Of a stretch of 64,000 nucleotides of DNA, positions 1 through 64,000 are shown piece by piece (positions within the stretch are counted from its first letter, which is position 1; the number at the start of each line of letters is the position of its first letter). The notes under the pieces were generated by a model. The model saw only the letters and a list, made by a program, of their open reading frames with translations, was not told where the DNA came from and ran no database searches. The DNA comes from a virus, in IMG/VR virus record IMGVR_UViG_3300012001_000008, positions 8,924-72,923 of that record. One strand, given 5' to 3'. Position numbers and translations under genes: made by a program.

Positions 1-49
1 AGAAAGCGTCTGAGGGCTATTTTAGATTGTGTCGCCTAGCTAGGATTTG

Positions 50-703
50 TTATTTTGTTTCTTCGTTCTCTTTTTGCATGGCTTTAGTAAAGTAATTACT
101 TGTACTCATGCTTGGCGCTGAACTCATAGAGCGAGTTGCAGTCGATAGGCTTGCAAACATTACTGTCGAGCCTACATCTGTGGCATTAAAGTTACTGGTA
201 TTATTAACCGTGTAACCGTAAGTAGCAGAGGTGGCAAATGAGTCTTGGTTTGCACCAAGGTAGACGAATGTCCAGTTGCCTTCTTTTTCGTACTGAGCTT
301 TTAGCTCTTTCATGTCGTTAGCTTTGTACTTCTTAGAAGCATTCTCTCCACCATCTGTTAGTACGACGAATAGGTGTTTCTCGTCTTTCTTGCCTTTTGC
401 AGCCTTGAGGGTTGTCACGAAAGCATCGTGTAGGGGCGTACCACCATTTGGTGTGTACATTTCAGTTGTTAGTTCTGGTACGTCATCAACCCACGCATCT
501 TCGTGAATCTTTTTAAGACGTAGTTCTCCGTCATAACCACTGTCGAATGCAGTGAGGCTAAGTTTATACTTGCCACCATCATTCTTGAGAGAGTTGACGT
601 ACTCGTTATAGCCATCAATCGTTGCCTTACGGACAGAACTCATAGAGCCTGATGCGTCTAGCAAGACATGTACTACAGTTGCCACTTTAGAAGGATTCGT
701 CAT
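50..703 (-). CDS. von Willebrand factor A (vWA) domain protein; may really start at 810 across a 1-nt indel
   Basis: MIDAS motif DASGSM, GGTPLHDA, LTDGGEN. Confidence 0.85.
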   Translation of the reverse strand: MTNPSKVATVVHVLLDASGSMSSVRKATIDGYNEYVNSLKNDGGKYKLSLTAFDSGYDGELRLKKIHEDAWVDDVPELTTEMYTPNGGTPLHDAFVTTLKAAKGKKDEKHLFVVLTDGGENASKKYKANDMKELKAQYEKEGNWTFVYLGANQDSFATSATYGYTVNNTSNFNATDVGSTVMFASLSTATRSMSSAPSMSTSNYFTKAMQKENEETK

Positions 704-975
704 CTTACCTTTATTAAAGGCAATCGCGCGAGCTTCCTGTGGTGTTAGTACGCCTTGGTCAATCAGCTTGCTTAGTTTCGCTTGCTGTTGGCGTTTGTTT
801 TAGTGTCCATGTTAAATCTTTATTCATATTCGTATTCTTCTTCTTCGTAGTTTTAGTTTAACTAGGACGACACATATCTAATTGTTAAGGTGTAGCGCGT
901 TTCGTTCCCCTAGCTATGCTGGGTTATATCGGATACGCGACCTGCCGTATCTCGCTACTTCTTTATTATAGCAGT

Positions 976-1119
976 TTACTGGCAACCTTCGCAAGCTGTC
1001 GCGTCCGCTGGGTCTACAAGTGCATCGAGGAAGTTACGTTCGCGGGCTGGGTCGTTCTTTGCTTCTTCCATAGCGAGTTCAATTTTCTTTAGCATTTCTT
1101 CGAGGTCTGTTTGTGACAT
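976..1119 (-). CDS. 47-aa peptide ending in DPADATACEGCQ, resembling a ribonucleotide-reductase alpha C-terminal CxxC tail
   Basis: Manual translation MSQTDLEEMLKKIELAMEEAKNDPARERNFLDALVDPADATACEGCQ; start overlaps the glutaredoxin stop (TAATG). Confidence 0.75.
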   Translation of the reverse strand: MSQTDLEEMLKKIELAMEEAKNDPARERNFLDALVDPADATACEGCQ

Positions 1120-1343
1120 TATAGTAGTCCTAGTATTTTAGAAGGTTGGAATCCGATAACGAAGTCTGTCCCATTTGTTGTTATTGGTACGGTTTGCATT
1201 CCGTCAGTTAGCTTGAAGGCTTCTGCTTGCATCTCTGGCTGTTCGTCAAGGTTTATTGCCTCATACGCGACACCTTTGAGGTCAAGAAGTTTCTTTACCA
1301 TGGCACAGTATGCGCAGGCGGTTGTAGTATAGATTTTTAGCAT
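1119..1343 (-). CDS. Glutaredoxin/NrdH-like redoxin
   Basis: IYTTTACAYC (CxxC), TVP cis-Pro, IGF; start reassigned to ATG 1343. Confidence 0.85.
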   Translation of the reverse strand: MLKIYTTTACAYCAMVKKLLDLKGVAYEAINLDEQPEMQAEAFKLTDGMQTVPITTNGTDFVIGFQPSKILGLL

Positions 1344-1472
1344 CCCAGCTCTCCTTTTTGAGTGAAAAAAATATATCCCCTGAACCAGGACATACCTTTT
1401 ATTTTTTATTCTATATCTAATTATACTCCACGCATAGTAGAAAATATAGCTAAGAAAATGCGAAGATTGGGC

Positions 1473-1501
1473 TTGTGTTTTTTGACAAATGAGAGCATAA
1501 T
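1473..1501 (+). promoter_or_regulatory. Early-type sigma70-like promoter TTGTGT-N17-CATAAT
   Basis: Exact match to the motif found 11 times; followed by AAGAAAGGCT and ATG 1535. Confidence 0.8.
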
Positions 1502-1534
1502 TCATAGTATAAGTAAATTAAGAAAGGCTTATAA

Positions 1535-1702
1535 ATGAACGAACCAGTACATATCGACGAAAACGATAACGTAGTTATAAACATAAATGCGATTTCACCT
1601 TCATCGAAGATATATACGCACTGTAAAGAGTGTGGATGTGAATTGTTCGGTGGGGAACGCCAAGGAGAGGATGCAAATGGATACTGCGACACCTGTAATT
1701 AG
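1535..1702 (+). CDS. 55-aa zinc-finger protein
   Basis: Manual translation with CKEC...CDTC; RBS AAGAAAGG at 1520. Confidence 0.65.
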   Translation: MNEPVHIDENDNVVININAISPSSKIYTHCKECGCELFGGERQGEDANGYCDTCN

Positions 1703-1718
1703 TACTTGGGATAAAGTA

Positions 1719-2039
1719 ATGGCGATGAAGCCAAAAGACACTCGACATAAGGGCGTTGCTAACACGCTGACTATGGACGAGCTACAATGTGTCCTCGGAA
1801 CAATTGACTACTTCGGCGGTAGTGTTCAGCAAGCTATGTTCGACTTAAATATGGCTAAGTACCGTGTGTTTGACTTCCTCGGTATGTGTGTTATGGGCGA
1901 CCGTGTATCAAGCACCGACGCTACAAAGGTTTTAGTCTTCTCGTTCCTAAAGGTTGATGGTGACATTAACAAATGGCTCGAAGATTTACAAACAACAGAT
2001 TACGATATGGACGAATCTTGGAAGGAGATTAAACTATAA
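1719..2039 (+). CDS. Hypothetical protein
   Basis: 3' part of ORF 1587..2039; TAATG coupling to next gene; start uncertain. Confidence 0.55.
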   Translation: MAMKPKDTRHKGVANTLTMDELQCVLGTIDYFGGSVQQAMFDLNMAKYRVFDFLGMCVMGDRVSSTDATKVLVFSFLKVDGDINKWLEDLQTTDYDMDESWKEIKL

Positions 2040-2620
2040 TGCCAAACCACATAACAACCCAAGTAGAGATTAGCGGTACGAAGGAACAAATCGCTGACCT
2101 CGTCGAAAAGACAAAGATTATCCGCGACGGTGAAGCAACTGATAACCAGTTTGACTTCAATGGTATTGTAAAAATGCCAGAGGAGCTACTTAACACCACC
2201 TCGCCAACTGATGTTGTAGAGACGCAGGAGGAGGCAGATAGGCTTAATACTGAGAAGCGTGAGCTTTGGGAAAAGAATAAGTATGGTAGCTACACAGATA
2301 AGGCTATCTCTAAAGCAGAGAGCGAGCGCCGTCTTAAGGAATATGGAGCAGTCAACTGGTACGACTGGTCTTACCCGAACTGGGGTACGAAGTGGAATGC
2401 CTACGATGTTCACTATACTGATGGCAACGACACTAAGATTGTTATTCAGATTGATACTGCATGGAATACACCTACAGCTATCTGGGAAGCGCTAGAAGAA
2501 AAAGGCTATACCGTTAAGGGTGTTATGTACGGCGAGATGGAAGGCTTTGAGTATATTGGCGAGGGTGCAGATGAAGTGTGGGAAGCCTACACTAGCGTTG
2601 AAGTCGATTACATCGGCTAA
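2039..2620 (+). CDS. DUF1281/YubB ferredoxin-like family protein
   Basis: MPNH start, FDFNGIVKMP, WYDW..NWGTKWNA, DTAW motifs. Confidence 0.75.
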   Translation: MPNHITTQVEISGTKEQIADLVEKTKIIRDGEATDNQFDFNGIVKMPEELLNTTSPTDVVETQEEADRLNTEKRELWEKNKYGSYTDKAISKAESERRLKEYGAVNWYDWSYPNWGTKWNAYDVHYTDGNDTKIVIQIDTAWNTPTAIWEALEEKGYTVKGVMYGEMEGFEYIGEGADEVWEAYTSVEVDYIG

Positions 2621-2621
2621 C

Positions 2622-2652
2622 AAAAAGAAGCCGACATTGAGCCGACTTCTTA
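2622..2652 (-). terminator. Intrinsic terminator ending the late operon
   Basis: Minus strand AAGAAGTCGGC-loop-GTCGGCTTCTT followed by a T run, between convergent genes. Confidence 0.7.
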
Positions 2653-2668
2653 ATTGAGGCTTCCACCC

Positions 2669-2965
2669 TTATGCTTGTGTCTTGTTTGACAAAGCTTGGT
2701 AGCCTGTTGAGTTGCGCAGGGTCATGTTGTATGTGATAGCTGCAAGAACTGATACAGTCCCTACATAAGCAATCCAATTCAATACGCCCGCAAGCGTTAC
2801 CGCTGTCTGCCATGTTACGATGACCGACGCTAGAAGACTCAGTACGACGTTTGTCAGTACTGGGTACTTGTTAGCGAGGTATACAGGGATAACATTTAGT
2901 TTCAAAATTGCCTGCACTGCTACAACTGCGAGAGCTGCTAGTGCTGTGATTGTTGCAAAATCCAT
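2669..2965 (-). CDS. Putative holin
   Basis: 98 aa, three hydrophobic segments, directly downstream of the endolysin. Confidence 0.65.
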   Translation of the reverse strand: MDFATITALAALAVVAVQAILKLNVIPVYLANKYPVLTNVVLSLLASVIVTWQTAVTLAGVLNWIAYVGTVSVLAAITYNMTLRNSTGYQALSNKTQA

Positions 2966-2978
2966 AATTTACTTCCTT

Positions 2979-4217
2979 TTATTTCTTAAATGTGAATGAC
3001 GACAAGAACTTCATCACTAGTTCGAAGACTCGTGTGAGCCAGCTTTTGGCTGTTTCGCCATTTACTGGGTCGATAGGGTCTACTACTGGTGGAGTTGGAG
3101 CGACGTATGAGCCTACAGAGATTACCTCTGCGATAGGCGCTGTTGTTACAGAGTCAGACTTAACGACGCGAGCAGTTTCTACGCCATCTGTGTAAGTGAC
3201 CGTGTAAACGGTTGTACGCACACCATTAACGCCAGCTTGTGTGACTTTTTCTTGTCCGAGTGGGAGAGTAGCATCGGTTACTTTTGATGAAGAGAACGTC
3301 ACAACCTGTGTTGTAGATACTTCTTTTGTCTCAATAACTGGGGCGACAACAAGTTCGAGGTCTACTTTATTAACACCAGTAGTCGCTTTTGGGGTTCCTG
3401 TTGTATCAGCAGTGCCGAATGAATAAGCAGTCATGTAGTATTCGCTACCTGTCTTGTAGACAGCCTTACCAACGATGTCGATAGTATCGCCAGCATTGAA
3501 TGACTTAGATACAGTGAATTGAGCCTGTGTGTCAAAGTTAAAGTTCCATAGGTTTGCATTACGAATGAAACGATATGTTCCAGGAGCAATCTTCTGGTAG
3601 CTTTGCACAGCTGGTGTTGGAGCTGGTGGAGTAACAACTGGTGGGGGAGTCACGACAACAGGGGCTGTATTAACATAATTAACAACTGTGTCACGCATTT
3701 CCATAATACGAGCAGGGCATTGTGTACCAAGCTGTGATACTTCTAGGTGTCCGTAGACGGTAGTAGCACCACCGAGTTCTTGGTCGCGTCCACGCCACCA
3801 CTCACCGAGTACTTTAGCGTCTCCGTCGCGGAGTGTGTAGTTACGGTAGTCGCCGAGGTTCTCGATACCGATTGATGAACAGTTAACTGCCCAGTTACCA
3901 GCGTGCCATGTAATCTGTCCCCAGACATCATCTACAAGCTGTACAAGACGATAACCAGCTGCACGTTCAGCATCTGTCGCGTCAGGAGTTGTCCCGTCTA
4001 CGCGCTGTCCAGCGAAGTGAGCCTGCGAGTATGAGCGAGCGCCTGTGTATGGGTTAGTTAGACCAGACCAGTTAGCGGCATCAGAGCCATAAGCTCGCGC
4101 GAAGCCGTTATCAGAAAACCACTGAGCGATTTCTGGCTTAGATTTCTCTTCCCATGTAGGAGTAACAGCATGGTGAAGAACAAGCTTGTTGACAAGTGTT
4201 CGGTTAGCGTCTGCCAT
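2979..4217 (-). CDS. Endolysin: N-acetylmuramoyl-L-alanine amidase (Amidase_2) with C-terminal G5 domain
   Basis: LHHA, WHAG, SIGIE, GH...CP zinc-amidase motifs; Pro-rich linker; G5-like QAGVNGVRTTVYTVTYTDG...EVISVG. Confidence 0.8.
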   Translation of the reverse strand: MADANRTLVNKLVLHHAVTPTWEEKSKPEIAQWFSDNGFARAYGSDAANWSGLTNPYTGARSYSQAHFAGQRVDGTTPDATDAERAAGYRLVQLVDDVWGQITWHAGNWAVNCSSIGIENLGDYRNYTLRDGDAKVLGEWWRGRDQELGGATTVYGHLEVSQLGTQCPARIMEMRDTVVNYVNTAPVVVTPPPVVTPPAPTPAVQSYQKIAPGTYRFIRNANLWNFNFDTQAQFTVSKSFNAGDTIDIVGKAVYKTGSEYYMTAYSFGTADTTGTPKATTGVNKVDLELVVAPVIETKEVSTTQVVTFSSSKVTDATLPLGQEKVTQAGVNGVRTTVYTVTYTDGVETARVVKSDSVTTAPIAEVISVGSYVAPTPPVVDPIDPVNGETAKSWLTRVFELVMKFLSSFTFKK

Positions 4218-4408
4218 TACGCGGTCGCCTTTGGGTCATTAAGTTTCTTGCCTGGAAGATTCTTCCAAACAGCCTCAGGAATAACACCCTGACCACGGTT
4301 AACAAACTCCTTACCTTGTGAGGTTTGAGATACAGTTTTCTTTTCGTCTTGAGCTGTTGCTTTCGCCACGAGCTTTTCAACTTCTTGTTTTGTTGGTGCT
4401 TTTGCCAT
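4217..4408 (-). CDS. Small basic hypothetical protein
   Basis: 63-aa ORF with AAGGA RBS, TAATG-coupled to the endolysin. Confidence 0.6.
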   Translation of the reverse strand: MAKAPTKQEVEKLVAKATAQDEKKTVSQTSQGKEFVNRGQGVIPEAVWKNLPGKKLNDPKATA

Positions 4409-4448
4409 AGTTTTTTTATTCCTTTACTTATCTTATTATCTCATACGA

Positions 4449-5141
4449 CTAGAAATGTATGTTTAGTCCACCGCCACCAAGTGCCTTAACGAGTCCTGGA
4501 ATGAGTCCGTTACTACTGCTACCGCTCCCCTTAGTAGTCTTACTATTGGAACTATTATTAGTCGTAGATTGTTGGCTATTGCTCCCCTGCACAGGAGTTG
4601 TCGTTGGGTTAGCATCTAGTTGTGCCTGAATCTGTGCCTGTAATTCCTTATTAGCATTTATAAGCGCTTCAATGTCCTGTGAAACTGTCGCCCCATTAAT
4701 CTTGAAAGAATCAGATGTAGCGGTAACGGTGATAGGCTTTCTCAATGGTATAACAGAGTATATACCGCTAACCTGTAGTTGGTATGTCCCAGCTGGCGTT
4801 GAGTAAGGAATGATGAGTGTGCTTGTTGAGTCTTCACACCCCTCTTTACTCGTAAGTGTGTCGGCGCTGAGGTTGATTGGGGTTAGAGTTTTATCACTGA
4901 TTGATACGAGTCTGCGAGTAATGGTTGTGAGGACACTATCTCCGACATAACGACAACTATGAATCTTATATGTAAGCTCGTGACCAGCATATAGAGCTGT
5001 AGCGTCCTTTATTGCTGGTTTATCGTACTCAGCTGGGACAATTGGCGCGAATAGTGGGAAGGCTACCAGTAGTGTCAGGATTACGAGCATAAGCGCATTA
5101 AGATGCGTTACAGTTAGTAGTTTTTTAAGCTTATCTTTCAT
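4449..5141 (-). CDS. Membrane-anchored protein with beta-rich ectodomain (lysis region)
   Basis: N-terminal TM helix, GGAGG RBS before ATG 5141, Ser/Asn-rich tail. Confidence 0.6.
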   Translation of the reverse strand: MKDKLKKLLTVTHLNALMLVILTLLVAFPLFAPIVPAEYDKPAIKDATALYAGHELTYKIHSCRYVGDSVLTTITRRLVSISDKTLTPINLSADTLTSKEGCEDSTSTLIIPYSTPAGTYQLQVSGIYSVIPLRKPITVTATSDSFKINGATVSQDIEALINANKELQAQIQAQLDANPTTTPVQGSNSQQSTTNNSSNSKTTKGSGSSSNGLIPGLVKALGGGGLNIHF

Positions 5142-5142
5142 T

Positions 5143-5532
5143 TTAACCTCCAATAGGTACGAAGTGCCCAATTAGGGCGACAACAGCAGCTGCGAGTAGA
5201 AGAAGAACAAGGAATGTTGTCCATCTGCTTACAAGTGCGTTCGAGAAGTTAATTCCAGGCTTCTTGTCCTGAATATATGTCTCTGTTGCAAGGAATCGTT
5301 TGTTCATCTGGTCTGTGAACTCGTCCTTCCACTTTTGTTCATCTTGCTTAAACTGGTCAAAATCTACTTTAGATACTACAGATAGACCATTGATTTTAGC
5401 AAGGACATCTTCGCCATTCTTTTTGACAGCGCTTAAATCCTGCTTTAAGAGGGCGATGTCAGTTTGCATAGTCGGAATAGAGGCGACGAAGGTATTTACC
5501 ATCTCTTCCTGTGCTTGTTTTTGAGTCGTCAT
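5143..5532 (-). CDS. Coiled-coil protein with C-terminal TM helix (holin/antiholin-like)
   Basis: Heptad-like N-terminus, C-terminal FLVLLLLAAAVVALIG; between tail and lysis genes. Confidence 0.55.
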   Translation of the reverse strand: MTTQKQAQEEMVNTFVASIPTMQTDIALLKQDLSAVKKNGEDVLAKINGLSVVSKVDFDQFKQDEQKWKDEFTDQMNKRFLATETYIQDKKPGINFSNALVSRWTTFLVLLLLAAAVVALIGHFVPIGG

Positions 5533-5579
5533 TAATTGTTAACTTTCATGTGTTTGTTTTTATCCTACATCTAATTATA

Positions 5580-5957
5580 CTAGATGTACGACGCCTTGCT
5601 TACTGGAACAAGTTGAATCAAGACTTGACCGTAGGTACACTCGTTAAGAAGCGTAACATAGTGGTCGGCAGCATAAAAGTTTGCAGTTTTTTCACTACTA
5701 GTTTGAGTATCCCAATAAGTAACAGAGAAGTATGCAGCATTTACGGCAGACGATAGTGATTGCGCCTTTGCAAATGAAAGTTTTGTGGTCTTTATATCAA
5801 TGTTTGGGAAGATACCGATAAGGGTAGCAATAACAGTACCATTCATATTACGGTCTGCGTTCTTCCATAGCTTTGCATATGTTAGTTTGTAAGATTCAAT
5901 CTCGCCAGTGTTAAGTGTGACGCCATTGATTGTGATGATAGGGTTAGTTACTGACAT
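5580..5957 (-). CDS. Distal tail (Dit-like) protein
   Basis: Directly after tape measure; ADRNMNGT and VTYWD motifs of small siphophage Dit-like proteins. Confidence 0.65.
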   Translation of the reverse strand: MSVTNPIITINGVTLNTGEIESYKLTYAKLWKNADRNMNGTVIATLIGIFPNIDIKTTKLSFAKAQSLSSAVNAAYFSVTYWDTQTSSEKTANFYAADHYVTLLNECTYGQVLIQLVPVSKASYI

Positions 5958-5959
5958 GT

Positions 5960-8900
5960 TTATACCAAAATGCTGTTCCGACCACTCATTTGGGTCTTTT
6001 CGTTAATAAGGTCGATAATCTTTGTGGCAATCTTATCTTCACCAATTTGTACGGTTAGGTTAATTGGCTGTCCATTGCTACCACCGTTTGAAGCATTAAT
6101 CTTCTCGGCGAGCATATCAATCCAACCAGTGTTGTTCTCAAGAGGCATGACAGCCTCTGTTCCTGCTTCACCGATAATTGCGTTTGTAGGTTTGTTTACG
6201 ATACCACCCTTTGCCAAGCGAGGAAGAACTAGGTGAGGCATCTTGCCAATACTTACACCTGGAATCTTGTTGATAAGGTCGATAGCACCGTTAATCAGGT
6301 CAACAACCGTGTTAACGATTCCTGATACCGCGTTAAGAACTGTGTTCACAACTGTCTTGAACGCGCCACCGATAGCATTACCAATAGTTGTACCAATCGA
6401 ACCAAAGATACCTGTAATAGTATTCCAGATACTCTGGAAGAAGCCTGTGACCGCGCTAAAGGCTACCTTAATGCCATTCCATGCAGCTCCGAATACCCCT
6501 GCGAAGAATCCAATGATAGGGTTGAAAACGCCCATAATGAAGTTGATTATTCCGACATAGAAGGAGATATAGGCACTAAAGGCAGCAACAATGAAGTTCC
6601 ATGCGTTTGTGAATACCGTCTTGAAGAAGTTGGCTATAGGTGTAAATACTCCCACAATGAAGTTAACAATGGCGGTGAATATGGCGTTAATCTGTGTCTG
6701 GAAGGTTAAGTAAAATCCTATGGCAAGCGAGAATGGTAGGAACAATATTGCTAGGATTGTGATTCCCCATTGGTTAATGAAGGCAGCGATAGCGTTAAAG
6801 ATTGTAGAGAAGAAGTTACCAATACCTGTTAGAACTCCGCCAATAAAGCTTCCAATTGCTGTAAATAGTCCTGTAATGAAGGCTCCGACGTTAGCTACAA
6901 TACCCTGTATGAAGCCCCATATTGTACCCCAGTTCTGCCACAGGAGGATAACAATTGCAATAATAGCAACAATCGCAATGACGATTAGGAACATAGATAG
7001 TTGAAGCACGGTTATACCAAGAGCAGCTGCGATGGCTGAGATACCAAATACCGCAAGTGCGATAGCGATAACACCAACTACAACAGCGAATCCGATTAGG
7101 AATGGAACAGGATTGGAGCTAATGAACTTACCAATCGTTTCGAATGGGTTAGGAACGCCCTTGCCCAAGTCGCCCTTAAGTGCGTCGAAGTTCTTTGTCA
7201 TATCCGCAAGAGACTTGTCAAAAGCGCCTGTGTCAATATTTGGTGAGCCAAGAGCGCCAGCTGGTCCAGATAGGTTTGGAAGCGAAGGAAGACCAGGAAT
7301 ACCCATGCCCGTCTTTGGTCCGAGGACATTCATCTTGTCAAATGAAGCAAGCTGTCCTTGCGCACCCTGAGCATTATCGCCGACTTGCTTGAGAGAGTCG
7401 TTAAGGGCAGAAAGACCACCAGTACTGGTCTTGTTACCAGCACCATTGACTGCTGTAAGTTGCTTCTGTAGACCACTTAGTGAACTACCGAAGCCAACCG
7501 CAGAACCTTGTGCAGTATTAGTAGAGCTAGAGAATACTCCAAGCATACCGAGGATAATAAGTACACCAGCAGCTAGAAGTAGGAGTGGAAGTAGAGCAGC
7601 TTGTAGAATAAGCGCACCAGTAGCCGCTACGGTCAAGCCACCACCAGCGACAACACCAGCAGCTCCAACGCCAGCAACAGCAGGGATAGTAGCAGTACCA
7701 GCGGCAGCAAGTAGGTAGTTAAGGATGATGTAAGCAGCGATAATACCACCAACGATGATTAGGGCAGAACCAAGTGGTCCACCGATAACCGCGCCGAGAT
7801 AGATAAGCCCACCAGCAACTAGCAATCCTATAGAGGCAAGCACACCAAGCGCCTGAGCCATAACAAAGATTTGCTGTACACCGTTAATGATAACTGAACC
7901 AACAAGCTTGATGCTCTGGTATAGAGACGAGAAGTAGCCGATAAGCGGACGAATAGTAAGCGCGGAAGCAAGGAAGCTAACAATTAACTGCTGGATACTT
8001 GGGTCAAGCGTACCAATGACACCGATAACATTGAAGATTATCTTAAGCGCGATACCAAGGGCGTTTGCAACGCTTTGTACGGCGAGAGCAGTGAACTGGA
8101 ATAATGCCTGTAGCTGACCTTGTCCCTTAGCACTGTTTACCCAGGCTGTCATAGCGTTTACTATTCCAGTTAAGGTAGTGATAAGAGAAACTCCACTTAT
8201 TGCAGAGGATGCGAATATCGAACGTACGAAGCCAAATACAGCGCCAACAAGCGCCCCGATTTGCTGAATAGCAATGATACCTTCTTGGATTGCAATGTTA
8301 AGTGCAGTTTGACCCTTAGCAGAACTAAGATATGCAGCACCAGCAGTTGCAAGATTAACAAGGAATTGCGCAAGGAGCGATACATATGGGGCTGTGATGA
8401 GGTACAACTGCATAAAGATTGTGAACATTGGTTGTAGCGCACCAGTAAGGATATTAATAGTACGAGCAGTGTCTTGGAAGATTCTCGCTAGGAGACCAGC
8501 AAAGACAGGCTGTGATGCAATATTAGCAGCCTGTTTGAACATACCGTTTAATGCGCGACCAACGATTTGGAAACCAGCATTAACTGTTGGAAGGATTTGT
8601 GCGCCTAGTTGTAGTAGTGTCGAACCGACACCCTGTAGCATCGCCTGCTGGGTATTAAGCTTAACGCTATTGAAGGCTTTATTAAGACCACCGAGGGCGT
8701 ATGCTGTTGATTTAGCAGCTGGACCAAGATTAACCATCGCTTGACGGAAGGCTACTGGGTCATTCTTCTGGATTGCTTTGAATGCTTGTGAAAGACCAGA
8801 TAGACCAGTCTTAAATGTTAGAGCAGCAGCTCCACCTTGCGCAAGTACAGGCAAAAGAATAGAAACGGTTGAACCCGCAGCTACTAATGCACCACCAAGT

Positions 8901-9184
8901 TGTAGGACTGCACCAGATAGTGCAGCAACTCCAATAATGAGCGAGGTTGTTTGAAAACCTTGCATCGCAACACCGAAGTTGCGAATAGAAGACGCAGCAA
9001 CTTGTGCTGTCTTCCTAATATCTTTGAAGTTGTTTTCGGCTTTCTTGGTGTTTGCTCCACCAAGATTCTTCTTAATAGAAGCACCTGTAGCTTTCGAAGC
9101 AGCGTCAGCTTCAATAAGTCCGCGAATAAAAGCGGAAACATCAGCGTCGATGATATATTTTACTGTTTCGCCTTTGCCTGCCAT
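5960..9184 (-). CDS. Tape measure protein
   Basis: 1074 aa Ala/Gly/Ile-rich, periodic F/W repeats, LASFDKMNVL, C-terminal PRLAKGGIV...IGEAGTEAVMPL. Confidence 0.9.
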   Translation of the reverse strand: MAGKGETVKYIIDADVSAFIRGLIEADAASKATGASIKKNLGGANTKKAENNFKDIRKTAQVAASSIRNFGVAMQGFQTTSLIIGVAALSGAVLQLGGALVAAGSTVSILLPVLAQGGAAALTFKTGLSGLSQAFKAIQKNDPVAFRQAMVNLGPAAKSTAYALGGLNKAFNSVKLNTQQAMLQGVGSTLLQLGAQILPTVNAGFQIVGRALNGMFKQAANIASQPVFAGLLARIFQDTARTINILTGALQPMFTIFMQLYLITAPYVSLLAQFLVNLATAGAAYLSSAKGQTALNIAIQEGIIAIQQIGALVGAVFGFVRSIFASSAISGVSLITTLTGIVNAMTAWVNSAKGQGQLQALFQFTALAVQSVANALGIALKIIFNVIGVIGTLDPSIQQLIVSFLASALTIRPLIGYFSSLYQSIKLVGSVIINGVQQIFVMAQALGVLASIGLLVAGGLIYLGAVIGGPLGSALIIVGGIIAAYIILNYLLAAAGTATIPAVAGVGAAGVVAGGGLTVAATGALILQAALLPLLLLAAGVLIILGMLGVFSSSTNTAQGSAVGFGSSLSGLQKQLTAVNGAGNKTSTGGLSALNDSLKQVGDNAQGAQGQLASFDKMNVLGPKTGMGIPGLPSLPNLSGPAGALGSPNIDTGAFDKSLADMTKNFDALKGDLGKGVPNPFETIGKFISSNPVPFLIGFAVVVGVIAIALAVFGISAIAAALGITVLQLSMFLIVIAIVAIIAIVILLWQNWGTIWGFIQGIVANVGAFITGLFTAIGSFIGGVLTGIGNFFSTIFNAIAAFINQWGITILAILFLPFSLAIGFYLTFQTQINAIFTAIVNFIVGVFTPIANFFKTVFTNAWNFIVAAFSAYISFYVGIINFIMGVFNPIIGFFAGVFGAAWNGIKVAFSAVTGFFQSIWNTITGIFGSIGTTIGNAIGGAFKTVVNTVLNAVSGIVNTVVDLINGAIDLINKIPGVSIGKMPHLVLPRLAKGGIVNKPTNAIIGEAGTEAVMPLENNTGWIDMLAEKINASNGGSNGQPINLTVQIGEDKIATKIIDLINEKTQMSGRNSILV

Positions 9185-9186
9185 TT

Positions 9187-9486
9187 TTATTCCTTGAATA
9201 TCTTCTTAAAGTGGTCAAGAAGTTTTTTGACTCCCTGTCCGTTCTTGCTTTGTGGCGCGGATGCAATCATTGTGTAATTGTACATTCGCTCCGCTTCAAT
9301 ACGCTGTGCTGTCTTCATTAGAAGTAGAACATCCCTATAGGGAAGCACCTCTACCTCTTTAAGTGTGTACTGAGGGAAGTAGTATGCGATAGTCGCATAT
9401 AGTTGCCTGTTCTCGCCAGCAGTAGAGCTAGAGCTTCTTGCCGAAGAGACAGACTGAGCTTCTACAGTCTTGCCCTCAGGTTCCAT
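9187..9486 (-). CDS. Tail assembly chaperone, second ORF
   Basis: Position between chaperone and tape measure. Confidence 0.6.
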   Translation of the reverse strand: MEPEGKTVEAQSVSSARSSSSTAGENRQLYATIAYYFPQYTLKEVEVLPYRDVLLLMKTAQRIEAERMYNYTMIASAPQSKNGQGVKKLLDHFKKIFKE

Positions 9487-9491
9487 AGTGT

Positions 9492-9812
9492 CTACTCTAG
9501 GTTAATTTCTTTAGCCATCATCTTGCGGAAGTTGCGAACAACTGGCAATGGTTGAGACTCAAGAAGTGCGCTAATAGTATTTTCGTGACCGACTGGTGTT
9601 ACCAATTGGTTCATCTTTGCTTCACTAATGTCACTCTGCTTTTTAATTTCTTTCTCGTCTGCTTTTTCGTCAACGAGTTTCTGTAGCTCGATGTTCATTT
9701 CGCTTAATTCGCGCATTTCTGCGGTTGTAGGGTAGCGGAAAGAATACTCAAGCTCGCCAATTCTAAAAGTAAAGGCTTCTGCTGTGTTATCGGTAAGGTT
9801 ATATTGTGCCAT
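9492..9812 (-). CDS. Tail assembly chaperone
   Basis: 106 aa after the tail tube gene; YSFRYPT; AGGAG RBS. Confidence 0.65.
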   Translation of the reverse strand: MAQYNLTDNTAEAFTFRIGELEYSFRYPTTAEMRELSEMNIELQKLVDEKADEKEIKKQSDISEAKMNQLVTPVGHENTISALLESQPLPVVRNFRKMMAKEINLE

Positions 9813-9878
9813 GTTAAATTGTCTCCTGTGGACTTAATGGTTGCTTTGCCCTAGGCTTATGCCTACGGTATATATGCT

Positions 9879-9918
9879 CTGTGAGCTGTTCTAAGCCGTT
9901 CTAAGACGTTTTAGGCGC
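9879..9918 (+). repeat. ~40-bp intergenic element with ~10-bp periodic TTCTAAG/TTTTAG units (copy 1)
   Basis: CTGTGAGCTGTTCTAAGCCGTTCTAAGACGTTTTAGGCGC; similar inverted copy at 28706-28745. Confidence 0.6.
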
Positions 9919-9993
9919 GGAGACGGGAACTTGTCCCATCTCGTTGCCAAACTCGCTTAAAATGGCTGTTTTTAGCGTTTTTCTTTTAATGTA

Positions 9994-10503
9994 CTAGCTA
10001 ATGCTGTCAGTTGCAGATGAGAACACCTGTACTGAACCAGTACCAGCAGCTGGCTCACCAACGAACTTGACTGTGAACGTAAGAACTGTTGAGTCCTGTA
10101 GGTCAATCGAGTCAATTACTGTGCGAGCGTTTACTAGACGAAGAACTGTTGCGTTTGAACCACAAGAGATGATGTCTAGGTGGTTGTACACTGGGGTTGT
10201 GTTACAGCTTGCAGCGATGATGTCAATTGCACCACCCGCGTCTGATACTGTCTCACCTGTACTCATTGTCGCACCTTGTGCGATGAAGTACTGAGGGAGA
10301 ACAACTGCTAGGCTTGCAATATCGCTTCGTAGAAGCTGTACTGAAACGCTAGCTGAAACTGCACCTTCGAGAGTAGTCTTGCGACCGTCAAGAGTGGTGT
10401 AGTCATTTGAGTCTACACTGTAATCGAATGAGTAGTCTTGCACGTTTGTAAGCGTGTTAGCTCCCCATTTTACTACGAATGGACCTTTTACTAATCCTGC
10501 CAT
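9994..10503 (-). CDS. Major tail (tube) protein
   Basis: 169 aa beta-rich, AAGGA RBS, canonical position after neck genes. Confidence 0.7.
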   Translation of the reverse strand: MAGLVKGPFVVKWGANTLTNVQDYSFDYSVDSNDYTTLDGRKTTLEGAVSASVSVQLLRSDIASLAVVLPQYFIAQGATMSTGETVSDAGGAIDIIAASCNTTPVYNHLDIISCGSNATVLRLVNARTVIDSIDLQDSTVLTFTVKFVGEPAAGTGSVQVFSSATDSIS

Positions 10504-10526
10504 TTTAATTTCCTTTTTCTTTTAAT

Positions 10527-10928
10527 TTAACTGACGTATATCTGCGTCGCGATTACCATTGAGCCATATCGACGGTTTTCGGCATCTCTGTCGTTGTCTT
10601 GTGGCATGGTAGCCTCGATTGCATACACCTCGAAACCATCTAACTGTAATCCGATAGTGTTATTCACTGCCTGATTAAGCGCGAATAGCTTGTGGTCTAC
10701 TTCTGCACCAGAAGTGTTTCGGTAGTAGACCTGTGTGCTGAACTGCTGAACTGCTTCTTGTGTTACCAAGTTGCGCGTTACACTTCCTCCTGCACTAACA
10801 ACCCAAAATGCGTTGTCAACTGCATCGTCTGGTATCTGGCTGAGAAATATGTTTGTACCGAACGTACCGTAGCCGTTGTCTTCTAGCCATTTGACTATTG
10901 ACTCTGAAACTGTCTGTGGGTTTGTCAT
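10527..10928 (-). CDS. Tail terminator/completion protein
   Basis: GTNIFLSQIPD and DRDAENR motifs; position. Confidence 0.65.
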   Translation of the reverse strand: MTNPQTVSESIVKWLEDNGYGTFGTNIFLSQIPDDAVDNAFWVVSAGGSVTRNLVTQEAVQQFSTQVYYRNTSGAEVDHKLFALNQAVNNTIGLQLDGFEVYAIEATMPQDNDRDAENRRYGSMVIATQIYVS

Positions 10929-11302
10929 ATCTTTTTACCGAAATACCTTTTAGAGCTTTGTGTAACCTTAACTACGGACTCTTCTGCAAAATGCGCTCGC
11001 GTTCCAGGTGTGGTGTAGCGCTTGACAACACCGTTGGTGTAGCCACGCTCTTGATACCACGCGTATGGACGCGCCCATTCGATTGTCCCTCGGATTACAT
11101 CTCCTAGTTTAATGACGTTTTTCTTCACATCTCCGCGAAGCTGTCCACTAAGCATAGGTGTAATTGGGCGAGAGGTGCGATGGATATCTTCAATCAGTTG
11201 ACGCATACCGCTAAGTGTTTCGATTTCAAGGTTGCGTTGTTTATCCGCAAAATTGAAGTCTCCAACTTTGTATGCTTTTATCTTAACTGTTGCATTTGGC
11301 AT
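10925..11302 (-). CDS. Neck/tail-completion protein (HK97 gp10-like)
   Basis: TPMLSGQLR, PYAWYQERG, YTTPGT motifs; GGAGGAG RBS before ATG 11302. Confidence 0.7.
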   Translation of the reverse strand: MPNATVKIKAYKVGDFNFADKQRNLEIETLSGMRQLIEDIHRTSRPITPMLSGQLRGDVKKNVIKLGDVIRGTIEWARPYAWYQERGYTNGVVKRYTTPGTRAHFAEESVVKVTQSSKRYFGKKI

Positions 11303-11303
11303 C

Positions 11304-11675
11304 TTATGCTCCTCCTGGGGTCGCAACGATTTGTAGTGTTACAAGGACGTTGTTAACCTCGTTTCCGAGAAGCTTGCGTTGTGCAACTGTTACAGTAGTA
11401 ATTATATACCACTGGTCAATACCGAAGGCATTTATTTTGAAGTATTTGCCCTGTAGTTTGTAGCCTAGCCCCTTTATGAAGGCGTTATTAACGTCTAGGT
11501 AGGCGTAGGCATCGGATTGTGTCAGTTCTTGGTTGGTCGCGTTTTGTTGGTTAAATTGCTGGAAAAAGCCACATTTGACTTCTTCTAGGTCAGATACATT
11601 ATTATCGCCATAACCATTTCTGGCTAACGTAGCGATATATGCGGTGTCAGGAGTTTTTACTAATCTATTGCTCAT
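11304..11675 (-). CDS. Head closure/stopper protein
   Basis: 123 aa beta-rich, NGYG motif, follows adaptor. Confidence 0.6.
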   Translation of the reverse strand: MSNRLVKTPDTAYIATLARNGYGDNNVSDLEEVKCGFFQQFNQQNATNQELTQSDAYAYLDVNNAFIKGLGYKLQGKYFKINAFGIDQWYIITTVTVAQRKLLGNEVNNVLVTLQIVATPGGA

Positions 11676-12436
11676 ACTGTTGGAATCCTAGTGGCATAAG
11701 TGCCATTAGGTCCAGCGTATTGCTTTAGGATTCGAAGACCTGCATCTGATTGCTCAGGAGAGAGGTCAACCCCTCGACCACCACCAGCGTTGCTGAGGGT
11801 GTAGCTGTGACCGTTTACGGACTCTGACTTGATGTTTCCTGTAACGGAAATACTGTCGCTAGAGTAGTAAGTAACCATATCTGCCCACAAATACTTGAGG
11901 TCATCTGGCATGTTGTTACAGTCTAGCCAGTCGCCATCAACGGCGAGCAGTAAGCCTGTACCGTTTCCTAGCTGTGAGACTAGGAATCCGTACCATTTCC
12001 AGTTGAACCAAGTAGTTTGTCGTTGTATAAACTTGCCGAACTTACGACTGTTCTTAACGGTAAAGTCATTCAAGTCCCAGATAGTGACGAACTCATCGTC
12101 GGTACGGGCTTGTACCAGTTTAACGTGGTAGACATTGCGGAAAGGGTCTGTCATAAGGTAAAGGTCGCTATCGTTGTAATTAAACATACGATATGCGCCC
12201 TCTACATTAGTATCAGCAGGTAGAAGAACGGCTTCGCTTGTAGGGTAGTATGGGTATGCCCCATTGAACTGCACTTTGCCGAGTTCTTGTTTGTCAAGGT
12301 TCTTTTGTGCGGAGAGAGAGTAGCCTAGCGCAGATTCTAGCAGACCATTGGCGCGACGAATGACGGCTGTATAACGAGCTACGTCTCCCGTGGCGACCGT
12401 TGTCCCTGTTAGTTCCTGATATTTAGCTAGGTCCAC
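11672..12436 (-). CDS. Head-tail adaptor protein
   Basis: Follows capsid; IKSESVNGHSYT motif. Confidence 0.7.
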   Translation of the reverse strand: MDLAKYQELTGTTVATGDVARYTAVIRRANGLLESALGYSLSAQKNLDKQELGKVQFNGAYPYYPTSEAVLLPADTNVEGAYRMFNYNDSDLYLMTDPFRNVYHVKLVQARTDDEFVTIWDLNDFTVKNSRKFGKFIQRQTTWFNWKWYGFLVSQLGNGTGLLLAVDGDWLDCNNMPDDLKYLWADMVTYYSSDSISVTGNIKSESVNGHSYTLSNAGGGRGVDLSPEQSDAGLRILKQYAGPNGTYATRIPTV

Positions 12437-12492
12437 TCTGGTTCCCCTTTTTGTGTTAACTTTTTGTCTTTAAGAGATGGGCTTCATCTCGA

Positions 12493-14673
12493 TTAAGAGA
12501 TTGAAGCACCTGTGATAGCAGCTACTAGACGTGTGTCCTTAACTACACCACCACGGAAGAATGAGCCACGTAGGACTACTTCGTTACGTTGGTAGGCAGA
12601 GTAAGTAACTCCATCAATTTCGTAAGATGCGCTACCGTCAACGTCGTACTTTAGACCACCTGATGTGCGACCTGTGAAGGTGCTTAGGTCAGCGTAGAAT
12701 ACAGCGCTTGTGATAGTTACTGCAACACCGTGAACTAGGAAAGAACGAGTCTCGCTAGTGTTAAGTGTAGGAAGCAAGTCGTTTGGAACAGTAACGAATG
12801 GTGTACCGAAGATAGTGTTGTTAGACACTTCTTGTAGAACAGCAGCGTTAGATGTAGAAACAGCTTGTCCGATTAGGAAGCTCTTAGTCTTGTTGTTGAA
12901 GATAAGAGTACCAGTGCTTGTAGCGTCAGATGCAAGAGCAACTGCTTGTGCCCAGCCAACTAGACCATCAGAGATGTCCATGATGTGAACTTGTCCGCTA
13001 GTTTGAACAGCTTGTTCCATACGAGCAACAACAAGTTGAGCACGCTTACGGTCGTAGTCTGAACGGTAGCCTTCTGCGATGTCACCAAGGATGTCAGCAG
13101 CAGCAAACTTAATTACGTTGATAGAGATAGGAGTAACAGCAGCCATTTCTTCTAGGCGGTCAGTGTTAGCACCGTAACCAGTTTGGCTAATAGGCTTCAA
13201 ACGGTTTCCGTCATCACCAGAGATACCAAGTGGCACTGATTTCATGTCGATGTCAGAAGAACGAGTCAACCAACCGAAGTCGATAGAGTTAGTCTCTTTC
13301 CAAGTAGTCATGTTCAATAGTGTTGTGTAGTTGTTACGCTTTGTAGCGATTTCGTTGTAAAGCTCAGGAGCAATAACAAAGTTACCAAGGTCTTCAAGAG
13401 TAAGGCTGTTTTTAACAATCTTTTCTTCCTTAAGAGCGTTTAGGTTACGTTCGTTAATCTCGCGAAGGGTCTTTGCACCTTCTACAGAGTTCATGCGCTC
13501 TACGGCAACAGCAGCGTTAAGTTGCTTTGCGAATAGTTCGTCGCTAGAAAGTTCGTCAAGTGCGTTCTTAGCTTTTTCAGCTTCTTCGGCAGCGTGGAAC
13601 TCAGGAGCTTTAGCAGCAGCGTCAAGAGCGTTTTGTGCTAGTTCTTTAGAAGCAGCGATTTCGTCTTGTACTGGCTTAAGAGCAGCAGATACAGCGTTAG
13701 CTACGATTTCTGCGATTTCTTCTTTAGTCATTTGATTTTCCTTTTGGTTTAATTCTTTTTCTTTTGCAGCATTTTCTTCTGCTTCTTTTGCTTCGGCTTC
13801 TGCTTTCGCGTCTTCCTCTGCTTTAGCTTCTTCTGCTAGTTTGGCAGCTTCTGCTTCTTCCTCAGCCTTTTTATCAGCTTCGGCTTTTTCAGCTTCTTCG
13901 GCAGCTAGCTTTGCAGCTTCTGCTTCCTCAGCTTCTTTTGCAACCTTAGCAGCTTCTTCGGCTTCTAGGGCTTTCTTCTCTTCTTCTGCTTTAGCAGCTT
14001 CTTCATCAGAGGCGTCTTGCTTTGCTTTTTCAGCAGCAGCATTTTCAGCTTCAATTCTTGCAGCTTCTTCAACAGCGAGTTTTTCTTTTTCTTCTTTTGT
14101 CATGCTTTCTTCCTCATTAGCCTTTGCAGCATTTGTGATAACTGCTTCGATACCGTCGGTATCAAGACCGTTTGATTTAGAGCGTTCAAGTGAGTTATGA
14201 ACAATCTCGTTAAATTGATTTGCAACAGCATTGTAGTTGTTTGGTAGAACTACCTGAGACAATCCTACTAGTTCAGCGTTGTAGAAGATTCGGTCTTGTT
14301 CATCGGGGTATGGTCCCATTGTTTCAATACTAAATGAGTTCGAGAACCCACCCACAAAGAGGTCGTATGCAAGTTTTGCATATGCGTTTTGTGATGTTGC
14401 ATATTGAATGGCGGAGACGATAACGCGATTTCCCTGCTTGGCGACACCGATTGCTTTACCAATCAGGTTGCCGAGTGAATCGACGTGGTCAGCAGTAATC
14501 TGCTTACCGTACTGGGTAATGTCCATCGAAGAGATGTCATACTTAGTACCGTTGCGCTGAACAGAATCATCCGTGATAGTGAGACCGCCAGGGAAGGAGA
14601 TTAATCCGTCGCCTTCGTCTACAAAGCTATTCTTAGAAACTGAGACTTGTAATTGGTTTGTTTTTTTTTCCAT
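12493..14673 (-). CDS. Prohead protease-scaffold-major capsid polyprotein (HK97 fold)
   Basis: N-terminal protease-like ADH...FSIE..ELVGLSQVVLPNN; Glu/Ala/Lys coiled coil; capsid GNFVIAPE, TIFGTP, AYQRNEVVLRG. Confidence 0.8.
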   Translation of the reverse strand: MEKKTNQLQVSVSKNSFVDEGDGLISFPGGLTITDDSVQRNGTKYDISSMDITQYGKQITADHVDSLGNLIGKAIGVAKQGNRVIVSAIQYATSQNAYAKLAYDLFVGGFSNSFSIETMGPYPDEQDRIFYNAELVGLSQVVLPNNYNAVANQFNEIVHNSLERSKSNGLDTDGIEAVITNAAKANEEESMTKEEKEKLAVEEAARIEAENAAAEKAKQDASDEEAAKAEEEKKALEAEEAAKVAKEAEEAEAAKLAAEEAEKAEADKKAEEEAEAAKLAEEAKAEEDAKAEAEAKEAEENAAKEKELNQKENQMTKEEIAEIVANAVSAALKPVQDEIAASKELAQNALDAAAKAPEFHAAEEAEKAKNALDELSSDELFAKQLNAAVAVERMNSVEGAKTLREINERNLNALKEEKIVKNSLTLEDLGNFVIAPELYNEIATKRNNYTTLLNMTTWKETNSIDFGWLTRSSDIDMKSVPLGISGDDGNRLKPISQTGYGANTDRLEEMAAVTPISINVIKFAAADILGDIAEGYRSDYDRKRAQLVVARMEQAVQTSGQVHIMDISDGLVGWAQAVALASDATSTGTLIFNNKTKSFLIGQAVSTSNAAVLQEVSNNTIFGTPFVTVPNDLLPTLNTSETRSFLVHGVAVTITSAVFYADLSTFTGRTSGGLKYDVDGSASYEIDGVTYSAYQRNEVVLRGSFFRGGVVKDTRLVAAITGASIS

Positions 14674-14775
14674 TTACTTCCTTCTCGTTTTCTGTTTCTG
14701 TACTTTTTTAAGGTGTTTTTCTTTTAGGGTTATCATATCTCGGTACTTTTGCTAGTCTCTGGATACCTTCAATAG

Positions 14776-14787
14776 TTATTATAACAG
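14776..14787 (-). promoter_or_regulatory. Late-type extended -10 element (CTGTTATAATAA)
   Basis: Same 12-mer at 23341-23352; TATAATA variants at ~963, 22558, 33084, 35000, each upstream of a minus-strand gene block. Confidence 0.55.
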
Positions 14788-14816
14788 ATATGCCAAAAAG
14801 GGGATTTTTCAACCCC

Positions 14817-17800
14817 CTATAAAGCCTCTATCCAGTTGCCATTTGAGTCTTTGTAGTAGACTTCCGCCTGTACCCAGTTGCCATTAACAGGGTAGAATAC
14901 CATAGCGTTAACCCATTGTCCGTTAATGAGTACCCACTTGCGACCCAGTAGCGTGTATAGTGCAGAGTCTGTGGTGTGGAATACTATCGAAGCAGAAGAT
15001 AACGATGAGTCAGTTGTATGTGTTACTTCACTTGTACCGCGCTTATTCGCATCTGTTGCGTGGGAAACGACGATAGTCGTGCGTAGCTGGGCGTCTGTTG
15101 AGTGCGTGATAACATAACGCTGTTTCAGCAGAGCGTCTGTGCTATGAACTATCTGTGTCAACTTACGCTTGTTGGCATTAGTCGTGTGATAAACAGTATC
15201 AGCCTTACGCTTGTTCGCATCTGTGAACTGGGCGAGGCTAAATAGCTTGCGTATAACAGAACTTGTTGTGTGCGATACTACTGTTCTTCGTACAAGTAGA
15301 GCATCGGTGAAGTGGGATACTGTAGTGCTAATTCGCTTGAGCGCGTCTGTCGTGTGTGTAACTACAACTACCTTGCGGAGTAATGAATCGGTCGTGTGTA
15401 CCCGTGTATTAGCACTTAGTACAGACTTGTTCGCATCTGTTGTGTGAGAAATACTGCTTGTAGTTCTTAAGACTGCATCTGTTAAGTGTGAGGCAGTTGT
15501 ACGAGAGCGCTTCAATGTATTGGTAGTGTGATACTTGCTATTTGCTTTCTTGATATTTGCGTCTGTTGCGTGTGAGACGGTTCGCTTGCTTCTTAGCAGG
15601 CTATCTGTGGTGTGTACAAGTTGTGTCAACTTACGCGCGAGAGTGTCTGTAGTGTGCGAAAGACTTAGCGCCTTACGGATTGCAGAACTTGTAGAGTGGG
15701 CGACAGTGTTAGCTGTGTGCCTGTTCGCGTCAGTAAGGTGGTGTCTCTTAATTGAAGCTACTCTCTTGTTGGAATCTGTCGTGTGGCTTAGTTGGTTTGC
15801 ACCATGTATGAAGGAGTCAGTTGTGTGTACAACAGTGATAGTCTTCTTCTTATTTGCATCGGTAGTATGCGAAGTAGTTAGCGAACGATGAGTGAACGCA
15901 TCTGTGGTGTGAACCTTCGTATTTGTACGACGTATATCAGTGTCAGTTGTGTGAGAAAGTATGTTCTGAGTGCGCTTTAACGCGTCAGTTGTATGTGTTT
16001 TCGTTAGGGCTTTGCGTGTATTCGTATCTGTTGTGTGAGAGATTGCAAGGCGCTTACGCAATAATGAGTCAACCGTGTGCGTTAGCGATACCGCGCTACG
16101 AATAAGCGCATTTGTTGTGTGCGTGAGTGAATTACGTGTCTTCTTTAGGGCATCAGTTGTGTGGAACTTGCTATTTTGAGTTCTCTTAAGAGTGTCGGTT
16201 GTGTGTACGACTACATTGGCTTTGCGCTTATTAGCGTCAGTTGCATGAGTTAGAGTTACCTGTTTGCGCAGCACAGAACTCGTAGTATGAGTATGTGTGC
16301 CTGATTTGCGGACAAGGCTATCTGTGGTATGGCCCTTAGACGACGTGAGACGACGCAGGGCGTCTGTTGTGTGCGAAAGTGCGCCCTGTGTGCGTATTAA
16401 CGAATCTGTCGCGTGTGAGAGGCTATTTCCAGCCTTTTTCTTGTTTGCGTCAGTTGTGTGGCTAACAGCAGACTGGCTGAATAGGAATGAATCGGTAGTA
16501 TGTGAAAGCGTATGCTTACTTCTAACAAGCGCGTCTGTCGTATGCGTTTTGGTGAATTGTTTATGAGTTACAGCACTTGTAGTGTGTGAAACTGAATTAG
16601 AACTACGCTTTAGGGCATCTGTTGTATGCGATAGGGTGAGATTAGCTTTTCTCTTGTTCGAATCAGTAGTGTGGAGTACTGTAGTAGCCTTGCGCAGGTT
16701 GCTATTTGTCGTGTGGGCGACTGTTTGTGCCTTCTTCTTATTGGCAGATGTTGTGTGCGAGATTGTTTTTGAAACTCGCAAGAACGAATCAGTCGAGTGC
16801 GATAGGGTTGATGACTTACGCAATACAGCACTAGTTGTGTGGTTAACAGTGCTACTAGTACGCTTTAGGGCGTCTGTGGTGTGGGTTTTAGTGGTGGCAA
16901 GGCGCTTATTAGCACTAGTTGTGTGAGAAAGTGTTAAACCAGCCTTCTTTTTGTTCGCGTCGGTAGTGTGGGTCTTAGAGACACTCTTTCTTAGGAATGA
17001 ATCAGTAGTTTGGGTAAGTGTAATAGACTTACGCGCGAGCGCATCAGTGGTGTGTGATACTGTTACCTGCTTGTGCCTGAGTGAGTCAGTTGTGTGGGAA
17101 AGCGTGTTTGTAGTACGTTTAACGGTATCTGTTGTGTGAGATAGCGTATTGCCTTTACGCTTAATTGCATCAGTTGCGTGTGTCTTGACACTTTGAATAC
17201 GTTTTAGTGCATCCGTGGTATGCGTCTTAGTAACTTGGACATGCTTTAGAGCGTCGGTTGTGTGCGTTCTTGTAGCCTGAATGTGCTTGAAGGAGTCGGT
17301 AGTGTGTGTTTTAGTACCAGACTTGCGCAATACGGAACTAGTTGTATGTGTCTGTGTGCTAGCCTTGCGCTTAAGTGCATCAGCCGTGTGGGTCTTCGTT
17401 ACCTGTACACGCTTCAATGCGTCAGTTGTGTGTGCGACAGTTAGCGTCTGTATGCCAGTGCGAAGATACGAATCTGTCGTATGGGTAAGAGTGAGACCAC
17501 CCTTCTTCTTTAGGGAGTCTGTTGTGTGTGTGCGAGTTAGGGAGGCAACCTTCTTATTAGCGTCTGTGGTGTGGCTAGCTGTACCCTGTTTACGAATGAG
17601 TGTGTTTGTTGTATGCGTCTTTAGTAGACCAGATACCTTCTTGCTTGCATCTGTTGTATGTGTCTTTGTGACAGCTAGTCGCTTATTAGCGCTAGTGGTG
17701 TGGGTTAGCGTAGCCTGCTTACGCTTTAAGGTGTCAGTTGTGTGGGTCTTATTACTAGATGTGCGCTTTAGTGAATCCGTTGTGTGTGTAAGCGTATTAG

Positions 17801-20800
17801 CCTTGCGCTTAAGGGAATCTGTAGTATGGGTATCGTTAACCGCCTTACGCTTGTTTGAGTCTGTTGTGTGCGAACGAGTATAACTAGAAACACCAGAACC
17901 AATTGTGAAGTCTGATGCAGTTTCTGCATTTCCACCATAAGAAACCTTAGTACCATCTGTACTAGATTCAGTTCCCCACACTTGCCAGTGATAACTCGTG
18001 CCAGATGTTCCGCTAGTGAAACGACTATAGAACGGAGTATAGACAGCTGGTGCTTTTTCAGCCCAAGTACTGCTATTTGGTGTGCTGTAGTTAGGTGTTA
18101 GTTCCCAAGTGTCGTTATACCAAGTACCTGTAGATGGGCGACCACCAAATATGTATAGCTTTCCAGAGATAAATGAACTCATTGATGTACGACGAGCTGC
18201 TGGACCACCAGTAGGTGTTGCAGAAGCCCATGTTGTACCAGATAGAGAGAAGTATTGTAGTGATTGTAGTACGTTTGTGCCATCGAAACCACCCCAGATA
18301 ATGAGCTGGTCGTTTGTTGCGTCATAGGCATAGTTTGGCGTACGACGAGCAGTACCACCAGAAGATGTTGGCGTTACCCAAGCACCACTAGTAGTCGAGT
18401 AGTCAAGATATACGAGTTGGCTTGAAACGGTTGTAAGAGCAGCATCAGTTGCACCACCATATAGGTACATACGAGTGTTGCTTGTCTTATTGAATACACC
18501 TGGACCCAACACTGCTGTAGGCGCTGTGCCAGTAGGGGTGCGTAGTGTCCAAACACCATCAGCACTTGACGAGAAACTTAGCTCCCATACTTGGTTATAT
18601 GCAGTAGAAGCATCTCCACCCATAGTGAAGATTGCGCGGTTATTCGTAGCATCGAAAATACCGACAGATAGCCAGCGAGGAGATGGAGGTGTCCCAGTAG
18701 GGTTAAGCTTTGAGGCTGTATAGTTACCGAGTGAGTCGGCAGTTAAAGCCCAGACCTCATTGCTGTTCTGTGAGCCACCATTAAGACCACCGAAGACAAT
18801 AACACGACTACGGGTAGAGTCGTATACACCAGCAATACCCTCCATAGGAGGAAGTGTCTTAAAGCCTTTGTTTGTGTAGCGCCAAGTATTATTGCTCTGA
18901 TTGTATGCCCATATATCACCGACGTGTGAACCAGTGACAATGGTGGCACTGTCGTACATGTCCGCGAAGCCACCAACAATTACCCACTCAGAGCGGTCAG
19001 AGTTCCAGATGCTAGCGTTCGCGTCGCGTGATGTAAGATATTCACCCTGAGATAGACCATATACGACAGAGCTTGCTTCCGTCATGTCGATAGCGTATTG
19101 GTAGCGCTCTGTACTATCCACCGTTTCCATTCCACGAAGGACTAGATAGTTTAAGTCTGTGTTTATGGTGTTGGCGGTATAGACGTTACCAGCAAAGGCT
19201 TGGTCGGTTGTACTATTGGCGCGGAGTTGTACATATGCAGGAGAGCCGTCTAGGTCAGAGATGTAGCCAACGTCGTTATAAGCACTTGCCTGTGTACCCT
19301 GAAAACCAGCTGCATAGAAGAAGCGGTTATTAACGGCATCGTAACCACCAGAAGAGAACTCACGACCTGCTGGGGCTGTGCCAGAAGGAGTAATTTGAGT
19401 CCAAGCATTTCCAGCTATGTCATAAGACCAGAAGTCTGATAGGTATGTAGTACCGTTGTAGCCACCGAATAGAAATAGTTTGCCAGTTGAAGACTTATAG
19501 TCAATAACAGCACCAGTACGAGCAGAAGGGCTACCAGCTGCACCATCGGCTAATAAGACTGTCCATGTAAGTGAGCCAGGGGAGTCAACATCGAAAGTAC
19601 CGCGCCAAAGCGTGTTGACACGAGTCGCGCCAGGCCAACCACCGAACATGTAGACATAGTTCTGTGAAGCATCGCCAGATACAGGGATAGCTGCCATTTG
19701 ACGAGTGATGTAACTCATCGCTGTTGGTGTGTTTGTCTGTGTTACTGTTGTCCAAGACTCACCACCAGGTGTAGATACGTCAAGAGCGTGCATTTCGCTT
19801 AGGTCAGAGCCAGTAGTACCACCCCATATAACCATGAATGCCTTATCAGCACCACCAGATGTAGCAGTACCGCGTACATATGTCGCCCCAGCAAGGTTCT
19901 TCGCTGTAGGAGGAGTACCAGTTGGAGATAGCTTGCGCCAAGGCATACCAGGACGGTCAGCAGGCTGTTCCCATGCTTCGTTATAACGAGTTGTGCCATC
20001 GTAACCACCAAAGAAGATATAGCGCTTATTCTTCTTGTCATAGATTAAGTTAGCACCACGATTACCGTGTGATACGGCTGTCATCGACTGAGAACGTGTA
20101 CGCTCCGTGATATTAGCAGTATTTGTGAAGCTCGTGCTTGTGTTTTGTACCTCTGCCTTGAGTATGTCTTGGTTGCCAACAACACCGCTAGTATATTCAG
20201 AGTTGAGGTTCACATAGGTTGTCACGCCATCTGTAGTAGATGTCCCAACAGGGGTGATAGTGCTAAAGTCGTCCGCGTATTGACCGAGCGTTCTTACTGT
20301 GGGAGTAAGTGTGGGGAACGGAGTAACGATACTAGTGCTTGAGCCACCAGTTTCTATAGCAACAGATACAGCACCACCGTGCGAGTTGGTGCTACGGAAC
20401 TGGTAGCGAATACGAAGACGGTCTGTAGAAGAACCAGCAGACCATGTAAGTGAGCTGAATGTGAAGGTTTTAATACCTGTCGTCGAGATGTTATTTTCGG
20501 CGCTAATTGTCTTACTCTCCTGAACCGTGCCAGAGCTATTTATGCGTTCTAACTGTACGGCGAGGTAAACAGAGCTACTCGCAGTCGTTACGTTTACATT
20601 TACAGTAATAGTACCGCTCGTAAAGGTGCTTATTCCAGGCTCGTTTGGTTTAGTGTATCCAAAGCTTGCCTCTGTCGCGGAGTTTGTTACGGCAACAGTA
20701 ATAGACCCTGCTGCTTCTGCAACTAGGGTCTCGTTCTTGTTAAATACTACACCACCAGTTAGTGCCGAGTCGGTGGCGCTAAGATAGTATGTTCTAGCCA

Positions 20801-20801
20801 T
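14817..20801 (-). CDS. Giant fibre/adhesin: beta-sandwich N-terminus, Kelch propellers, 69 x 14-aa HTTD repeats, foldon-like C-terminus
   Basis: About 12 FGG...W Kelch blades; regular HTTDxxKR repeat; terminal YYKDSNGNWIE; start taken as ATG 20801. Confidence 0.75.
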   Translation of the reverse strand: MARTYYLSATDSALTGGVVFNKNETLVAEAAGSITVAVTNSATEASFGYTKPNEPGISTFTSGTITVNVNVTTASSSVYLAVQLERINSSGTVQESKTISAENNISTTGIKTFTFSSLTWSAGSSTDRLRIRYQFRSTNSHGGAVSVAIETGGSSTSIVTPFPTLTPTVRTLGQYADDFSTITPVGTSTTDGVTTYVNLNSEYTSGVVGNQDILKAEVQNTSTSFTNTANITERTRSQSMTAVSHGNRGANLIYDKKNKRYIFFGGYDGTTRYNEAWEQPADRPGMPWRKLSPTGTPPTAKNLAGATYVRGTATSGGADKAFMVIWGGTTGSDLSEMHALDVSTPGGESWTTVTQTNTPTAMSYITRQMAAIPVSGDASQNYVYMFGGWPGATRVNTLWRGTFDVDSPGSLTWTVLLADGAAGSPSARTGAVIDYKSSTGKLFLFGGYNGTTYLSDFWSYDIAGNAWTQITPSGTAPAGREFSSGGYDAVNNRFFYAAGFQGTQASAYNDVGYISDLDGSPAYVQLRANSTTDQAFAGNVYTANTINTDLNYLVLRGMETVDSTERYQYAIDMTEASSVVYGLSQGEYLTSRDANASIWNSDRSEWVIVGGFADMYDSATIVTGSHVGDIWAYNQSNNTWRYTNKGFKTLPPMEGIAGVYDSTRSRVIVFGGLNGGSQNSNEVWALTADSLGNYTASKLNPTGTPPSPRWLSVGIFDATNNRAIFTMGGDASTAYNQVWELSFSSSADGVWTLRTPTGTAPTAVLGPGVFNKTSNTRMYLYGGATDAALTTVSSQLVYLDYSTTSGAWVTPTSSGGTARRTPNYAYDATNDQLIIWGGFDGTNVLQSLQYFSLSGTTWASATPTGGPAARRTSMSSFISGKLYIFGGRPSTGTWYNDTWELTPNYSTPNSSTWAEKAPAVYTPFYSRFTSGTSGTSYHWQVWGTESSTDGTKVSYGGNAETASDFTIGSGVSSYTRSHTTDSNKRKAVNDTHTTDSLKRKANTLTHTTDSLKRTSSNKTHTTDTLKRKQATLTHTTSANKRLAVTKTHTTDASKKVSGLLKTHTTNTLIRKQGTASHTTDANKKVASLTRTHTTDSLKKKGGLTLTHTTDSYLRTGIQTLTVAHTTDALKRVQVTKTHTADALKRKASTQTHTTSSVLRKSGTKTHTTDSFKHIQATRTHTTDALKHVQVTKTHTTDALKRIQSVKTHATDAIKRKGNTLSHTTDTVKRTTNTLSHTTDSLRHKQVTVSHTTDALARKSITLTQTTDSFLRKSVSKTHTTDANKKKAGLTLSHTTSANKRLATTKTHTTDALKRTSSTVNHTTSAVLRKSSTLSHSTDSFLRVSKTISHTTSANKKKAQTVAHTTNSNLRKATTVLHTTDSNKRKANLTLSHTTDALKRSSNSVSHTTSAVTHKQFTKTHTTDALVRSKHTLSHTTDSFLFSQSAVSHTTDANKKKAGNSLSHATDSLIRTQGALSHTTDALRRLTSSKGHTTDSLVRKSGTHTHTTSSVLRKQVTLTHATDANKRKANVVVHTTDTLKRTQNSKFHTTDALKKTRNSLTHTTNALIRSAVSLTHTVDSLLRKRLAISHTTDTNTRKALTKTHTTDALKRTQNILSHTTDTDIRRTNTKVHTTDAFTHRSLTTSHTTDANKKKTITVVHTTDSFIHGANQLSHTTDSNKRVASIKRHHLTDANRHTANTVAHSTSSAIRKALSLSHTTDTLARKLTQLVHTTDSLLRSKRTVSHATDANIKKANSKYHTTNTLKRSRTTASHLTDAVLRTTSSISHTTDANKSVLSANTRVHTTDSLLRKVVVVTHTTDALKRISTTVSHFTDALLVRRTVVSHTTSSVIRKLFSLAQFTDANKRKADTVYHTTNANKRKLTQIVHSTDALLKQRYVITHSTDAQLRTTIVVSHATDANKRGTSEVTHTTDSSLSSASIVFHTTDSALYTLLGRKWVLINGQWVNAMVFYPVNGNWVQAEVYYKDSNGNWIEAL
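14960..17870 (-). repeat. Coding tandem repeat, 69 units of mostly 14 aa (42 bp)
   Basis: Counted in the translation; 67 units start with His; codons vary between units. Confidence 0.9.
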
Positions 20802-21189
20802 TCTTTGGCTCTCCAACCACTACTGGTTCAGCAGGGTGTAGCCATTCGCCATAGTCTTCGAAGGCTATCTTTTCTATCTTCATTAGATTGTCCCAGTGCG
20901 TGTATTTTCCATAGAGAATATGACCACTGACCTTAGTAGTGTCATCAAAGTGGGAGGTGAAGCGTAGGTCTTCTGTGAGGGCATAGTAATCGCAACCAGA
21001 AGAGTATAGACGGGTGTGCCGTCCCATGCCATCAAGTTTAACGAAGTAAATCATTACAACCTGAATGTCATCGGTAGGAGCTTTTGTCCATTCCTTGTAC
21101 GTTGTGCCTGTGTAAGTACTATCAGAGTACCAGATTTTGAATCCAGCAACTTCCTGATAGTCCAATTGTGGTGTTATAGAAGTATCCAT
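20794..21189 (-). CDS. Hypothetical protein (fibre module)
   Basis: 131-aa ORF overlapping the fibre start. Confidence 0.65.
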   Translation of the reverse strand: MDTSITPQLDYQEVAGFKIWYSDSTYTGTTYKEWTKAPTDDIQVVMIYFVKLDGMGRHTRLYSSGCDYYALTEDLRFTSHFDDTTKVSGHILYGKYTHWDNLMKIEKIAFEDYGEWLHPAEPVVVGEPKNG

Positions 21190-21216
21190 AACAATTAAGC
21201 CTTTGCGGGAGATGTC

Positions 21217-21642
21217 TTAGAGAATAGTAACGCCATCAGAGTCCGCATCCGAAGCATCCTCTTGTTCGCTCTGAGGCGGATAGAACCATTCACTGTTAGG
21301 GAGAAATTGAGAAGTAGCTTCAATGTGTCCATCAGACTCAAAGATGCCAACAATTCCCTGTTCGCCATTTTTACCAATCTTACCAACAACATGGCATGTC
21401 TCAATGACACCGCCACCTGGCGTTGCCTGATTACGGCGTCTCCAAACAAGACGTTCGCCGTGTTTGAAAGTAACAAGAAGAACGCGCTCGTTTCTAGCCC
21501 AATCCCATAACTCAAAAGACTTCAAGTTATCGAGTGGAATATCCTCATACGCGTTCCTCTGACCAGAGGCAGCTACTTGAGATAGTGAACCACCATCGTT
21601 ACTGTATGCTACCCATCTGAACTTATCACCAATATTTGACAT
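21217..21642 (-). CDS. Hypothetical protein (fibre module)
   Basis: 141-aa ORF, AAGGAG RBS. Confidence 0.65.
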   Translation of the reverse strand: MSNIGDKFRWVAYSNDGGSLSQVAASGQRNAYEDIPLDNLKSFELWDWARNERVLLVTFKHGERLVWRRRNQATPGGGVIETCHVVGKIGKNGEQGIVGIFESDGHIEATSQFLPNSEWFYPPQSEQEDASDADSDGVTIL

Positions 21643-21699
21643 TGCATTGTCTCCTTTTCCCTCATTGCATTGAGGTTAAAATACTTATTTATTTTTCAA

Positions 21700-21948
21700 T
21701 TAGCCGATAACGACGATGTTATCTTCGGTTGTCCACCAACCCTTGCCTACCACTGGTAGACCGTTGCCCTGTTCACGCTCGTCGACGAGACCGTCGAGGC
21801 TATGTGCATAGACTGTGTACTCGTCAAGCTCTACGCCAACTTTTTTACCAACTTCATCTTGTACAACTTTAACTGTACCGTTAATTGGGGTGTTCTGTGG
21901 TGTGCCGACGAGGATAGTGACCTTGTCACCTACTTTAAGTGTTGCCAT
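21700..21948 (-). CDS. SH3-fold protein resembling CAP-Gly
   Basis: LKVGDKV...GTVKVV...VGVELDE...HSLDGLV...GKGWW. Confidence 0.55.
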   Translation of the reverse strand: MATLKVGDKVTILVGTPQNTPINGTVKVVQDEVGKKVGVELDEYTVYAHSLDGLVDEREQGNGLPVVGKGWWTTEDNIVVIG

Positions 21949-21979
21949 AAAGTGTTATCTCCTTAAACCTTAGTTTATC

Positions 21980-22516
21980 TTAGCTTGATGTGTCGTCGTA
22001 CTTCCAGGTGAAAGTCTCAGCTGCTGTAGCACCTGATGCTGCTGTTGTACCGACTACGATTTGGTATACAACGTAGTTACCAAACTGACCAGTAGTGGTA
22101 GTTGTACCAGTAACTGATAGAGGTGACGCTGATGTAAACGTGAATGGGTCTACAGGAGTTGTAACTGTTGTGTAGTTAGTAGTGTTAAGTACTAGACCAG
22201 TTGTACCAGTTGTACCAGTAGCCTGTGTGTAAGCAGTAGCTTGGTTAGCTAGGGCTGTAACACCTGTACCGAAGTTATTTACGCCGTCTGTGTACCACTT
22301 CAAGTTGTCTACTGTACCGCTTGTGATAGCAGTTACATTAAGACGTGTAACGACCCAGAATGAGTAGTTAGAACCTGATGTTGGAACAAGAATGCTGTTT
22401 GCAGTACCCGCTGTTGAGTGAGCGTCTTCTGCGTTTGCACGAGTGTTGATTGATGTGATGTCAGTCGCTGTTGGACCTACACCTGTCAATCGGTTAATTA
22501 TCACTGTTGCTGCCAT
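21980..22516 (-). CDS. Thr-rich all-beta putative virion structural protein
   Basis: 178 aa, very Thr/Ala/Gly-rich, own upstream TATAAT and RBS, ends ETFTWKYDD. Confidence 0.6.
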   Translation of the reverse strand: MAATVIINRLTGVGPTATDITSINTRANAEDAHSTAGTANSILVPTSGSNYSFWVVTRLNVTAITSGTVDNLKWYTDGVNNFGTGVTALANQATAYTQATGTTGTTGLVLNTTNYTTVTTPVDPFTFTSASPLSVTGTTTTTGQFGNYVVYQIVVGTTAASGATAAETFTWKYDDTSS

Positions 22517-22571
22517 TATGTTTCCTTTTTTTGTTTATGTAGTATGTCTACTACTATTATTATACAATACC

Positions 22572-22880
22572 TTACGCCGTCTTGACCCAAGTATCTTCTG
22601 TTGTTGCATTATTCGGCGCGACACTGCCTACCCATTCGACGTATAGAGCATTTGGTCTCGCTACGTTTGGGTCTGCTTGGTGGTGCGAGCGCACGAATGT
22701 GCTGACCCCAGTTGCTCCTATATCGCCTTGGTCTCCCTTGTCTCCCTTGTCGCCTTTTGGTCCCACTTTTCCTGAGTGGTGAAGACTAACATTCGAGTTC
22801 TTCTTACTGAGCTTGACATTGTCCTTGCGATAGACGATTTTAATGGTCTTGTCTTGTTTACTAAGACGAATACTTGCCAT
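22572..22880 (-). CDS. Short collagen-like repeat protein
   Basis: GKVGPKGDKGDKGDQGDIGATG Gly-X-Y run. Confidence 0.7.
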   Translation of the reverse strand: MASIRLSKQDKTIKIVYRKDNVKLSKKNSNVSLHHSGKVGPKGDKGDKGDQGDIGATGVSTFVRSHHQADPNVARPNALYVEWVGSVAPNNATTEDTWVKTA

Positions 22881-23215
22881 TACGAAACCTCTATCTGGTC
22901 CAATGCCTCATTTACGATGAACTCTGGGAAGTCGCTTCCACAACCATCACAATCACCTTGTGGCGAAGGGTATTTCTCCGTCTGCCCAAGTGCATCTGTA
23001 ATGTTTATTTGATAGAAGTAGGTGTCAAGAGGAATCTGGGTGTCTATACCTGTGAATTGGAATGTACCAACCCCATTAGTAAGAGTGATATGCTTTGTCA
23101 AAACAAATAGTTGTCCTGGCTTGCCAATATAGATGTCGGCAGAAACTGCCGTAACATCACCTGCGTCAAGGGGTAGAGTTACGTCTTCCCCATATCTAAT
23201 ACTGATTGATTCCAT
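22880..23215 (-). CDS. Beta-sandwich structural protein (BppU N-terminal-like)
   Basis: ISIRYGED...GTFQF...DT...YFYQINITD pattern; precedes the collagen gene. Confidence 0.5.
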   Translation of the reverse strand: MESISIRYGEDVTLPLDAGDVTAVSADIYIGKPGQLFVLTKHITLTNGVGTFQFTGIDTQIPLDTYFYQINITDALGQTEKYPSPQGDCDGCGSDFPEFIVNEALDQIEVS

Positions 23216-23239
23216 TTTATCCTTTTGTGGGTTGAGTTT

Positions 23240-23309
23240 GCGACATCGTTTCCATCGCTAGGAAACTTAGACACCGTCTATGTAGCCCATACTACACGAG
23301 GAACGTCGC
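23240..23309 (-). promoter_or_regulatory. Candidate structured leader RNA (four-way junction)
   Basis: 7-bp closing stem 23240-46/23303-09 enclosing three perfect 5-6 bp hairpins. Confidence 0.5.
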
Positions 23310-23352
23310 TCTAGTCGCTAGGACTTGCTTGTGTCTACTTTTATTATAACAG

Positions 23353-23691
23353 CTACATGAAAAACAGGATTGAGCCTGTCTTCTTAGACGAACCAGCAAG
23401 GGTTGTGAAGCTAGTATTACTAGAATACTCGAATGTGTTGCCATCCCATTCACGCGCGTAGATATAGTATAGCGTCGATGGACTAAGCCCTGTTAGTGTA
23501 CCACTATACGCGCCGTTACCAGAGAGAGATATATCCTTTGAGTAGGTCGTAGAGCCACTTGTAAGACCATAGTAGAGCGTAACTAGGGAAGCTGGGTACT
23601 GGTCTCCATATGCCTGTCCAGAGATAGTGACACTCGTGCTAGAGTTATTAGCTACAGAGGTTATTGTTACATAGCCTTGTGCGCCAGCCAT
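23353..23691 (-). CDS. Fibronectin type III-like small protein
   Basis: TLTGLSPSTLYYIYA...SFTT motif; start at ATG 23691. Confidence 0.65.
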   Translation of the reverse strand: MAGAQGYVTITSVANNSSTSVTISGQAYGDQYPASLVTLYYGLTSGSTTYSKDISLSGNGAYSGTLTGLSPSTLYYIYAREWDGNTFEYSSNTSFTTLAGSSKKTGSILFFM

Positions 23692-23692
23692 T

Positions 23693-25474
23693 CTAGTAGT
23701 TGCCCATGACTGTAATACAGTCCCACTTAGCGTCCGTAGCATTGTATATCACGCCAACATACAGGTTCTTGCCAGCAACAGTGGTGGTTGGGAGAACGGC
23801 ATCTCCTGAACGGTGACTTGCAGGCCAAGTAAGAGCGCGAGCCGTGCCATTGTCCTTAATGTGGTAGAGAATACGGTTGTTGTCCGTCGGAGTACCAGTA
23901 GGTTCACTAAATGAGGCAGCAGCAGCAAGCGCCGTGATGTCTAGGGTGTTAAGACTAGCAGACCCGCTTGCTTGTGGAGTCCCAGAGCTTACAATGCTGA
24001 TGTTATTCTGGTATGCTACCTCTTTGAAGTAAACATTACGGTCTGTACCGATACGGAAGATAGACTGACCAGTTGGTACACTGATTGTCTGTGTAGTTGT
24101 GTAAAGACCATCTACAATTCTTACCTGAACCTGATAGGAGTGAGCAGAAGATGCTGTACCAGTGGCTGCAACAATAATACCCTGGTCATTAGCTGCAATT
24201 GCACCCGTACCGCTCGTCTGTGTGTTTGCTACATTTGTCCAAGATACACCAGTGATGTCTGCACCGTCTGTAATGTATCTGTATTGAACACCGCTTGTAG
24301 CATTTACTGTGTTCTTATCTACTGAGCTAATTGTGACGGGCGAAACGACACCATTAATCTTAAGGATAAGAGCGTCGTCATATCCGTTGGCGCGAATCGC
24401 TGTTGCGTTGACAGTAGGTTGAATATATGGAATTATAGTTACTGGTAGTGTTGCCAATTTGCCATTTCCACGCGAATCCACCGCTCTCGTAGAGATTGTC
24501 TGTACACCAGTAACATCAGATACGCTTCCAACAGTTAATACTGCGTCGGCAGAGCTTGAATATGATAGGTTATTAGAATACCCACCGATGTTGACCGTGT
24601 AGTGGCTCATCGTTGCGTACTTCTGTGGAGTTGCCTTATTTGCAAGAGGCACTGTCACCTGTAGCGTAGATTGACCCTGAATAAGATACTGATTGTTGCC
24701 AGTTAGCGTCGCGGTTGTCGAATTAGAGTCCGCATATGTGAATGTACTGAATATAGGGTTCGCCTGTCCCGTATCATTCTTAATAGTTACCGTTCTTGTA
24801 CGGTAGTCATAGTTATCGCCACCAAGAGAGTCATGGATACCGATATTGATGTTGAATGTATTAGAGTTTGGCGAAGAAGCCTGTAGGTGGTTGATGAGTG
24901 CCGAGTTAAAGGTATAGTTATGACGGCTTGTGGAGTTAGCGTCTGTTACCGCGCGACCAGATGGGTCATCAATGAACGAGTCTACAGCAGTGCCAGCAGG
25001 GTTGTTGAACTCTACCCACATTGGTCCTTCGTCGTAGGCTGTAATGCCACCAGAGTCCATAGAAAGCGCCGTAAGTGTAGCGTGGCGAGGGATTGTAGGC
25101 AAGTCCCAAGAACCTGAGTTAGAGTAATTGCCGTATGAGTATAGCCACCCAGTTGAGGAGATACCGAAGTTCTTTGTACCATCGGTATTGTGACCAATGT
25201 CCCAAGAACCGCTCAATAGTTGAACATCTCCACCAACAGTAATGTTAGACCAAGTGTTACCACCGATTGCCTGACCACCGTTAATGTAACCATCAACAGA
25301 TTTAATAGCATTTGAATACCAAGTAGCTGTAGCGCTACCAGATTTAGATACACCCCATTGCCAGTTAATGGTTGAGTAGTTGCCAGCTATGTTTTGACTA
25401 GCCAATTGCCATTGGAAGTAGAAATAGGTGTAGTTAGCTACGCCTGAGTTTGCTCGTCCTGATGTACTTGACAT
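23693..25474 (-). CDS. Minor tail / receptor-binding protein (DUF859-like N-terminus)
   Basis: SQNIAGNYSTINW, HNTDGTK, LPTIPR, AVDSRG motifs of siphophage tail proteins. Confidence 0.7.
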   Translation of the reverse strand: MSSTSGRANSGVANYTYFYFQWQLASQNIAGNYSTINWQWGVSKSGSATATWYSNAIKSVDGYINGGQAIGGNTWSNITVGGDVQLLSGSWDIGHNTDGTKNFGISSTGWLYSYGNYSNSGSWDLPTIPRHATLTALSMDSGGITAYDEGPMWVEFNNPAGTAVDSFIDDPSGRAVTDANSTSRHNYTFNSALINHLQASSPNSNTFNINIGIHDSLGGDNYDYRTRTVTIKNDTGQANPIFSTFTYADSNSTTATLTGNNQYLIQGQSTLQVTVPLANKATPQKYATMSHYTVNIGGYSNNLSYSSSADAVLTVGSVSDVTGVQTISTRAVDSRGNGKLATLPVTIIPYIQPTVNATAIRANGYDDALILKINGVVSPVTISSVDKNTVNATSGVQYRYITDGADITGVSWTNVANTQTSGTGAIAANDQGIIVAATGTASSAHSYQVQVRIVDGLYTTTQTISVPTGQSIFRIGTDRNVYFKEVAYQNNISIVSSGTPQASGSASLNTLDITALAAAASFSEPTGTPTDNNRILYHIKDNGTARALTWPASHRSGDAVLPTTTVAGKNLYVGVIYNATDAKWDCITVMGNY

Positions 25475-28338
25475 TAGCTTATTGCTCCTACGAAGGCTAG
25501 TCCAGCATTAACGCCAGAGGTGATTGGAATAGCCCTGATTATGTTACCAAAGTTTGTTGCGCCGTCTACCTGTAAGTTTGCAACCTGTGTTGTATCGCGG
25601 TTAACCCAGAACACCTTCTTGCTTGTTCCAGATACGTCAGAATAACCAGCGAACTCGATAGGTGTCATCACTGTATAGTCTCCTGAGTGTGTATTGCTTG
25701 ATACTCGAATACCCTCAGTTGTTAAAGCAACCTGCGTGTTGAGGATTTCAGAGTGTGACTGGTCCCATTGTACCAAAGTCTTACCTGCCATAACCCTTAA
25801 GTCAGTGATTTCGATACTAGTAGTAGTGCTTGTTGCCGCGAGAGTGATGTCCCAGTAGTTCTGTCCAGGCGTTACATTCTCTAGCTTGAGTTCTTGCCAG
25901 ACATAGCCAGTTGCACTGTCGATTGTAATAGAAAAACTTGTAACTGCATTAGAGATGGTTAGTGTTGCACCACCGTTGCCGAGTGTCTTGTTAACACGGA
26001 AGCCGATAGAGTATGGCGAGTTGTTAGCAACGCTAATACGCTGTGTAATCTGGGCGCTACTGCCTATAAGTTGTATGGCGTTACCAGATGTAGCGCCTGA
26101 GCTGAGTGAACCTGCGCTAGAGTACGATGTCACCGTTCCTGTGCCAGTCTTAGTCCAGAAGCTTAGTGAGCCATCTGTCTCTTTAGCATAGCCTACTGAG
26201 TTAAGGATTAAGTTACCACCACCAACGCTTTGAATCTGTGTCGTTACTTCATCAATCGTTTGATATACTTCTGTAAAGGCATTGGTCGTGTTAATGCCAT
26301 CTGTTACCTGCTGACTAACAATGCTTGCGATGTCATTGCCCTGCTTATCAACCTTAATCTCTGTGTTATAGATAGTCTTAAGAATACCACCAGCAGTCTG
26401 GTAGTTAATCGTCTGCGCGGTAGGGATAATAGATACGAGGCTCTCATCTACCGAACCAGCAAGAGTTAAGTGAACCTCGCTTAGGAGCGACAAGTATGTC
26501 TTTGAATCTTGTGTGTATTGAATAACGTCGCCGACCTCATACCAACCAAGACCAATTGTGCTTGCCTTGCTTGCGTTCCAGTCTGTTCCGACCAATTCTC
26601 TGTATAGTGGTGGCAATAAGTCTTGACGGTCGTCGTCGAGAATCTGTACGTTATTAATCTGCACTTCTTTAACCGCTAGGATAGAGATAGTAATAGTTCC
26701 GCTACCTGCTGTTGTTAGGTCTATGATGTTAGTGCCTGATAGTGCATCTGCGTATGTTGGTGTAAGGGCGAAGGTGTCTGCGCTACCGCCAGTATAAACG
26801 AAGTAGTTAGTACTAGGCAATAGGGGCGCTGGAAGGGTAGTTGTAGAAGATAGTTGTACAAGCGTACCATCTCCCATGCCGTTTGCTGTCACTGTTATGA
26901 GGTTAGTGCTTGTATCAACACTAGTAATCGTGCTAGAGGCAGAGTTAGGGTTCGTTTGGGCGACGTTATCGTTCTGAGGGACGCGACCAAGAACAACACT
27001 TGTGACTGGACCATACTCGTCGCCTATTGTGAGCTTCTTTAGCACTGTCGAGTCTAGCATGTCTATGCTATATGCTGTAGCATCAATATCTGCAAGGTCG
27101 CCAATGCGTGGGTCTTGAAGGATGTTGAACTTGTCCATTATTACTGTTGAACTTGTAGTTTCGGCAGCCCATGTACCAGCAGTAGGCTCTACAATGAGCG
27201 CGGTGAAGTCGATAGGATTAGCAGCAGAGTACTGAGTGACCCATGTATATCCGTCGGACGATGTCTCCCAGTATGTTGTGCCTGAGTTCTCGCGGATTCT
27301 AAAGTATACGTCATTAGCGGTGCTGTATGCAGAACTTCCAACGACTGTTCTTGTTGAGGCGACTATCTTGTACGCGTATTTAGTGTTACCACTCACCATC
27401 CAAGAGACGGCATTAGCAGCAGTCGCATCGCGTGCCTGTACAGGGTATGCTTCTAGGCTTGTAAGCGATTGGTCGCCAGCATTCACTAGCTTCATACTGA
27501 CTTGTCTACCCGTCATGTTGAATGGGGCAGAGAGCAGACCGTGGTACTGCGTAGAGCCTGATGGGAGAGCGATGTTAAGTTGACCGTTAACAATAGAGAG
27601 TTGAGCAGCGTTGTATGAGCCACCCTTCCACTTGGTTGTTGTGTCAATAATATCGAAGTCATCATCGAATGGTACAGGAGCGGTGTTGAATCGCGCGAAG
27701 ACTAGTGTTGTGTCTGTTACGCGGGCAGTTGTGCCTGTTGAGCTAGCAATCTCCTGAATAACCGTCTGTAGCGTGGCATTGGAGAGGTTAGCGTAGAGGT
27801 CTTGGAGGATTGTGTACCCTGCATTAGGGAGACTAGGGAACTCAGCCATAAGGCTAAGACCAAGCGTTGAGGCAATACCCTGAGCAAGAGCAGTCACCGT
27901 AAGGGGGAATGTAACGATACCAGCAGAGTAAGGGGTCCTGCTAGCAGTCCACATGTGGTCGTATAGGGTAATAGTGGTGCTTCCAGCATCATAATCATAG
28001 GCAACAGTGTCTACAATGTAGAATCCTTCGCTAATATAGTCGTAACCAGACACGCTTGGGTCATTATTGTATAGACCAAGACGAATCTGGAATAGTTCGC
28101 CAGATACAGCGCCACTGATAATACCAATAAGCTTGACTGTCGCCTTCTTTGTTACTGTGCCGAGGAATCCACCAACAGAGTCAATACCGACAGACATAAG
28201 TGTGTCTGATGAGGTGTACTTAGCAGTCGTGTCGTCGTAGTAGCCGTATGGGTCTTGTGTTTGGCGGACAACAATAACATCACTCTGTTTTACAGGTGCT
28301 TGAGCGAGAGTCTCAAAGACAGAGTCATGGATAATCAT
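25474..28338 (-). CDS. Tail tip/hub protein with inserted lectin-like domains
   Basis: 954 aa; TITLYDHM, WYEVGDVI, TEIKVDKQ coiled coil, GGNLILNS carbohydrate-binding-like domain. Confidence 0.7.
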   Translation of the reverse strand: MIIHDSVFETLAQAPVKQSDVIVVRQTQDPYGYYDDTTAKYTSSDTLMSVGIDSVGGFLGTVTKKATVKLIGIISGAVSGELFQIRLGLYNNDPSVSGYDYISEGFYIVDTVAYDYDAGSTTITLYDHMWTASRTPYSAGIVTFPLTVTALAQGIASTLGLSLMAEFPSLPNAGYTILQDLYANLSNATLQTVIQEIASSTGTTARVTDTTLVFARFNTAPVPFDDDFDIIDTTTKWKGGSYNAAQLSIVNGQLNIALPSGSTQYHGLLSAPFNMTGRQVSMKLVNAGDQSLTSLEAYPVQARDATAANAVSWMVSGNTKYAYKIVASTRTVVGSSAYSTANDVYFRIRENSGTTYWETSSDGYTWVTQYSAANPIDFTALIVEPTAGTWAAETTSSTVIMDKFNILQDPRIGDLADIDATAYSIDMLDSTVLKKLTIGDEYGPVTSVVLGRVPQNDNVAQTNPNSASSTITSVDTSTNLITVTANGMGDGTLVQLSSTTTLPAPLLPSTNYFVYTGGSADTFALTPTYADALSGTNIIDLTTAGSGTITISILAVKEVQINNVQILDDDRQDLLPPLYRELVGTDWNASKASTIGLGWYEVGDVIQYTQDSKTYLSLLSEVHLTLAGSVDESLVSIIPTAQTINYQTAGGILKTIYNTEIKVDKQGNDIASIVSQQVTDGINTTNAFTEVYQTIDEVTTQIQSVGGGNLILNSVGYAKETDGSLSFWTKTGTGTVTSYSSAGSLSSGATSGNAIQLIGSSAQITQRISVANNSPYSIGFRVNKTLGNGGATLTISNAVTSFSITIDSATGYVWQELKLENVTPGQNYWDITLAATSTTTSIEITDLRVMAGKTLVQWDQSHSEILNTQVALTTEGIRVSSNTHSGDYTVMTPIEFAGYSDVSGTSKKVFWVNRDTTQVANLQVDGATNFGNIIRAIPITSGVNAGLAFVGAIS

Positions 28339-28592
28339 TAGTTAATTGGCTGAATCCTTACGCCAGTTTGGATTTGTGCATTTTTATCTGCGCCGAATAG
28401 GAAGTTTAGTCCACATTTACGGCAACGTGCCTCGCCAGCAGAGCCAGCAGTCACCTTAACACAAAGGGAGTTACACTTATATAGCTTGTTGTCAGACTTG
28501 CTGATACGTTCGTAGGGGCATCGTACCTCTAGGAGTGTAGTTGGCTCATCTGGTAGGCTATCGGTGTCTTGGAGGGGGTTTTCTGTGTTCAT
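28338..28592 (-). CDS. Zinc-ribbon protein, Mu Com-like
   Basis: LEVRCP...CNSLCVKV...EARCRKCG. Confidence 0.55.
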   Translation of the reverse strand: MNTENPLQDTDSLPDEPTTLLEVRCPYERISKSDNKLYKCNSLCVKVTAGSAGEARCRKCGLNFLFGADKNAQIQTGVRIQPIN

Positions 28593-28650
28593 GTAATCTC
28601 TTTTGGATTTAATTTATATCTATTACCAGTATACCACTACCAATAACTCA

Positions 28651-28690
28651 AAAAACAAGCCCCACAGCGAGCTTTGCTGAGGGACTTGGG
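28651..28690 (-). terminator. Intrinsic terminator
   Basis: Minus strand CAAGTCCCTCAGCAAAGCTCGCTGTGGGGCTTG followed by TTTTT. Confidence 0.6.
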
Positions 28691-28705
28691 CAATTGGTGC
28701 TTTTT

Positions 28706-28745
28706 GTGTCTAAAACGCGTTAGAGAGGCTTAGAACGCGTCACAG
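28706..28745 (-). repeat. ~40-bp periodic intergenic element (copy 2)
   Basis: Minus strand CTGTGACGCGTTCTAAGCCTCTCTAACGCGTTTTAGACAC aligns without gaps to 9879-9918. Confidence 0.6.
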
Positions 28746-28747
28746 GA

Positions 28748-28993
28748 CTATTCTTTGTCGTCTTCGCTTACGACATTATCGACAGTTGGGATTTTGCCTG
28801 TCTCTTTCTTCACAATATTCTTGTTAAGAACAGTTGCAGGGATATTTTTCTCTGATTTGTTGCCATTGTTCTTGCGTGGGGCTTGTCGTACCGACTTCTC
28901 CAATAAAAAAGCGTCTAACTGCGCCTGCTCTTCGTTGGTCATTGTGTAATATTGGTTGCTCGATAGCTCTAATAGCTGTTCAATTGTCTTCAT
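28748..28993 (-). CDS. Hypothetical protein
   Basis: 81-aa ORF, AAGGA RBS. Confidence 0.55.
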   Translation of the reverse strand: MKTIEQLLELSSNQYYTMTNEEQAQLDAFLLEKSVRQAPRKNNGNKSEKNIPATVLNKNIVKKETGKIPTVDNVVSEDDKE

Positions 28994-29216
28994 TTTTATT
29001 TCCTTTTAACTGTTGTTCTACTAATAAGTATACATCTTCCTCTGGTTTTTTCAAGTATTCGGCGAGGTCACTAACGGCAATTTTCTTAATTGTATCGAAG
29101 GTTGTCATCGGTATTGGGACATTTGTATCGCGCGAGTTCTCTAGTAGCTGTATAACGACTAGCATCCCCATCATCTGTCCGTGTCCGTAGTCGTCGCTTG
29201 GCTTTGGTATCTGCAT
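28980..29216 (-). CDS. Hypothetical helical protein
   Basis: 78-aa ORF; KPEEDV echoes RPAEDI/KPAEDV of genes at 42045 and 42961. Confidence 0.55.
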   Translation of the reverse strand: MQIPKPSDDYGHGQMMGMLVVIQLLENSRDTNVPIPMTTFDTIKKIAVSDLAEYLKKPEEDVYLLVEQQLKGNKNEDN

Positions 29217-29278
29217 ATATAAGTTTCTCTATTTGTTTTTATTAAACACCTATATAAGTATCTATAAACTTATATAGA

Positions 29279-29485
29279 TTAACGAGTGGGGAAGATTGGG
29301 CAGGTCTTAATCCAGAGTTCTTCGTACTTGTCGCCATTAAGTTCTGCAAGAGTGGCAGCATAGGCAATCATACGGTCAAGGCGCTTTGCCTCATCTGGTT
29401 CATCGAACTTATCCATTACATGATAACGGAAAGCAGTACCTATACGGTACTTGAGGATTGTTACCGAGTCCTCTGATAAATCCAT
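29279..29485 (-). CDS. Hypothetical protein (candidate ART partner)
   Basis: MDLSEDS... start 1 nt after the upstream stop, GGAG RBS. Confidence 0.55.
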   Translation of the reverse strand: MDLSEDSVTILKYRIGTAFRYHVMDKFDEPDEAKRLDRMIAYAATLAELNGDKYEELWIKTCPIFPTR

Positions 29486-29486
29486 C

Positions 29487-29666
29487 TTATGCTCCGACCA
29501 TTGCGATGACCGCTGTAACCGTAGCGTCATCAGTAATGCGTGGGAGACCCACGGCATCTAAGAAGACCTCGCTCTTAGCGACATCAACAAAGTACTTAGT
29601 ACCATTTAGTGTAATCATCAGTAGTGGTTGGTCGTCCACAGTTCCTACCATATATTCTTTAGCCAT
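29487..29666 (-). CDS. 59-aa hypothetical protein (candidate ART immunity)
   Basis: Manual translation MAKEYMVGTVDDQPLL...AVIAMVGA; GGAG RBS; first gene after promoter 29688-29716. Confidence 0.6.
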   Translation of the reverse strand: MAKEYMVGTVDDQPLLMITLNGTKYFVDVAKSEVFLDAVGLPRITDDATVTAVIAMVGA

Positions 29667-29687
29667 TATAAACTCCGTTCAATCTCT

Positions 29688-29716
29688 ATTATGCTCTTTT
29701 TTTACGAAAAACACAA
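29688..29716 (-). promoter_or_regulatory. Early-type promoter TTGTGT-N17-CATAAT
   Basis: Exact motif and spacing. Confidence 0.8.
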
Positions 29717-29719
29717 CCC

Positions 29720-31627
29720 CTAGTGCAGGTCTGCATAGACAATATCACCATCTATGCGGGTTATAGTTAGTGACGAACCGCTAGGCATTAACACCTCTGC
29801 TTCGCCCATAGTGCGTCCACGCTTACCGAATGTAACATAGTCAGGGATAATTGCTTTTTGTCCCTTTTTTGCTGAGATAACGAGCATGGAACCACCCTTA
29901 TACTTGAATGTATCAGCTATCTTCTGGTCGGTTGAGGTGCTTAGGAATGAGCGCGAGTGTATAGTCTCTCCGACATCTGTATTCTGGTGTACTGGAATCT
30001 CTGTACCACGATAGATAGTGGTATCGTTGGCGAGAGTGACATTAGCAGCAGTATCAATGTTCTTGATTGTGTCGCCGTAGGTAGTCTTTGTACCGTAGAC
30101 GTTAAGTGGGTCATCAAGCATATTGGCGCGAGCATGAATGTTAATGGCATCGTACATGTGACCTTGGTAGGCGCGTACTGAGTCAGTAACATCACCTGAG
30201 TGCTGTCCTAGAGAGCCATCGAAGTAAGAAGACTCAACATACTTATTGAAGTCATTAACATTGCCTAGTTTAGATAGGTCAACAGGGATACTCTTGCTTC
30301 CACCCTTCTTCTTAGCGAACTTACCAGTAAGGTCGCGTGGGTGCAGGTCTTCTACGAAGGGTACATCGTTAAGCATCTTGCCATCGTAGGTGTTGAAAAA
30401 GCTTCCGTCCTCGCGTTGGATAAGGAGTTCATAACGGCACTGACAGTTAACGTGAATGTGTCCGCTCTGTAGCTTCTCGTAGGTAGGCTTAATCTTGTAT
30501 GTCTTGCCACCGTCCTTAACAGAGAAAGTCTTGCCGAAAGGGATGAAGTCGTTCTTGAAGGGGATAGGATTAAGCGCAGTTGCGTCGATGATAGCCTGAC
30601 AGATAGCCTCTGGGTGTCCTGTGTTACTTACTAGGCGCTTGTATGCCTTGTCGGTAAGTTGGTTCTGGGCGAGGAACTGCTTGTCTGCATCGAACTGACT
30701 CATAGTGAATACACGGTTAGCTTCGTTGCCAGCAATGACAGTGGCGCGACGCTTACCAATACCAGCGAAGTTCTCTTGGAGGTTTTTGATAACAGCCTGT
30801 CGAGTATCACCCTTAAGGATAAGGTCACGAGCGTAGGCATAGATGTTCTCGTCCTTGTGGACAGCGCGTAGGTACTGCTTCTCGTCTAGTGAGGCGAGTG
30901 CTTCGAACTTGTCTTTAAGAGCAGCCTCAATACTTGGGTTACTTAGCTCGCTATCAATAGCGTCATCGAGTGAGTTCTTAAGGTCTTTGGCAATAGTGTG
31001 TACATGGCTCTTAGCGCCACGCTCTGCTTGTAGCTTCATAGCAGCTTGTCCAGATTTAGTCTGGGCGAAGACGGTGTGTAGACCGAACTGCACGAGTAGG
31101 TGTTGTAGGCGTTGCTTGGCGTAGAGAGGAAGCAAGATAGCCCCGATAGTTAGGAGCGCGAACATAAGCGTATGTGTCTGTTGGCTCTCAACGGCGTTCT
31201 CTAGGATAGCCTCAGCCTCAGCATAGTCGCCATTCTGTACGGCTTGTACATATCGAGCAAGGATTTGGTTATCAACACGCTCAACACTCTGCTTGAACTG
31301 CTCTGTTGCTAGGTCTATCTGGCGTTGCTCGTCAGGAGAGATGTTAGCATTAGCAACGAATGCGCGTGGACCCATACCGAAAGACTGTTCTTCAACAACT
31401 GACGCATCTGGCTCGTTAGCAGGCTCTAAGTCGCCTTCGCTACGGAGTTCCTTAAGAAGCGCCTTGGCCTCCTGAGCCATGGTCTTAATCTTCTTTGCAT
31501 TCTCCTCTGGGGTGACGAGTTGTACCTTTGTCGAGGCAGTAAGAGCAGCCTTAAGAGCAGCGAGTGAAGCAGCGCTAGGATTGGCTGGTGTTGGAGCTTG
31601 CTGTGTAGGAGCATTGCTATTCTGCAT
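29720..31627 (-). CDS. MuF/gp7-like head morphogenesis protein with C-terminal ADP-ribosyltransferase (R-S-E class)
   Basis: RRATVIAGNE, HIHVNCQC MuF motifs; HPRDLTGKF linker; ART motifs YDAIN, IYRG, FLSTS, EAEVL. Confidence 0.85.
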   Translation of the reverse strand: MQNSNAPTQQAPTPANPSAASLAALKAALTASTKVQLVTPEENAKKIKTMAQEAKALLKELRSEGDLEPANEPDASVVEEQSFGMGPRAFVANANISPDEQRQIDLATEQFKQSVERVDNQILARYVQAVQNGDYAEAEAILENAVESQQTHTLMFALLTIGAILLPLYAKQRLQHLLVQFGLHTVFAQTKSGQAAMKLQAERGAKSHVHTIAKDLKNSLDDAIDSELSNPSIEAALKDKFEALASLDEKQYLRAVHKDENIYAYARDLILKGDTRQAVIKNLQENFAGIGKRRATVIAGNEANRVFTMSQFDADKQFLAQNQLTDKAYKRLVSNTGHPEAICQAIIDATALNPIPFKNDFIPFGKTFSVKDGGKTYKIKPTYEKLQSGHIHVNCQCRYELLIQREDGSFFNTYDGKMLNDVPFVEDLHPRDLTGKFAKKKGGSKSIPVDLSKLGNVNDFNKYVESSYFDGSLGQHSGDVTDSVRAYQGHMYDAINIHARANMLDDPLNVYGTKTTYGDTIKNIDTAANVTLANDTTIYRGTEIPVHQNTDVGETIHSRSFLSTSTDQKIADTFKYKGGSMLVISAKKGQKAIIPDYVTFGKRGRTMGEAEVLMPSGSSLTITRIDGDIVYADLH

Positions 31628-31628
31628 A

Positions 31629-33026
31629 TTAGCTTACCTGTGGTGTTAAGTCTGGCTGTCCACCTGGGTTAACTGGTGGTTGAGGTTGGGTTATCTGGGC
31701 GATTTCCTCTGGTGTTGCACCAGCTGCATAGAGAGCAGCAACAAGGGCATCTTCATCAGATATACCAGGTTGTAGGGTTGGAGAACCAAGAGCAGCCAAG
31801 TCAATCTCACCAGTAACGAACTGGGTGGCAATCTCTTCTTCGTAGCCAGCAGCGATAAGTGTTTGGCGGAAGGCAAGTTGACCTTGGTTTACTTGAATCT
31901 CAAGGAGTGTGTTAGCGAAGTCGCTAGAGAGAGGGTTGTTTAGGGCAATCTCGTAGCCAGTAGACACAAAGTCCTCTGGGTAGTAGCGCTTGTAGTCCAT
32001 GTTCAATGCACCAATCATCTTCTTGACCATAGGCATAACGGCATTCTCCGTGAAGTCGTCCTTCTGTACGGATGCTGTCTCGCGTCCTGTACCGCTTTGG
32101 TCTAGACCGAGTTGGTTCTTAGATGTACCACCAACAGAGATAAGTTGGTCGCGGTTATCAGAGTTAACAGTAGTAAGAGCAGACTTGTTTAGGTCAATGC
32201 TTGTGTCTTGGTAAGAGATAGCAGATGGACCGTTACCGAAGAGTGGCTCACCAGGAGCGTGGTTCTTAACGCGCTCTTTGAAGTTCTCGAACTCGTAGTC
32301 TTCCATGATGATGTCTGATGTGATGAGTCCAGGAGCGTTGATGTTGTTACGGATACTCTTACGAGAGTAGTCAGCAGCCTGCTTAAGGACGAACTGTGCG
32401 TCGCTAGCAGCATCACCTAGTGAGAAGGACTTCTTACGGTCTACTGGGTTCTTCTTGATAACCTCAATAATCATCTCTTTAGGGATTTCACGCTGTAGTC
32501 CATCACGGCTCTCAACATAACCACCTAGCTCGCCTTCTTGGTTGAAGACACGCTTAACTTGGTATGGGTTAAGGAACTCGAAGTTCTGTATGTTGCCTAC
32601 CTTTGTGTAGCCATTCTTGAGCTTCTGGTTGGTGACGGTACGGACTGCCATGACGTAGAATACGCCTTCCAAGTCCATGTAACGAGAGTACTCATACCAA
32701 AAATCCTCAGCCGTGAAGTCGAGGGAGTCATTAATAAGTTTTAGGTAAGGGTGTTCGCTTGATGTACCATCTTTCTTGGTACTCTTTGTGTAGGTGTATT
32801 CTGTGCCGAGGATAACAGCACGATTGGCGCGACGCTCGATGATAGCATAGCCGTAGCCTGTATACATATCCTCGTCAGTAAGGACGGGGTCATCAATGTT
32901 GAGTGTCATCTTAGGGCGTGAGCCGTAGCGGAGGAACTCGTTGCCGATTGTTGAGTTGTTCGTCTTGTCGATACTTGGCGCATTAAAGGCTCTGACCGCA
33001 TTTCGAACTCTTTGGAGTGGGTTCAT
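31629..33026 (-). CDS. Portal protein
   Basis: HPYLKLI, DLEGVFYV, LNPYQV, IPKEMII; follows terminase. Confidence 0.85.
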   Translation of the reverse strand: MNPLQRVRNAVRAFNAPSIDKTNNSTIGNEFLRYGSRPKMTLNIDDPVLTDEDMYTGYGYAIIERRANRAVILGTEYTYTKSTKKDGTSSEHPYLKLINDSLDFTAEDFWYEYSRYMDLEGVFYVMAVRTVTNQKLKNGYTKVGNIQNFEFLNPYQVKRVFNQEGELGGYVESRDGLQREIPKEMIIEVIKKNPVDRKKSFSLGDAASDAQFVLKQAADYSRKSIRNNINAPGLITSDIIMEDYEFENFKERVKNHAPGEPLFGNGPSAISYQDTSIDLNKSALTTVNSDNRDQLISVGGTSKNQLGLDQSGTGRETASVQKDDFTENAVMPMVKKMIGALNMDYKRYYPEDFVSTGYEIALNNPLSSDFANTLLEIQVNQGQLAFRQTLIAAGYEEEIATQFVTGEIDLAALGSPTLQPGISDEDALVAALYAAGATPEEIAQITQPQPPVNPGGQPDLTPQVS

Positions 33027-33102
33027 ATATGTTTTTTGTCTCTGTTTATTACTCTATACGCTACGGTATTGTTGTCTATAGTTTATTATACAGCATAGCT
33101 CG

Positions 33103-34518
33103 CTAGAAGCCAAGCCTATTCATGTTATGCTTATCGTCCTTAATCTTGCCGTGGAACTTGCTGTGCATACGGACAGCAATACTGAATGAGTCAGCGAAGT
33201 CGGGTGAGCGTCCGAGGACTTCTTTTATCTTGTCCTTCTTGGTGACCTTCTCTACACCATCCACCATATCGGTGTCATGGGCAGATAGTTCTCGCCATAG
33301 CTCATCATCATGTCCTCTATAGGACTCTCTCTGTAGGACTTGGACTTCCCCTTCGTCTAATGCTCTACGCATATTGAGCATCGTTTCATTGCGCGACTTG
33401 CCTGTAGCGGTGTATTCGTCTATGTGCCAACCGAGTATCTTCATACTGTCACGCATAGCAGTACCAACGCCGTTTACCTCTAGGCTTATCTGTCGTGCTT
33501 GTCCCTTAGTGAATCCCTTGCTCTCGGCGAAGGCAATTAACTGCTGGGCGAATAGGTATCCTGTTGGGCGCGAGTCTATCTCGCTATTCTGACCATAGGT
33601 GCGTTCAGGAATCTTGAGTTCCTTCTGCTCTGTGAGAACGCCATACTCAATAAGACTGACTACGGTAGCGTCGCCACCATTATCGCTTACGTCCACGCCG
33701 ATGACCTTGTCTAGCTTATAGCGTGAGTCTTTAGGAATGACGTTGCCCTGCTCGTCTCGCTCTGGCTCTGGTAGCTTGAAGATGCTTGCCTTCTCCCACA
33801 GGTAGCCAGTAATGAGGGCGCGGTCTTCATCGAGATAGTTCCAGTTATTGTAGAGGTAGCGTTGCGCCCACCACTTTGGCTTGCTCTTTATAAGGGAGTT
33901 AATGTCTTGGTCGGTCTGCCAAGAGTCCTCTAGGGTGAACTCTATGACCATAACATTGCTAGGTAGTTCGTTCTTCTTCCACTTGTCGTAGTAACGGCTC
34001 TTTGTCCAACCGTTATTAGGGTTCATTGTGTGGATGTTAATGCTTGGCTGTCCCTGTTGGTTAGCACGACCTTTACGACTCATAATCATGTCTACTGCAT
34101 CTTCGATTAGCTCGTTGCTTTCCTCTAGTTGGTTAGCGGTAATGTCGAGTCCCTTAATCTTGTTCTGGTCGCGGTCGGTAGAGCTATCTGCTTGGGCGAA
34201 GGTGATAATGCTCTTATTGGGGAACTCAATCAAGAGTGAGCCTTCATTAAGGCGATAGTGGTCTTCCTCAATCATGTTCATATCGGCGAGCATCTTCTTG
34301 TATGTACGCCAGATAGTCTTACGCGCAGTGTTGAAGTTCTTGCGCCAGACAAACATCTGCGAGTAGGGGAACTCGTTAGCTATAGAGATGAAGACATGGG
34401 CAGCGAGAGCAGACTTACCCACACCAGTTGGACCAATAAGAATCAACTCGTCAATATCTGGACGGTTGTTAAGGATGTCGATGACCTCTTGTTGCTTAGG
34501 CTTAAGCTGTAGAGCCAT
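33103..34518 (-). CDS. terL: Terminase large subunit
   Basis: Walker A GPTGVGKS, Walker B-like QLEES, TMNP, nuclease GVDV...SPDFADS. Confidence 0.9.
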   Translation of the reverse strand: MALQLKPKQQEVIDILNNRPDIDELILIGPTGVGKSALAAHVFISIANEFPYSQMFVWRKNFNTARKTIWRTYKKMLADMNMIEEDHYRLNEGSLLIEFPNKSIITFAQADSSTDRDQNKIKGLDITANQLEESNELIEDAVDMIMSRKGRANQQGQPSINIHTMNPNNGWTKSRYYDKWKKNELPSNVMVIEFTLEDSWQTDQDINSLIKSKPKWWAQRYLYNNWNYLDEDRALITGYLWEKASIFKLPEPERDEQGNVIPKDSRYKLDKVIGVDVSDNGGDATVVSLIEYGVLTEQKELKIPERTYGQNSEIDSRPTGYLFAQQLIAFAESKGFTKGQARQISLEVNGVGTAMRDSMKILGWHIDEYTATGKSRNETMLNMRRALDEGEVQVLQRESYRGHDDELWRELSAHDTDMVDGVEKVTKKDKIKEVLGRSPDFADSFSIAVRMHSKFHGKIKDDKHNMNRLGF

Positions 34519-34939
34519 CTTCGATTGCCTTTGGTTCGACTATCTCAGCATCAATAAGATTGCGAGGTTTAATCTGTGAGATGACAATTGGCTCCATCTT
34601 GATAGTCTCGCCATTGCTAGTAATATCAATCTTGTCACCGAAGCCTGTCTTGCGTAGCCACTCAGCAGAGAAGTGCGAGCCACCCATAGCTTTAAGTACC
34701 TGAGCGATAGTAACCGCTTGCATAAGGGTCTTAGTGCCAGTAGGCTCTAGCCATAATGGTTTGTTCTTTAAGTTCTCGGTAAGCTTATTGAATAGTTCTT
34801 CGTCGTTAAGAAGTTCCTGTACGACAGAAGACCAGTTCTTGCTTCCTTTCGGGCGACCACCTAGCTTGCCTGCTTCGCTTGGGTCTAATAGGTTGCCTAA
34901 TTGCTTTGCAGCTTTCTCTGGGTCTTGTGATATTGGCAT
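34502..34939 (-). CDS. terS: Terminase small subunit
   Basis: GGRPKGSKN, KIDITSNGE; overlaps terL start. Confidence 0.7.
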   Translation of the reverse strand: MPISQDPEKAAKQLGNLLDPSEAGKLGGRPKGSKNWSSVVQELLNDEELFNKLTENLKNKPLWLEPTGTKTLMQAVTIAQVLKAMGGSHFSAEWLRKTGFGDKIDITSNGETIKMEPIVISQIKPRNLIDAEIVEPKAIEDGSTA

Positions 34940-35162
34940 TTTTGTACGCTCTCTGTGTATATTTAACCGTATTATTCGGCTTTATTTGGGTTATAACCCT
35001 ATTATACAACAAAGAGCTAAATGACGTTGTTGCTACTTAGCTCGGTAAACTTATCTTTCACCCACTGAGGGATACTATTGCCTGGTACTAGTCTACCCAA
35101 ATAGAACCACCTATAAGAATGGTTACGCCAGTTCAGCCGTCGCCATAGCCAATATGTGTCAC

Positions 35163-35396
35163 TCACTCGCTATATCTAGCCCCAGAGATTGGTAGAATCG
35201 GAAGTTGTGTAAAAGTCGTGTCACACATACCACAGGTACACATAGCATACATTCCAGGATTATCGCGCACCCGTCTAAGCATGTTCTTTCTTATCTCAGA
35301 ATGTATGCGTTCGTGTACCTTGTCTTGCTCTATCTCTTTTAGAACCTCTTTTACCTGTTCCTTAGACTCTTTTGTTATCATTCTTCTTATCCTCAT
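35163..35396 (-). CDS. Hypothetical protein
   Basis: ORF in a tightly packed minus-strand run; start uncertain. Confidence 0.45.
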   Translation of the reverse strand: MRIRRMITKESKEQVKEVLKEIEQDKVHERIHSEIRKNMLRRVRDNPGMYAMCTCGMCDTTFTQLPILPISGARYSE

Positions 35397-35682
35397 AGTA
35401 AGTCATGTATTTGTTCCTGTCTGTTACCCATAGTATCTCTCTTTCGAGACTGGTAATGTTTTCTTTTAGGGCGCGAATCATATGTCGGGCGAACTTAATA
35501 GCTTCTTGGGATGGTAACTCTACTAGCCTCTCACCGCGTTGCATAATAGCGAGGGTGTCTTCTGTCTCGGCATCATCACCTACGAGCGATATGGTCTTGT
35601 GGTAAATACGTTCTTTGGGCGACACTGGTGGAATATCCATCGGGGTGAAGAAGTCTGTAGTGCCGTCGTCGAACTTAACCAT
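35362..35682 (-). CDS. Hypothetical protein
   Basis: 106-aa ORF. Confidence 0.55.
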   Translation of the reverse strand: MVKFDDGTTDFFTPMDIPPVSPKERIYHKTISLVGDDAETEDTLAIMQRGERLVELPSQEAIKFARHMIRALKENITSLEREILWVTDRNKYMTYYEDKKNDNKRV

Positions 35683-35683
35683 A

Positions 35684-35992
35684 CTACTTCCCTGTACAGC
35701 TATTGACTACTGGGGTAGTTATTGGTTCGGGCGACGCTGTAGGAACCCATGGCGTTGTATCTACTGGAATATCACAGGTTTCTGTTCCACCCTTCATACA
35801 CTGTGGGTTAGCTGGGTCTGTGTTATCACAGCCATCTACTGGGTTAGATAGTCTATTAGGATATTGGCAGGTGCTATGGTCGAATGTTGTTTCTGTGGGC
35901 GCGACAGTCGCAGCTGTTGCGGGACGAGTAGCGCCATACACCCAACCGCTTAGAGCGACAACAAGTAATAGTACAAGAGTTAGTTTTTTCAT
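35684..35992 (-). CDS. Secreted/membrane Cys- and Thr/Pro-rich protein
   Basis: MKK plus hydrophobic signal; CQYP...GCDNTDP...C; AAGGAGG RBS. Confidence 0.65.
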   Translation of the reverse strand: MKKLTLVLLLVVALSGWVYGATRPATAATVAPTETTFDHSTCQYPNRLSNPVDGCDNTDPANPQCMKGGTETCDIPVDTTPWVPTASPEPITTPVVNSCTGK

Positions 35993-36237
35993 TTCTTAAC
36001 CTCCTTAAATATATATTCATTATACCCCTGTGCGCCAGAACCAACCAGCGGTAGACTATCTATGTACTGCTGGTAGTGTTCCTTACATAGGTCAAGCTTC
36101 TCTCCTGAGAGATATGGAGTTGTGGCGCGACCCTCTGTCTGTTCTGTGGTGAAGCGGACTGATAGCGTCTTCTGCTTATGGTCTGCTTCTTTCGAGCAAC
36201 CCTTTATGTCGCATAGTGTTTGAGTTATAGTACTCAT
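35989..36237 (-). CDS. Small zinc-binding protein
   Basis: CDIKGC...DLCKEH. Confidence 0.6.
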   Translation of the reverse strand: MSTITQTLCDIKGCSKEADHKQKTLSVRFTTEQTEGRATTPYLSGEKLDLCKEHYQQYIDSLPLVGSGAQGYNEYIFKEVKK

Positions 36238-36458
36238 GCGAATAATGCCTCATTGAGTGCTTCTTTGGTTGGGTACTTTTTTAGTAGGTTTTCTACTGTG
36301 GCGAAACGTGTCTTCACTTCTGAATCTAGTCGGAAGTCGTGACTGTTATCTGCTATCTTCCTATCCATTTCTGATTTAGTTTCTGCCGTTATAAAGTTGT
36401 AGTAGCCTGAACCGTGGAAGTCTGGATAGTTCGTTACCATCTTTGCTATATGAATCAT
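36234..36458 (-). CDS. Hypothetical protein
   Basis: MIHIAKM... start in a TAATG overlap; fused to the upstream gene in the ORF track by an indel. Confidence 0.55.
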   Translation of the reverse strand: MIHIAKMVTNYPDFHGSGYYNFITAETKSEMDRKIADNSHDFRLDSEVKTRFATVENLLKKYPTKEALNEALFA

Positions 36459-36794
36459 TATGCGTACACCTGCTTTCCGAATAGTGCGTACTGAATTACT
36501 GCATCGCCATTCAAGACTGTCATAGTCATCAAAGTCGTGCTTATCCATGAGCTTTAATCCCTTAAGGAACTTAGTGAGCGTTAACTGATGCCACTTCGAG
36601 TCCTCGGCATCCCAAATACGGATACGGTAACCATTAGTGAGCGCATCAGATGTCCACATACCATCATCTGCTTTTTTCAAACCGATGATGTCTGCCTCTC
36701 CTGCCCAGTAGCTAATACCGTTTAATGCAGACGACATAATGTCATTGATATTCTCATCAGTGACGACAATCTTCTTTTCGATAATCCTACTCAC
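36458..36794 (-). pseudogene. Conserved-looking phage protein with 1-nt insertion near 36510
   Basis: Removing one A gives ...DYDSLDGDAVIQYALFGKQVYA* ending at TAATG; GISYW motif upstream. Confidence 0.6.
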
Positions 36795-36924
36795 TTAATA
36801 GTCCTTCCGTAGAAATGACTTGCCAAATCTCACCCCAGTTAAATGCAACGATTGCCACAAGGACGATAGCGAGCGCTATACAGATTCCTAATGCGAGAGT
36901 TGTGCCGTTATAGTCTTCGTTCAT
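36787..36924 (-). CDS. 45-aa single-TM protein
   Basis: Manual translation MNEDYNGTTLALGICIALAIVLVAIVAFNW...; AAGAAAGGCT RBS. Confidence 0.6.
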   Translation of the reverse strand: MNEDYNGTTLALGICIALAIVLVAIVAFNWGEIWQVISTEGLLSE

Positions 36925-36959
36925 TTGTTTAAAGCCTTTCTTACTGTCTTTATATTTTA

Positions 36960-36988
36960 ATTATGCTCTTATTCGGCGAAAAACACAA
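36960..36988 (-). promoter_or_regulatory. Early-type promoter TTGTGT-N17-CATAAT
   Basis: Exact motif and spacing. Confidence 0.8.
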
Positions 36989-36999
36989 GCCCTTTTATC

Positions 37000-37029
37000 A
37001 AAGAAAATAGACGCCATTATAGCGCCTAT
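37000..37029 (-). terminator. Intrinsic terminator of the large ncRNA
   Basis: Minus strand ATAGGCGCT-loop-GGCGTCTAT followed by TTTCTTT. Confidence 0.7.
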
Positions 37030-37560
37030 CTTTCACATCCCCTTTGAACTCAATCCCACATTAAGCGCACAATTCTGGTAAGTAGCTCGTTTGTCGTGCA
37101 GGGGCTACTTTAGGATTGAGGTGGCGACCCTTCGCTGTTTCGCGTATCGTGACTCATTTGATACTTACCAGAACTATGTGTTTAATTATTAAATGCACAC
37201 ACGGGGGGACGTTTTCACCAATGACCGTTTTAGATGGACAGTCCACGGTTTCAGAAGGACTTATACAACGGAGCTACCGTCTTGTAACCTCATATCCGCC
37301 GTGTGGCGTAAGTAGCTACCTCCCCCTCTGTGTGCATTTATTCAATAAGTGACAATCCAGCAAGCACGTCCGTAGACACATGTATCCTACGGCGTACTCG
37401 TGTGTACATCACAGGGGGTATTCTTCGCGTTGCAGGGTTAGTGGTTCCGCTCCCCCATCTGGGCTATGACTATTTTCCGATTGCCGTCCCTCACTCTTGC
37501 AAGAGCTTCTCGGTTCGACCTGCTTACCAGATTATCACTTATTTGTCTGTTAATGTTCTA
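37003..37560 (-). ncRNA. Large structured non-coding RNA of unknown family (~555 nt)
   Basis: Own promoter and terminator, no minus-strand ORF of 60 aa or more, three long-range helices (37061-84/37162-85, 37190-209/37321-40, 37344-66/37521-43). Confidence 0.75.
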
Positions 37561-37566
37561 TAGTTA

Positions 37567-37595
37567 ATTATGCTCTTTTATGTGCGAAAACACAA
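37567..37595 (-). promoter_or_regulatory. Early-type promoter driving the large ncRNA
   Basis: TTGTGT-N17-CATAAT. Confidence 0.8.
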
Positions 37596-37599
37596 GCGT

Positions 37600-37842
37600 T
37601 TAATCACGCAATTTTTCAGCAATTTTTGTGTCCACGAAGTAGCCACCCTTTGGGTCAGGAGTGACACCACGAGCATACTCTCGCTCACCACCTGTCATGC
37701 TACAGAACGGACACTTATGCTGGTAATAAAGGACATACTCATTATTACCATCTGCCATTAGCGCCCTCGGTAGTCGTGTCTCTGGACCAAGAACTCTACA
37801 GTTATGGTAGTAAACTGGTGTTGCTTCTGATGTCTGGGTCAT
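37600..37842 (-). CDS. Small Cys/His-containing hypothetical protein
   Basis: 80 aa, HNC...HKCPFC; TAATG coupling. Confidence 0.55.
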   Translation of the reverse strand: MTQTSEATPVYYHNCRVLGPETRLPRALMADGNNEYVLYYQHKCPFCSMTGGEREYARGVTPDPKGGYFVDTKIAEKLRD

Positions 37843-38099
37843 TATATCTCCTCCATTGTGTCTACATCTATTTCGTGCATTTCTATTTGGCGCGGCATAT
37901 TCCAGTCGGCGAATGCCGTATCAACAAGATAGTGCTTATCTGTGTTGGGCTGTCCCTCATTAAAGGCATAGAGTGGACCTTCTTTTTTGAAGTAATAACC
38001 CTCTCGTACACGACGCTTACCCGTGAATCGGTCGGGTGTTGGGTCTATGTCTAACGCCTTATAGCGCTTAGGCTCATATCCGAGTATTTTAGGGGGCAT
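37842..38099 (-). CDS. Hypothetical protein
   Basis: 85 aa, ADWNMPR, AAGAAAGGCT RBS. Confidence 0.6.
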   Translation of the reverse strand: MPPKILGYEPKRYKALDIDPTPDRFTGKRRVREGYYFKKEGPLYAFNEGQPNTDKHYLVDTAFADWNMPRQIEMHEIDVDTMEEI

Positions 38100-38101
38100 T
38101 A

Positions 38102-38296
38102 TTAGTAGCCTTTCTTAATCATAAATGTTACCACAAAGATAAACCCCTTATAATTCCGCTTTGCAGGGTATGTGCCTTCCATCGGCAAACTTGTAAGCTT
38201 ATACAAGCCAAGTATGAATGTGCGCCTATCATCAAGGAACTCAGGTCTCTTGTATAGCCTACATTGTACCTGCCACTTGTTAGGTGTGTATTTCAT
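38102..38296 (-). CDS. Hypothetical protein
   Basis: 64-aa ORF, TGATG coupling. Confidence 0.5.
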   Translation of the reverse strand: MKYTPNKWQVQCRLYKRPEFLDDRRTFILGLYKLTSLPMEGTYPAKRNYKGFIFVVTFMIKKGY

Positions 38297-38682
38297 CAGT
38301 ATCTCGATGGAGTGCTTTCGCCGAACGAAGCCTCACCTGTTAGTTGCCTTGTTAGTAGTTGACGAATGTTAACGCCATTCTCCTCAGCTTTCGATAGCAC
38401 CTCGCTCAGAGAGACGCCCATCTCTACATAGCCACCTGCTTGGCAGTCCCAGCCTGTGTAGTCGCAACCACCCTGTATATACGCATAGGTGTGGTCTTTC
38501 ATGGCAATAATCCAGTGGAAGTCTGGACCATCATTCTCTCCCTGTAGATAAGCAAGCACATAGGCGACATCTTCGAGCGCGAAGCCCTTAGTATCGGTGA
38601 TTGCATAGCTCATAGCTGCTGATAGGTCGTAGTCTATACGACGCTCAACTGCATCTGTTTCGTGGTCATAGTAATAACTCAT
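38296..38682 (-). CDS. Hypothetical phage protein
   Basis: 128 aa, GEND...GGCDYTGWDCQ; AAGGAG RBS. Confidence 0.65.
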   Translation of the reverse strand: MSYYYDHETDAVERRIDYDLSAAMSYAITDTKGFALEDVAYVLAYLQGENDGPDFHWIIAMKDHTYAYIQGGCDYTGWDCQAGGYVEMGVSLSEVLSKAEENGVNIRQLLTRQLTGEASFGESTPSRY

Positions 38683-38696
38683 TTTCTTCTCCTTAT

Positions 38697-38906
38697 TTAT
38701 GGTTGAACTTCAAATATCTGAATATGGAACACGGACGATAATACGAATGCGGTGAGGGCGATAATAATACATATCAGTACCCATGCGGTGGCTAGCGAGA
38801 TAAGACCGAATGTCAAATAGAATAATATCGCTAACTTTGGATGCTTCGCGAGCCACATCGCTCGTCTAAACTGCTTATCGTTCATAGTATCTTTCTCTTT
38901 CCGCAC
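38697..38906 (-). CDS. Small membrane protein
   Basis: Long hydrophobic stretch; start uncertain. Confidence 0.5.
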   Translation of the reverse strand: MRKEKDTMNDKQFRRAMWLAKHPKLAILFYLTFGLISLATAWVLICIIIALTAFVLSSVFHIQIFEVQP

Positions 38907-39018
38907 TTAGTGCATAATTTTGCTCTTACTTCGGCGGGAACGGCTATTCCCCCACCGACACCAGCTAACCAGTGATATACTTTAACTTTACCTATATATG
39001 ACCAGCGATGCCAACACA

Positions 39019-39294
39019 TTAGCTCATGTCCACTTTCCAATAGATTTTACATTTAGTACACCATTGAGTAACATCGCTACCACTAGGAGTGTGTTGTTTG
39101 CTATGCCACGCATTAGGGAATGCTGAGTAATAGTTATGGGCATGGTCAACACAGTTCGTATACCTATCTGGATTCATAGTCCAGTTATTGTGCCATCCTA
39201 AAAACTCGTACCCCATCGTGATGAGCTTTTCTTCTTCGGGCGGAATATCCCTGAATTGCAGTGGGTCTAGTTCTTTTGTGTATGGTGATTTCAT
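39019..39294 (-). CDS. Hypothetical protein with CxxC
   Basis: 91 aa, CTKCKIYWKVD. Confidence 0.55.
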   Translation of the reverse strand: MKSPYTKELDPLQFRDIPPEEEKLITMGYEFLGWHNNWTMNPDRYTNCVDHAHNYYSAFPNAWHSKQHTPSGSDVTQWCTKCKIYWKVDMS

Positions 39295-39776
39295 ATCGTG
39301 TCTCCTAGTAAGGCGTGTATGTTTGGGACTAATTGTCTAACTACTTCTGTACCTTTAATTATTGTGTTTGTGTTTCGGCGACGCTCTCTGAATTGCTCAG
39401 GTGTCATAATCTTATGACCCTTAGCTCCATTACAGGGGTCGCACATCGTTTGCTTATTATCGAGACTCTCAATCTCATCTTGTGTCCAGCCCAGTAGCCT
39501 CGCTTCGTACTTTGGAACGGTGTGGTCTACCGTCATAAGCACAAAGTCATCGGTATAAAGGTCAATATGAACGCGCCCATGGGACTTCTGGTGGCGAGTG
39601 TACTTACGGCTACCATCTTCCCTACCAAGCGCTAGAAGCGTCCCTACGCGCCCACAGGCTACACATTCTCTACCCTTCTTGGCAAATACCTGTAGGCGCT
39701 CGTGTTCAGCGAACTCAGTGTATAAGTCCTCAAGCGGTAGGAACTCGATTAGCTCCTTACCGTGTGGAAGACGCAT
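39291..39776 (-). CDS. HNH endonuclease-like protein
   Basis: CVAC, MTVDHTVP, QTMCDPCNGAKG. Confidence 0.75.
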   Translation of the reverse strand: MRLPHGKELIEFLPLEDLYTEFAEHERLQVFAKKGRECVACGRVGTLLALGREDGSRKYTRHQKSHGRVHIDLYTDDFVLMTVDHTVPKYEARLLGWTQDEIESLDNKQTMCDPCNGAKGHKIMTPEQFRERRRNTNTIIKGTEVVRQLVPNIHALLGDTI

Positions 39777-40275
39777 TACGTCGTTCCTTTGCTATTTTCA
39801 CAATCCGTTCGAACGCCTCCACATTGCCCATTGCATCGTTTACTGGGTTATGGTCATGTTTGGTCTGGCGAAAACGCTTCCAACTCTGTGTCTCACCAAA
39901 GTTATTGTTCAGCCCTGCCCAAAAGTCAGAGATACGGCGACCAGAGTGACCGAATGGATTATCCATCTCGGCAACATCAAACATACCAGCAATCCACATC
40001 CAGTCGTAGGCTACATTATCACTTACGAATACTGGACGGTCGTTACCGCATACCTCTTTAAGCCACACAGCAAACTCTTTAGCTACCTTATCATCTGTAC
40101 TTAATCGCTTACCAATAACTGGCACAGCTGGGTTATCTGGGTCTGGCGTACCTTCAAACAGGATGCCATGGAATACTTTTAATGACGTACCATGCACAGC
40201 GCCAAACTCGGTCATCGTTCCCCTTACTGGACTTGTTCCTAGTGCCTCAACATCTACGAATATATAATTAGACAT
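39757..40275 (-). CDS. DEDDh 3'-5' exo(ribo)nuclease
   Basis: VDVEA, DNVAYDW, HNPVNDA. Confidence 0.8.
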   Translation of the reverse strand: MSNYIFVDVEALGTSPVRGTMTEFGAVHGTSLKVFHGILFEGTPDPDNPAVPVIGKRLSTDDKVAKEFAVWLKEVCGNDRPVFVSDNVAYDWMWIAGMFDVAEMDNPFGHSGRRISDFWAGLNNNFGETQSWKRFRQTKHDHNPVNDAMGNVEAFERIVKIAKERRNASSTR

Positions 40276-40696
40276 GATTTAGATGCTCCGTGACCGCTTT
40301 AGCTATCTCTGGTGTTAAGCCCTCTGCCCATCGCGTCTTAAAGAAGTTAGGTGCTTGATACACCAACATGTCCATGTCGTCGTCCAGAATCGCATATACA
40401 TCAACATCTGGGTTTTGCTCTAGCCATGCTTCAATCTCATAGCCACGGTCTTTGCCGTGTAGGTCGGGAGTAATGTCCACAAAGTCCACAACCTGCTTCC
40501 TGACATCTTCCTTACCCTCGTCCCATAAGCGCCATGTTGAGCTTAGGACTACTTCACAGCCTGTGTCGAGTTGGATTTTGCCGACTAAGAACGCTGGGTA
40601 TGGGTCAATTCCAAGTATCCCACGGCTCTCAGAGGCTACTGCGAACTGAGCGCTATTACATACTCCATCAATATCGAGGAAAAGAACCTTACGCAT
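40268..40696 (-). CDS. HAD phosphatase (Swiss-army-knife RNA repair type)
   Basis: FLDIDGV, VLSSTWR, RGYEI, YAILDDD. Confidence 0.8.
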   Translation of the reverse strand: MRKVLFLDIDGVCNSAQFAVASESRGILGIDPYPAFLVGKIQLDTGCEVVLSSTWRLWDEGKEDVRKQVVDFVDITPDLHGKDRGYEIEAWLEQNPDVDVYAILDDDMDMLVYQAPNFFKTRWAEGLTPEIAKAVTEHLNHV

Positions 40697-40895
40697 TGCG
40701 TTCCGCCTCCACTTGGTCTAGTGTTTCCTGTGTTACGCCTGCTGTTTTAAGGAACAGTTCTGGCTTAAATGCAGGATTGTCATTTTGCATATCGTGGGCA
40801 ATCATATCGGCGACATAAAGCAAGTTATCTTGCCCCAAGCCTCCTGCGCATTTAGCTAGTGCTTCTGCTACTAGGTAATAATCTTTTCTTGTCAT
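40689..40895 (-). CDS. Hypothetical phage protein
   Basis: MTRKDY...DNPAFKPELFLK. Confidence 0.65.
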   Translation of the reverse strand: MTRKDYYLVAEALAKCAGGLGQDNLLYVADMIAHDMQNDNPAFKPELFLKTAGVTQETLDQVEAERNA

Positions 40896-40907
40896 GGTTC
40901 TTTTCCC

Positions 40908-41423
40908 CTATAACTTTATTATTTTTGTATCTCCGCTGAGGTTCATCACCTCACCGTCCTTCTTTGATATATCACAGTTGCGCCAGTCTTTGTCTTTACA
41001 ATTATCTGGGGTGTATGCCGAGTGGTCTAGCGTCAGGTCAACCGAACAGTCGTCCTTCTGGTCTAGAACAGTAGCTTTGCTACCGTCAAAGGAGTCAGAC
41101 ACAATGCCTATTTTATCTCCCTTTTTAACTACTGTCGTACAGCTATGAGGATTGTTTGGGTCAATCTTTTTAGGTGGTTCGGTAACAATCGCTAGAACAG
41201 TAAGGCTAGACACTGCCAACCCACCAAGAATAGGAAGTACAACAGCGCATATCGTCTTAAACGAGACGTACGGGCGACCGCCGAAGCGCGATGCGTATTT
41301 GTTTCTGTTGTAGCTGTCCCCATAGCGACCGTTCATCTCCTCTACCCAAGCATCTGCTTTGGCGTTCCATTCATCAATCTTGGCGCGACGCTTTTCTAAT
41401 ACTGGTTCCAAGATAAACAACAT
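40908..41423 (-). CDS. Membrane protein with KOW/SH3-like C-terminal domain
   Basis: Central TM helix; KKGDKIGIVSDSFDGSKATV; start at ATG 41423. Confidence 0.5.
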   Translation of the reverse strand: MLFILEPVLEKRRAKIDEWNAKADAWVEEMNGRYGDSYNRNKYASRFGGRPYVSFKTICAVVLPILGGLAVSSLTVLAIVTEPPKKIDPNNPHSCTTVVKKGDKIGIVSDSFDGSKATVLDQKDDCSVDLTLDHSAYTPDNCKDKDWRNCDISKKDGEVMNLSGDTKIIKL

Positions 41424-41424
41424 G

Positions 41425-41763
41425 TTACTTAATCTCTTTAATTTTCTTTGTAATGTCTGTGATAGCCCAGTACTTAGGGTTACCGAGAAGCATAATCGTA
41501 CCATATAGGAACGGTAGTGCTGCGACAAATGCGATAATACTCCAATACCCAACTAAGTGAGATAGGAACACACCAGCGCCGATAAGTACAAGTGCCGTAA
41601 ATAGCTCAGTTATACCTTTTACGACATATTGTCGAACAAAGATAGACCATAGTTCAATCGCTGCAACACCAAGTCCCTTGGCGAGTGCCTCAACCCCAGC
41701 CTTAATGCTATCTGGGATTTGAGAGTCGAGGACTTTCTTCTGAGCGTCTTTAGTTGCGCTCAT
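41425..41763 (-). CDS. Two-TM membrane protein
   Basis: LAKGLGVAA..LW...VRQ, two hydrophobic segments, NPKYWAI. Confidence 0.6.
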   Translation of the reverse strand: MSATKDAQKKVLDSQIPDSIKAGVEALAKGLGVAAIELWSIFVRQYVVKGITELFTALVLIGAGVFLSHLVGYWSIIAFVAALPFLYGTIMLLGNPKYWAITDITKKIKEIK

Positions 41764-41764
41764 A

Positions 41765-41989
41765 CTAAAATACGTCTTTCTTTTTCTTTTCGTCAACGGC
41801 GTGTCCAACAAGTCCACCAAGAACCGCAGGAATCACATTAGGGTATTTTTCAACTGCATCAGCTAAAAAGTAACCAATTACTGCACCAATAGCTGCACCT
41901 TTATTTTCTTTTACTACTTCTGGTACATCTTTTGTGAGCGTGTTAATCGCCTTATCAATGACCTGTTTTACGTTTTTCTTTTCTGCCAT
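41765..41989 (-). CDS. Small glycine-zipper-like protein
   Basis: GAAIGAVIG...GGLVG; GGAGG RBS. Confidence 0.6.
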   Translation of the reverse strand: MAEKKNVKQVIDKAINTLTKDVPEVVKENKGAAIGAVIGYFLADAVEKYPNVIPAVLGGLVGHAVDEKKKKDVF

Positions 41990-42012
41990 ATTCCTCCTTA
42001 TTTATAAACTCA

Positions 42013-42041
42013 ATTATGCGCCTTTTTTGTGAAAAACACAA
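42013..42041 (-). promoter_or_regulatory. Early-type promoter
   Basis: TTGTGT-N17-CATAAT. Confidence 0.8.
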
Positions 42042-42044
42042 GCT

Positions 42045-42278
42045 TTATTTAGGCATTAAGTTCAAAATAGATGTTGCAATATCTTCTGCTGGGCGACCTG
42101 TTATAACTTCCATCTTGTCATACTCTTGAGCGATAGCCTTTCGTATGAACCTTTCAAGTTCTGGCGATATACTACTGCTGTATTGCGTAAGAATATACTC
42201 ACCCATAGCAATCTGACCAGCTGCTAATCCAACTGAATTGGCTTCTTTGATGTCCTGTTCGCTATATATCCCGGTCAT
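42045..42278 (-). CDS. Hypothetical protein, paralog of 42961..43194
   Basis: GQIAMGEYIL..Y...ISP...EYD...GRPAEDIA. Confidence 0.65.
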   Translation of the reverse strand: MTGIYSEQDIKEANSVGLAAGQIAMGEYILTQYSSSISPELERFIRKAIAQEYDKMEVITGRPAEDIATSILNLMPK

Positions 42279-42498
42279 CGTCACTCTCCTGTTCCCATTC
42301 TTTAGGGAATATCTCGTCATACTCAAGACGTTCTGGCGATGGGTAAAATACAACAACGCTATCAATTTTACTTACTTCGGTAGCTTCTCGTGTAATACCG
42401 CCGTAACTGTTACCCTCTTCATCGCTCGACATATAAACATCATAGTCGTCTGGGTATTCATTTAATAGCTCTTTTAGTTCTTTTACAGTGATACTCAT
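42262..42498 (-). CDS. Hypothetical protein, paralog of 43184..43435
   Basis: TVKEL...SSDEEGNSY...FYP..ERL.YD.IFPK.WE. Confidence 0.7.
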   Translation of the reverse strand: MSITVKELKELLNEYPDDYDVYMSSDEEGNSYGGITREATEVSKIDSVVVFYPSPERLEYDEIFPKEWEQESDDDRDI

Positions 42499-42893
42499 TA
42501 GAAAGGTATCTCCGACAAGTCGATTGGCTTGTCTTCTGTTTCTTCAACGACTACGATTTCAGCTGGAATAGCAAGAGCTTCTAGGTCTGCTTCTGTAATT
42601 GGGTCAGTTGGAATACCATCAGCAAGCGCGAGTTGTGAGTCCCTACACTTATCTACTACAGTGTCTTCAAGCACTTTAGCAAGTTTTATAATCGGCGCGA
42701 TGGCTTGTAGCGGTAAGTCGAACTTGTTCTTGTCGCTATACCAGCTTTCGGTCGATACGGTGTATGTTGTAACTTCCATGCCACCTTCTGTCAAGAGGTC
42801 GATTATTGCGCTCACTACTGGCTTGCCTTCTTTGAGTTCTACGGTGTAGCTCTTTAGGCGTGCTTTGGTGATATTAATGTTTAGTTGTTTCAC
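42498..42893 (-). CDS. Hypothetical protein with SSB-like acidic tail
   Basis: GTG start; ends EDKPIDLSEIPF. Confidence 0.6.
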   Translation of the reverse strand: MKQLNINITKARLKSYTVELKEGKPVVSAIIDLLTEGGMEVTTYTVSTESWYSDKNKFDLPLQAIAPIIKLAKVLEDTVVDKCRDSQLALADGIPTDPITEADLEALAIPAEIVVVEETEDKPIDLSEIPF

Positions 42894-42926
42894 TTTTCTA
42901 ACCTTTCTTATTTGCTTTCTGACCGA

Positions 42927-42955
42927 ATTATGCTCTTTTTTTGTCTAAAACACAA
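42927..42955 (-). promoter_or_regulatory. Early-type promoter
   Basis: TTGTGT-N17-CATAAT. Confidence 0.8.
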
Positions 42956-42960
42956 GCGAT

Positions 42961-43194
42961 TTAGGCGAGTCTAGCTTCCATAATGCGACTTACGCTTAAT
43001 GCTACATCTTCTGCTGGCTTGCCAATATTTTCTGCGATATGGTCATATTCTGCATTACATACTTTTTGTAGTAAGTTCGTGAGCATTGGCGATAGTTCTT
43101 CTGCATAAGTTGCTAGAATAAACTCCGCGAGCGCTACTTGACCAACCGAACAACCCTGCGCATGTGCTGTTCCAATAACTTCATCAAACGTCAT
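42961..43194 (-). CDS. Hypothetical protein, paralog of 42045..42278
   Basis: GQVALAEFIL..Y...LSP...EYD...GKPAEDVA. Confidence 0.65.
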   Translation of the reverse strand: MTFDEVIGTAHAQGCSVGQVALAEFILATYAEELSPMLTNLLQKVCNAEYDHIAENIGKPAEDVALSVSRIMEARLA

Positions 43195-43435
43195 GGTCTT
43201 CCTCGGCTTCTTTCTCCCATAGTTTAGGGAATACTTGGTCATAATATAGGCGTTCGAGCATAGGGTAGAAGATAATTGACTTATCCTCGGCACTAATCTC
43301 GACATTCTCTGCTGATAGCGTATTGTAGCCGTTCCCCTCTGCGTCACTTGAGAAGAACACCTTCGTGTCGCTAGGGAATTGTGTCAGTCGGGCGATGAGG
43401 TCATCAACTGTCATTGTTTTTATTTCTTCGCTCAT
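43184..43435 (-). CDS. Hypothetical protein, paralog of 42262..42498
   Basis: SSDAEGNGY...FYP..ERL.YD.VFPK.WE. Confidence 0.7.
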   Translation of the reverse strand: MSEEIKTMTVDDLIARLTQFPSDTKVFFSSDAEGNGYNTLSAENVEISAEDKSIIFYPMLERLYYDQVFPKLWEKEAEEDHDV

Positions 43436-43544
43436 TTTTTTCTCCGTTTATTTTGACGTTCTTCATACTTATTGGATAACCAAGCTGCAAATGAAGCTAT
43501 AATAAAAAAGCCCAATCCTAGCCATAAAACTAACGTTGGGTCTT

Positions 43545-43808
43545 TCACGAAACATCTCCCCTCTTATTAACAAAGATTTTGAGGGTTCGTCCGTCGTCCT
43601 GTAGTGAAGCCTCGACTTGCTTATTAGCATTCCAGAACACTACTTCGCGTCCGATACCCATACCGTTGCCGTGGCAAGATGGGCATTCGAAACGTCCAGG
43701 CTGTCCAGAGATATAGATAGTTCCTACGCCAAGACAAGCGTCACAGATAGTATTATCAATAATCTCTAGGCGAGTGACGTTAGATAAGTTTTCCATCGTT
43801 TTCCTCAT
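43545..43808 (-). CDS. Small protein with DnaJ-type zinc-finger insert
   Basis: CDACLGVG...CPSCHGNG inside VTRLEIID...QDDGRTLKIF. Confidence 0.65.
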   Translation of the reverse strand: MRKTMENLSNVTRLEIIDNTICDACLGVGTIYISGQPGRFECPSCHGNGMGIGREVVFWNANKQVEASLQDDGRTLKIFVNKRGDVS

Positions 43809-43971
43809 CTCTATAGTCTTTAGCCCATTCTTTCAATTCTTCCGATACATGAGAATAAGCTTTCTTCTCATCATCCGTGTTGTCGTACTCTTCGCTCTTG
43901 TTCTCAACCCAGCCGTCAATCATTTTGGCAAAAGCCTCAAGAACATTTGCGGTTTGTTCGTTATTACTCAT
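43780..43971 (-). CDS. Hypothetical acidic protein
   Basis: MSNNEQ... start overlapping the upstream stop. Confidence 0.5.
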   Translation of the reverse strand: MSNNEQTANVLEAFAKMIDGWVENKSEEYDNTDDEKKAYSHVSEELKEWAKDYRDEENDGKLI

Positions 43972-44242
43972 TCCAAGCCCTCTTGAATCGTGCTTGATAT
44001 GCAGAACGCCCCATACCAGTTTGTGCCACGCATTGTGCTTCAAGTTCGGCTTCGTAGTCGGCAGAGTTCATAAACTCCTCTTGCACCTTACGAGCCACTT
44101 GCTTAACAACAATATGTTGTGGGCGATTAACTGGCATGTGACGTACTATTTCACTCCTGTATCCCATTGAGACAGCTTCCGCTTTAGTCTTGATGACTAT
44201 GTCTTCGATGGTTGGGTATTCGACGGTTATTGTAGTTTTCAT
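43964..44242 (-). CDS. Hypothetical protein
   Basis: First gene after promoter; AAGAAAGGCT RBS. Confidence 0.65.
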   Translation of the reverse strand: MKTTITVEYPTIEDIVIKTKAEAVSMGYRSEIVRHMPVNRPQHIVVKQVARKVQEEFMNSADYEAELEAQCVAQTGMGRSAYQARFKRAWNE

Positions 44243-44277
44243 TGTTATAAGCCTTTCTTATTTGCCTTATAACTAGA

Positions 44278-44306
44278 ATTATGCGCCTTTTTCGCCGAAA
44301 ACACAA
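44278..44306 (-). promoter_or_regulatory. Early-type promoter
   Basis: TTGTGT-N17-CATAAT. Confidence 0.8.
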
Positions 44307-44314
44307 GCCCTTTG

Positions 44315-44503
44315 TTAGGCTTTTTGTAGTTTTGGTTGAAACCGAGCGTCGTTATACTCTTGGATAGCCTCGATAATTAGTCGGGGGTTATAACGATTGC
44401 TGATTGCGCGAGCAATGGTAAGGGAGCTACATCCAGCTTCGTGCATTGCTGCATATTCTGCCTTCAAGGTTTCCTTAATTTGTTCGTTAGTTCTACGAAT
44501 CAT
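44315..44503 (-). CDS. Hypothetical protein
   Basis: 62 aa; AGAAAGGAGG RBS; own promoter. Confidence 0.65.
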   Translation of the reverse strand: MIRRTNEQIKETLKAEYAAMHEAGCSSLTIARAISNRYNPRLIIEAIQEYNDARFQPKLQKA

Positions 44504-44529
44504 ATTGTCCTCCTTTCTTTACAACACCA

Positions 44530-44558
44530 ATTATGGGGTTATTTATAGGAAAACACAA
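44530..44558 (-). promoter_or_regulatory. Early-type promoter
   Basis: TTGTGT-N17-CATAAT. Confidence 0.8.
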
Positions 44559-44581
44559 GCCCAATTTATAAAAACTTGTGA

Positions 44582-44851
44582 TTACACTTGCGACACACCG
44601 TAACTTTGTTCAGATACAGTCCTACCGCCGTCTTTAGTAATCTCAGTGACAACTTTGCGCTTAATTGCGCCACAATTAGGGCATTTTATCTTACCGCTAT
44701 TGACTATAAGTGCAACTGGGACATAGACTACAATAAATAAAATTGGAGTAATAACAAAGATTGCGAATAGTATCCAGAGAATCGTGTTATTATAATTAGC
44801 CTGCTCTTGGGCAAGGACTAATGATTGGTTATACGCTTGTAATGTATCCAT
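44582..44851 (-). CDS. Membrane protein with CxxC; probably leaderless
   Basis: TM helix, KCPNCG; ATG 7 nt after -10. Confidence 0.6.
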   Translation of the reverse strand: MDTLQAYNQSLVLAQEQANYNNTILWILFAIFVITPILFIVVYVPVALIVNSGKIKCPNCGAIKRKVVTEITKDGGRTVSEQSYGVSQV

Positions 44852-44858
44852 ATTTTGA

Positions 44859-44887
44859 ATTATGCTCTATTTTTTATAAAAACACAA
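44859..44887 (-). promoter_or_regulatory. Early-type promoter
   Basis: TTGTGT-N17-CATAAT. Confidence 0.8.
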
Positions 44888-44987
44888 GCACTAGCTTTTT
44901 GCACCACCGTGGAAGGCTGCGTAGAGCAAGATTCCAGCAATTATAAGTAGGAATAAAATCGTCATAATACTGCCTTGCAGTTCTTCG

Positions 44988-45194
44988 TCATTCAACAATG
45001 ATAGTAGTCTTTTCACTTGGCTTTTCCTTTATCGCTTTAACAATTTCTATTGCTATCTGTAACCCATTATGAGAACCAAATCGAAACCATTTAACACTTC
45101 TCTCATCGGCGACATCTATTTCAAGCTTCTTAACATCGACGAGCTTGAGCATTTCCACCAATTCTTGTTTTTGTTTTTTAGTTAGATTCACCAT
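44988..45194 (-). CDS. Hypothetical protein
   Basis: 68 aa; AGGAG RBS; promoter TTGCGT-N17-TATACT at 45209-45237. Confidence 0.6.
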   Translation of the reverse strand: MVNLTKKQKQELVEMLKLVDVKKLEIDVADERSVKWFRFGSHNGLQIAIEIVKAIKEKPSEKTTIIVE

Positions 45195-45244
45195 AATCTC
45201 CTACTCTCAGTATAGCGATAATACCCCAAAAACGCAAGCATAAT

Positions 45245-45272
45245 AAAAGACCACCCGCTAAGATGGTCTTTT
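45245..45272 (-). terminator. Intrinsic terminator (possibly bidirectional)
   Basis: AAAAGACCA-loop-TGGTCTTTT inverted repeat. Confidence 0.7.
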
Positions 45273-45553
45273 GCTTTCGGCAAAACAATTGTCATGCCTC
45301 TGAGCGCGGTTGTGGGTTGGGCTTCGTCCTTCAACGATTTTCCAACATTCGGACGCCTCGACTAGTCTAGAAGTAAATCTTTTGTAGTTTTGGTAATGCG
45401 TCCGTTCAACTCCATAGGAATCTTGTCACTCTGTCAAGAGGTTTTCGATTCATTGCCACCGAGTCCTTGGTTACTCCTCGATGTACGCTACACTTTCGTG
45501 CCTATTAGGTGCTTTAGCCGTCGAGATACTTATTAAGCTACCACAACGCTCAT
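45246..45553 (-). ncRNA. Structured non-coding RNA of unknown family (~305 nt)
   Basis: Promoter TTGAAT-N17-TATTAT upstream, terminator downstream, no ORF; end helix 45301-15/45541-52, internal helices, cacGAAAgtg tetraloop. Confidence 0.65.
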
Positions 45554-45617
45554 ATATACATAATAGCATAACCTGTTTTATTATTCAAGCATTTTATGTA
45601 GTGGAATAGTCTACAAG

Positions 45618-45713
45618 CAAAGAGACACCAATTAAGGTGTCTCCCAAGAAAGGCTATTAGTAACCACAGCATCCGCTCACAACTAAACGATACGGTGCTT
45701 ACTGCTACTAACA
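45618..45713 (-). ncRNA. Candidate ~95-nt sRNA with exposed anti-RBS seed AGCCUUUCUU
   Basis: Early promoter 45720-48, 5' hairpin, unpaired seed 45646-55, terminator hairpin 45621-44. Confidence 0.6.
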
Positions 45714-45719
45714 TTTCTA

Positions 45720-45748
45720 ATTATGCTCTTTTATTTGCTAAAACACAA
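45720..45748 (-). promoter_or_regulatory. Early-type promoter driving the sRNA
   Basis: TTGTGT-N17-CATAAT. Confidence 0.8.
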
Positions 45749-46259
45749 CCCCATTGTGCCTTTTAATTACCTCCTCTATATCTGCTTGACTGACCTTATT
45801 GCCAGAGTGAGCGAGTTGTTTAAGATTATCTATTGCTTCATCGCCATATTGGGCGCGTAGCTTAATCTCGTAGACCTTTAGATTTCCACCCTTTACGACA
45901 TTACATTCGTTGCACTGTGGGTGACAGTTTATATCATTCCAGCGTGTGTTCAGGAATCGGCGGTTTATGAAGTGACCATTCTGTAGCTCTTCGAACTTAC
46001 GGTTGCAGGTATAACAATACTCGCTTAAGCCTCTAATATAGGCAGAATGGTACTTATCGGCGTATCCTATGAGCTGACTACGTTCAGAATTGCCCTTGTA
46101 ACGTAACGTAAGCCTCTGTGGGGCGTTTTGGGACGAAAGTGGGGGAATTGTGCGTTTTCGGTTATAAGTCTCTTGGAAGGGCTTAATTTCGCGCTTTTCA
46201 CATTTATTCTTTGAATGCCAAATCGACCCGCACCATTTACACGGCTTGTGGGTCAACAT
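45738..46259 (-). CDS. ninG: NinG/Rap-like recombination endonuclease
   Basis: CYTC, QNGHFINR, TRW..NCHPQCNECN..GGN, L...YG. Confidence 0.75.
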   Translation of the reverse strand: MLTHKPCKWCGSIWHSKNKCEKREIKPFQETYNRKRTIPPLSSQNAPQRLTLRYKGNSERSQLIGYADKYHSAYIRGLSEYCYTCNRKFEELQNGHFINRRFLNTRWNDINCHPQCNECNVVKGGNLKVYEIKLRAQYGDEAIDNLKQLAHSGNKVSQADIEEVIKRHNGVVF

Positions 46260-46297
46260 AGACTGGTACAGCTTCTACAGCTGGTTCGCCTTCGGGT

Positions 46298-46525
46298 TTA
46301 TTTTCCATCGCGTTCCTCACCAAACCATTTTTGGGTATCTGCCCATAGGTTCTTTATATTTTTATCAAGTAGTTCGTAGGCATAGCAACATGCGCAACGA
46401 GAACTTACTGGGCTATCTTTGAGTTCTGGAAAGTCCTCTAAGTCTAAGACTTCGCAACGCTTTCCCCATATTTTAGAATAGGCTTTCTCAACCTTGCGCT
46501 TAAATACTTCGAAGTCTTTATCCAT
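46298..46525 (-). CDS. Hypothetical protein; probably leaderless
   Basis: TATAAT-6 nt-ATG; WGKRC...CACC. Confidence 0.55.
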   Translation of the reverse strand: MDKDFEVFKRKVEKAYSKIWGKRCEVLDLEDFPELKDSPVSSRCACCYAYELLDKNIKNLWADTQKWFGEERDGK

Positions 46526-46532
46526 ACTTCTA

Positions 46533-46751
46533 TTATAGAGTATCGGTAGTATGTCCGCAAGCGTCATGTGTATTATTATTCATCACCTCACGTTCTTGCT
46601 CGCACCAGTTACACTTCTCATAATGCCAATACCAACGAGACTCCTTGTCATCACCAACACCAGCGAATTGCCAGTTATGGTTACAGGTCATTTGCTTCCA
46701 TACCTTCTGTAGCTCAACTAAAAACATATTATTAACCACGGAAGCCCGCAA
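46533..46751 (-). CDS. Small zinc-binding protein
   Basis: CNHNW...CNWC; start uncertain. Confidence 0.5.
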   Translation of the reverse strand: MRASVVNNMFLVELQKVWKQMTCNHNWQFAGVGDDKESRWYWHYEKCNWCEQEREVMNNNTHDACGHTTDTL

Positions 46752-46995
46752 TCTTACGCATATTTACTTCTGTGTTATGCTTTGCTGTCTTTAGGTCATA
46801 TAAGATATTATGGATAATTTGTCGTTCCTCGGAAGAGTTGTTATCGGTTAACTCCTGCATAAGCCCAGCACGAACTTTCTGTATCTCTTCTTGCGCGGCA
46901 TACTTGCCTTCGAGGTCGGTGAACTTAATGTTCATCAGGCGTTCAATCTCGTATTCCTCACGCTTTGTTTCATCGAATTGTTTTAAGTCTGTCAT
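46732..46995 (-). CDS. Hypothetical coiled-coil protein
   Basis: First gene after promoter; AAGAAAGGCT RBS. Confidence 0.65.
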   Translation of the reverse strand: MTDLKQFDETKREEYEIERLMNIKFTDLEGKYAAQEEIQKVRAGLMQELTDNNSSEERQIIHNILYDLKTAKHNTEVNMRKIAGFRG

Positions 46996-47028
46996 TGTGT
47001 AAGCCTTTCTTAATGAATTACAACTTGA

Positions 47029-47057
47029 ATTATGCTCTCAATTATGGCAAAACACAA
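47029..47057 (-). promoter_or_regulatory. Early-type promoter
   Basis: TTGTGT-N17-CATAAT. Confidence 0.8.
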
Positions 47058-47082
47058 CCCCCTTTTCGTATAATAAGGATAT

Positions 47083-47472
47083 ATGTATTACAAACAAGGT
47101 GGAGTCTGGAAAAAAGACACCAAGAAAAACCTACAAATTGTCTCGCCTTCAACTTTGAAGCGTAAGCGTGACGCCTTTGAGCGCAAGAAGCTTACGCAAG
47201 CTTTCAAACGCTGGCGAAGTTACCAGTACAGGACTCAAGGGGGTCTCTGTTACTATTGTCTTCATCCGATTGATGGGGCTTGGCATACAGACCACTTTAT
47301 ACCACTGGGCAGGTTCTATGGCACTTCTGCCTACAAGAACCTGAGAGTCTGCTGCTCCCACTGTAACTACTACAAGTCCGTTCAATACCCCACCGCTCGC
47401 ATACTTGCCGAGCTTAGGAGCGGTGTGGCTTGTCGTCATATTCACAAAGTCTCTAGAACCTCTGTCTTGTAA
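47083..47472 (+). CDS. HNH endonuclease (opposite strand)
   Basis: QGGLCYYC, TDHFIPL, NLRVCCSHCNYYK; TATAAT just upstream. Confidence 0.8.
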   Translation: MYYKQGGVWKKDTKKNLQIVSPSTLKRKRDAFERKKLTQAFKRWRSYQYRTQGGLCYYCLHPIDGAWHTDHFIPLGRFYGTSAYKNLRVCCSHCNYYKSVQYPTARILAELRSGVACRHIHKVSRTSVL

Positions 47473-48203
47473 CCGTGGTTATTTAGCCGTAGCTCCCACG
47501 TTCCTTTACCCTTGCTCTGATATACCTTACAGTAATCTGGGTAGTCTTCGGCGAGAATCTTCGCAGCTCTCTCAATAATCTTAGGTGTGCGCTTCTCTTG
47601 CATACCGCCTGGTTGCTTGTAATAAGCGGTGTTAACAGTGATGTAGTCAAATCTAACCAGTCCACCTTCTTCGGCAAATACTTGGAATCCGCGACGGTAG
47701 TCATCTTTTTCATCTGTGAGGACATGGTGAGCCTCTGAACCTGTGTTAATTAGACCCCAGCAAGAACCAACCTGTAGGAATAGACCGCGTGTAATACGGG
47801 GCTTCATAAAGAAGGCGTTACGCGCTGCATAGATACCCCATGTACTTGTGCCGAGTTGGTGGCATAGTTCAAAGCCCTTTTTAGCAAAGTCGAGATTGCT
47901 CTCTACAAGCTTCTTGCCATCCTTAGATAGCTTCTCAAATGACTTAATATCATCATCTACGAATAGAATCTCTGTTCCCTTTGGGTAATAATCTAATATG
48001 CGCGAGACATTCTTGCTCTTGGTGGGGACGGAGTCTACAATCTTGACCATGCCACCAGTCTGACGGACATAGTCATCGTGTTCCTCTGGGTCGCTTAGGA
48101 AAACCGTGACATCAGCCAAATTAGCCCCACTACGAATAAGTGAGGCTATGGTTAGTTCAAAAATCTTATCGGCGCGACGGTAGCTAGGAATTGCTATTTG
48201 CAT
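47442..48203 (-). CDS. TET-associated (GREB1-like) glycosyltransferase
   Basis: IAIPSYRR, FVDDDI, EKDDY, QPGG; adjacent to the dioxygenase. Confidence 0.75.
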   Translation of the reverse strand: MQIAIPSYRRADKIFELTIASLIRSGANLADVTVFLSDPEEHDDYVRQTGGMVKIVDSVPTKSKNVSRILDYYPKGTEILFVDDDIKSFEKLSKDGKKLVESNLDFAKKGFELCHQLGTSTWGIYAARNAFFMKPRITRGLFLQVGSCWGLINTGSEAHHVLTDEKDDYRRGFQVFAEEGGLVRFDYITVNTAYYKQPGGMQEKRTPKIIERAAKILAEDYPDYCKVYQSKGKGTWELRLNNHGYKTEVLETL

Positions 48204-49041
48204 CTTTTTCCTCCTGAATCATACGGAGTAACTTTTCGAGTTTGCGGTCTTCTGCCTTCTTTGCATTGGCGACTTCAAGGGAGGTCTCAAGACAGTTCCA
48301 CATTTGAACGAGTGAATAGAACACAATAGTGAAGCGATAAGATGCCTCAGTTGTACCCTTCATTGGAGTTACGCCATGAACGAATCGCTGTCCGTCAAAC
48401 ATAGAGAGTGAACCGTTGCTAATCTTTAGGTTAACTTTTAGTTCAGGGATGTGGAGGTAGCCTCCCTTGATGTCCTTTTTGAGGCCAAGCATGATGGAGA
48501 ATACGTCCTTAAAGTTACCAGTGTCCATGTGATACTTGAGTGGATTATTCTTGTTGATGATGCCACTAGTAAAGTGAGTCTCTGGCATGAGATATTCACC
48601 ACGAACATTCGTAGCGAGTTCGGCGTGGTTTTTGTAACGCTTGTCGGCGTACTGGCTATATAATTCCTCGGCTGACTTAGCAACAGCAAACAGGTCGTCT
48701 TCTATAGACTTGTATTTGTTGCCGAAAGCAGTCTTCGAACAGGTCTTTTTACCAGCAAGACCAACCATGCGTGGACGGTAGCCGATAATCTCCGACTGAG
48801 TTACAAGTCCGTTTGTTCGCTTGTTAACAGAGAACTTGACCTTACTTAGGGCATTAATCATGCGGTCGGTGTCGAGGAGTTCGTCGGTGTCTTTGTAGAT
48901 AAGTAGCGTTTCGCCAGTGTTCTTGTCTACAATGATGGTGTCCTCCGAGATGATTGGGTCATCATTCTCGAAGGCTTTTTGGCTTAGAAGCTCTTTAGTG
49001 TTATTTGGGGCTTCTGATAAATCAACGTATAGCGTCTTCAT
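48184..49041 (-). CDS. TET/JBP-family 2-oxoglutarate/Fe(II) dioxygenase
   Basis: FTSGIINKN, HMD (HxD), GGYL, HGVT, RFTIVFY. Confidence 0.8.
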   Translation of the reverse strand: MKTLYVDLSEAPNNTKELLSQKAFENDDPIISEDTIIVDKNTGETLLIYKDTDELLDTDRMINALSKVKFSVNKRTNGLVTQSEIIGYRPRMVGLAGKKTCSKTAFGNKYKSIEDDLFAVAKSAEELYSQYADKRYKNHAELATNVRGEYLMPETHFTSGIINKNNPLKYHMDTGNFKDVFSIMLGLKKDIKGGYLHIPELKVNLKISNGSLSMFDGQRFVHGVTPMKGTTEASYRFTIVFYSLVQMWNCLETSLEVANAKKAEDRKLEKLLRMIQEEKDANSNS

Positions 49042-49663
49042 ACTTCTCCTTTACAGCGGTTACGATTGCATCCGTAACGGTATCTACGCCATAAAGTTCA
49101 CGGAAGTAATTTGCGTAGGTCATAAACTCTACGAATGAGGCTTTGTCGAACGTAAGGGATACGCTCATAGAATCACGAAGTTCAGTATCGGCGAGTGCAT
49201 CTCCTGGTGTGCGAGTTCCTTCTGGGACTTGGGTAACTTCTTCACCGAGTTCGTAGAAGCGAATGCCATCAAAGTTAGTCAGTTCGAATACTTCGGCTTC
49301 TGGCAGTTCGTAGGTAGCGATAAAGTTATCAATACCCTCTTGGGTGATTGTACCGTATTGCGAAGTAATTTGTAGAAGGCGAGCCATAGCTGCATTCATG
49401 TCTGGCGCATCAAGTGTGATATAAGGAATCGGCTCGTTCCAGCCTTCTGTCTGCAAGACGTGTTGGCGTTGGTGTCCGTCTAGTAGCCACTTCTGACCAG
49501 TCTCATCAATCCAAGCAACGAGAGGAATATCAAATCCGTTTTTCTCGATAGCTTTCTTTAGCTTTGCATAATTATCTTTGCTAAGGTATTTGAGTTCGCC
49601 TTGGCTTGCTTCAAACTCCGTTATAGGCGCTGTTGGCAACTTGTTGGGGTTATTTACTTGCAT
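49022..49663 (-). CDS. ParB/Srx-like N-terminal domain protein
   Basis: KLKKAIEKNGF..P, LLDGHQR. Confidence 0.8.
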   Translation of the reverse strand: MQVNNPNKLPTAPITEFEASQGELKYLSKDNYAKLKKAIEKNGFDIPLVAWIDETGQKWLLDGHQRQHVLQTEGWNEPIPYITLDAPDMNAAMARLLQITSQYGTITQEGIDNFIATYELPEAEVFELTNFDGIRFYELGEEVTQVPEGTRTPGDALADTELRDSMSVSLTFDKASFVEFMTYANYFRELYGVDTVTDAIVTAVKEKYEDAIR

Positions 49664-49680
49664 GTTATTCCTTTTTTATT

Positions 49681-49890
49681 TTATTCTTCACCGCGAATGA
49701 TGTGTGATTCAAGTTCTTCGAGTTCTTCTTCTGTGGCGAGGCGCTCTTCATCTACTGGGAAGTCATCACTTCCGTACACGTCTAGGGCATCGTCAAAGCG
49801 TTCAAGTTCTGCAAAAATAAAAGCACCAATTCTTCGTTTGATAGTTTCAATTTTGTCTGATATTTTTTCTACAATTGGTGGTTTTTCCAT
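49681..49890 (-). CDS. Hypothetical acidic protein; probably leaderless
   Basis: TATAAT-6 nt-ATG. Confidence 0.55.
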   Translation of the reverse strand: MEKPPIVEKISDKIETIKRRIGAFIFAELERFDDALDVYGSDDFPVDEERLATEEELEELESHIIRGEE

Positions 49891-49904
49891 ATCGCTATTA
49901 TACC

Positions 49905-50201
49905 TTATTTATGTTTGTACACTAGTTCTTGGATTATCACCGCTACACCACTCATTATGAGCGTATAGATGATAAATGTCAATATACTAGTTGAGATGAG
50001 GATTGCGAATAGTCCCGCAACCCATACAGATACACAGTAGAAGCAACTAACAAGGTCATATAGCCCACCTGAGCGCTTCTGCCGTTTAGCGAGTAAGGCT
50101 CTAGCGCGAACAAAGATGTCGAGTGGACCACGTTCAGTCCATAGGATTCTTGATAAGCGCCAGACACCTACTCCGAGTAGTACTAGAAGCCAACAATCCA
50201 T
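49905..50201 (-). CDS. DUF1360-like membrane protein
   Basis: WRLSRIL..E.GP.DIF..R, LVSCFYCVSVW; start uncertain. Confidence 0.65.
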   Translation of the reverse strand: MDCWLLVLLGVGVWRLSRILWTERGPLDIFVRARALLAKRQKRSGGLYDLVSCFYCVSVWVAGLFAILISTSILTFIIYTLIMSGVAVIIQELVYKHK

Positions 50202-50304
50202 CGTATGAGCTTAACCGTTACGGCTACGATAATTGCGACGATACAAAGTCCGATGACTATGCCAGCCACTCTCGCAGCTTTGCCGTCTTGTGGTTGATTT
50301 ACCA

Positions 50305-50706
50305 TTACACTTCCTCCATTTCGATTTCGTTATCTTCCTCTACCTCTTCTGGGTGTTCCTCAATTTGCTTGAGACGGTCTTCGTGGCTAGAAATTGCATT
50401 CTTGTACACGTTGATACGACCTTGGTGGAACATCTTTTCTACTTCGACGGTGTTAACCTCTTTTAGCAAGCCTTCGAGGACAGCCTTACAGTCTGCGTAA
50501 GAGTAGTAAGACATGGCAATAGGCTGGATTTCTTTTTTCAGTCCATTAATCATAAAGCTATACTTAACCTTGCCTGGCTCAAGCGAGCTAGTGCTAATCT
50601 GCACGGTATAGTCGAGAGTGTTGTCCTTAAATGCGAGACGGATTACCTTGCGTACAAGCTTCTCTAGCTCGATGACGCTCTCTGTTGGTGTTGATGGTTT
50701 TGCCAT
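50305..50706 (-). CDS. Hypothetical protein
   Basis: 133-aa ORF, TAATG coupling. Confidence 0.6.
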   Translation of the reverse strand: MAKPSTPTESVIELEKLVRKVIRLAFKDNTLDYTVQISTSSLEPGKVKYSFMINGLKKEIQPIAMSYYSYADCKAVLEGLLKEVNTVEVEKMFHQGRINVYKNAISSHEDRLKQIEEHPEEVEEDNEIEMEEV

Positions 50707-50921
50707 TAATGTGCCTTCCTAAATGCTTTTTTTGATTTTGCTCGTGCAAGTTGCAACGAATGAGTTGATTTTGTGTATTTTGGGTCAGTCGCTGGACGCT
50801 GACGACGAGCTGCGCGAGTCTTAATGACCATGTTGCCATCATTGTCGAAAGTAGTGATACCACCATGTTCTGCGAAATACTCGATTTCCTCTTGGGTTAG
50901 TTCTACTTTTGCCTGTTCCAT
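50706..50921 (-). CDS. Hypothetical protein
   Basis: 71-aa ORF with basic C-terminus. Confidence 0.55.
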   Translation of the reverse strand: MEQAKVELTQEEIEYFAEHGGITTFDNDGNMVIKTRAARRQRPATDPKYTKSTHSLQLARAKSKKAFRKAH

Positions 50922-50922
50922 A

Positions 50923-51141
50923 CTATGCTACTTCCGTGAAGTCGATGTAGTAGCTTTTCCCTACAACAAACTGGTCTGCTGTTGACTCTTGCACTAGACC
51001 CATTTCTAAGACACCACTTGGCGTGTACTTAAAGAAGGTCGCATTCTCTGCGCTTGAGCCAATAACTGCCGTTAAGCGTACTCGGTAGCCGTCTTTGACC
51101 TCTGTTTTAGATTCTACTGTGAACTTTGCTCGTGTTGCCAT
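50923..51141 (-). CDS. Conserved-looking small phage protein
   Basis: MATRAKF...ENATFFKYTPSG...YYIDFT; AGGAG RBS. Confidence 0.65.
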   Translation of the reverse strand: MATRAKFTVESKTEVKDGYRVRLTAVIGSSAENATFFKYTPSGVLEMGLVQESTADQFVVGKSYYIDFTEVA

Positions 51142-51189
51142 ATTATCTCCTATTTCTATTGTATCTTTAGTACTTAAGGTTGTCAAGCA

Positions 51190-51927
51190 TTATAACGCTT
51201 TTAGGTCTGCTTGTAGTTGGGCGATGTTTAAGTTGCCGACGCTGACACCATTCTTGAGCATTTCTTCACTGAGGTATACGATACTTTCATCGTTATACTT
51301 CTTAAAGAATCCCCATGTCATCTTCTGCACTTTTCCCCAAGTAACGACATAAACATAGCGCCTGTCATAGCCGATAGCAGGGATGTAGTGTCCACCTTCG
51401 ATTGCTGAACGAACGATTCGCCATGGCTTATCATCGTTAAATTGCTTCATAGCGCTTCCTGGGAAGTTAATACCAAGACCAACAACTCCGAAAGTTGAGA
51501 TAGCCTGCTTAAGTTGTGTTACGTTTGAAGCCTCCAAAGCAAGATAGGCTGCAACCTTGTGTCGCTTACCCTGTGTATCGACAATACCGACATTCTGACG
51601 ATACTTCGCTGCAACTGCCATATCAGTACCTTGGTCTGAGTTAGGGTCATTTGGGTTAAACCCTGTTACTGCTGAGTAGTCTGAAAGCGAGTTCGAGTCG
51701 TTGATTATAACATTAACAGTTGCTTCATTATTCCAAAGCATTGTTTCGTGTCCAGCACCTGCCCAAACACAGTCGCCATAAGAGTCGTTTCCAAGTACGC
51801 CCCAGATGCCTGGATAGTACTTATTAGCCGTGTAAGAGCTTGGTGGTTTTGGCAATTCTGTTAAGTAAGCCTTTAGTTTGAATGATACAGCGTTTGGTCG
51901 CGCTGGTAGTTTACCGAGTTTATACAT
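51190..51927 (-). CDS. Papain-like cysteine peptidase
   Basis: GND.YGDCVWA, DQG, GGHYI..GYD, VTWG. Confidence 0.75.
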   Translation of the reverse strand: MYKLGKLPARPNAVSFKLKAYLTELPKPPSSYTANKYYPGIWGVLGNDSYGDCVWAGAGHETMLWNNEATVNVIINDSNSLSDYSAVTGFNPNDPNSDQGTDMAVAAKYRQNVGIVDTQGKRHKVAAYLALEASNVTQLKQAISTFGVVGLGINFPGSAMKQFNDDKPWRIVRSAIEGGHYIPAIGYDRRYVYVVTWGKVQKMTWGFFKKYNDESIVYLSEEMLKNGVSVGNLNIAQLQADLKAL

Positions 51928-51936
51928 TTGTTCTCC

Positions 51937-53001
51937 TTATTTATTCCTACCTACTATTATATCGGTTCGGTCATTAGAGAACTTTAGCCGTGCGCAGATG
52001 CCAATGTTAATCTCGCGCGAGATAGCTCTCTGCTGTTCATAGCTAATATAACCATACTCGCTAAACTTACGAGATGCTGGCATAGATACCTTTTCTAGCC
52101 ACTTCTTCCAACGAGCATCTACATCGTCTTCCTCGAAGAAGATTGGATTAGCATGAGAAGCTTCCATATCGAATCCATAGTGACTCTTTTCGTACTCGTT
52201 ACCAACTGGCTTGTACTGGTTTAACATGAACGAAAGCTCTGGTAGCATAAAACGAAGTACACCAAAATCTTCCATCAACTGAATACCAGTACTGGAATAC
52301 TCACCCATAAGTAGCTTATCTATCTCTTGTACCCAGCGCTCTCTTGATACGTCTAAAATACGAGCTGCAAGCTGTCTTGCCTTACCAGTAAAGTTTGGGT
52401 CAACAGTGAAGCCGTAACGCGCTGCAAATCGAGCTGCACGAAGCATACGGAGAGGGTCTTCCTGAATCCTATCCTTTGGAAGTCCAACTGTAACAATCTT
52501 CTTTCCATGAATATGTAGCTTACCACCGTATGGGTCATAGATAGTTCCGTCTGGGCGAAGCACCATAGCGTTCATCGTGAAGTCACGGCGAGCAAGGTCT
52601 GAATCAATATCTGTCACAAAAGTAACATCAGGTTGACGGCTCTTGCTCGTATAAACCTCGGTGCGGAAAGTAGTTACCTCTACATATTCATAAACGGTGT
52701 GAAACTCCTTGTACCTTTCTACGTCACCCCATACCTTCTTCATTTCTTCGTTTGTTGGAACCTCAACTGGAACCTTGAAACCGATAGTGCCATGCTTCTT
52801 GCCATTACCAACAAAGTAAGCGTGGCGTCCAGCGTCATGCACGAGCTTCTCCATTTCTTCAACAAGTAACGGGGTGGTGAAGTCGTAGTCCTTCGGAGTA
52901 TTGCCCATAACGATGTCTCGCACTGCGCCACCAACAAGATATACCTCGTCTGTACCGAGAATCCTTATTACTTCTTGCTGAATTGCTAGTGCCTTTTCCA
53001 T
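51937..53001 (-). CDS. cca: CCA-adding tRNA nucleotidyltransferase family protein
   Basis: YLVGGAVRD, DYDF, EVTTFR, DLARRDFTMNA, EDPLRMLRAARF, SRER. Confidence 0.85.
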   Translation of the reverse strand: MEKALAIQQEVIRILGTDEVYLVGGAVRDIVMGNTPKDYDFTTPLLVEEMEKLVHDAGRHAYFVGNGKKHGTIGFKVPVEVPTNEEMKKVWGDVERYKEFHTVYEYVEVTTFRTEVYTSKSRQPDVTFVTDIDSDLARRDFTMNAMVLRPDGTIYDPYGGKLHIHGKKIVTVGLPKDRIQEDPLRMLRAARFAARYGFTVDPNFTGKARQLAARILDVSRERWVQEIDKLLMGEYSSTGIQLMEDFGVLRFMLPELSFMLNQYKPVGNEYEKSHYGFDMEASHANPIFFEEDDVDARWKKWLEKVSMPASRKFSEYGYISYEQQRAISREINIGICARLKFSNDRTDIIVGRNK

Positions 53002-53294
53002 TACTTCTTAATCCCTAACTTTAGGTCTACTTTTTTGTATAATATCTGTGCGACGGCTTTTATAACCCTATCGTCGAATGCTTCTTCTTTTGAAAGCCAA
53101 TATAGTGAACGGCTCTTTACGGCTTTGTCAATTAAGTTGTCCATACTTAACTCGTCTGGTAGCAACTGCTTAACACGCTTATCTACTAGGCTTTCAATAG
53201 AAGCCTCAACCATGTCACGGATTTCTTGCTTTGTGATTCCCACTTCGTTATAAATAGCGTTGCGGAGTCTGTTTAGGTCTTGTTTATCTGCCAT
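53001..53294 (-). CDS. Hypothetical helical protein
   Basis: 97 aa, TAATG-coupled on both sides. Confidence 0.6.
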   Translation of the reverse strand: MADKQDLNRLRNAIYNEVGITKQEIRDMVEASIESLVDKRVKQLLPDELSMDNLIDKAVKSRSLYWLSKEEAFDDRVIKAVAQILYKKVDLKLGIKK

Positions 53295-53980
53295 TACATA
53301 TTCTCTTTTCTAATCTTATAAAGAAGTGCGTCAATCGCCTTCCAGTTTGGTTCGTCTGGGAGAACCGATACAATGTACTCCATCTTCTTGTCCTCGGCGA
53401 TGAATGCGTCCACAACAGTGTCTGGCGTTTGCTCACCCATCTTAAATAGCCACTCGCGCTGTTCTGGTGTTACTCGAACAGTTAGTTCACCAGTCTCTAG
53501 TAGCTGTCGCGCCTGTAATAGAAGACGGAAACAGTGTCGAGTATGCTTGGCGAAACGGTTCTTTAGGGCGCTATCATAGCCGTCCTTACCTTCTGCTTGG
53601 CGACGGCTAAGGCTAAGTGCCTGTCCCATGGCGTAGCCTCTGTACGCATTCATAACAGCCTTAGTAGACAAAAATGCCTTGCGGTTCTCTACTAGTAGCT
53701 TGCCAATTGGCGATAGGATTGTGTATTCCTCTAGCCATAACAGTTCTGAGACTGTTGGGTTTCCGCCGATGACTAGTTTCATAAACTTACCCACCTCGTG
53801 ATATACCCAGTCTGGGTCTGTGTGGTCTACGGTTGTCTTAGCTGGATTAAAACTTAAAGATAACACATCTTTCGTAGGCAATAGGTAAACACCCTTGATG
53901 TCTACATCAGAGTTCTCTGTTGCGAGTCCGTAGGCTGTTGAACCTGTTACGCCTTCTAGAATTATGTTATCTGGCTTCAT
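53294..53980 (-). CDS. Pol-beta-superfamily nucleotidyltransferase (RlaP-like, RNA repair)
   Basis: GSTAYGL...SDVDIKGVY, GNPT..E.LW, HCFRLL. Confidence 0.8.
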   Translation of the reverse strand: MKPDNIILEGVTGSTAYGLATENSDVDIKGVYLLPTKDVLSLSFNPAKTTVDHTDPDWVYHEVGKFMKLVIGGNPTVSELLWLEEYTILSPIGKLLVENRKAFLSTKAVMNAYRGYAMGQALSLSRRQAEGKDGYDSALKNRFAKHTRHCFRLLLQARQLLETGELTVRVTPEQREWLFKMGEQTPDTVVDAFIAEDKKMEYIVSVLPDEPNWKAIDALLYKIRKENM

Positions 53981-54898
53981 TACTTCAATTCCCTCACATA
54001 GCGACCCTTAATTCTATTCCCATAATCGCCAGATTCTACTTTGGCTAGGATTTCGTCAATGATTTTTAGGTCGCTCTTTTTTACTTCTAATTGTTCTGTT
54101 TTCGCGCGAGCAGGTGGTTTTCCAGCACTAACATAAGCATAACTACTATCGTTCTTATCTTGCAACACTTTTGTGAAGCTGATAGGTTCTTCGTCACTAC
54201 GATAGATATATGTCCATATAAGTGTCTTGACAGGAGTCTCACGTTTGCGCAACTTCTTTTCAGTCCTATGACCATACCAAGAGTTGTTATTGACCTCGAC
54301 TTCATATTCTTCCATCGTGTCCCAGACCTCACCAAGACAAACATCAATCTGAGTAATAGTCTTTATATACTCCACCCTGTTCCCACTTAGTTGTCTTGCT
54401 AGCTTTCTTCATCGCTGCCTTGTGCGCCATATCTGCGGTTGCATCTTTATATGCTTGCATACCTTCGTGGATAAGTCCTGGCTGTCCACCCTTGCGAGCA
54501 AACATGACTTTCTCTTTAATAAGACCATTCTCGATGTGACTATTTCTGATTAAGTCTGCAAGGACTGCATCATTAACACCTATGTTAAACTTAACGCCAT
54601 CTTTTTCTACCTCACATTGCCAAAAAGACAGACGACCACCCTGCGAAGAACCACCTGCTGATTGTAGAATCTTAGCAGTGAAGCCCTTATTTTCGAACGT
54701 GTGGATTTCTGGCTCGTGAGTCTTCACATACTCTTTCTTCTCATAGTCATATTCACGTTCGGTTGCCCAGCTCTTGGCTGACTCTAGCCCTTTTTTATCT
54801 TTAGCATCAACAATATAGCCAGTGAAGTCTCTGCGTCCAGGAACCGTCTTTACTGCGACGGTTATATTATCCATTAGAACCCAGTAGTTATAAGCCAT
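53980..54898 (-). pseudogene. Hypothetical protein split by a 1-nt insertion near 54363 (ORFs 54344..54898 and 53980..54375)
   Basis: Deleting one A gives continuous WEQGGVYKTITQIDVCLG. Confidence 0.55.
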
Positions 54899-55383
54899 TA
54901 GAACCTCTCAGCCAACCACTTAAGTGTTTTACGCATGAACCGAGGAGTACCGTCATAACTAGTCATAAAGTCGTATGAACGGAATCCGCGAGCAACATGA
55001 TTAAGCGCTTTGTACGCATCTTCATATTTGTTGCCTTCGCCGGTGTATAGGTCGAAACTCTCAAAGATTTGACGCTTTTCTTCGTCGTCAGCCGAAAAAG
55101 GCTCAACTGCCATAGCGGTAATAGAGTATGCACCAACTTCGTTAGCACCTTCATCTATGTAGTACTCTGCTAGGATTCCAGCATTATCGAGATACTCCCA
55201 TAGGTTAGTAATTTGCTGGGCATTTTCAGCCTCTAACACAATAACGGTTCGCCTTGTCCTGTCGGCAAACCAGTTACCACGTTCCTGCAACATCATTGTT
55301 GCATGGGTTGCTTGAGCTGCTGCTTTACCAGCGCTCATCTTGAGTTCCTTGTTCAATATGACGTATAAAATTGGGTTTTCCAT
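54898..55383 (-). CDS. pth2: Peptidyl-tRNA hydrolase, Pth2 type
   Basis: YVILNKELKMSAGKAAAQATHA, IVLE, IDEGANEV..TAMAV. Confidence 0.8.
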   Translation of the reverse strand: MENPILYVILNKELKMSAGKAAAQATHATMMLQERGNWFADRTRRTVIVLEAENAQQITNLWEYLDNAGILAEYYIDEGANEVGAYSITAMAVEPFSADDEEKRQIFESFDLYTGEGNKYEDAYKALNHVARGFRSYDFMTSYDGTPRFMRKTLKWLAERF

Positions 55384-55389
55384 ACTCTT

Positions 55390-55418
55390 ATTGTACGAGC
55401 TTGTGGTTAAAAAAGCAA
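55390..55418 (-). promoter_or_regulatory. Promoter TTGCTT-N17-TACAAT with leaderless start
   Basis: TACAATAAGAGTATG identical to 57983-57997. Confidence 0.7.
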
Positions 55419-55430
55419 TACCTTTTTCGA

Positions 55431-56342
55431 CTAAAACTCGTATTTTGTGTCGCCAACCTGTAGGACATTGAGACCGAGGACATCGCGAGCCATTTGGCTT
55501 ACACGCATACGGTCATCTATGACTCCTAAACAGTTGAACTTGCCTTCGATGTGTTCGTTAAACATCTCTAGCTTTACGACATCATCAGGTCTGCCATCTT
55601 TTGTCTCGCGCATAACCAACTTATCGTATTCGACATCGTGGCGGTCTAACCAGTCTTCTGTCTGTGGGCGACAATAGTCTTCGCGTCCACTAAAGATGAA
55701 GATGGTATAAGGGTGCGAATCATTCGCGTGGTTAATGACATTGAGTCCGTCGATAAGAGCCATAACAAATAAGTTAGGGTCATCACTGCCAACCTTAGCA
55801 AAGTCATATGGACTACGCTTCTTGAGGCTTGTATTAGCTGTCAGAGTACCATCAATGTCTACCCATACAGCCCAAGGTAGCCCATCTTTATGCTTGTGGA
55901 ATGTTGGAAGTTCTATGAAGTTATCATGGAACATCTTGCGAATTACTTGTTCACCAACACCATTCTCTCGTGCGGAATCCCTCGCTATGAGTTCTGCCAG
56001 TGGCACATCAAGGAAGTCTTTTTGTTCGACAGTCGCACCAAACTCCCTAGCAATAGCAGAAATGCCAGTAACATGCTTTGGGTTAAGGTTCGTGTCGCTT
56101 GACACAACACTTATACCTCTGCTAAGTACTTCGCGAATAAGACGGTTGCGCTCTTTAAGCACAATCCCCTCATCGCCTCGCTTGTGATTGTATTCGCCAT
56201 CTTTGAATAGGCGCGTGTCTTTTCGGATTTCATCTTTTTCGACCCTCACCCAGCCCTTGTCTTCAAGTGCCTTCGCATGGGTAGTCTTACCTGAGGCAGG
56301 TAGCCCACGCAGGATTAAGACCTTTAGTTTTTTAGTTGCCAT
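55431..56342 (-). CDS. pseT: Polynucleotide 5'-kinase/3'-phosphatase (T4 PseT-like)
   Basis: P-loop GLPASGKTT, DTNL, HAD DIDGTL, SGR, IDDR. Confidence 0.9.
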   Translation of the reverse strand: MATKKLKVLILRGLPASGKTTHAKALEDKGWVRVEKDEIRKDTRLFKDGEYNHKRGDEGIVLKERNRLIREVLSRGISVVSSDTNLNPKHVTGISAIAREFGATVEQKDFLDVPLAELIARDSARENGVGEQVIRKMFHDNFIELPTFHKHKDGLPWAVWVDIDGTLTANTSLKKRSPYDFAKVGSDDPNLFVMALIDGLNVINHANDSHPYTIFIFSGREDYCRPQTEDWLDRHDVEYDKLVMRETKDGRPDDVVKLEMFNEHIEGKFNCLGVIDDRMRVSQMARDVLGLNVLQVGDTKYEF

Positions 56343-56349
56343 TTGATTT

Positions 56350-57630
56350 TTATTTTCCTTCTTCTTCCATGTCGAGAGTTCCCTCAGCCATGTTTTGGTT
56401 ATCGTAGCCCACGAAGGTTGCGCTCTTAGCCTTTAAGGTAAACGGAGCAATCCCTTCGGCGCGAATTACCACGCCCTCGTCACATGGGCTGTCTCTGTCT
56501 AGTGGTACGGCTTGTGGGAAGCCATCTTCTTTGTAACGGTGCATTGTGTCGTGTCCAGCGAAGTCAGCCCAGTCTTCTGGTTTGAAGTCTTTGTACTTAC
56601 CGCGCCATAGTAGTGGGACTACCTTTAGGTCGCGGTCACGGCAGAACTCTACAATTTGGTCATATGTCAGGTCGGCTACAACACCCTCTGGGTTAATTGT
56701 TGCAACACGGTAAACATATAACTCAGCAAGCCCCTGTGGAATCGTATATGTGTACTTGCTCTGCAATGGAGCGCCCTCAGCTGTCCAGCCGATAAGCTCA
56801 CCATAAACCAAGTATCCCTTTGGAATCTTGCCTATGAGCTTCTCACCTTCTGTAGACCAGATGTCTGTGTCGTAGAAGTGAATGTGAGTTGGGTTGTTCT
56901 TGTCTTTGATTACTCGGCGCGAACCATATACATAGTCGTATTCTTTTTCTGTGATAACTGCACCAATCTTCTTGGCGAGCTTGTCCTTCCATGTTAGCTT
57001 GCGAGTAACAATGGTGTTGGCAATACGAATAGATGTTCCGTGCAACTTCTGAGTAACAGTAACGTCAGCATTTTCAGGAATGACATGGCTAGACTTAAAG
57101 TAGTTATCGGTGTCATAGTGCTGTGGCAAGAACTTCTCATCGACACGGCTAAAGATTTTCTTGTTCTTCTCTAGCTGTGTTTGAGCGCGAGTTGCCTTAC
57201 GAATAAACTTCTTACAGATTTCGTGGTCGCCGATACGGTCGAATGTATCACCCTCTTCGAATAATGAGAGGTCAAGCTTCTTAATGTAAGAAAGTGCTTC
57301 CAGTTTGACTACTAGAGCATCAGAACGGTGTCCGCGCAACTTAAGTGAACGAATGTGACGATTGTCTTCTAGGTAGCCAGACTCAGCTTGGTTTTCATTT
57401 TTATCATTGTGACGGTATAAGTTATTCTTGTACGCGAACTCCTCCGACAGTTGAGTGCCTGCGGTAAATACCAATGCAAGGTCACCATAGTCAGAGGACT
57501 TCGCTACAAGGGCTTGGCTTCCCAATACTTGAAGACCCACAAGGTTATCTAAACCTTCTAGAGCCACAGGTTTTGGCAAGCGTACTATCACACCTGCATA
57601 GTCTTTGTTATCTGGTTCAAGTAGTTTCAT
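56350..57630 (-). CDS. ATP-dependent RNA ligase with N-terminal OB-like domain
   Basis: Motif I TQKLHGTS, YGSRR, YGELIG, EGVV, LKAKS; LRGHRS. Confidence 0.85.
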   Translation of the reverse strand: MKLLEPDNKDYAGVIVRLPKPVALEGLDNLVGLQVLGSQALVAKSSDYGDLALVFTAGTQLSEEFAYKNNLYRHNDKNENQAESGYLEDNRHIRSLKLRGHRSDALVVKLEALSYIKKLDLSLFEEGDTFDRIGDHEICKKFIRKATRAQTQLEKNKKIFSRVDEKFLPQHYDTDNYFKSSHVIPENADVTVTQKLHGTSIRIANTIVTRKLTWKDKLAKKIGAVITEKEYDYVYGSRRVIKDKNNPTHIHFYDTDIWSTEGEKLIGKIPKGYLVYGELIGWTAEGAPLQSKYTYTIPQGLAELYVYRVATINPEGVVADLTYDQIVEFCRDRDLKVVPLLWRGKYKDFKPEDWADFAGHDTMHRYKEDGFPQAVPLDRDSPCDEGVVIRAEGIAPFTLKAKSATFVGYDNQNMAEGTLDMEEEGK

Positions 57631-57985
57631 CTGTTTTTATTTCCTTAAATAAGTCGTTTAATTCTGGTTTTGTTTCTTCGTAGAACATGAGAGCCATCGC
57701 GTTCCATGCTACTGCTGCCATGTGGTCTTCACTCCTATCGCCTTCTCTCCATTGGATTAGGTGTCTGAATAGTGAAGCATAAGCTCTGGAAAATGGTTGT
57801 CCCTTTTTCCAGTTATCGTCATCATACTTTTCTGCTCCGCGAGCATATAAGTCGGCGAGGCGACGCAACCCTTCTGTTGGGATTAGGTCGAAGCGCGGTT
57901 TTCCATCTTGGGTATCTCGCACCATTCCAGTTTCGAACTGTTGTCGTTTTCCAGAATCCTTCGTCTTAAACTCTTTCGTTGCCAT
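57617..57985 (-). CDS. dATP/dGTP diphosphohydrolase domain protein (DUF5664)
   Basis: GKPRFDLIP, GAEKYDDDNWKKG, RHL, EDHMAA..WN. Confidence 0.8.
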   Translation of the reverse strand: MATKEFKTKDSGKRQQFETGMVRDTQDGKPRFDLIPTEGLRRLADLYARGAEKYDDDNWKKGQPFSRAYASLFRHLIQWREGDRSEDHMAAVAWNAMALMFYEETKPELNDLFKEIKTDETT

Positions 57986-57991
57986 ACTCTT

Positions 57992-58020
57992 ATTGTAAAG
58001 AATAAAAACAGAAAAAGCAA
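57992..58020 (-). promoter_or_regulatory. Promoter TTGCTT-N17-TACAAT with leaderless start
   Basis: Exact spacing; ATG 6 nt downstream. Confidence 0.7.
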
Positions 58021-58027
58021 GAGCGAT

Positions 58028-58807
58028 TTACGGTCCAGCGTGCCATGAACGACTATTGCCTAACGGAGTGAGGTTCACGACCATCGCCGTGTTAGTCGCT
58101 GGTATCTGTACTGTCTGCCCATTCTTCTCTGTTATGTGGGTAACTGGGACGAACCAATCTATATAATTCTGGAAGCCACACCTACGAATATCAAGGGCAA
58201 GATTAATGTCTGGTCCAAGCCCGTTATCTGAGCTAAAGTCATGTAGCTTGTACAGGTCAGCGCGGATTAAAGCACAGTAAAGCCCGCAAGCATCTATTTC
58301 TTCTACCAATTGAGTACCAACCTTGCTTTCCATCGAGGTAATCTTCTGTGTATTATTGATGTCATCGACACGCCATGCCCCAACATAGGGGATTCCCCAG
58401 CGCCCAAGTTCAGCGCCAGATACAAGTCCTACATTTGGTTGACTCTTAACATCATTTATTAGTGATTCGAGGGCATTAGTCGGCAAGATACCATCATCTT
58501 CAATGGAGAAAATCCAGTCGATGTCATCGCCGATTAGCTTTTTCATTTGATTATGGATAGCACTGATATGCCAGCGACGCTGTGGAATCGTCACGGCTGC
58601 ACCATTATAGTTCTCGCTCTGCACACATAAGACGTTATTTAGGGGTATAGACGCGAGTTTGTTATGAACCTTAACATATAGGTCATTATCGCCGTCAACG
58701 ACCACTAGAAGCGCTGTACGCTCCTCGTAGGACTGATTAAGCAGGGAGTCTAGGACATAATCAAGGTATTTAAGACGACTTACTGGTAGAATTGTTAGTA
58801 TTTTCAT
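58028..58807 (-). CDS. GT-A fold (family 2-like) glycosyltransferase
   Basis: SLLNQ, VVVDG, IEDD, IDACGLYCALI, GPD..L, terminal H. Confidence 0.75.
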   Translation of the reverse strand: MKILTILPVSRLKYLDYVLDSLLNQSYEERTALLVVVDGDNDLYVKVHNKLASIPLNNVLCVQSENYNGAAVTIPQRRWHISAIHNQMKKLIGDDIDWIFSIEDDGILPTNALESLINDVKSQPNVGLVSGAELGRWGIPYVGAWRVDDINNTQKITSMESKVGTQLVEEIDACGLYCALIRADLYKLHDFSSDNGLGPDINLALDIRRCGFQNYIDWFVPVTHITEKNGQTVQIPATNTAMVVNLTPLGNSRSWHAGP

Positions 58808-59435
58808 GTAATTTTATCTTTTTGTATTTTCCGTTATTTATTTCAAGTACTGTTTGGTCGCCGATTGGCGTACCGTCAGCGTATGTTGAGAATGTGTCGA
58901 TACACCATATTCCTGGGTGAACCTGCCAACAAGTTTCGCTAGGTGTGTGTCCAAAGACCTGTGGCATCTGCACATATTCTCCGAAACTAGGACGAACCCA
59001 GATTGGGGAGTTATCTTGCCAGATGTCGCTCATCTCTGTTGTGCCTTCCCAGCCCTTTGCAATACCAGCATGAGAGAACATAATACCATCCTCCTCGTGT
59101 GTAATTGGGAGAGATAGCAACCAAGTGCGAAGATAGTTATTCGCGGGCGAGTTAATGGCAAGCTGTGTAATGGTGTTATAGCCACTTTGAAGTGTTGGTG
59201 TTCTGTTAACATAGATGAAGTCATGGTTGCCAAGCACCATTTTGACCTTATCGGGGAATGTTTGCTGTAGCATATAAAGCTCGTGCCAAGTTTCGATAGA
59301 TTCCAAGCCATCACCACCCCAGTCATCAGCGTAGTCGCCAACGAAAACAACAGCATCATATTTAGGAATGAGCTTTTTCACCTCTTCAATTATCCATTTT
59401 TTGGTGTGTATATCACCGACACAAAGTAGCTTCAA
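58770..59435 (-). CDS. Calcineurin-like metallophosphoesterase
   Basis: GDIH, GDYAD, GNHD, HAG, GHTP. Confidence 0.9.
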   Translation of the reverse strand: MKLLCVGDIHTKKWIIEEVKKLIPKYDAVVFVGDYADDWGGDGLESIETWHELYMLQQTFPDKVKMVLGNHDFIYVNRTPTLQSGYNTITQLAINSPANNYLRTWLLSLPITHEEDGIMFSHAGIAKGWEGTTEMSDIWQDNSPIWVRPSFGEYVQMPQVFGHTPSETCWQVHPGIWCIDTFSTYADGTPIGDQTVLEINNGKYKKIKLHENTNNSTSKSS

Positions 59436-60465
59436 TTAGTTTCTCCCATTTTATTTCTATCTCGTGATTCGAGAACTCCCTATACCCTATATTATAAGCT
59501 TCAACCTTGTCTCCGCGCAAGTCTTTTCTGGCAAGAAAGTCAATTCTCTGTCCTAAAGCTGCGGGATGGACAATATCCATATCAATCCAAGTCCGTGTCA
59601 TAAATCTTCCAGAAGGTGTTGCTGCGACACACCAAAACATTGGTAGTACGGTGTTATTTGGCGATACATTGCTCATAATGACGGGCAATCCAGCGCATAG
59701 CGCCTCTGTCATAGGTAAACACTGTCCGCCATAACGACGCGGAAGAATCATGGCGTCGAAGTCTTTGTATAAATCAACTTCATTCTCTGGACTCGATGTA
59801 TCAATCGTGATGCGAGGGTCATTATAGGTGTTGAGTACTGTTCCCTTTTGCACCTTAATAACAAGTTCGAAGTCCTCACGACTGTAGCGCATAGCCTGAA
59901 TAAGGTCTCCTGTACCGTTTCGGTCATTCATTGCCTGACGACCCATGATGTGTAGGAAGCGCTTTCCGCCTGTGCGACTATAGTTCAACTCGCGTACCGC
60001 ATCAAAATCATCTGTGAACACTGGTGTCGGTAGATACTCTACATTTCCCCATAGGCGACGAGCCTCTTCAAAGTGCCATTTGCTTGGCGAAACGAGCTTA
60101 TCTGGCAATGTTAATTGCGGATTGCGCAGGTAGTCTGCAAACTCCCAGTTAAACTGGTTGATTGTTTTAACGCCCATACGCTTTGCGATGTCTACAAAGT
60201 TCATGTTATAGAAAACCTCACAGGTGATAACAACATCTAGCCCCCTAATCCAGTCCACAATCTGTTGGTCGCTAGGAAAGCCAGCGATGGTTGTCACGCT
60301 ATACTGGGCATACATTTCTGGGTGTTGTTCGTTGCCGTTAAAGCTAGAGCTGTCGATGAGCATAATCTCATCTGGGTGAATCATCCGCGCGAGATTGCGT
60401 GTTTGATTACCAAGCCCCGTGCGGTCACTTCTCGCTATAAGACCAATTCTAATATCTCTCTGCAT
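59413..60465 (-). CDS. GT-B fold (family 4-like) glycosyltransferase
   Basis: TGLG, PSKW, LPRRYGGQCLPMTEALCAGLPVI. Confidence 0.8.
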   Translation of the reverse strand: MQRDIRIGLIARSDRTGLGNQTRNLARMIHPDEIMLIDSSSFNGNEQHPEMYAQYSVTTIAGFPSDQQIVDWIRGLDVVITCEVFYNMNFVDIAKRMGVKTINQFNWEFADYLRNPQLTLPDKLVSPSKWHFEEARRLWGNVEYLPTPVFTDDFDAVRELNYSRTGGKRFLHIMGRQAMNDRNGTGDLIQAMRYSREDFELVIKVQKGTVLNTYNDPRITIDTSSPENEVDLYKDFDAMILPRRYGGQCLPMTEALCAGLPVIMSNVSPNNTVLPMFWCVAATPSGRFMTRTWIDMDIVHPAALGQRIDFLARKDLRGDKVEAYNIGYREFSNHEIEIKWEKLIEATLCR

Positions 60466-61096
60466 AAATCATAGCTCCTCTCGAAGCAGCTCCGAGCGTT
60501 CTTACCTGATGTGTCTCTGATAATTTTTCTACTACAGCACCAAAGCCCTCGCTATCGTGGTCATACTCTATCGCGAAAAACTTAATTCTCGCTTGCAGTT
60601 CTAGCGACATATTCATAATTACATCAACCTCTGAACCTTCTATGTCAGCCTTAAAAATATCAATGTCACCCTCCACATTCACAAGGACGCTATCTATTGT
60701 TGTTACTAACACCTTAGCACCTGCCGTGCCAAGTACACTACTGCCAGCGCCATCCTCGATAGTGCTATAACCATCATAGTCTGAAATAGCTACCTTATGC
60801 ACCTCTACCCTTGATGGGTCTGTCCTTGCGATGTTACTATCGAGAAGTTCGATATTGTTCGGTTCTGGTTCAATAGCAATAACCCTACACTCTGGTGCGT
60901 AGGTCAAACAGTAGGTTGTAAACACGCCAATGTTTGCCCCTAAATCGACTACGACCTTTACGTCGTGCATTCTGTCTGCAATATGATATACATCCTCACA
61001 CCATATCTCCCTCACAACTTCAAGGTCATCTTTCCTATCTGGTCTTACGTTGAGGTATACCGTAGGATTATGGGTTGGGAAAAGTATTGTGTTCAT
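60449..61096 (-). CDS. FkbM-family methyltransferase
   Basis: VDLGANIG.F, IEPEP.N, KADIEGSE. Confidence 0.85.
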   Translation of the reverse strand: MNTILFPTHNPTVYLNVRPDRKDDLEVVREIWCEDVYHIADRMHDVKVVVDLGANIGVFTTYCLTYAPECRVIAIEPEPNNIELLDSNIARTDPSRVEVHKVAISDYDGYSTIEDGAGSSVLGTAGAKVLVTTIDSVLVNVEGDIDIFKADIEGSEVDVIMNMSLELQARIKFFAIEYDHDSEGFGAVVEKLSETHQVRTLGAASRGAMIYAERY

Positions 61097-61099
61097 ATT

Positions 61100-61342
61100 C
61101 TAAGACTTTCTTTCATTATGTTTTGGTATTATACTAAGCTCCATTAGTTCTGCTTCTAGAACGACCCCATCTTCTTCTTTTTTAACAATGTAGCCTGGGG
61201 CGAGTGTGAACATGGTCGGATTTTTCTTCCACAACTCCCATATCTTTTGGGCTTTTACGGTCGGCGCGATAGTAAGCTTTCCAAACACATCGTCCATTTC
61301 TTGGCTAAAGTCAGTCGTAACAACTATTCCTTCATCGTTCAT
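61100..61342 (-). CDS. Hypothetical protein
   Basis: 80-aa ORF, ATGA overlap. Confidence 0.55.
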   Translation of the reverse strand: MNDEGIVVTTDFSQEMDDVFGKLTIAPTVKAQKIWELWKKNPTMFTLAPGYIVKKEEDGVVLEAELMELSIIPKHNERKS

Positions 61343-61872
61343 AGTTTTTCCATCCAGAATCGTATATTATGATTGCTTAATTCTTCCGAGCGAACCTTAA
61401 ACTTACACTTGCTATAGAATCCACTAACTGAACCATAATGAGTGTTTGGGTCGAAGAAGTCCATCGACCTCACATCGAACCCACGAACGTGTGTTGGGTC
61501 AATCCACAGGAAGTCAGCCTTCCACCCTGGTGTCTGCATATATAATGTTCCACCTGGTTTTAGGATGCGGTGACACTCCTCGATGAACTTGATAACACCA
61601 TGCTCCTCGCCAACATATGGCGGTAGGTGTTCAAGAACATCGACTGCCATAATCTCGTGGGCATAGTTATCTTCGAACGGATAAGGAAACTTGATGAGGT
61701 TATGGACAACATCTATTCCTTCTAGCTTAAGCATGTCCACATTAGTCCAACCTTGTTGTGGGTCAGCGCCAGCGCCAAGATTAATGCGCACACGACCTTC
61801 ATCGTATGTAGGCAACTCGCTGCTCAGAGGCTCTGTACGGGACTTTAGACCAAGAAATGCGCCCTCGTCCAT
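61339..61872 (-). CDS. Class I SAM methyltransferase (probably the C-terminal domain of the upstream GT)
   Basis: NLGAG, NVD, VLEHL, RILKPGG, DPTH. Confidence 0.8.
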   Translation of the reverse strand: MDEGAFLGLKSRTEPLSSELPTYDEGRVRINLGAGADPQQGWTNVDMLKLEGIDVVHNLIKFPYPFEDNYAHEIMAVDVLEHLPPYVGEEHGVIKFIEECHRILKPGGTLYMQTPGWKADFLWIDPTHVRGFDVRSMDFFDPNTHYGSVSGFYSKCKFKVRSEELSNHNIRFWMEKL

Positions 61873-61943
61873 TAATTTGTCTAGAAGCTCTTGTAGACGC
61901 TGTACGTAGGTCTGAGAGGAACTTTACGAACTCGTGTCCTGCC

Positions 61944-62810
61944 TTACGAATCTTCTCGCGTTCTTTTGGGGTGGTCTAAATAGTAATTAATCTTTGCATC
62001 AAGCTCTTCGAAATTGCCAAACTCGTAGAAAACGGCATTTACGCCTTCTTCGAAGATGTCAGCAATTCCCTCAATTCGCGGGTAAATTGTAAATGCGCCT
62101 CGTCCGATGCTTTCAAATAAGCGGTCAGAAGTATAGTTCTTGTGCTTGAATCCGATATTAACTGAATCTCCAATAGCAATTTTTGCATTAGCGTATAGTT
62201 GGTTAAGTTCTGTGCCACGGACACTAAGCTGGGGGTATCCGTATTTCTTGTATCTGTTGCCATATTTCTCTCCTAAATGTTTAACTAACTCGTGACGATA
62301 TGGCCACTCAGGGTGTCCGTACTCCGCTCCACCTCCAACGAATATAACATCACCTTGCAGGCGAGGGTCATTGTTTGGCTTGAACATCACACATTCTTTG
62401 TCATAGACCGCTGGTAGCAACCAGTAATGATTGATTCCCCTGCTCTCGAAGAACTTTTGCGACTCGGGGTCTCCGTCGGCACTGAACACATATTCTGTTC
62501 GCCAGAAGGGGTCGCTCTCAATTCCCGACTGTCGAGATAGACCAACATATAGGTCTAGGTGGTATGAAGCTGTTGGGATGCCAATTGCTTTTAGGTAGGC
62601 GAGGTCATCAAGAGTAACCATCTTTCCCCATGTACGCGTGAACAGGAATAAGTCTGTGTCGCGCGGAACAAGGCGTTGACACCAACCTGGCAACGAGTTT
62701 TCTTGCTCCTGAATACGTAAAACCTCATGCCCCATCGCTTCGAGTGTCTTAGCAATATGGTTCTCAGTAGTAAAGTCGATTTTGTAGTTTCCGACGTATG
62801 CTATTTTCAT
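61944..62810 (-). CDS. CgeB-like GT-B glycosyltransferase, frameshifted near its 3' end
   Basis: DVIFVG, R..L, YANAKI, SDRLFE..G.G.F, KINYYL. Confidence 0.8.
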   Translation of the reverse strand: MKIAYVGNYKIDFTTENHIAKTLEAMGHEVLRIQEQENSLPGWCQRLVPRDTDLFLFTRTWGKMVTLDDLAYLKAIGIPTASYHLDLYVGLSRQSGIESDPFWRTEYVFSADGDPESQKFFESRGINHYWLLPAVYDKECVMFKPNNDPRLQGDVIFVGGGAEYGHPEWPYRHELVKHLGEKYGNRYKKYGYPQLSVRGTELNQLYANAKIAIGDSVNIGFKHKNYTSDRLFESIGRGAFTIYPRIEGIADIFEEGVNAVFYEFGNFEELDAKINYYLDHPKRTREDS

Positions 62811-63067
62811 TCTTCTCCCCAGTCTGGTTTAGTCGTTCCAGTTCCGATTAACTTACATTTTTGTGCCAAGTCCATTTGGTCTACAACATTGTCATACTGT
62901 GTAGGCTTTGAGGCGAGGATTTTCTTTTTGAACTCACCTAAGCTCGAACGGCTCGGACTGTTATAGATATTATACGAAATGTACTGGCTTCCACCAACCC
63001 CTACTACAACAGCAGTATCGCTGAGGTAGTAGGTTATTTTACCGCGCTTAACAATTTGGCGGTTCAT
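62807..63067 (-). CDS. Hypothetical protein
   Basis: 86-aa ORF, TAATG coupling. Confidence 0.55.
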   Translation of the reverse strand: MNRQIVKRGKITYYLSDTAVVVGVGGSQYISYNIYNSPSRSSLGEFKKKILASKPTQYDNVVDQMDLAQKCKLIGTGTTKPDWGEE

Positions 63068-63916
63068 TAGACACTCGCTACCGCTGGCTTCACATCGCCA
63101 TCTGCTTTTTTAATAGCGCTTAACTCACTAAACCAACCATTACAGTTAGGGTTATCACATTTGAATCTCTGGTAACGCTGTGTCTTTGTGGCGCGAGTCC
63201 CCTCAAGGTGGTAATTGCTCTGTAGGCAGTGAGGACAAGCAAACTCAAGATTGGCGATACGAATAAGGTTGACGGGTGAACGATACCAAGGGTGAAGCAC
63301 CTCAAATAGGTCAATCGTCAATTTGACATCTTGGTTATTGTAAATAGCCATCTTCTTCATAGCCTTTACTCCATCAGAGCCACCATTAATCGAATCCCAC
63401 CAGAGGTCAGCATGTGTTGTCTGCGTCTTCTGACCATTACCGAGGAAGTCAGACAGGTAGTTCAGACTATTGCTTGGGAAGCGACCAATCTGTTTAGCCA
63501 TAATCTTTGTGTCAAGCTGTTGGTGGGGAACAACAGGAGATAGCCCGTGCTTGATGAAGAACATGTTTGCCATTTTGTCGTCGAATTGCTTGCTATTATG
63601 TCCGATTGTTACATCAACATCTTGCGAATAGCTCCCATAATTCTTTGACCAATAGGTAGTCATCTTTTGGATTTACCTTATAAGTATCAGTGTCTGCTAG
63701 CGTTCGGCAGATAATCTTTGCCTTTTTGCCAATCTCGTAGTTCTTCGCGTAAGAGAATGAGAGCAGAATAGGTTGCTCGACCACTTTGTGTATGTTGGCT
63801 TCCCATATACCGTAACTGTACCCTAAGATTCCTGTACATTCCAAGTCGTATGGCAATAGTTTTGGCGTTCTAACCTCTATCATGCCGATACCATAATCCG
63901 CTTCATTTTGTTTCAT
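63067..63916 (-). pseudogene. RNase H-like DEDDy 3'-5' exonuclease with C-terminal Zn ribbon, split by a 1-nt insertion near 63625
   Basis: YDLE(C)T in ORF 63614..63916; GHNSKQFD, LDT, YNNQDV, CPHC...C in ORF 63067..63663. Confidence 0.75.
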
Positions 63917-63944
63917 GTTTTTGTGTTACCCCTTTATAAGCCCA

Positions 63945-63973
63945 ATTATAATCTACTTATACGAAAAACGCAA
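63945..63973 (-). promoter_or_regulatory. Promoter TTGCGT-N17-TATAAT
   Basis: Variant of the early motif. Confidence 0.7.
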
Positions 63974-64000
63974 GCACTTTCTAACACATTATATAAATAC

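What the first reader, a model, noticed from the sequence alone, without database searches (positions are those of the whole stretch)
37003..37595. Stand-alone ~555-nt multi-domain structured RNA with its own promoter and terminator
Seen: the largest gene-free stretch in a densely coded genome is bracketed by an early promoter (37567-95) and a terminator (37000-29). Three long helices close three domains: 37344-66/37521-43 (23 bp; its four plus-strand C-A mismatches all become G-U on the minus strand), 37190-209/37321-40 and 37061-84/37162-85. An 8-bp complement (37049-56 with 37113-20) crosses the last helix and would be a pseudoknot. No RNase P, tmRNA or intron core motifs were recognised. 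Known: phages carry large ornate ncRNAs of unknown function such as ROOL and GOLLD. Inference: a divergent member or a new class.
Basis: partly seen in the sequence, partly recalled or inferred. Interest (0 to 1): 0.85.

Follow-up and report, generated by a model that had tools for sequence, protein, structure and literature searches.

The report
Phage noncoding RNA of hairpin modules
An uncultured soil phage has a gene-free stretch, set between a promoter and a terminator, that would make an RNA of three long hairpins; two related phages share the layout, no catalogued RNA family matches it, and its job is unknown.

Summary
Window 36925-37599 is the largest stretch free of minus-strand ORFs. 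It starts with one copy of a 34-nt phage promoter motif (9 copies in the window) and ends in a hairpin plus U-run. Its three 25-31-nt inverted repeats are three of only four such repeats in 64 kb. Rfam gives no match.

Two related uncultured phages carry the same layout with 2 and at least 3-4 hairpin modules. In one of them the unit lies between two opposite-strand genes, so it is a stand-alone transcription unit.

The "ornate multi-domain" reading is weakened:
- The module interiors fold no better than shuffles (z +0.8 to -1.0).
- They are not conserved between the phages.
- The pseudoknot is at chance level.
- G-U asymmetry is weak overall (12 G-U against 6 A-C).

What is conserved is a leader motif (GAACATTAACA / GTTCATTAACA) directly 5' of the closing helix, plus related helix arms. 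The motif resembles rrn boxA at 8-10 of 11 positions.

My best reading (about 0.35) is an rRNA-operon-like noncoding unit: a boxA-like leader, RNase III-type leader-trailer helices, and fast-changing loop RNAs released from them. Function is untested, there are no RNA data, and the host is unknown. It looks like a new RNA class with three known members.

The parts
37564..37597 (-). Promoter motif copy P1. The -35-like TTGTGT is at 37590-37595 and the -10 CATAAT at 37567-37572, with a 17-nt spacer. The start of the RNA is inferred near 37560.
   Evidence: One of 9 copies in the window, with 0 expected by chance. The same motif stands in front of the related loci in G001 and L103. The generic sigma-70 scanner does not call it.
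37548..37558 (-). Conserved leader motif GAACATTAACA (boxA-like), 4 nt 5' of the first closing helix.
   Evidence: The same or a near-same motif stands directly 5' of closing helices in L009 (twice) and L103. It matches the published BoxA consensus GYTCTTTAANA (PMC5725501, passages) at 8 of 11 positions, and at 10 of 11 in L103. The E. coli rrnH leader was read.
37344..37543 (-). Module 1: closing helix arms 37517-37543 and 37344-37370 (22 Watson-Crick, 4 G-U, 1 other) around a 146-nt interior.
   Evidence: pair probability 0.93. Interior z is +0.26. A 66-nt interior hairpin (37398-37463) recurs at 64 of 66 letters in a contig of another study, in a different context.
37182..37348 (-). Module 2: closing helix with core 37321-37340 / 37190-37209 (extended arms 37318-37348 / 37182-37212) around a 105-nt interior.
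   Evidence: pair probability 0.89. Interior z is -0.61.
37060..37186 (-). Module 3: closing helix arms 37162-37186 and 37060-37084 (21 Watson-Crick, 2 G-U, 2 A-C) around a 77-nt interior.
   Evidence: pair probability 0.71. Interior z is +0.83. Its 5' arm aligns with the 5' arm of L009 module 2 at 76% over 29 nt, E 0.006.
37049..37120 (-). Candidate pseudoknot: 37113-37120 with 37049-37056 (8 Watson-Crick pairs), crossing the module 3 helix.
   Evidence: Present but not above chance: shuffles give a mean of 1.68 such stems. No conservation could be tested.
37000..37029 (-). Intrinsic-terminator-like hairpin (37007-37029) with a U-run (37000-37007); an A-run upstream can lengthen the stem.
   Evidence: Fold; pair probability 0.98. 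The simple scanner does not call it.
36957..36990 (-). Second perfect copy of the promoter motif (P2), which restarts transcription for the downstream genes (45-aa ORF 36787-36924, 186-aa ORF 36234-36794).

Best explanation
The locus is a stand-alone noncoding RNA gene of an uncultured, tRNA-rich soil phage. It is laid out like a miniature rRNA operon.

Shown:
- A phage promoter, about 560 nt without a gene, and a terminator hairpin.
- Three tandem modules, each a 23-31-bp helix closing a 77-146-nt loop.
- A conserved leader motif directly 5' of the first helix.
- The same layout in two related phages, with other module numbers and unrelated loop sequences.

Inferred:
1. The leader motif works like boxA. 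It recruits host NusB/NusE to RNA polymerase, so that an untranslated transcript escapes Rho, and the 5' strand of the helix is held until its partner strand emerges.
2. The long helices work like rRNA leader-trailer helices. Host RNase III cuts them and sets the loop RNAs free as separate small RNAs.
3. The fast-changing loop RNAs are the working parts and act on host or phage targets that are still unknown.
For: Transcription unit:
- The promoter motif has 9 copies in the window against 0 expected.
- This is the largest stretch free of minus-strand ORFs.
- The terminator hairpin has pair probability 0.98.
- In L103 the unit (726 nt, z -4.90 with 20 shuffles) lies between ORFs 1-1377 and 2256-4943, both on the opposite strand. 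Its promoter therefore serves nothing but this RNA.

Helices:
- They are 3 of the 4 long inverted repeats in the 64-kb window.
- In G001 they are the two best of 11 such repeats (85% and 87% complementary), and in L103 both of 2.
- Pair probabilities are 0.71-0.93.
- Lengths of 23-31 bp exceed the more than 17 bp needed for the E. coli 16S leader-trailer helix (PMC10250234, introduction).
- The flanks of E. coli 16S and 23S form comparable long duplexes in my own calculation.

Leader motif:
- It is present 0-4 nt 5' of 4 closing helices in 3 phages.
- It matches the BoxA consensus at 8, 8, 8 and 10 of 11 positions. C4 and T6 are kept in all four; a C4T/T6C double mutant abolished SuhB recruitment to the suhB boxA in PMC5725501 (passages).
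- The other promoter copies lack it.
- In rrn operons boxA lies just after the promoter and again before 23S, and it is necessary and sufficient to recruit the antitermination factors (PMC10250234). It also precedes CRISPR operons (PMC13753749, passages).
- The identical motif TAGTTCATTAACA also ends 3-4 nt before a tmRNA gene in 3 of 3 tested contigs of another phage group. There too it leads an untranslated RNA.

Modular make-up: the arms of different modules are related to each other, while the loops are not.
Against: - No RNA data exist; no listed run is RNA.
- No covariation test was possible with 3 loci and loops that cannot be aligned.
- No copy of the motif matches the gamma-proteobacterial BoxA consensus perfectly. 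Two perfect matches to that consensus occur elsewhere in G001, on the strand opposite to its RNA locus. The match score alone is therefore worth little, and the argument rests on position and conservation.
- The motif is not clearly unpaired in equilibrium folds: mean unpaired probability 0.43-0.66, against 0.39-0.40 for the whole transcripts.
- The tmRNA genes of G001 and G002 have another promoter and no such motif.
- The host is unknown, so its own boxA could not be compared.
- Mismatches in 11 helices are 12 G-U against 6 A-C on the sense strand. This is only weak support for selection at the RNA level.
- The loops are not detectably structured, and no target was found for them in the phage genomes.
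- RNase III cleavage and Nus binding are pure inference.
Confidence: 0.35

Rival explanations
1. It is one large RNA that works as a whole, folded and possibly multimeric, in the manner of ROOL or GOLLD. The long helices would be architectural parts, not processing sites.
For: - Its size (about 560 nt) and phage origin fit, and it is the most stable fold in the window.
- The helices abut with 1-4-nt linkers, which would allow stacking.
- A 66-nt interior hairpin recurs almost unchanged in another study's contig.
Against: - There is no Rfam match, even at E up to 10.
- The interiors fold no better than shuffles and are not conserved between the three phages.
- The module number varies (3, 2, at least 3-4).
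- There are no tRNA genes in the window; the 11 tRNAs of G000 lie in its first 8.9 kb.
Confidence: 0.13
2. It is a cis-acting leader of the downstream operon. On this reading it is an antitermination (nut- or put-like) site or an RNase III processing site that sets the fate of neighbouring mRNAs, as the RNase III sites of T7 early RNA do, and not an RNA with a job of its own.
For: - In G001 the second module ends about 15 nt before the ribosome-binding site of the next gene, with no terminator between them.
- The boxA-like motif fits a nut-type site.
- The locus sits at the border between the small early-type genes and the packaging and head genes.
Against: - In the window a terminator hairpin and a fresh promoter copy separate the RNA from the next gene.
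- In L103 there is no downstream gene on the same strand at all.
Confidence: 0.12
3. The inverted repeats act at the DNA level: as a replication origin, as recombination or inversion sites (inverton- or shufflon-like), or as protein-binding palindromes. The RNA fold would then be a by-product.
For: - The arms are the only statistically outstanding and conserved features, and the arms of different modules resemble one another.
- The G-U to A-C ratio is only 12 to 6.
- The plus strand also folds well (z -3.90).
- The sign of the GC skew changes near 36 kb.
Against: - No serine or tyrosine recombinase was found in G000 or in the complete G001.
- The unit is framed by a promoter and a terminator on one strand in the window. 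The promoter and the leader motif keep the same orientation to the modules in all three phages.
Confidence: 0.1
4. The modules are small selfish inverted-repeat elements (MITE-like) that have piled up in a tolerant intergenic site. When transcribed, their hairpins would be cut, as is recalled for Correia elements of Neisseria.
For: - Module sizes are 125-200 nt with 25-31-nt terminal inverted repeats that are A/T-rich at their outer ends.
- The arms are related between modules while the insides are not.
- The copy number varies between phages.
Against: - There are no further copies anywhere in G000 or G001, nor among the other promoter-bearing loci.
- In all three phages the modules follow the same promoter and leader motif, although the surrounding genes differ. 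The unit is therefore inherited or moved as a whole.
- I saw no target-site duplications; this was by eye only.
Confidence: 0.08
5. The helices themselves are the product: perfect 25-bp double-stranded RNA made early in infection as a decoy or sponge for a host double-strand-RNA-binding enzyme or defence.
For: The helices are the conserved part and the loops are free to drift. The promoter type is shared with the small early-type genes upstream.
Against: There is no direct evidence. The idea does not explain the conserved single-stranded leader motif or the large loops.
Confidence: 0.07

Closest known systems
Bacterial rRNA operon leader: boxA antitermination plus RNase III leader-trailer helices
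   Same: - The order of parts is the same: promoter, short boxA-like motif, then the 5' strand of a long-range helix of more than 17 bp that encloses an untranslated RNA.
- The arrangement is repeated for successive RNAs in one transcript and ends at a terminator (PMC10250234 abstract and introduction).
   Different: - The enclosed RNAs are 77-146 nt, not conserved and not detectably structured.
- The motif differs from the published consensus at 1-3 of 11 positions.
- No boxB or boxC was looked for.
- Neither Nus binding nor RNase III cutting is shown.
ROOL and GOLLD large ornate RNAs of phages and bacteria
   Same: Both are several hundred nucleotides long, phage-borne noncoding RNAs of unknown function (PMC12286853, seen as search listing and abstract start only).
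   Different: - There is no match to any Rfam model.
- There is no conserved core.
- The interiors fold no better than shuffles.
- It is not next to tRNA genes.
- The build is modular, with a variable module number.
Lambda nut and HK022 put sites; boxA in front of CRISPR arrays
   Same: A short boxA-type leader just after a promoter, in front of a long untranslated transcript (PMC13753749 passages; PMC10250234 introduction).
   Different: Nut sites pair boxA with a small boxB hairpin and serve downstream genes. Here the motif abuts 23-31-bp long-range helices, and in L103 no downstream gene exists. The modules are inverted repeats around variable loops, unlike the direct repeats and spacers of a CRISPR array.
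RNase III processing hairpins of phage T7 early RNA (recalled, no call)
   Same: Phage early transcripts carrying roughly 20-bp hairpins that are cut by host RNase III.
   Different: The T7 sites are compact hairpins between genes. Here each helix closes a 77-146-nt loop, and the unit carries no gene.
Retron msr-msd RNA and bacterial Y RNAs
   Same: The ends of a 100-250-nt noncoding RNA pair into a long closing stem.
   Different: No reverse transcriptase and no Ro60/TROVE protein is found in G000 or in the complete G001. There is no Rfam match.

Membership tests
Any Rfam 15 family (taken to include ROOL, GOLLD, RNase P, tmRNA, introns, 6S and Y RNA) | Score at or above the family's gathering threshold | tested here: not met
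   There are 0 matches in the whole window. At E up to 10 in 36800-37800 the only match is CRISPR-DR65 at 18.2 bits, against a threshold of 43. The related loci L009 and L053 also have no match at the RNA locus.
boxA (Nus-factor antitermination site) | Match to the consensus GYTCTTTAANA (gamma-proteobacteria, PMC5725501) | tested here: not met
   The matches are 8 of 11 (window), 8 of 11 and 8 of 11 (L009, two copies) and 10 of 11 (L103). C4 and T6 are kept in all four. The host, and so its own consensus, is unknown.
boxA (Nus-factor antitermination site) | Position just downstream of a promoter and upstream of a long untranslated RNA and its leader-trailer helix | tested here: met
   The motif starts within a few nucleotides of the inferred transcript start in the window, in L103 and in L009 module 1. 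It lies 0-4 nt 5' of a closing helix in 4 of 4 cases.
boxA (Nus-factor antitermination site) | Binding of NusB-NusE, and resistance to Rho that depends on the motif | not testable with these tools
   This needs gel shifts and in vivo read-through assays.
RNase III leader-trailer (processing) helix | A long, nearly perfect helix of more than 17 bp formed by the flanks of the released RNA | tested here: met
   The helices have 25-31-nt arms at 81-84% complementarity in the window, and 22-27-nt arms at 82-87% in L009 and L103. Pair probabilities are 0.71-0.93.
RNase III leader-trailer (processing) helix | Cleavage by RNase III | not testable with these tools
   There are no RNA data. No phage RNase III gene was found in G000 or G001, so a host enzyme would be needed.
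Retron noncoding RNA | A reverse transcriptase gene nearby | tested here: not met
   PF00078 has 0 matches in G000 (56% complete) and in G001 (complete).
Bacterial Y RNA (Ro60-bound) | A Ro60/TROVE protein gene and a tRNA-like domain | tested here: not met
   PF05731 has 0 matches in G000 and G001. ARAGORN and Rfam find no tRNA-like element in the region.
Inverton or shufflon | A site-specific recombinase, and both orientations present in a population | tested here: not met
   PF00239 and PF00589 have 0 matches in G000 and G001. No joints were seen in 4 runs, but those runs are contigs only, which cannot show rare forms.
MITE-like repeat element | Many dispersed copies sharing terminal inverted repeats | tested here: not met
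   No copies lie outside the locus in G000 or in G001. The host genome is unknown and was not tested.

The most novel reading that the evidence does not exclude
A new class of phage noncoding RNA operon that borrows the host's rRNA-making machinery. A boxA-like leader draws the Nus antitermination complex onto an untranslated phage transcript. rRNA-style leader-trailer helices then hand the transcript to RNase III, which releases a set of fast-evolving small RNAs whose number and sequence differ from phage to phage. Such RNAs could be host-directed regulators or decoys in an arms race. The same leader motif in front of a phage tmRNA gene in another phage group would make it a general phage signal for 'untranslated RNA ahead'.
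Probability: 0.22. Interest if true: 0.75.

Novelty: new variant of a known kind. Interest (0 to 1): 0.55.

Why it matters
Phage noncoding RNAs are poorly known, and the few large ones described (ROOL, GOLLD) have no known function. This locus is a clean, self-contained case with three parts that can each be tested by ordinary experiments: its own promoter, a conserved leader motif, and hairpin modules whose arms are kept while the loops change.

If the boxA and RNase III reading is right, it would show a phage using the host's rRNA transcription and processing route to make its own small RNAs. It would also give a sequence signature (promoter, leader motif, long-range helix) for finding more such genes in viromes.

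If the reading is wrong, the locus still marks a fast-evolving noncoding hotspot in a lineage of tRNA-rich soil phages with modified DNA and no cultured relative.

Tried and rejected
SEARCHES FOR MORE MEMBERS
- Cultured phage records: no match with the DNA, the portal protein or the upstream 80-aa protein.
- Flanking proteins in IMG/VR: the 186-aa downstream protein has no relative. The 80-aa upstream protein has one, L009 in G001.
- DNA patterns in IMG/VR (8 of 8 scans used):
  - 7 stretches, of which only G001 is related.
  - 67 stretches. True promoter copies lie in 6 contigs; the rest share an unrelated conserved sequence.
  - only L053.
  - 10 and 15 stretches. All except G001 and L053 lie in long open frames of at least 111 codons.
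  - 0 stretches.
- Metagenomes (1 of 1 scan used): 35 stretches. One is related (L103, apparently the same 23,043-nt contig as L053). Six belong to a tmRNA-bearing phage group. I did not examine the other 28 beyond their local sequence.
- Bacterial genomes (2 of 2 scans used): one search gave 0 stretches. One search gave 6 stretches, all one conserved sequence in Bacteroidota assemblies and not promoters. The host therefore stays unknown.
- Other promoter-bearing relatives (G002-G005) have no leader motif followed by a helix.
- blastn of the RNAs against all promoter loci: nothing.

EXPRESSION AND VARIANTS
- No RNA holder is listed.
- The runs that hold the stretch are soil metagenome contigs of one study, with no differing letters. 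They gave no natural variants for a covariation test.
- The one foreign piece (run X5, 66 nt) comes from a single contig at depth 2.7.

OTHER IDEAS TESTED
- Antisense targets in the phage's own genome: only chance-level 12-17-nt matches. The 17-nt match in the tRNA region of G000 led to no further module.
- rRNA mimicry: a 14-nt identity to E. coli 16S (E 0.011 in a 6-kb database, four queries) is too weak to build on.
- Strand call from G-U pairs: 12 against 6, which is not decisive.
- Leader accessibility in equilibrium folds: mixed.
- Literature: searches turned up no description of a phage noncoding RNA with a boxA leader and leader-trailer helices. This covers only the open-access library searched. 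Supplementary tables, such as the BoxA lists of PMC5725501, were not seen.
- One search found nothing useful.

I repeated it with fewer windows.
Full report
WHERE THE WINDOW COMES FROM

The window is bases 8924-72923 of a 72.9-kb IMG/VR virus record, G000, estimated 56% complete. It has no relative among cultured phage records, whether by DNA, by the portal protein or by the neighbouring 80-aa protein. Almost all long ORFs lie on the minus strand.

The gene content shows a tailed phage with a large investment in RNA and in DNA modification:
- a portal protein, and a 635-aa neighbour with an ADP-ribosyltransferase domain;
- a TET/JBP oxygenase next to a glycosyltransferase, a CCA-adding/poly(A) polymerase-family enzyme, an Rv2179c-like exoribonuclease, NinG and an HNH endonuclease;
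- 11 tRNA genes in the 8.9 kb of G000 outside the window.

The runs that hold the stretch are soil metagenomes.

CHECKING THE OBSERVATION

The stretch 36925-37599 is the largest one free of minus-strand ORFs of at least 40 aa: 675 nt, against 215 nt for the next.

Its upstream end carries a 34-nt motif (GCTTGTGTTTT, 9 variable bases, AAGAGCATAATTAA). The motif occurs 9 times in the window with up to 3 mismatches, against 0 in 100 shuffles. Eight copies are on the gene strand, and the one plus-strand copy sits in front of plus-strand ORFs. A second perfect copy at 36957-36990 follows the RNA region. The motif contains TTGTGT, a 17-nt spacer and CATAAT. A generic sigma-70 scanner does not call it, and it does not call the terminator either. 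The promoter reading therefore rests on repetition, orientation and the -10 element.

The downstream end folds into a hairpin (37007-37029) followed by UUUUCUUU, with pair probability 0.98.

The three long helices are real:
- They are three of only four inverted repeats of at least 20 nt within 300 nt in the 64-kb window.
- Their pair probabilities are 0.93, 0.89 and 0.71.
- The minus-strand fold (-188.9 kcal/mol, z -5.59) is better than the plus-strand fold (-171.1, z -3.90).
- It is the most stable of 111 non-overlapping 570-nt windows (mean -146.4, sd 14.6).

Rfam has nothing at gathering score in the window. In the region itself the only match is a chance-level one.

WHAT DOES NOT HOLD UP

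Module 3's helix, however, has 2 G-U and 2 A-C, and module 2's has one A-C. Over 11 helices in three phages the tally is 203 Watson-Crick, 12 G-U, 6 A-C and 19 other. That gives only a weak lean to the sense strand.

The 8-bp pseudoknot complement is no more than chance gives: shuffles average 1.68 perfect 8-bp stems, and 79% of them have at least one.

Most important, once the closing helices are removed, the interiors fold no better than shuffles:
- z +0.26, -0.61 and +0.83 for the three window modules;
- -0.49 and -1.04 for L009 module 2 and L103 module 1;
- -0.27 for L009 module 1.

The striking stability therefore belongs to the long helices, not to ornate domains.

RELATIVES

The upstream 80-aa protein has one relative in IMG/VR (69% identity), in G001. 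G001 is a complete 99-kb phage with direct terminal repeats, 26 tRNA genes and a tmRNA. Directly after that gene come the same promoter motif and a 430-nt stretch with two modules, closed by 23- and 27-nt arms (z -5.70). That stretch runs straight into the next gene.

A scan for the promoter motif found true copies in six IMG/VR contigs. One of them (L053, also fetched as L103) has the promoter followed by about 730 nt with at least three or four helix-closed modules (z -4.90 with 20 shuffles). There the unit lies between ORF 1-1377 and ORF 2256-4943, both on the other strand. The promoter can serve only this RNA, and this is the best evidence for a stand-alone RNA gene.

In G001 the two locus helices are the two best of 11 long inverted repeats in 99 kb. 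In L103 they are both of 2.

No further member turned up in eight IMG/VR scans, one metagenome scan and two genome scans.

WHAT IS CONSERVED

The three RNAs share no detectable similarity in their interiors. They share two things.

1. An 11-13-nt leader motif: TAGAACATTAACA in the window and in L009 module 2, TAGTTCATTAACA in L103, and GAACTTTGACA before L009 module 1. It lies 0-4 nt 5' of a closing helix in all four cases. A loose form of the motif has 16 matches in G000 plus G001 on both strands, and three of them are these leaders. The other promoter copies are not followed by it.

2. The 5' arms are related to one another. For example, window module 3 aligns with L009 module 2 at 76% over 29 nt, E 0.006, a value reached by none of 30 shuffles. 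When six modules are aligned on the leader, 19 of 26 helix columns show changes on both sides that keep pairing. Because each helix was chosen as paired, this count shows that a helix is kept at a fixed place while its sequence drifts. It is not an independent covariation test.

The locus therefore looks like a tandem array of one module type: kept arms, free loops, and 3, 2 or at least 3-4 copies.

HOW IT MOST LIKELY WORKS

The order of parts is promoter, short conserved leader, then the 5' strand of a long-range helix around an untranslated RNA, repeated along the transcript, then a terminator. This is the order found in bacterial rRNA operons. There boxA lies just after promoter P2 and again before 23S, and it is necessary and sufficient to recruit the Nus antitermination factors. 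The flanks of each rRNA form leader-trailer helices that RNase III cuts, and more than 17 bp are needed for 16S (PMC10250234, abstract and introduction). BoxA also precedes suhB and CRISPR operons (PMC13753749, passages).

The E. coli rrnH leader reads TGCTCTTTAACAATTT. The published gamma-proteobacterial consensus is GYTCTTTAANA, and a C4T/T6C double mutant of the suhB boxA lost SuhB recruitment (PMC5725501, passages). The phage motifs match at 10 of 11 positions (L103) and at 8 of 11 (the other three), and all keep C4 and T6.

An unplanned observation points the same way. The metagenome scan, which asked only for a -10-like element plus the motif, also hit a different phage group. In that group the motif ends 3-4 nt before a tmRNA gene, another untranslated RNA, in 3 of 3 contigs tested with Rfam. 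ARAGORN did not call these tmRNAs.

I therefore read the motif as a boxA-like signal that protects an untranslated phage transcript from Rho. I read the helices as RNase III-type processing stems that release the loops as small RNAs.

The weaknesses of this reading are real:
- No copy fits the consensus perfectly.
- Two perfect consensus matches occur elsewhere in G001, on the strand opposite to its RNA locus, so the score alone proves nothing.
- The motif is only partly unpaired in equilibrium folds.
- The tmRNA genes of G001 and G002 use another promoter without the motif.
- The host and its boxA are unknown.
- Nothing is known about what the loops do, and they have no significant complementarity to the phage genomes.
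- An RNase E-type single-strand site is an alternative reading of the motif. That consensus is recalled and was not tested.

I put the whole mechanism at about 0.35. That this is a real noncoding transcription unit of a new family I put at about 0.85.

RIVALS

- A single ornate RNA like ROOL or GOLLD. It is disfavoured by the lack of any Rfam match, by the unremarkable and unconserved interiors, and by the variable module number. One 66-nt interior hairpin (37398-37463) does recur, at 64 of 66 letters and in a different context, in a contig from another study. Some interior pieces may therefore be functional units.
- A cis-acting leader for downstream genes. This fits G001, but not the window (terminator plus a new promoter) or L103 (no downstream gene).
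- DNA-level roles such as an origin, inversion sites or a shufflon. These fit the fact that only the arms stand out. However, neither a serine nor a tyrosine recombinase is found in G000 or in the complete G001, and the promoter, the leader motif and their orientation are kept.
- MITE-like elements. These are unlikely, because there are no copies elsewhere in either phage genome.
- Retron RNA and Y RNA. Both fail their partner-gene tests.
- No phage RNase III gene is found, so processing would need the host enzyme.

NOVELTY AND VERDICT

The thing is real and is not in Rfam. The literature searches I ran showed no description of a phage noncoding RNA with this layout. Those searches cover only the open-access library, and supplements were not seen.

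It is best called a new variant of a known kind, namely phage-borne noncoding RNA genes. Its distinctive, testable feature is the rRNA-operon-like leader and helix arrangement. With three members, no RNA data and no host, the function remains an inference. I score interest at 0.55.

Noticed in passing
window 45195-45580 (minus strand); L055:5455-5830 in G001: A second noncoding RNA candidate of about 330 nt, with its own promoter-like element and terminator hairpin. It is 85% identical between the window and G001, which is far better conserved than the finding itself. Compensating changes are visible by eye. Rfam has no match at E up to 10 beyond chance-level hits. Fold z is -2.65 (window) and -4.04 (G001). 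A small hairpin-terminated transcript precedes it in both phages.
   Followed up: partly
window 1471-1504 (+), 29685-29718, 36957-36990, 37564-37597, 42010-42043, 42924-42957, 44856-44889, 45717-45750, 47026-47059 (all -): Nine copies of a 34-nt promoter-like motif (GCTTGTGTTTT, 9 variable bases, AAGAGCATAATTAA). About 20 copies occur in G001, and more in four further IMG/VR contigs. This is a lineage-specific promoter class, useful for finding relatives.
   Followed up: partly
L122:3813-4255, L097:208-647, L117:10336-10773 (also L099, L121, L125): In another group of metagenome phage contigs, the same leader motif TAGTTCATTAACA, behind a -10-like GCATAATT, ends 3-4 nt before a tmRNA gene (Rfam 88-90 bits). 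ARAGORN misses these tmRNAs.
   Followed up: partly
window 37398-37463: A 66-nt hairpin inside module 1 recurs with 2 differences in a 249-nt contig of a run from another study (X5). There its flanks are different and would lengthen the stem. This rests on a single low-depth contig. Pattern scans for it in IMG/VR and in bacterial genomes found nothing.
   Followed up: partly
window 37421-37434 (minus strand): A 14-nt identity (TGCAACGCGAAGAA) to E. coli 16S rRNA positions 965-978. E is 0.011 in a 6-kb database with four queries, so it is probably chance.
   Followed up: no
window 47442-49041, 51937-53001, 39757-40275, 29720-31627: A TET/JBP oxygenase next to a TET-associated glycosyltransferase-like protein (the latter below the Pfam cut-off), which hints at modified DNA bases. 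Also a CCA-adding/poly(A) polymerase-family enzyme, an Rv2179c-like 3'-5' exoribonuclease, and an ADP-ribosyltransferase domain at the C-terminus of the 635-aa protein next to the portal.
   Followed up: no
G000:C1:4213-6065 (outside the window); G001:C1:2884-15957 and L031:2094-2446: There are 11 tRNA genes in the part of G000 outside the window. G001 has 26 tRNA genes plus a tmRNA with its own sigma-70-like promoter. The finding is not adjacent to any of them.
   Followed up: no
window about 34000-38000: The GC skew of the plus strand changes sign near 36 kb (cumulative maximum 1.10 at 34001-36000), although the genes stay on the minus strand on both sides. The RNA locus sits at this border, between the small early-type genes and the packaging and head genes.
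   Followed up: no
window 37516-37531 with 37074-37089: The 5' arm of module 1 is also complementary to the 3' arm of module 3 (14 of 16 positions), because both helices share UCUGGUAAG/CUUACCAGA. This alternative pairing would enclose the whole RNA, but it has probability 0.0 in the equilibrium ensemble.
   Followed up: partly

Follow-up and report, generated by a model that had tools for sequence, protein, structure and literature searches.

What is encoded by a short phage locus that consists of a promoter, a hairpin, a linker and a terminator, and whose linker carries, in reverse, a word that the same phage otherwise places at ribosome-binding sites (RBS) of its own genes? The locus lies at 45612-45748 on the minus strand of the window, the 64,000-nt stretch of a 72,923-bp viral contig analysed here, and the word is AAGAAAGGCT, in the following called the tag. 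A first, sequence-only reading had described a copy of the early promoter (45720-48, minus) leading into a hairpin, an open segment and a terminator hairpin, all of which we find in the sequence (Table 1), and had interpreted the unit as a trans-acting small RNA (sRNA). This interpretation is supported by the conservation of the seed, by the fate of the competing open reading frame and by the Shine-Dalgarno (SD) usage of the phage, while "early", "shut-off" and "timer" are still what we infer. We propose that the unit is a phage-encoded gene for a base-pairing RNA of ~100 nt, which probably lowers translation of the tagged genes.

The sRNA promoter is a member of a sigma-70-like class that the phage repeats (16 copies in the contig under a strict pattern), and its -35 region overlaps the 3' end of the upstream gene, final codons and stop included, this gene being NinG/Rap-like by a Pfam NinG match; an identity as HNH endonuclease was dropped on account of that match. 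An ATG at 45714 stands 5 nt 3' of the -10 hexamer. Because leaderless genes begin 6-7 nt past the same hexamer at other copies of this promoter class, we place the predicted start of the sRNA at ~45714-45712. A fold of 113 nt has a predicted energy of -39.4 kcal/mol (z = -4.73), with none of 200 shuffles as stable, and the ten bases of the seed AGCCUUUCUU have predicted unpaired probabilities of 0.46-0.99. The terminator tail UGCUUGUAG (45611-45619) is U-rich but interrupted, its U tract being broken up (UCUUUGCUUGU), so that transcription might run on into the next RNA. This next RNA, 305 nt long, is preceded in four of four contigs by a conserved extended -10 promoter of its own, and the tandem arrangement of the two RNAs is likewise kept in all four. 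As far as can be judged from sequence, and with the reservation of the interrupted U tract, the unit has the promoter and intrinsic terminator of its own that are generally expected of a trans-encoded sRNA, and the predictions add the expected conserved, accessible seed complementary to mRNAs near their RBS.

Table 1. Features of the predicted sRNA unit and of the RBS tags, in window positions
Feature	Position	Strand	Basis
sRNA promoter, TTGTGT 45748-45743, 17-nt spacer, CATAAT 45725-45720	45720..45748	-	sequence; conserved in 4 phage contigs
predicted sRNA, ~100 nt, both ends predicted	45612..45714	-	folds; covariance model, one strong copy per genome
sRNA 5' hairpin, arms UUAGUAGC 45711-45704 and GGUUACUAA 45665-45657	45657..45711	-	folds of 4 homologs
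seed AGCCUUUCUU, single-stranded, exact complement of RBS tag	45646..45655	-	predicted unpaired; 9/10 columns invariant
terminator hairpin, 10-bp stem GGGAGACACC 45645-45636, loop UUAAUU, GGUGUCUCUU 45629-45620	45620..45645	-	sequence, fold
RBS tag AAGAAAGGCT, 55-aa gene, 18 nt past -10 hexamer, ATG 5 nt downstream	1520..1529	+	
RBS tag, 45-aa hydrophobic gene, 17 nt past -10 hexamer, ATG 8 nt downstream	36933..36942	-	
RBS tag, 85-aa gene, no promoter within 75 nt	38107..38116	-	
variant tag AAGAAAGGTT, 131-aa gene, GTG start, 17 nt past -10 hexamer	42900..42909	-	
RBS tag, 92-aa gene; orthologues in G001, G006 and L022 have the same tag	44250..44259	-	
RBS tag, 87-aa gene, 17 nt past -10 hexamer, ATG 6 nt downstream	47002..47011	-	

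The tag occurs six times in the window against 0.19 copies expected on both strands, a count reached by none of 100 shuffles. In the whole contig there are eight copies and none of the backwards control; seven of the eight sit 3-8 nt 5' of an ATG, six of these behind the phage's standard promoter, and the eighth is the antisense copy inside the sRNA. Five copies in the window precede an ATG by 5-8 nt (1520+, 36942-, 38116-, 44259-, 47011-), four of them 17-18 nt past a -10 hexamer, which bears out the earlier claim that the seed complement lies upstream of five start codons, four of them the first after an early promoter. The promoterless exception, 38116, we take to be operon-internal, given the 75 nt without promoter before it. 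Equally correct were the claims that a sixth site, the variant at 42900, can still pair with the seed by way of a single G-U (it follows a promoter and precedes a GTG) and that a T stands before all six sites of the window; two further promoter-proximal genes directly left of the window have A and C in front of their tags.

The same placement recurs in the relatives. In the complete 99-kb relative G001, five of the seven copies are RBS sites, one is intragenic and one belongs to the sRNA, and all five copies in G006 are RBS sites. The exact seed complement precedes the starts of seven genes in G000, the contig of the window (all ATG), and of five genes each in G001 (four ATG, one TTG) and G006. 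About a quarter of the promoters in the three genomes are marked in this way, invariably in front of small orphan genes outside the structural block, which itself (window positions 1529 to 36933) holds zero copies. In most leaders the tag follows the -10 hexamer by 13-19 nt; one ortholog group of tagged genes has a 37-nt leader in between, and the sequence between hexamer and tag varies. Since the leader varies, one site lacks a promoter and one leader measures 37 nt, the tag is more than a fragment of a duplicated cassette. Internal variants of the tag (AAGAAAGGTT, AAGGAAGGCT, GAGAAAGGCT and AAGAAAGGTA) are all transitions that preserve a G-U pair with the seed.

The consensus of the tag, (U)AAGAAAGGCU, overlaps a weak AAGG RBS of the first gene behind the promoter. 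Most tagged leaders are predicted to form a small 5' hairpin whose loop holds the tag, the inverted repeats flanking the tag co-vary between sites, and the CU(U) of the tag forms the top of this hairpin. The sequence-only reading had argued that the conserved CT is not explained by pairing with the anti-SD of the ribosome; this argument is weakened, as a display of the tag in a leader hairpin loop, which is a new element here, would account for the CT too. In the three genomes 121 genes carry GGAG or GAGG at SD distance. Because most other genes use these words, the tag is a special subset and not the general SD of the host, and for the same reason the 16S rRNA tail is unlikely to read AGCCUUUCUU, a circumstance that the sequence-only reading had named as speaking against it. 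This is judged indirectly, from the SD words of the phage genes, and the counts of TAAGGAG (n=9) and AAAGGAG (n=3) are too few to fix the tail.

Homologs of the unit were sought with the downstream 305-nt RNA as anchor, hence without bias as to the seed, which yielded G001, L022 and G006 (L023 is identical to G001). The unit is present once in each of the four related contigs, at ~70-75% DNA identity, and a covariance model finds one strong copy per contig in the four (E 3.8e-31 to 2.6e-20; 379,894 bases), with two extra weak matches (E 0.11 and 0.17) that we judged spurious. Conservation of the seed in relatives had been made a touchstone of the sRNA reading, and it holds: across the four homologs, nine of the ten seed columns are invariant versus one of 40 in the interior of the 5' hairpin and none of five in the immediate flanks. 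The seed is an island of conservation. Both stems around it co-vary, with 96.8% of pair cells paired versus 39-57% when the partner columns are slid, and five pairs are altered on both sides in a compensatory manner, two in helix 1 and three in helix 2, the terminator, in which 100% of the cells are paired. The 5' hairpin keeps the base of its stem by co-variation, its interior being variable among relatives. In all four homologs the seed, which reads [A/G]GCCUUUCUU[A/G] over 10-12 nt, is predicted to be unpaired, and the stretch complementary to the tag is 12 nt long in G006 and L022 (CUAAGAAAGGCU versus [A/G]GCCUUUCUUAG). The sole change in the seed, A to G in G006, is unmatched in the tags and tolerated through a G-U pair. 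No co-variation of seed and tags was seen among the fetched relatives, because both are invariant there. Judged by these comparisons, the case appears clean: each genome has a single copy, the seed stays invariant between stems that co-vary, and the targets in this uncultured tailed phage form a defined set.

Other searches added little to this set. A promoter-plus-seed pattern matched six stretches in viral_contigs, one a true homolog and five chance matches, and an exact 25-nt seed-region pattern had no match there. Neither did the DNA search of the phage database, in near or distant mode, give a match, and the alignment of a 163-aa target family returned only contigs already in the set. The NinG alignment recovered G001 and G006 plus four distant loci (L210-L213), which are without the promoter, the tag and the sRNA; by protein search, 28 NinG homologs of 47-77% identity were found in other assemblies. 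As for known RNAs, Rfam gave no match over the window at gathering threshold and only sub-threshold chance matches for 45100-45800 at E up to 10 (Ysr49 with 17 bits versus a gathering threshold of 95), and ARAGORN reported no tRNA or tmRNA.

Could the complementarity nevertheless be incidental to some other function of the locus? The window's ATG at 45714 is placed where leaderless genes of this promoter class begin, and the sequence-only reading had itself conceded that a conserved, translated 54-codon ORF from this ATG would speak against an RNA. The ORF lacks conservation: neither G001 nor G006 has its ATG, the frame used in the window is without an ORF in G001, there is a 13-nt indel in the homolog alignment, and ORFs running across the seed begin at different places, use different frames and yield unrelated peptides, so that no start, frame or peptide is common to the four homologs. 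We have therefore rejected a small protein as the product; as far as sequence comparison reaches, this reading appears to be refuted already and we regard its chance as negligible. The locus might instead be a leader or attenuator of the 305-nt RNA, the hairpin after the seed acting as a regulated terminator, and both the interrupted U tract and the conserved tandem would suit such a role. Given that the 305-nt RNA has a conserved promoter of its own in the four contigs, and that the folds show no sign of an alternative antiterminator pairing, we think this quite improbable. Even less can be said for the notion that the 10-mer is a DNA site, bound in either orientation by a phage or host protein, with the RNA complementarity meaningless. 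Its distance from the -10 hexamer, fixed at 13-19 nt in most leaders, would be a possible operator place, but all copies except one are in sense orientation right before start codons, one tagged site is promoterless and another lies 37 nt past the hexamer, and the co-varying inverted repeats that flank the tags fit RNA better than a protein site. The antisense copy, moreover, stands 64 nt past its -10 hexamer, where an unpaired linker joins the two stems that co-vary. The DNA-site explanation is thus very improbable.

More weight attaches to the possibility that the RNA is real and its open stretch serves host mRNAs, an RNA chaperone or the 305-nt RNA, the match to the tag being secondary or incidental. 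Predicted energies do not decide the matter. Seed duplexes with the exact tags have -14.6 to -17.7 kcal/mol, and when called translation-initiation regions are ranked by energy the tags come near the top, not exclusively; a whole-genome scan finds 190 sites at or below -13.5 kcal/mol in G000, where the best tag ranks about 14th, and in G006 the tags rank 3, 5, 6, 7 and 11 of 118. The pairing of the sRNA with tagged leaders, as put forward at the outset, is thus favourable without being exclusive: a scan by duplex energy fails to set the tags apart, and because the whole-genome scan does not discriminate we have set energy aside as evidence of specificity. The many alternative sites, the lack of co-variation between seed and tags, and the scope for targets in the host all leave room for other partners, and the U/C-rich stretch right before the terminator is where chaperone-binding modules of sRNAs usually lie. 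Against this, an exact match of 10-12 nt to the genome's most enriched RBS word is very unlikely to arise by chance, the match takes in the non-purine CU/AG end, and no gene for Hfq or ProQ was found in the three genomes; we consider another partner unlikely. Finally, the sRNA may pair with the tags and act positively, as a nuclease shield or stabiliser, or as a sponge titrated by the early mRNAs. Here the pairing itself is what the data support, the outcome of pairing being predicted only, and 5' hairpins such as those that carry the tag often govern mRNA stability. However, the duplex would cover the sole SD-like bases, an AAGG situated 3-9 nt 5' of the start codon, which makes occlusion the simplest outcome and a positive action improbable.

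The best reading, which we hold to be reasonably probable on the basis of the sequence comparisons, is thus that of an sRNA acting in trans, which keeps ribosomes from binding the tagged early mRNAs. The sRNA would be transcribed from a promoter of the class that its targets also use and would build up as a stable RNA, pairing with the hairpin loop and the upper stem of freshly made tagged leaders. Pairing would keep the 30S subunit off the RBS and lower translation, and probably the stability of the early transcripts also. In effect, a defined set of small early proteins would come under negative feedback with a delay. As a counterpoint, a single sRNA gene is set against 6-8 target promoters that belong to its own promoter class, so that repression would need an sRNA more stable than its targets.

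The closest known systems are the c4 RNA of phages P1 and P7 and the Start-Associated Sequences (SAS) of Cluster K mycobacteriophages. Exposed segments of c4 RNA are described as pairing around the RBS of the phage's own mRNA, thereby blocking translation (PMC12197685). The likeness lies in a phage-encoded small RNA with an exposed segment complementary to its own RBS region, yet there is no homology in sequence or structure: Rfam C4 (RF01695) was found neither in the window at gathering threshold nor in 45100-45800 at E up to 10, and in none of the three genomes at E up to 1. Furthermore, c4 arises by processing from the operon that also holds its only target (icd/ant), and its role is in the immunity of a temperate phage, whereas the sRNA here would come from a separate gene that has a promoter and a terminator to itself, with 6-9 scattered targets that share one tag.

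SAS, as portrayed in the relevant passages of PMC3203893, are a conserved word longer than the SD, 3-7 bp before the starts of non-structural genes only, that joins SD-like bases to conserved positions unable to pair with 16S rRNA. According to the same passages (PMC3203893), nearly all have one orientation, with a single opposite copy in several genomes, about half have an adjacent inverted repeat, and the authors leave open whether RNA or protein is the binder. The tag AAGAAAGGCT has the corresponding traits, being a long word before starts, in one orientation and at non-structural genes only. It is an analogue of SAS and not a member, as the SAS consensus given there is the 13-bp GGGATAGGAGCCC (PMC3203893) and the phage lineage is unrelated. 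What differs is the partner: the passages on SAS describe no partner RNA, and here the reverse copy sits in a conserved, structured sRNA gene.

Two further comparisons concern the logic of control. In T4, the translational repressor RegA and the endoribonuclease RegB shut down the phage's own early mRNAs at ribosome-binding regions; the logic is the same, with proteins as effectors where here the effector would be an RNA. Homologs of RegA and RegB were not found in the three genomes, a weak negative, as control genomes gave no match in this search either. In the C/U-rich anti-SD sRNAs of the UCCC-motif type (RsaE, RNAIII, LhrC), an exposed pyrimidine motif pairs with many SDs. These are host-encoded and have generic SD targets, whereas the seed here includes a non-SD AG that pairs with CU and narrows its range to one private tag borne by phage genes. 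A full-text literature search found no paper on a phage sRNA directed against a private tag common to the RBS of the phage's own early genes; the earlier statement that no system of this exact design is described stands to that extent, with c4 RNA and SAS as close analogues.

More tentatively, the tag and its one anti-tag RNA could form a self-contained, orthogonal translation channel with a timed, set-wide switch-off, in which the first cistron of chosen early operons would be marked by a private word in a 5' hairpin loop. Such phage riboregulators might constitute a widespread class that is not known to have been described as one, an idea that draws on the single reverse-orientation copy of the unexplained SAS tags. 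The timing of phage early genes is known chiefly as the work of proteins, namely repressors, sigma and anti-sigma factors, and RegA and RegB of T4. If our reading is true, the phage would time its take-over of the host by RNA only, with one sRNA reading a private tag on many early operons, and this would suggest an answer to what may bind start-associated tags such as SAS. It would also offer a compact, portable pair of parts, a tag of 10-12 nt and an RNA of ~100 bases, for orthogonal translational control.

Regarding the affinities of the phage, the promoter pattern had single chance matches only in genome_contigs and gave no clue to the host; one Saccharibacteria locus with the pattern had no Rfam match. 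A search with the portal protein gave no match, and matches to proteins of cultured phages were weak and confined to TerL and the RNA ligase. The TerL matches are all to Bacteroidota phages (21-28%), and the RNA ligase matches many phages at 44-46%.

Within the window, the tag AAGAAAGGCT, a word at the ribosome-binding site (RBS) of promoter-proximal phage genes, occurs six times against 0.19 expected, a number reached by none of 100 shuffles. Over the whole contig (G000) there are eight copies and none of the backwards control; seven sit 3-8 nt before an ATG, and six of these follow the phage's repeated sigma-70-like promoter cassette, 17-18 nt past the -10 hexamer for five copies and 37 nt for the remaining one. 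This count by position confirms the RBS word shared by early genes that was proposed in the sequence-only reading. The eighth copy is antisense and lies inside a predicted ~100-nt RNA gene (the unit, or sRNA), whose open 10-nt stretch, the seed, is complementary to the tag. A variant tag, AAGAAAGGTT, also has a promoter upstream, with a GTG start downstream.

On rechecking, promoter, hairpin, open segment and terminator of the unit all proved to be as previously described (see the table). The 113-nt unit folds at -39.4 kcal/mol (z = -4.73), with 0/200 shuffles folding as well, and the seed bases have a predicted unpaired probability of 0.46-0.99. The tail after the terminator stem is U-rich, with an interrupted U tract.

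Positions of the unit, its neighbours and related features (window coordinates unless stated), with invariant columns in a model-based alignment of four sequences
Feature	Position	Strand	Basis	Invariant columns
sRNA promoter -35 TTGTGT	45748-45743	minus	sequence; then 17-nt spacer	
sRNA promoter -10 CATAAT	45725-45720	minus	sequence	
5' hairpin arms	45711-45704 + 45665-45657	minus	sequence/fold	
5' hairpin interior				1/40
Open stretch (seed) AGCCUUUCUU	45655-45646	minus	sequence/fold	9/10
Immediate seed flanks				0/5
Terminator stem, 10 bp	45645-45636 + 45629-45620	minus	sequence/fold	6/10 + 7/10 (arms)
Terminator loop UUAAUU			sequence/fold	1/6
Word TTGTAGAC(A/T)ATTC	45596-45612	minus		
NinG/Rap-like gene	45738-46259	minus		
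~305-nt non-coding unit	45245-45590	minus		
Terminator of 305-nt RNA	45272-45245			
Variant tag AAGAAAGGTT	42909-42900			
Leader hairpins	1503-1540, 36920-36960, 44240-44280, 46995-47030; equivalents in G001, G006, G007, G008, L022, L057			
37-nt-leader ortholog group	contig bases 7209-7292 (left of window; L001), G001 ~1514, G006 ~2079, L057 ~5191			
Recurrent G006 leader words	G006 74332 + 48279; G006 1399 + 69852			
Gene with ATG (44851) 6-7 nt past -10	44582-44851	minus		
Promoter copy	~37595	minus		
Stretch following that copy	37003-37595			

The 72,923-bp viral contig, of which the window covers bases 8924-72923, has an estimated completeness of 56%. It belongs to a tailed phage, since the window encodes a tape-measure protein, tail proteins, portal, large terminase, RNA ligase and tRNA nucleotidyltransferase. 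We found no cultured close phage, and DNA searches of the phage collection gave no match. The large terminase matches Bacteroidota phages at only 21-28%, the portal protein search gave no match, and the hits of the RNA ligase, at 44-46%, are spread over many unrelated phages. Relatives were reached by three routes: G001, complete at 99,006 bp and bearing terminal repeats, through the 253-aa protein neighbouring the unit (83% identity); the metagenome contig L022 through an anchor placed in the downstream non-coding RNA in order not to favour copies with a conserved seed; and G006 (86 kb) with fragments G007-G010 by a promoter-pattern scan. In G000, G001, L022 and G006 the unit occupies an identical position, between a NinG/Rap-like gene and a 305-nt non-coding RNA that is itself conserved. 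The whole system is absent from four NinG loci of the viral collection that are more distant, and other scanned genomes contain no stretch resembling this locus.

Built from the four copies of the unit and searched against 379,894 bases, a covariance model returned exactly one strong copy per contig (4/4, E 3.8e-31 to 2.6e-20) and two further weak matches (E 0.11 and 0.17), which we judged spurious. The seed is conserved in the relatives, as the sRNA reading demanded: its sole change, first base A to G in G006, still allows a G-U pair with the final U of the tag. Standard pairs fill 96.8% of 63 pair cells, against 39-57% when partner columns are slid by 1-3, and in five pairs both partners have changed: two such pairs lie at the base of the 5' hairpin, three in the terminator. 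The comparison thus indicates that both stems are maintained through compensation, the pairing figures being supportive rather than conclusive because the structure guided the alignment, which comprises only four sequences. The 54-codon ORF that crosses the seed might have made the unit a small-protein gene, yet we reject this reading: its ATG is missing from G001 and G006, a 13-nt indel separates the G000 and G001 units, and the seed-crossing ORFs of the four homologs differ in start offset and frame (2 / 1 / 0 and 2 / 2 relative to the seed) and encode unrelated peptides. By comparison of these contigs, the unit is shown to be a conserved, structured, non-coding element with its own promoter and terminator.

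The tag is likewise kept in orthologous genes across phages, while the leader between -10 hexamer and tag is variable. Exact tags stand behind 6/19 promoters in G000, 5/24 in G001 and 5/24 in G006, and a few more promoters in these genomes are followed by variants with one or two mismatches. Internal variants (AAGAAAGGTT, AAGGAAGGCT, GAGAAAGGCT and AAGAAAGGTA) are all transitions that retain a G-U pair with the seed, which is weak support because such events are few and transitions common anyway; last-base changes (T to A) lose just one terminal pair. With CU before the tag in G006 (4/5 sites) and L022 (1/1), and AG after the seed, complementarity extends to 12 contiguous pairs. Products of the eight tagged G000 genes measure 45-163 aa, and some are hydrophobic; none matched Pfam or PHROG.

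Could the tag simply be matched by the ribosome? Most other genes carry GGAG or GAGG at Shine-Dalgarno (SD) distance (121 genes, three genomes), and the tag therefore marks a special subset. In our own reading, a canonical CCUCC anti-SD can use only the AAGG of the tag. The excess of TAAGGAG over AAAGGAG among SD words (9 vs 3) hints against a host 16S tail fully matching the tag, although these numbers are small. The conserved CU after AGG had been put forward as an argument for the sRNA; a leader hairpin offers a second explanation. Most short tagged leaders can pair the bases that directly follow AAGAAAGG (CUUAUA or a variant of it) with UAUAAG or a variant, located 3-6 nt upstream of the tag; this places AAGAAAG(G) in an 11-15 nt loop of a predicted hairpin, with the start codon 0-6 nt past the stem. 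The arms change in matched fashion between sites (UGUAA/UUACA, UAGUAA/UUACUA, UAAAG/CUUUA), and the best helix averages 5.78 bp with a leader's own arm against 4.98 bp with those of other leaders (0/2000 permutations reaching the observed mean), among 23 leaders that include orthologs and are hence not independent. These hairpins are weak (-0.1 to -7.5 kcal/mol). The sRNA would thus encounter a target presented in a loop, like many antisense RNAs.

Altogether, the feature is real, and within the reach of sequence comparison the evidence supports an RBS-occluding sRNA: an invariant open stretch is shown to be exactly complementary to a private word at the RBSs of a defined set of genes. The sRNA would be made alongside its targets, accumulate, and pair with the loop and upper stem of new tagged leaders, which would block 30S binding and lower the translation, and probably the stability, of tagged transcripts. 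Predicted duplexes with exact tags reach -14.6 to -17.7 kcal/mol. A whole-genome duplex-energy scan did not single out the tags in G000 (190 sites at or below -13.5 kcal/mol, best tag ~14th), and in G006 they rank 3, 5, 6, 7 and 11 of 118; what supports the case is therefore contiguous complementarity, together with position and conservation, rather than energy. The invariance of both seed and tag in the relatives compared leaves no co-variation to observe between them. Neither Hfq nor ProQ of phage origin was found in the three genomes. In T4 a comparable job is done by the proteins RegA and RegB; neither was found in the three genomes, the control genomes giving no match for these two either.

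Among described mechanisms the c4 RNA of P1/P7, whose single target belongs to its own operon, comes closest. A review describes it as a phage RNA pairing around an RBS of its own mRNA (PMC12197685); Rfam C4 detected no homology in the window and three genomes. The closest described target architecture is that of the Start-Associated Sequences (SAS) of Cluster K mycobacteriophages, a private word longer than the SD, 3-7 bp before non-structural gene starts, with positions unable to pair with 16S rRNA, a single reverse-orientation copy in several genomes, an inverted repeat that often adjoins the word, and an unknown partner (PMC3203893). Full-text literature searches listed no work describing a phage sRNA directed against a private tag that its own early genes share. 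A base-pairing sRNA occluding an RBS is of a known kind, and what is distinct here is the multi-target private tag, its display in a hairpin loop and the promoter class common to regulator and targets.

Under a strict pattern this promoter cassette, gcTTGTGTTTT-N13-GCATAAT(T), is counted 16 times in the G000 contig and 22 times in G001; a looser one gives 19, 24 and 24 in G000, G001 and G006. We infer the label "early" from the promoter being sigma-70-like and fronting small genes outside the structural block; within that block (1529 to 36933) no tag copy occurs. Several copies of the promoter, in the window as well as at several sites of both G001 and G006, have an ATG 6-7 nt past the -10 hexamer, and the genes concerned probably yield leaderless mRNAs; with transcription starting near these ATGs, the 5' end of the sRNA is predicted at ~45714-45712. 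Another copy precedes a long stretch without a convincing minus-strand ORF. In one tagged ortholog group the leader is 37 nt long and contains a conserved hairpin (CAGTGAACGACAAAAGAGCGTCAC) upstream of the tag, and in G006 two more leader words, AAGAGAGGGTA and AAGGGTAAAAAATAAA, each recur twice behind the same promoter class and may be further private RBS tags. The same promoter pattern of 18 bases, CTTGTGTTTT-N13-GCATAATT, with ATGAGCTGG 4 nt after it, is found at a locus conserved in many Candidatus Saccharibacteria genomes (L084-L086, L099, L102 and ~15 more) that has no Rfam match; it may reflect chance, given database size, or be a faint host clue.

The gene upstream of the sRNA encodes a NinG/Rap-like junction endonuclease (Pfam PF05766, E = 1.1e-12), whose last codons (GVVF, then stop) also supply the sRNA promoter's -35 region in G000, G001 and L022. 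Directly downstream of the sRNA, the 305-nt RNA, without an Rfam match, is preceded by an extended -10 promoter of its own (TGnTAnnAT in 4/4 contigs); it is more conserved than the hairpin of the sRNA, with changes that look compensatory (CUCGA...UCGAG vs CCUGA...UCGGG). Just past the sRNA terminator, in a tail region with 10/20 invariant columns (four contigs), the word TTGTAGAC(A/T)ATTC is largely kept in 4/4 contigs and could fold as a 5-bp mini-hairpin, its changes being uncompensated.
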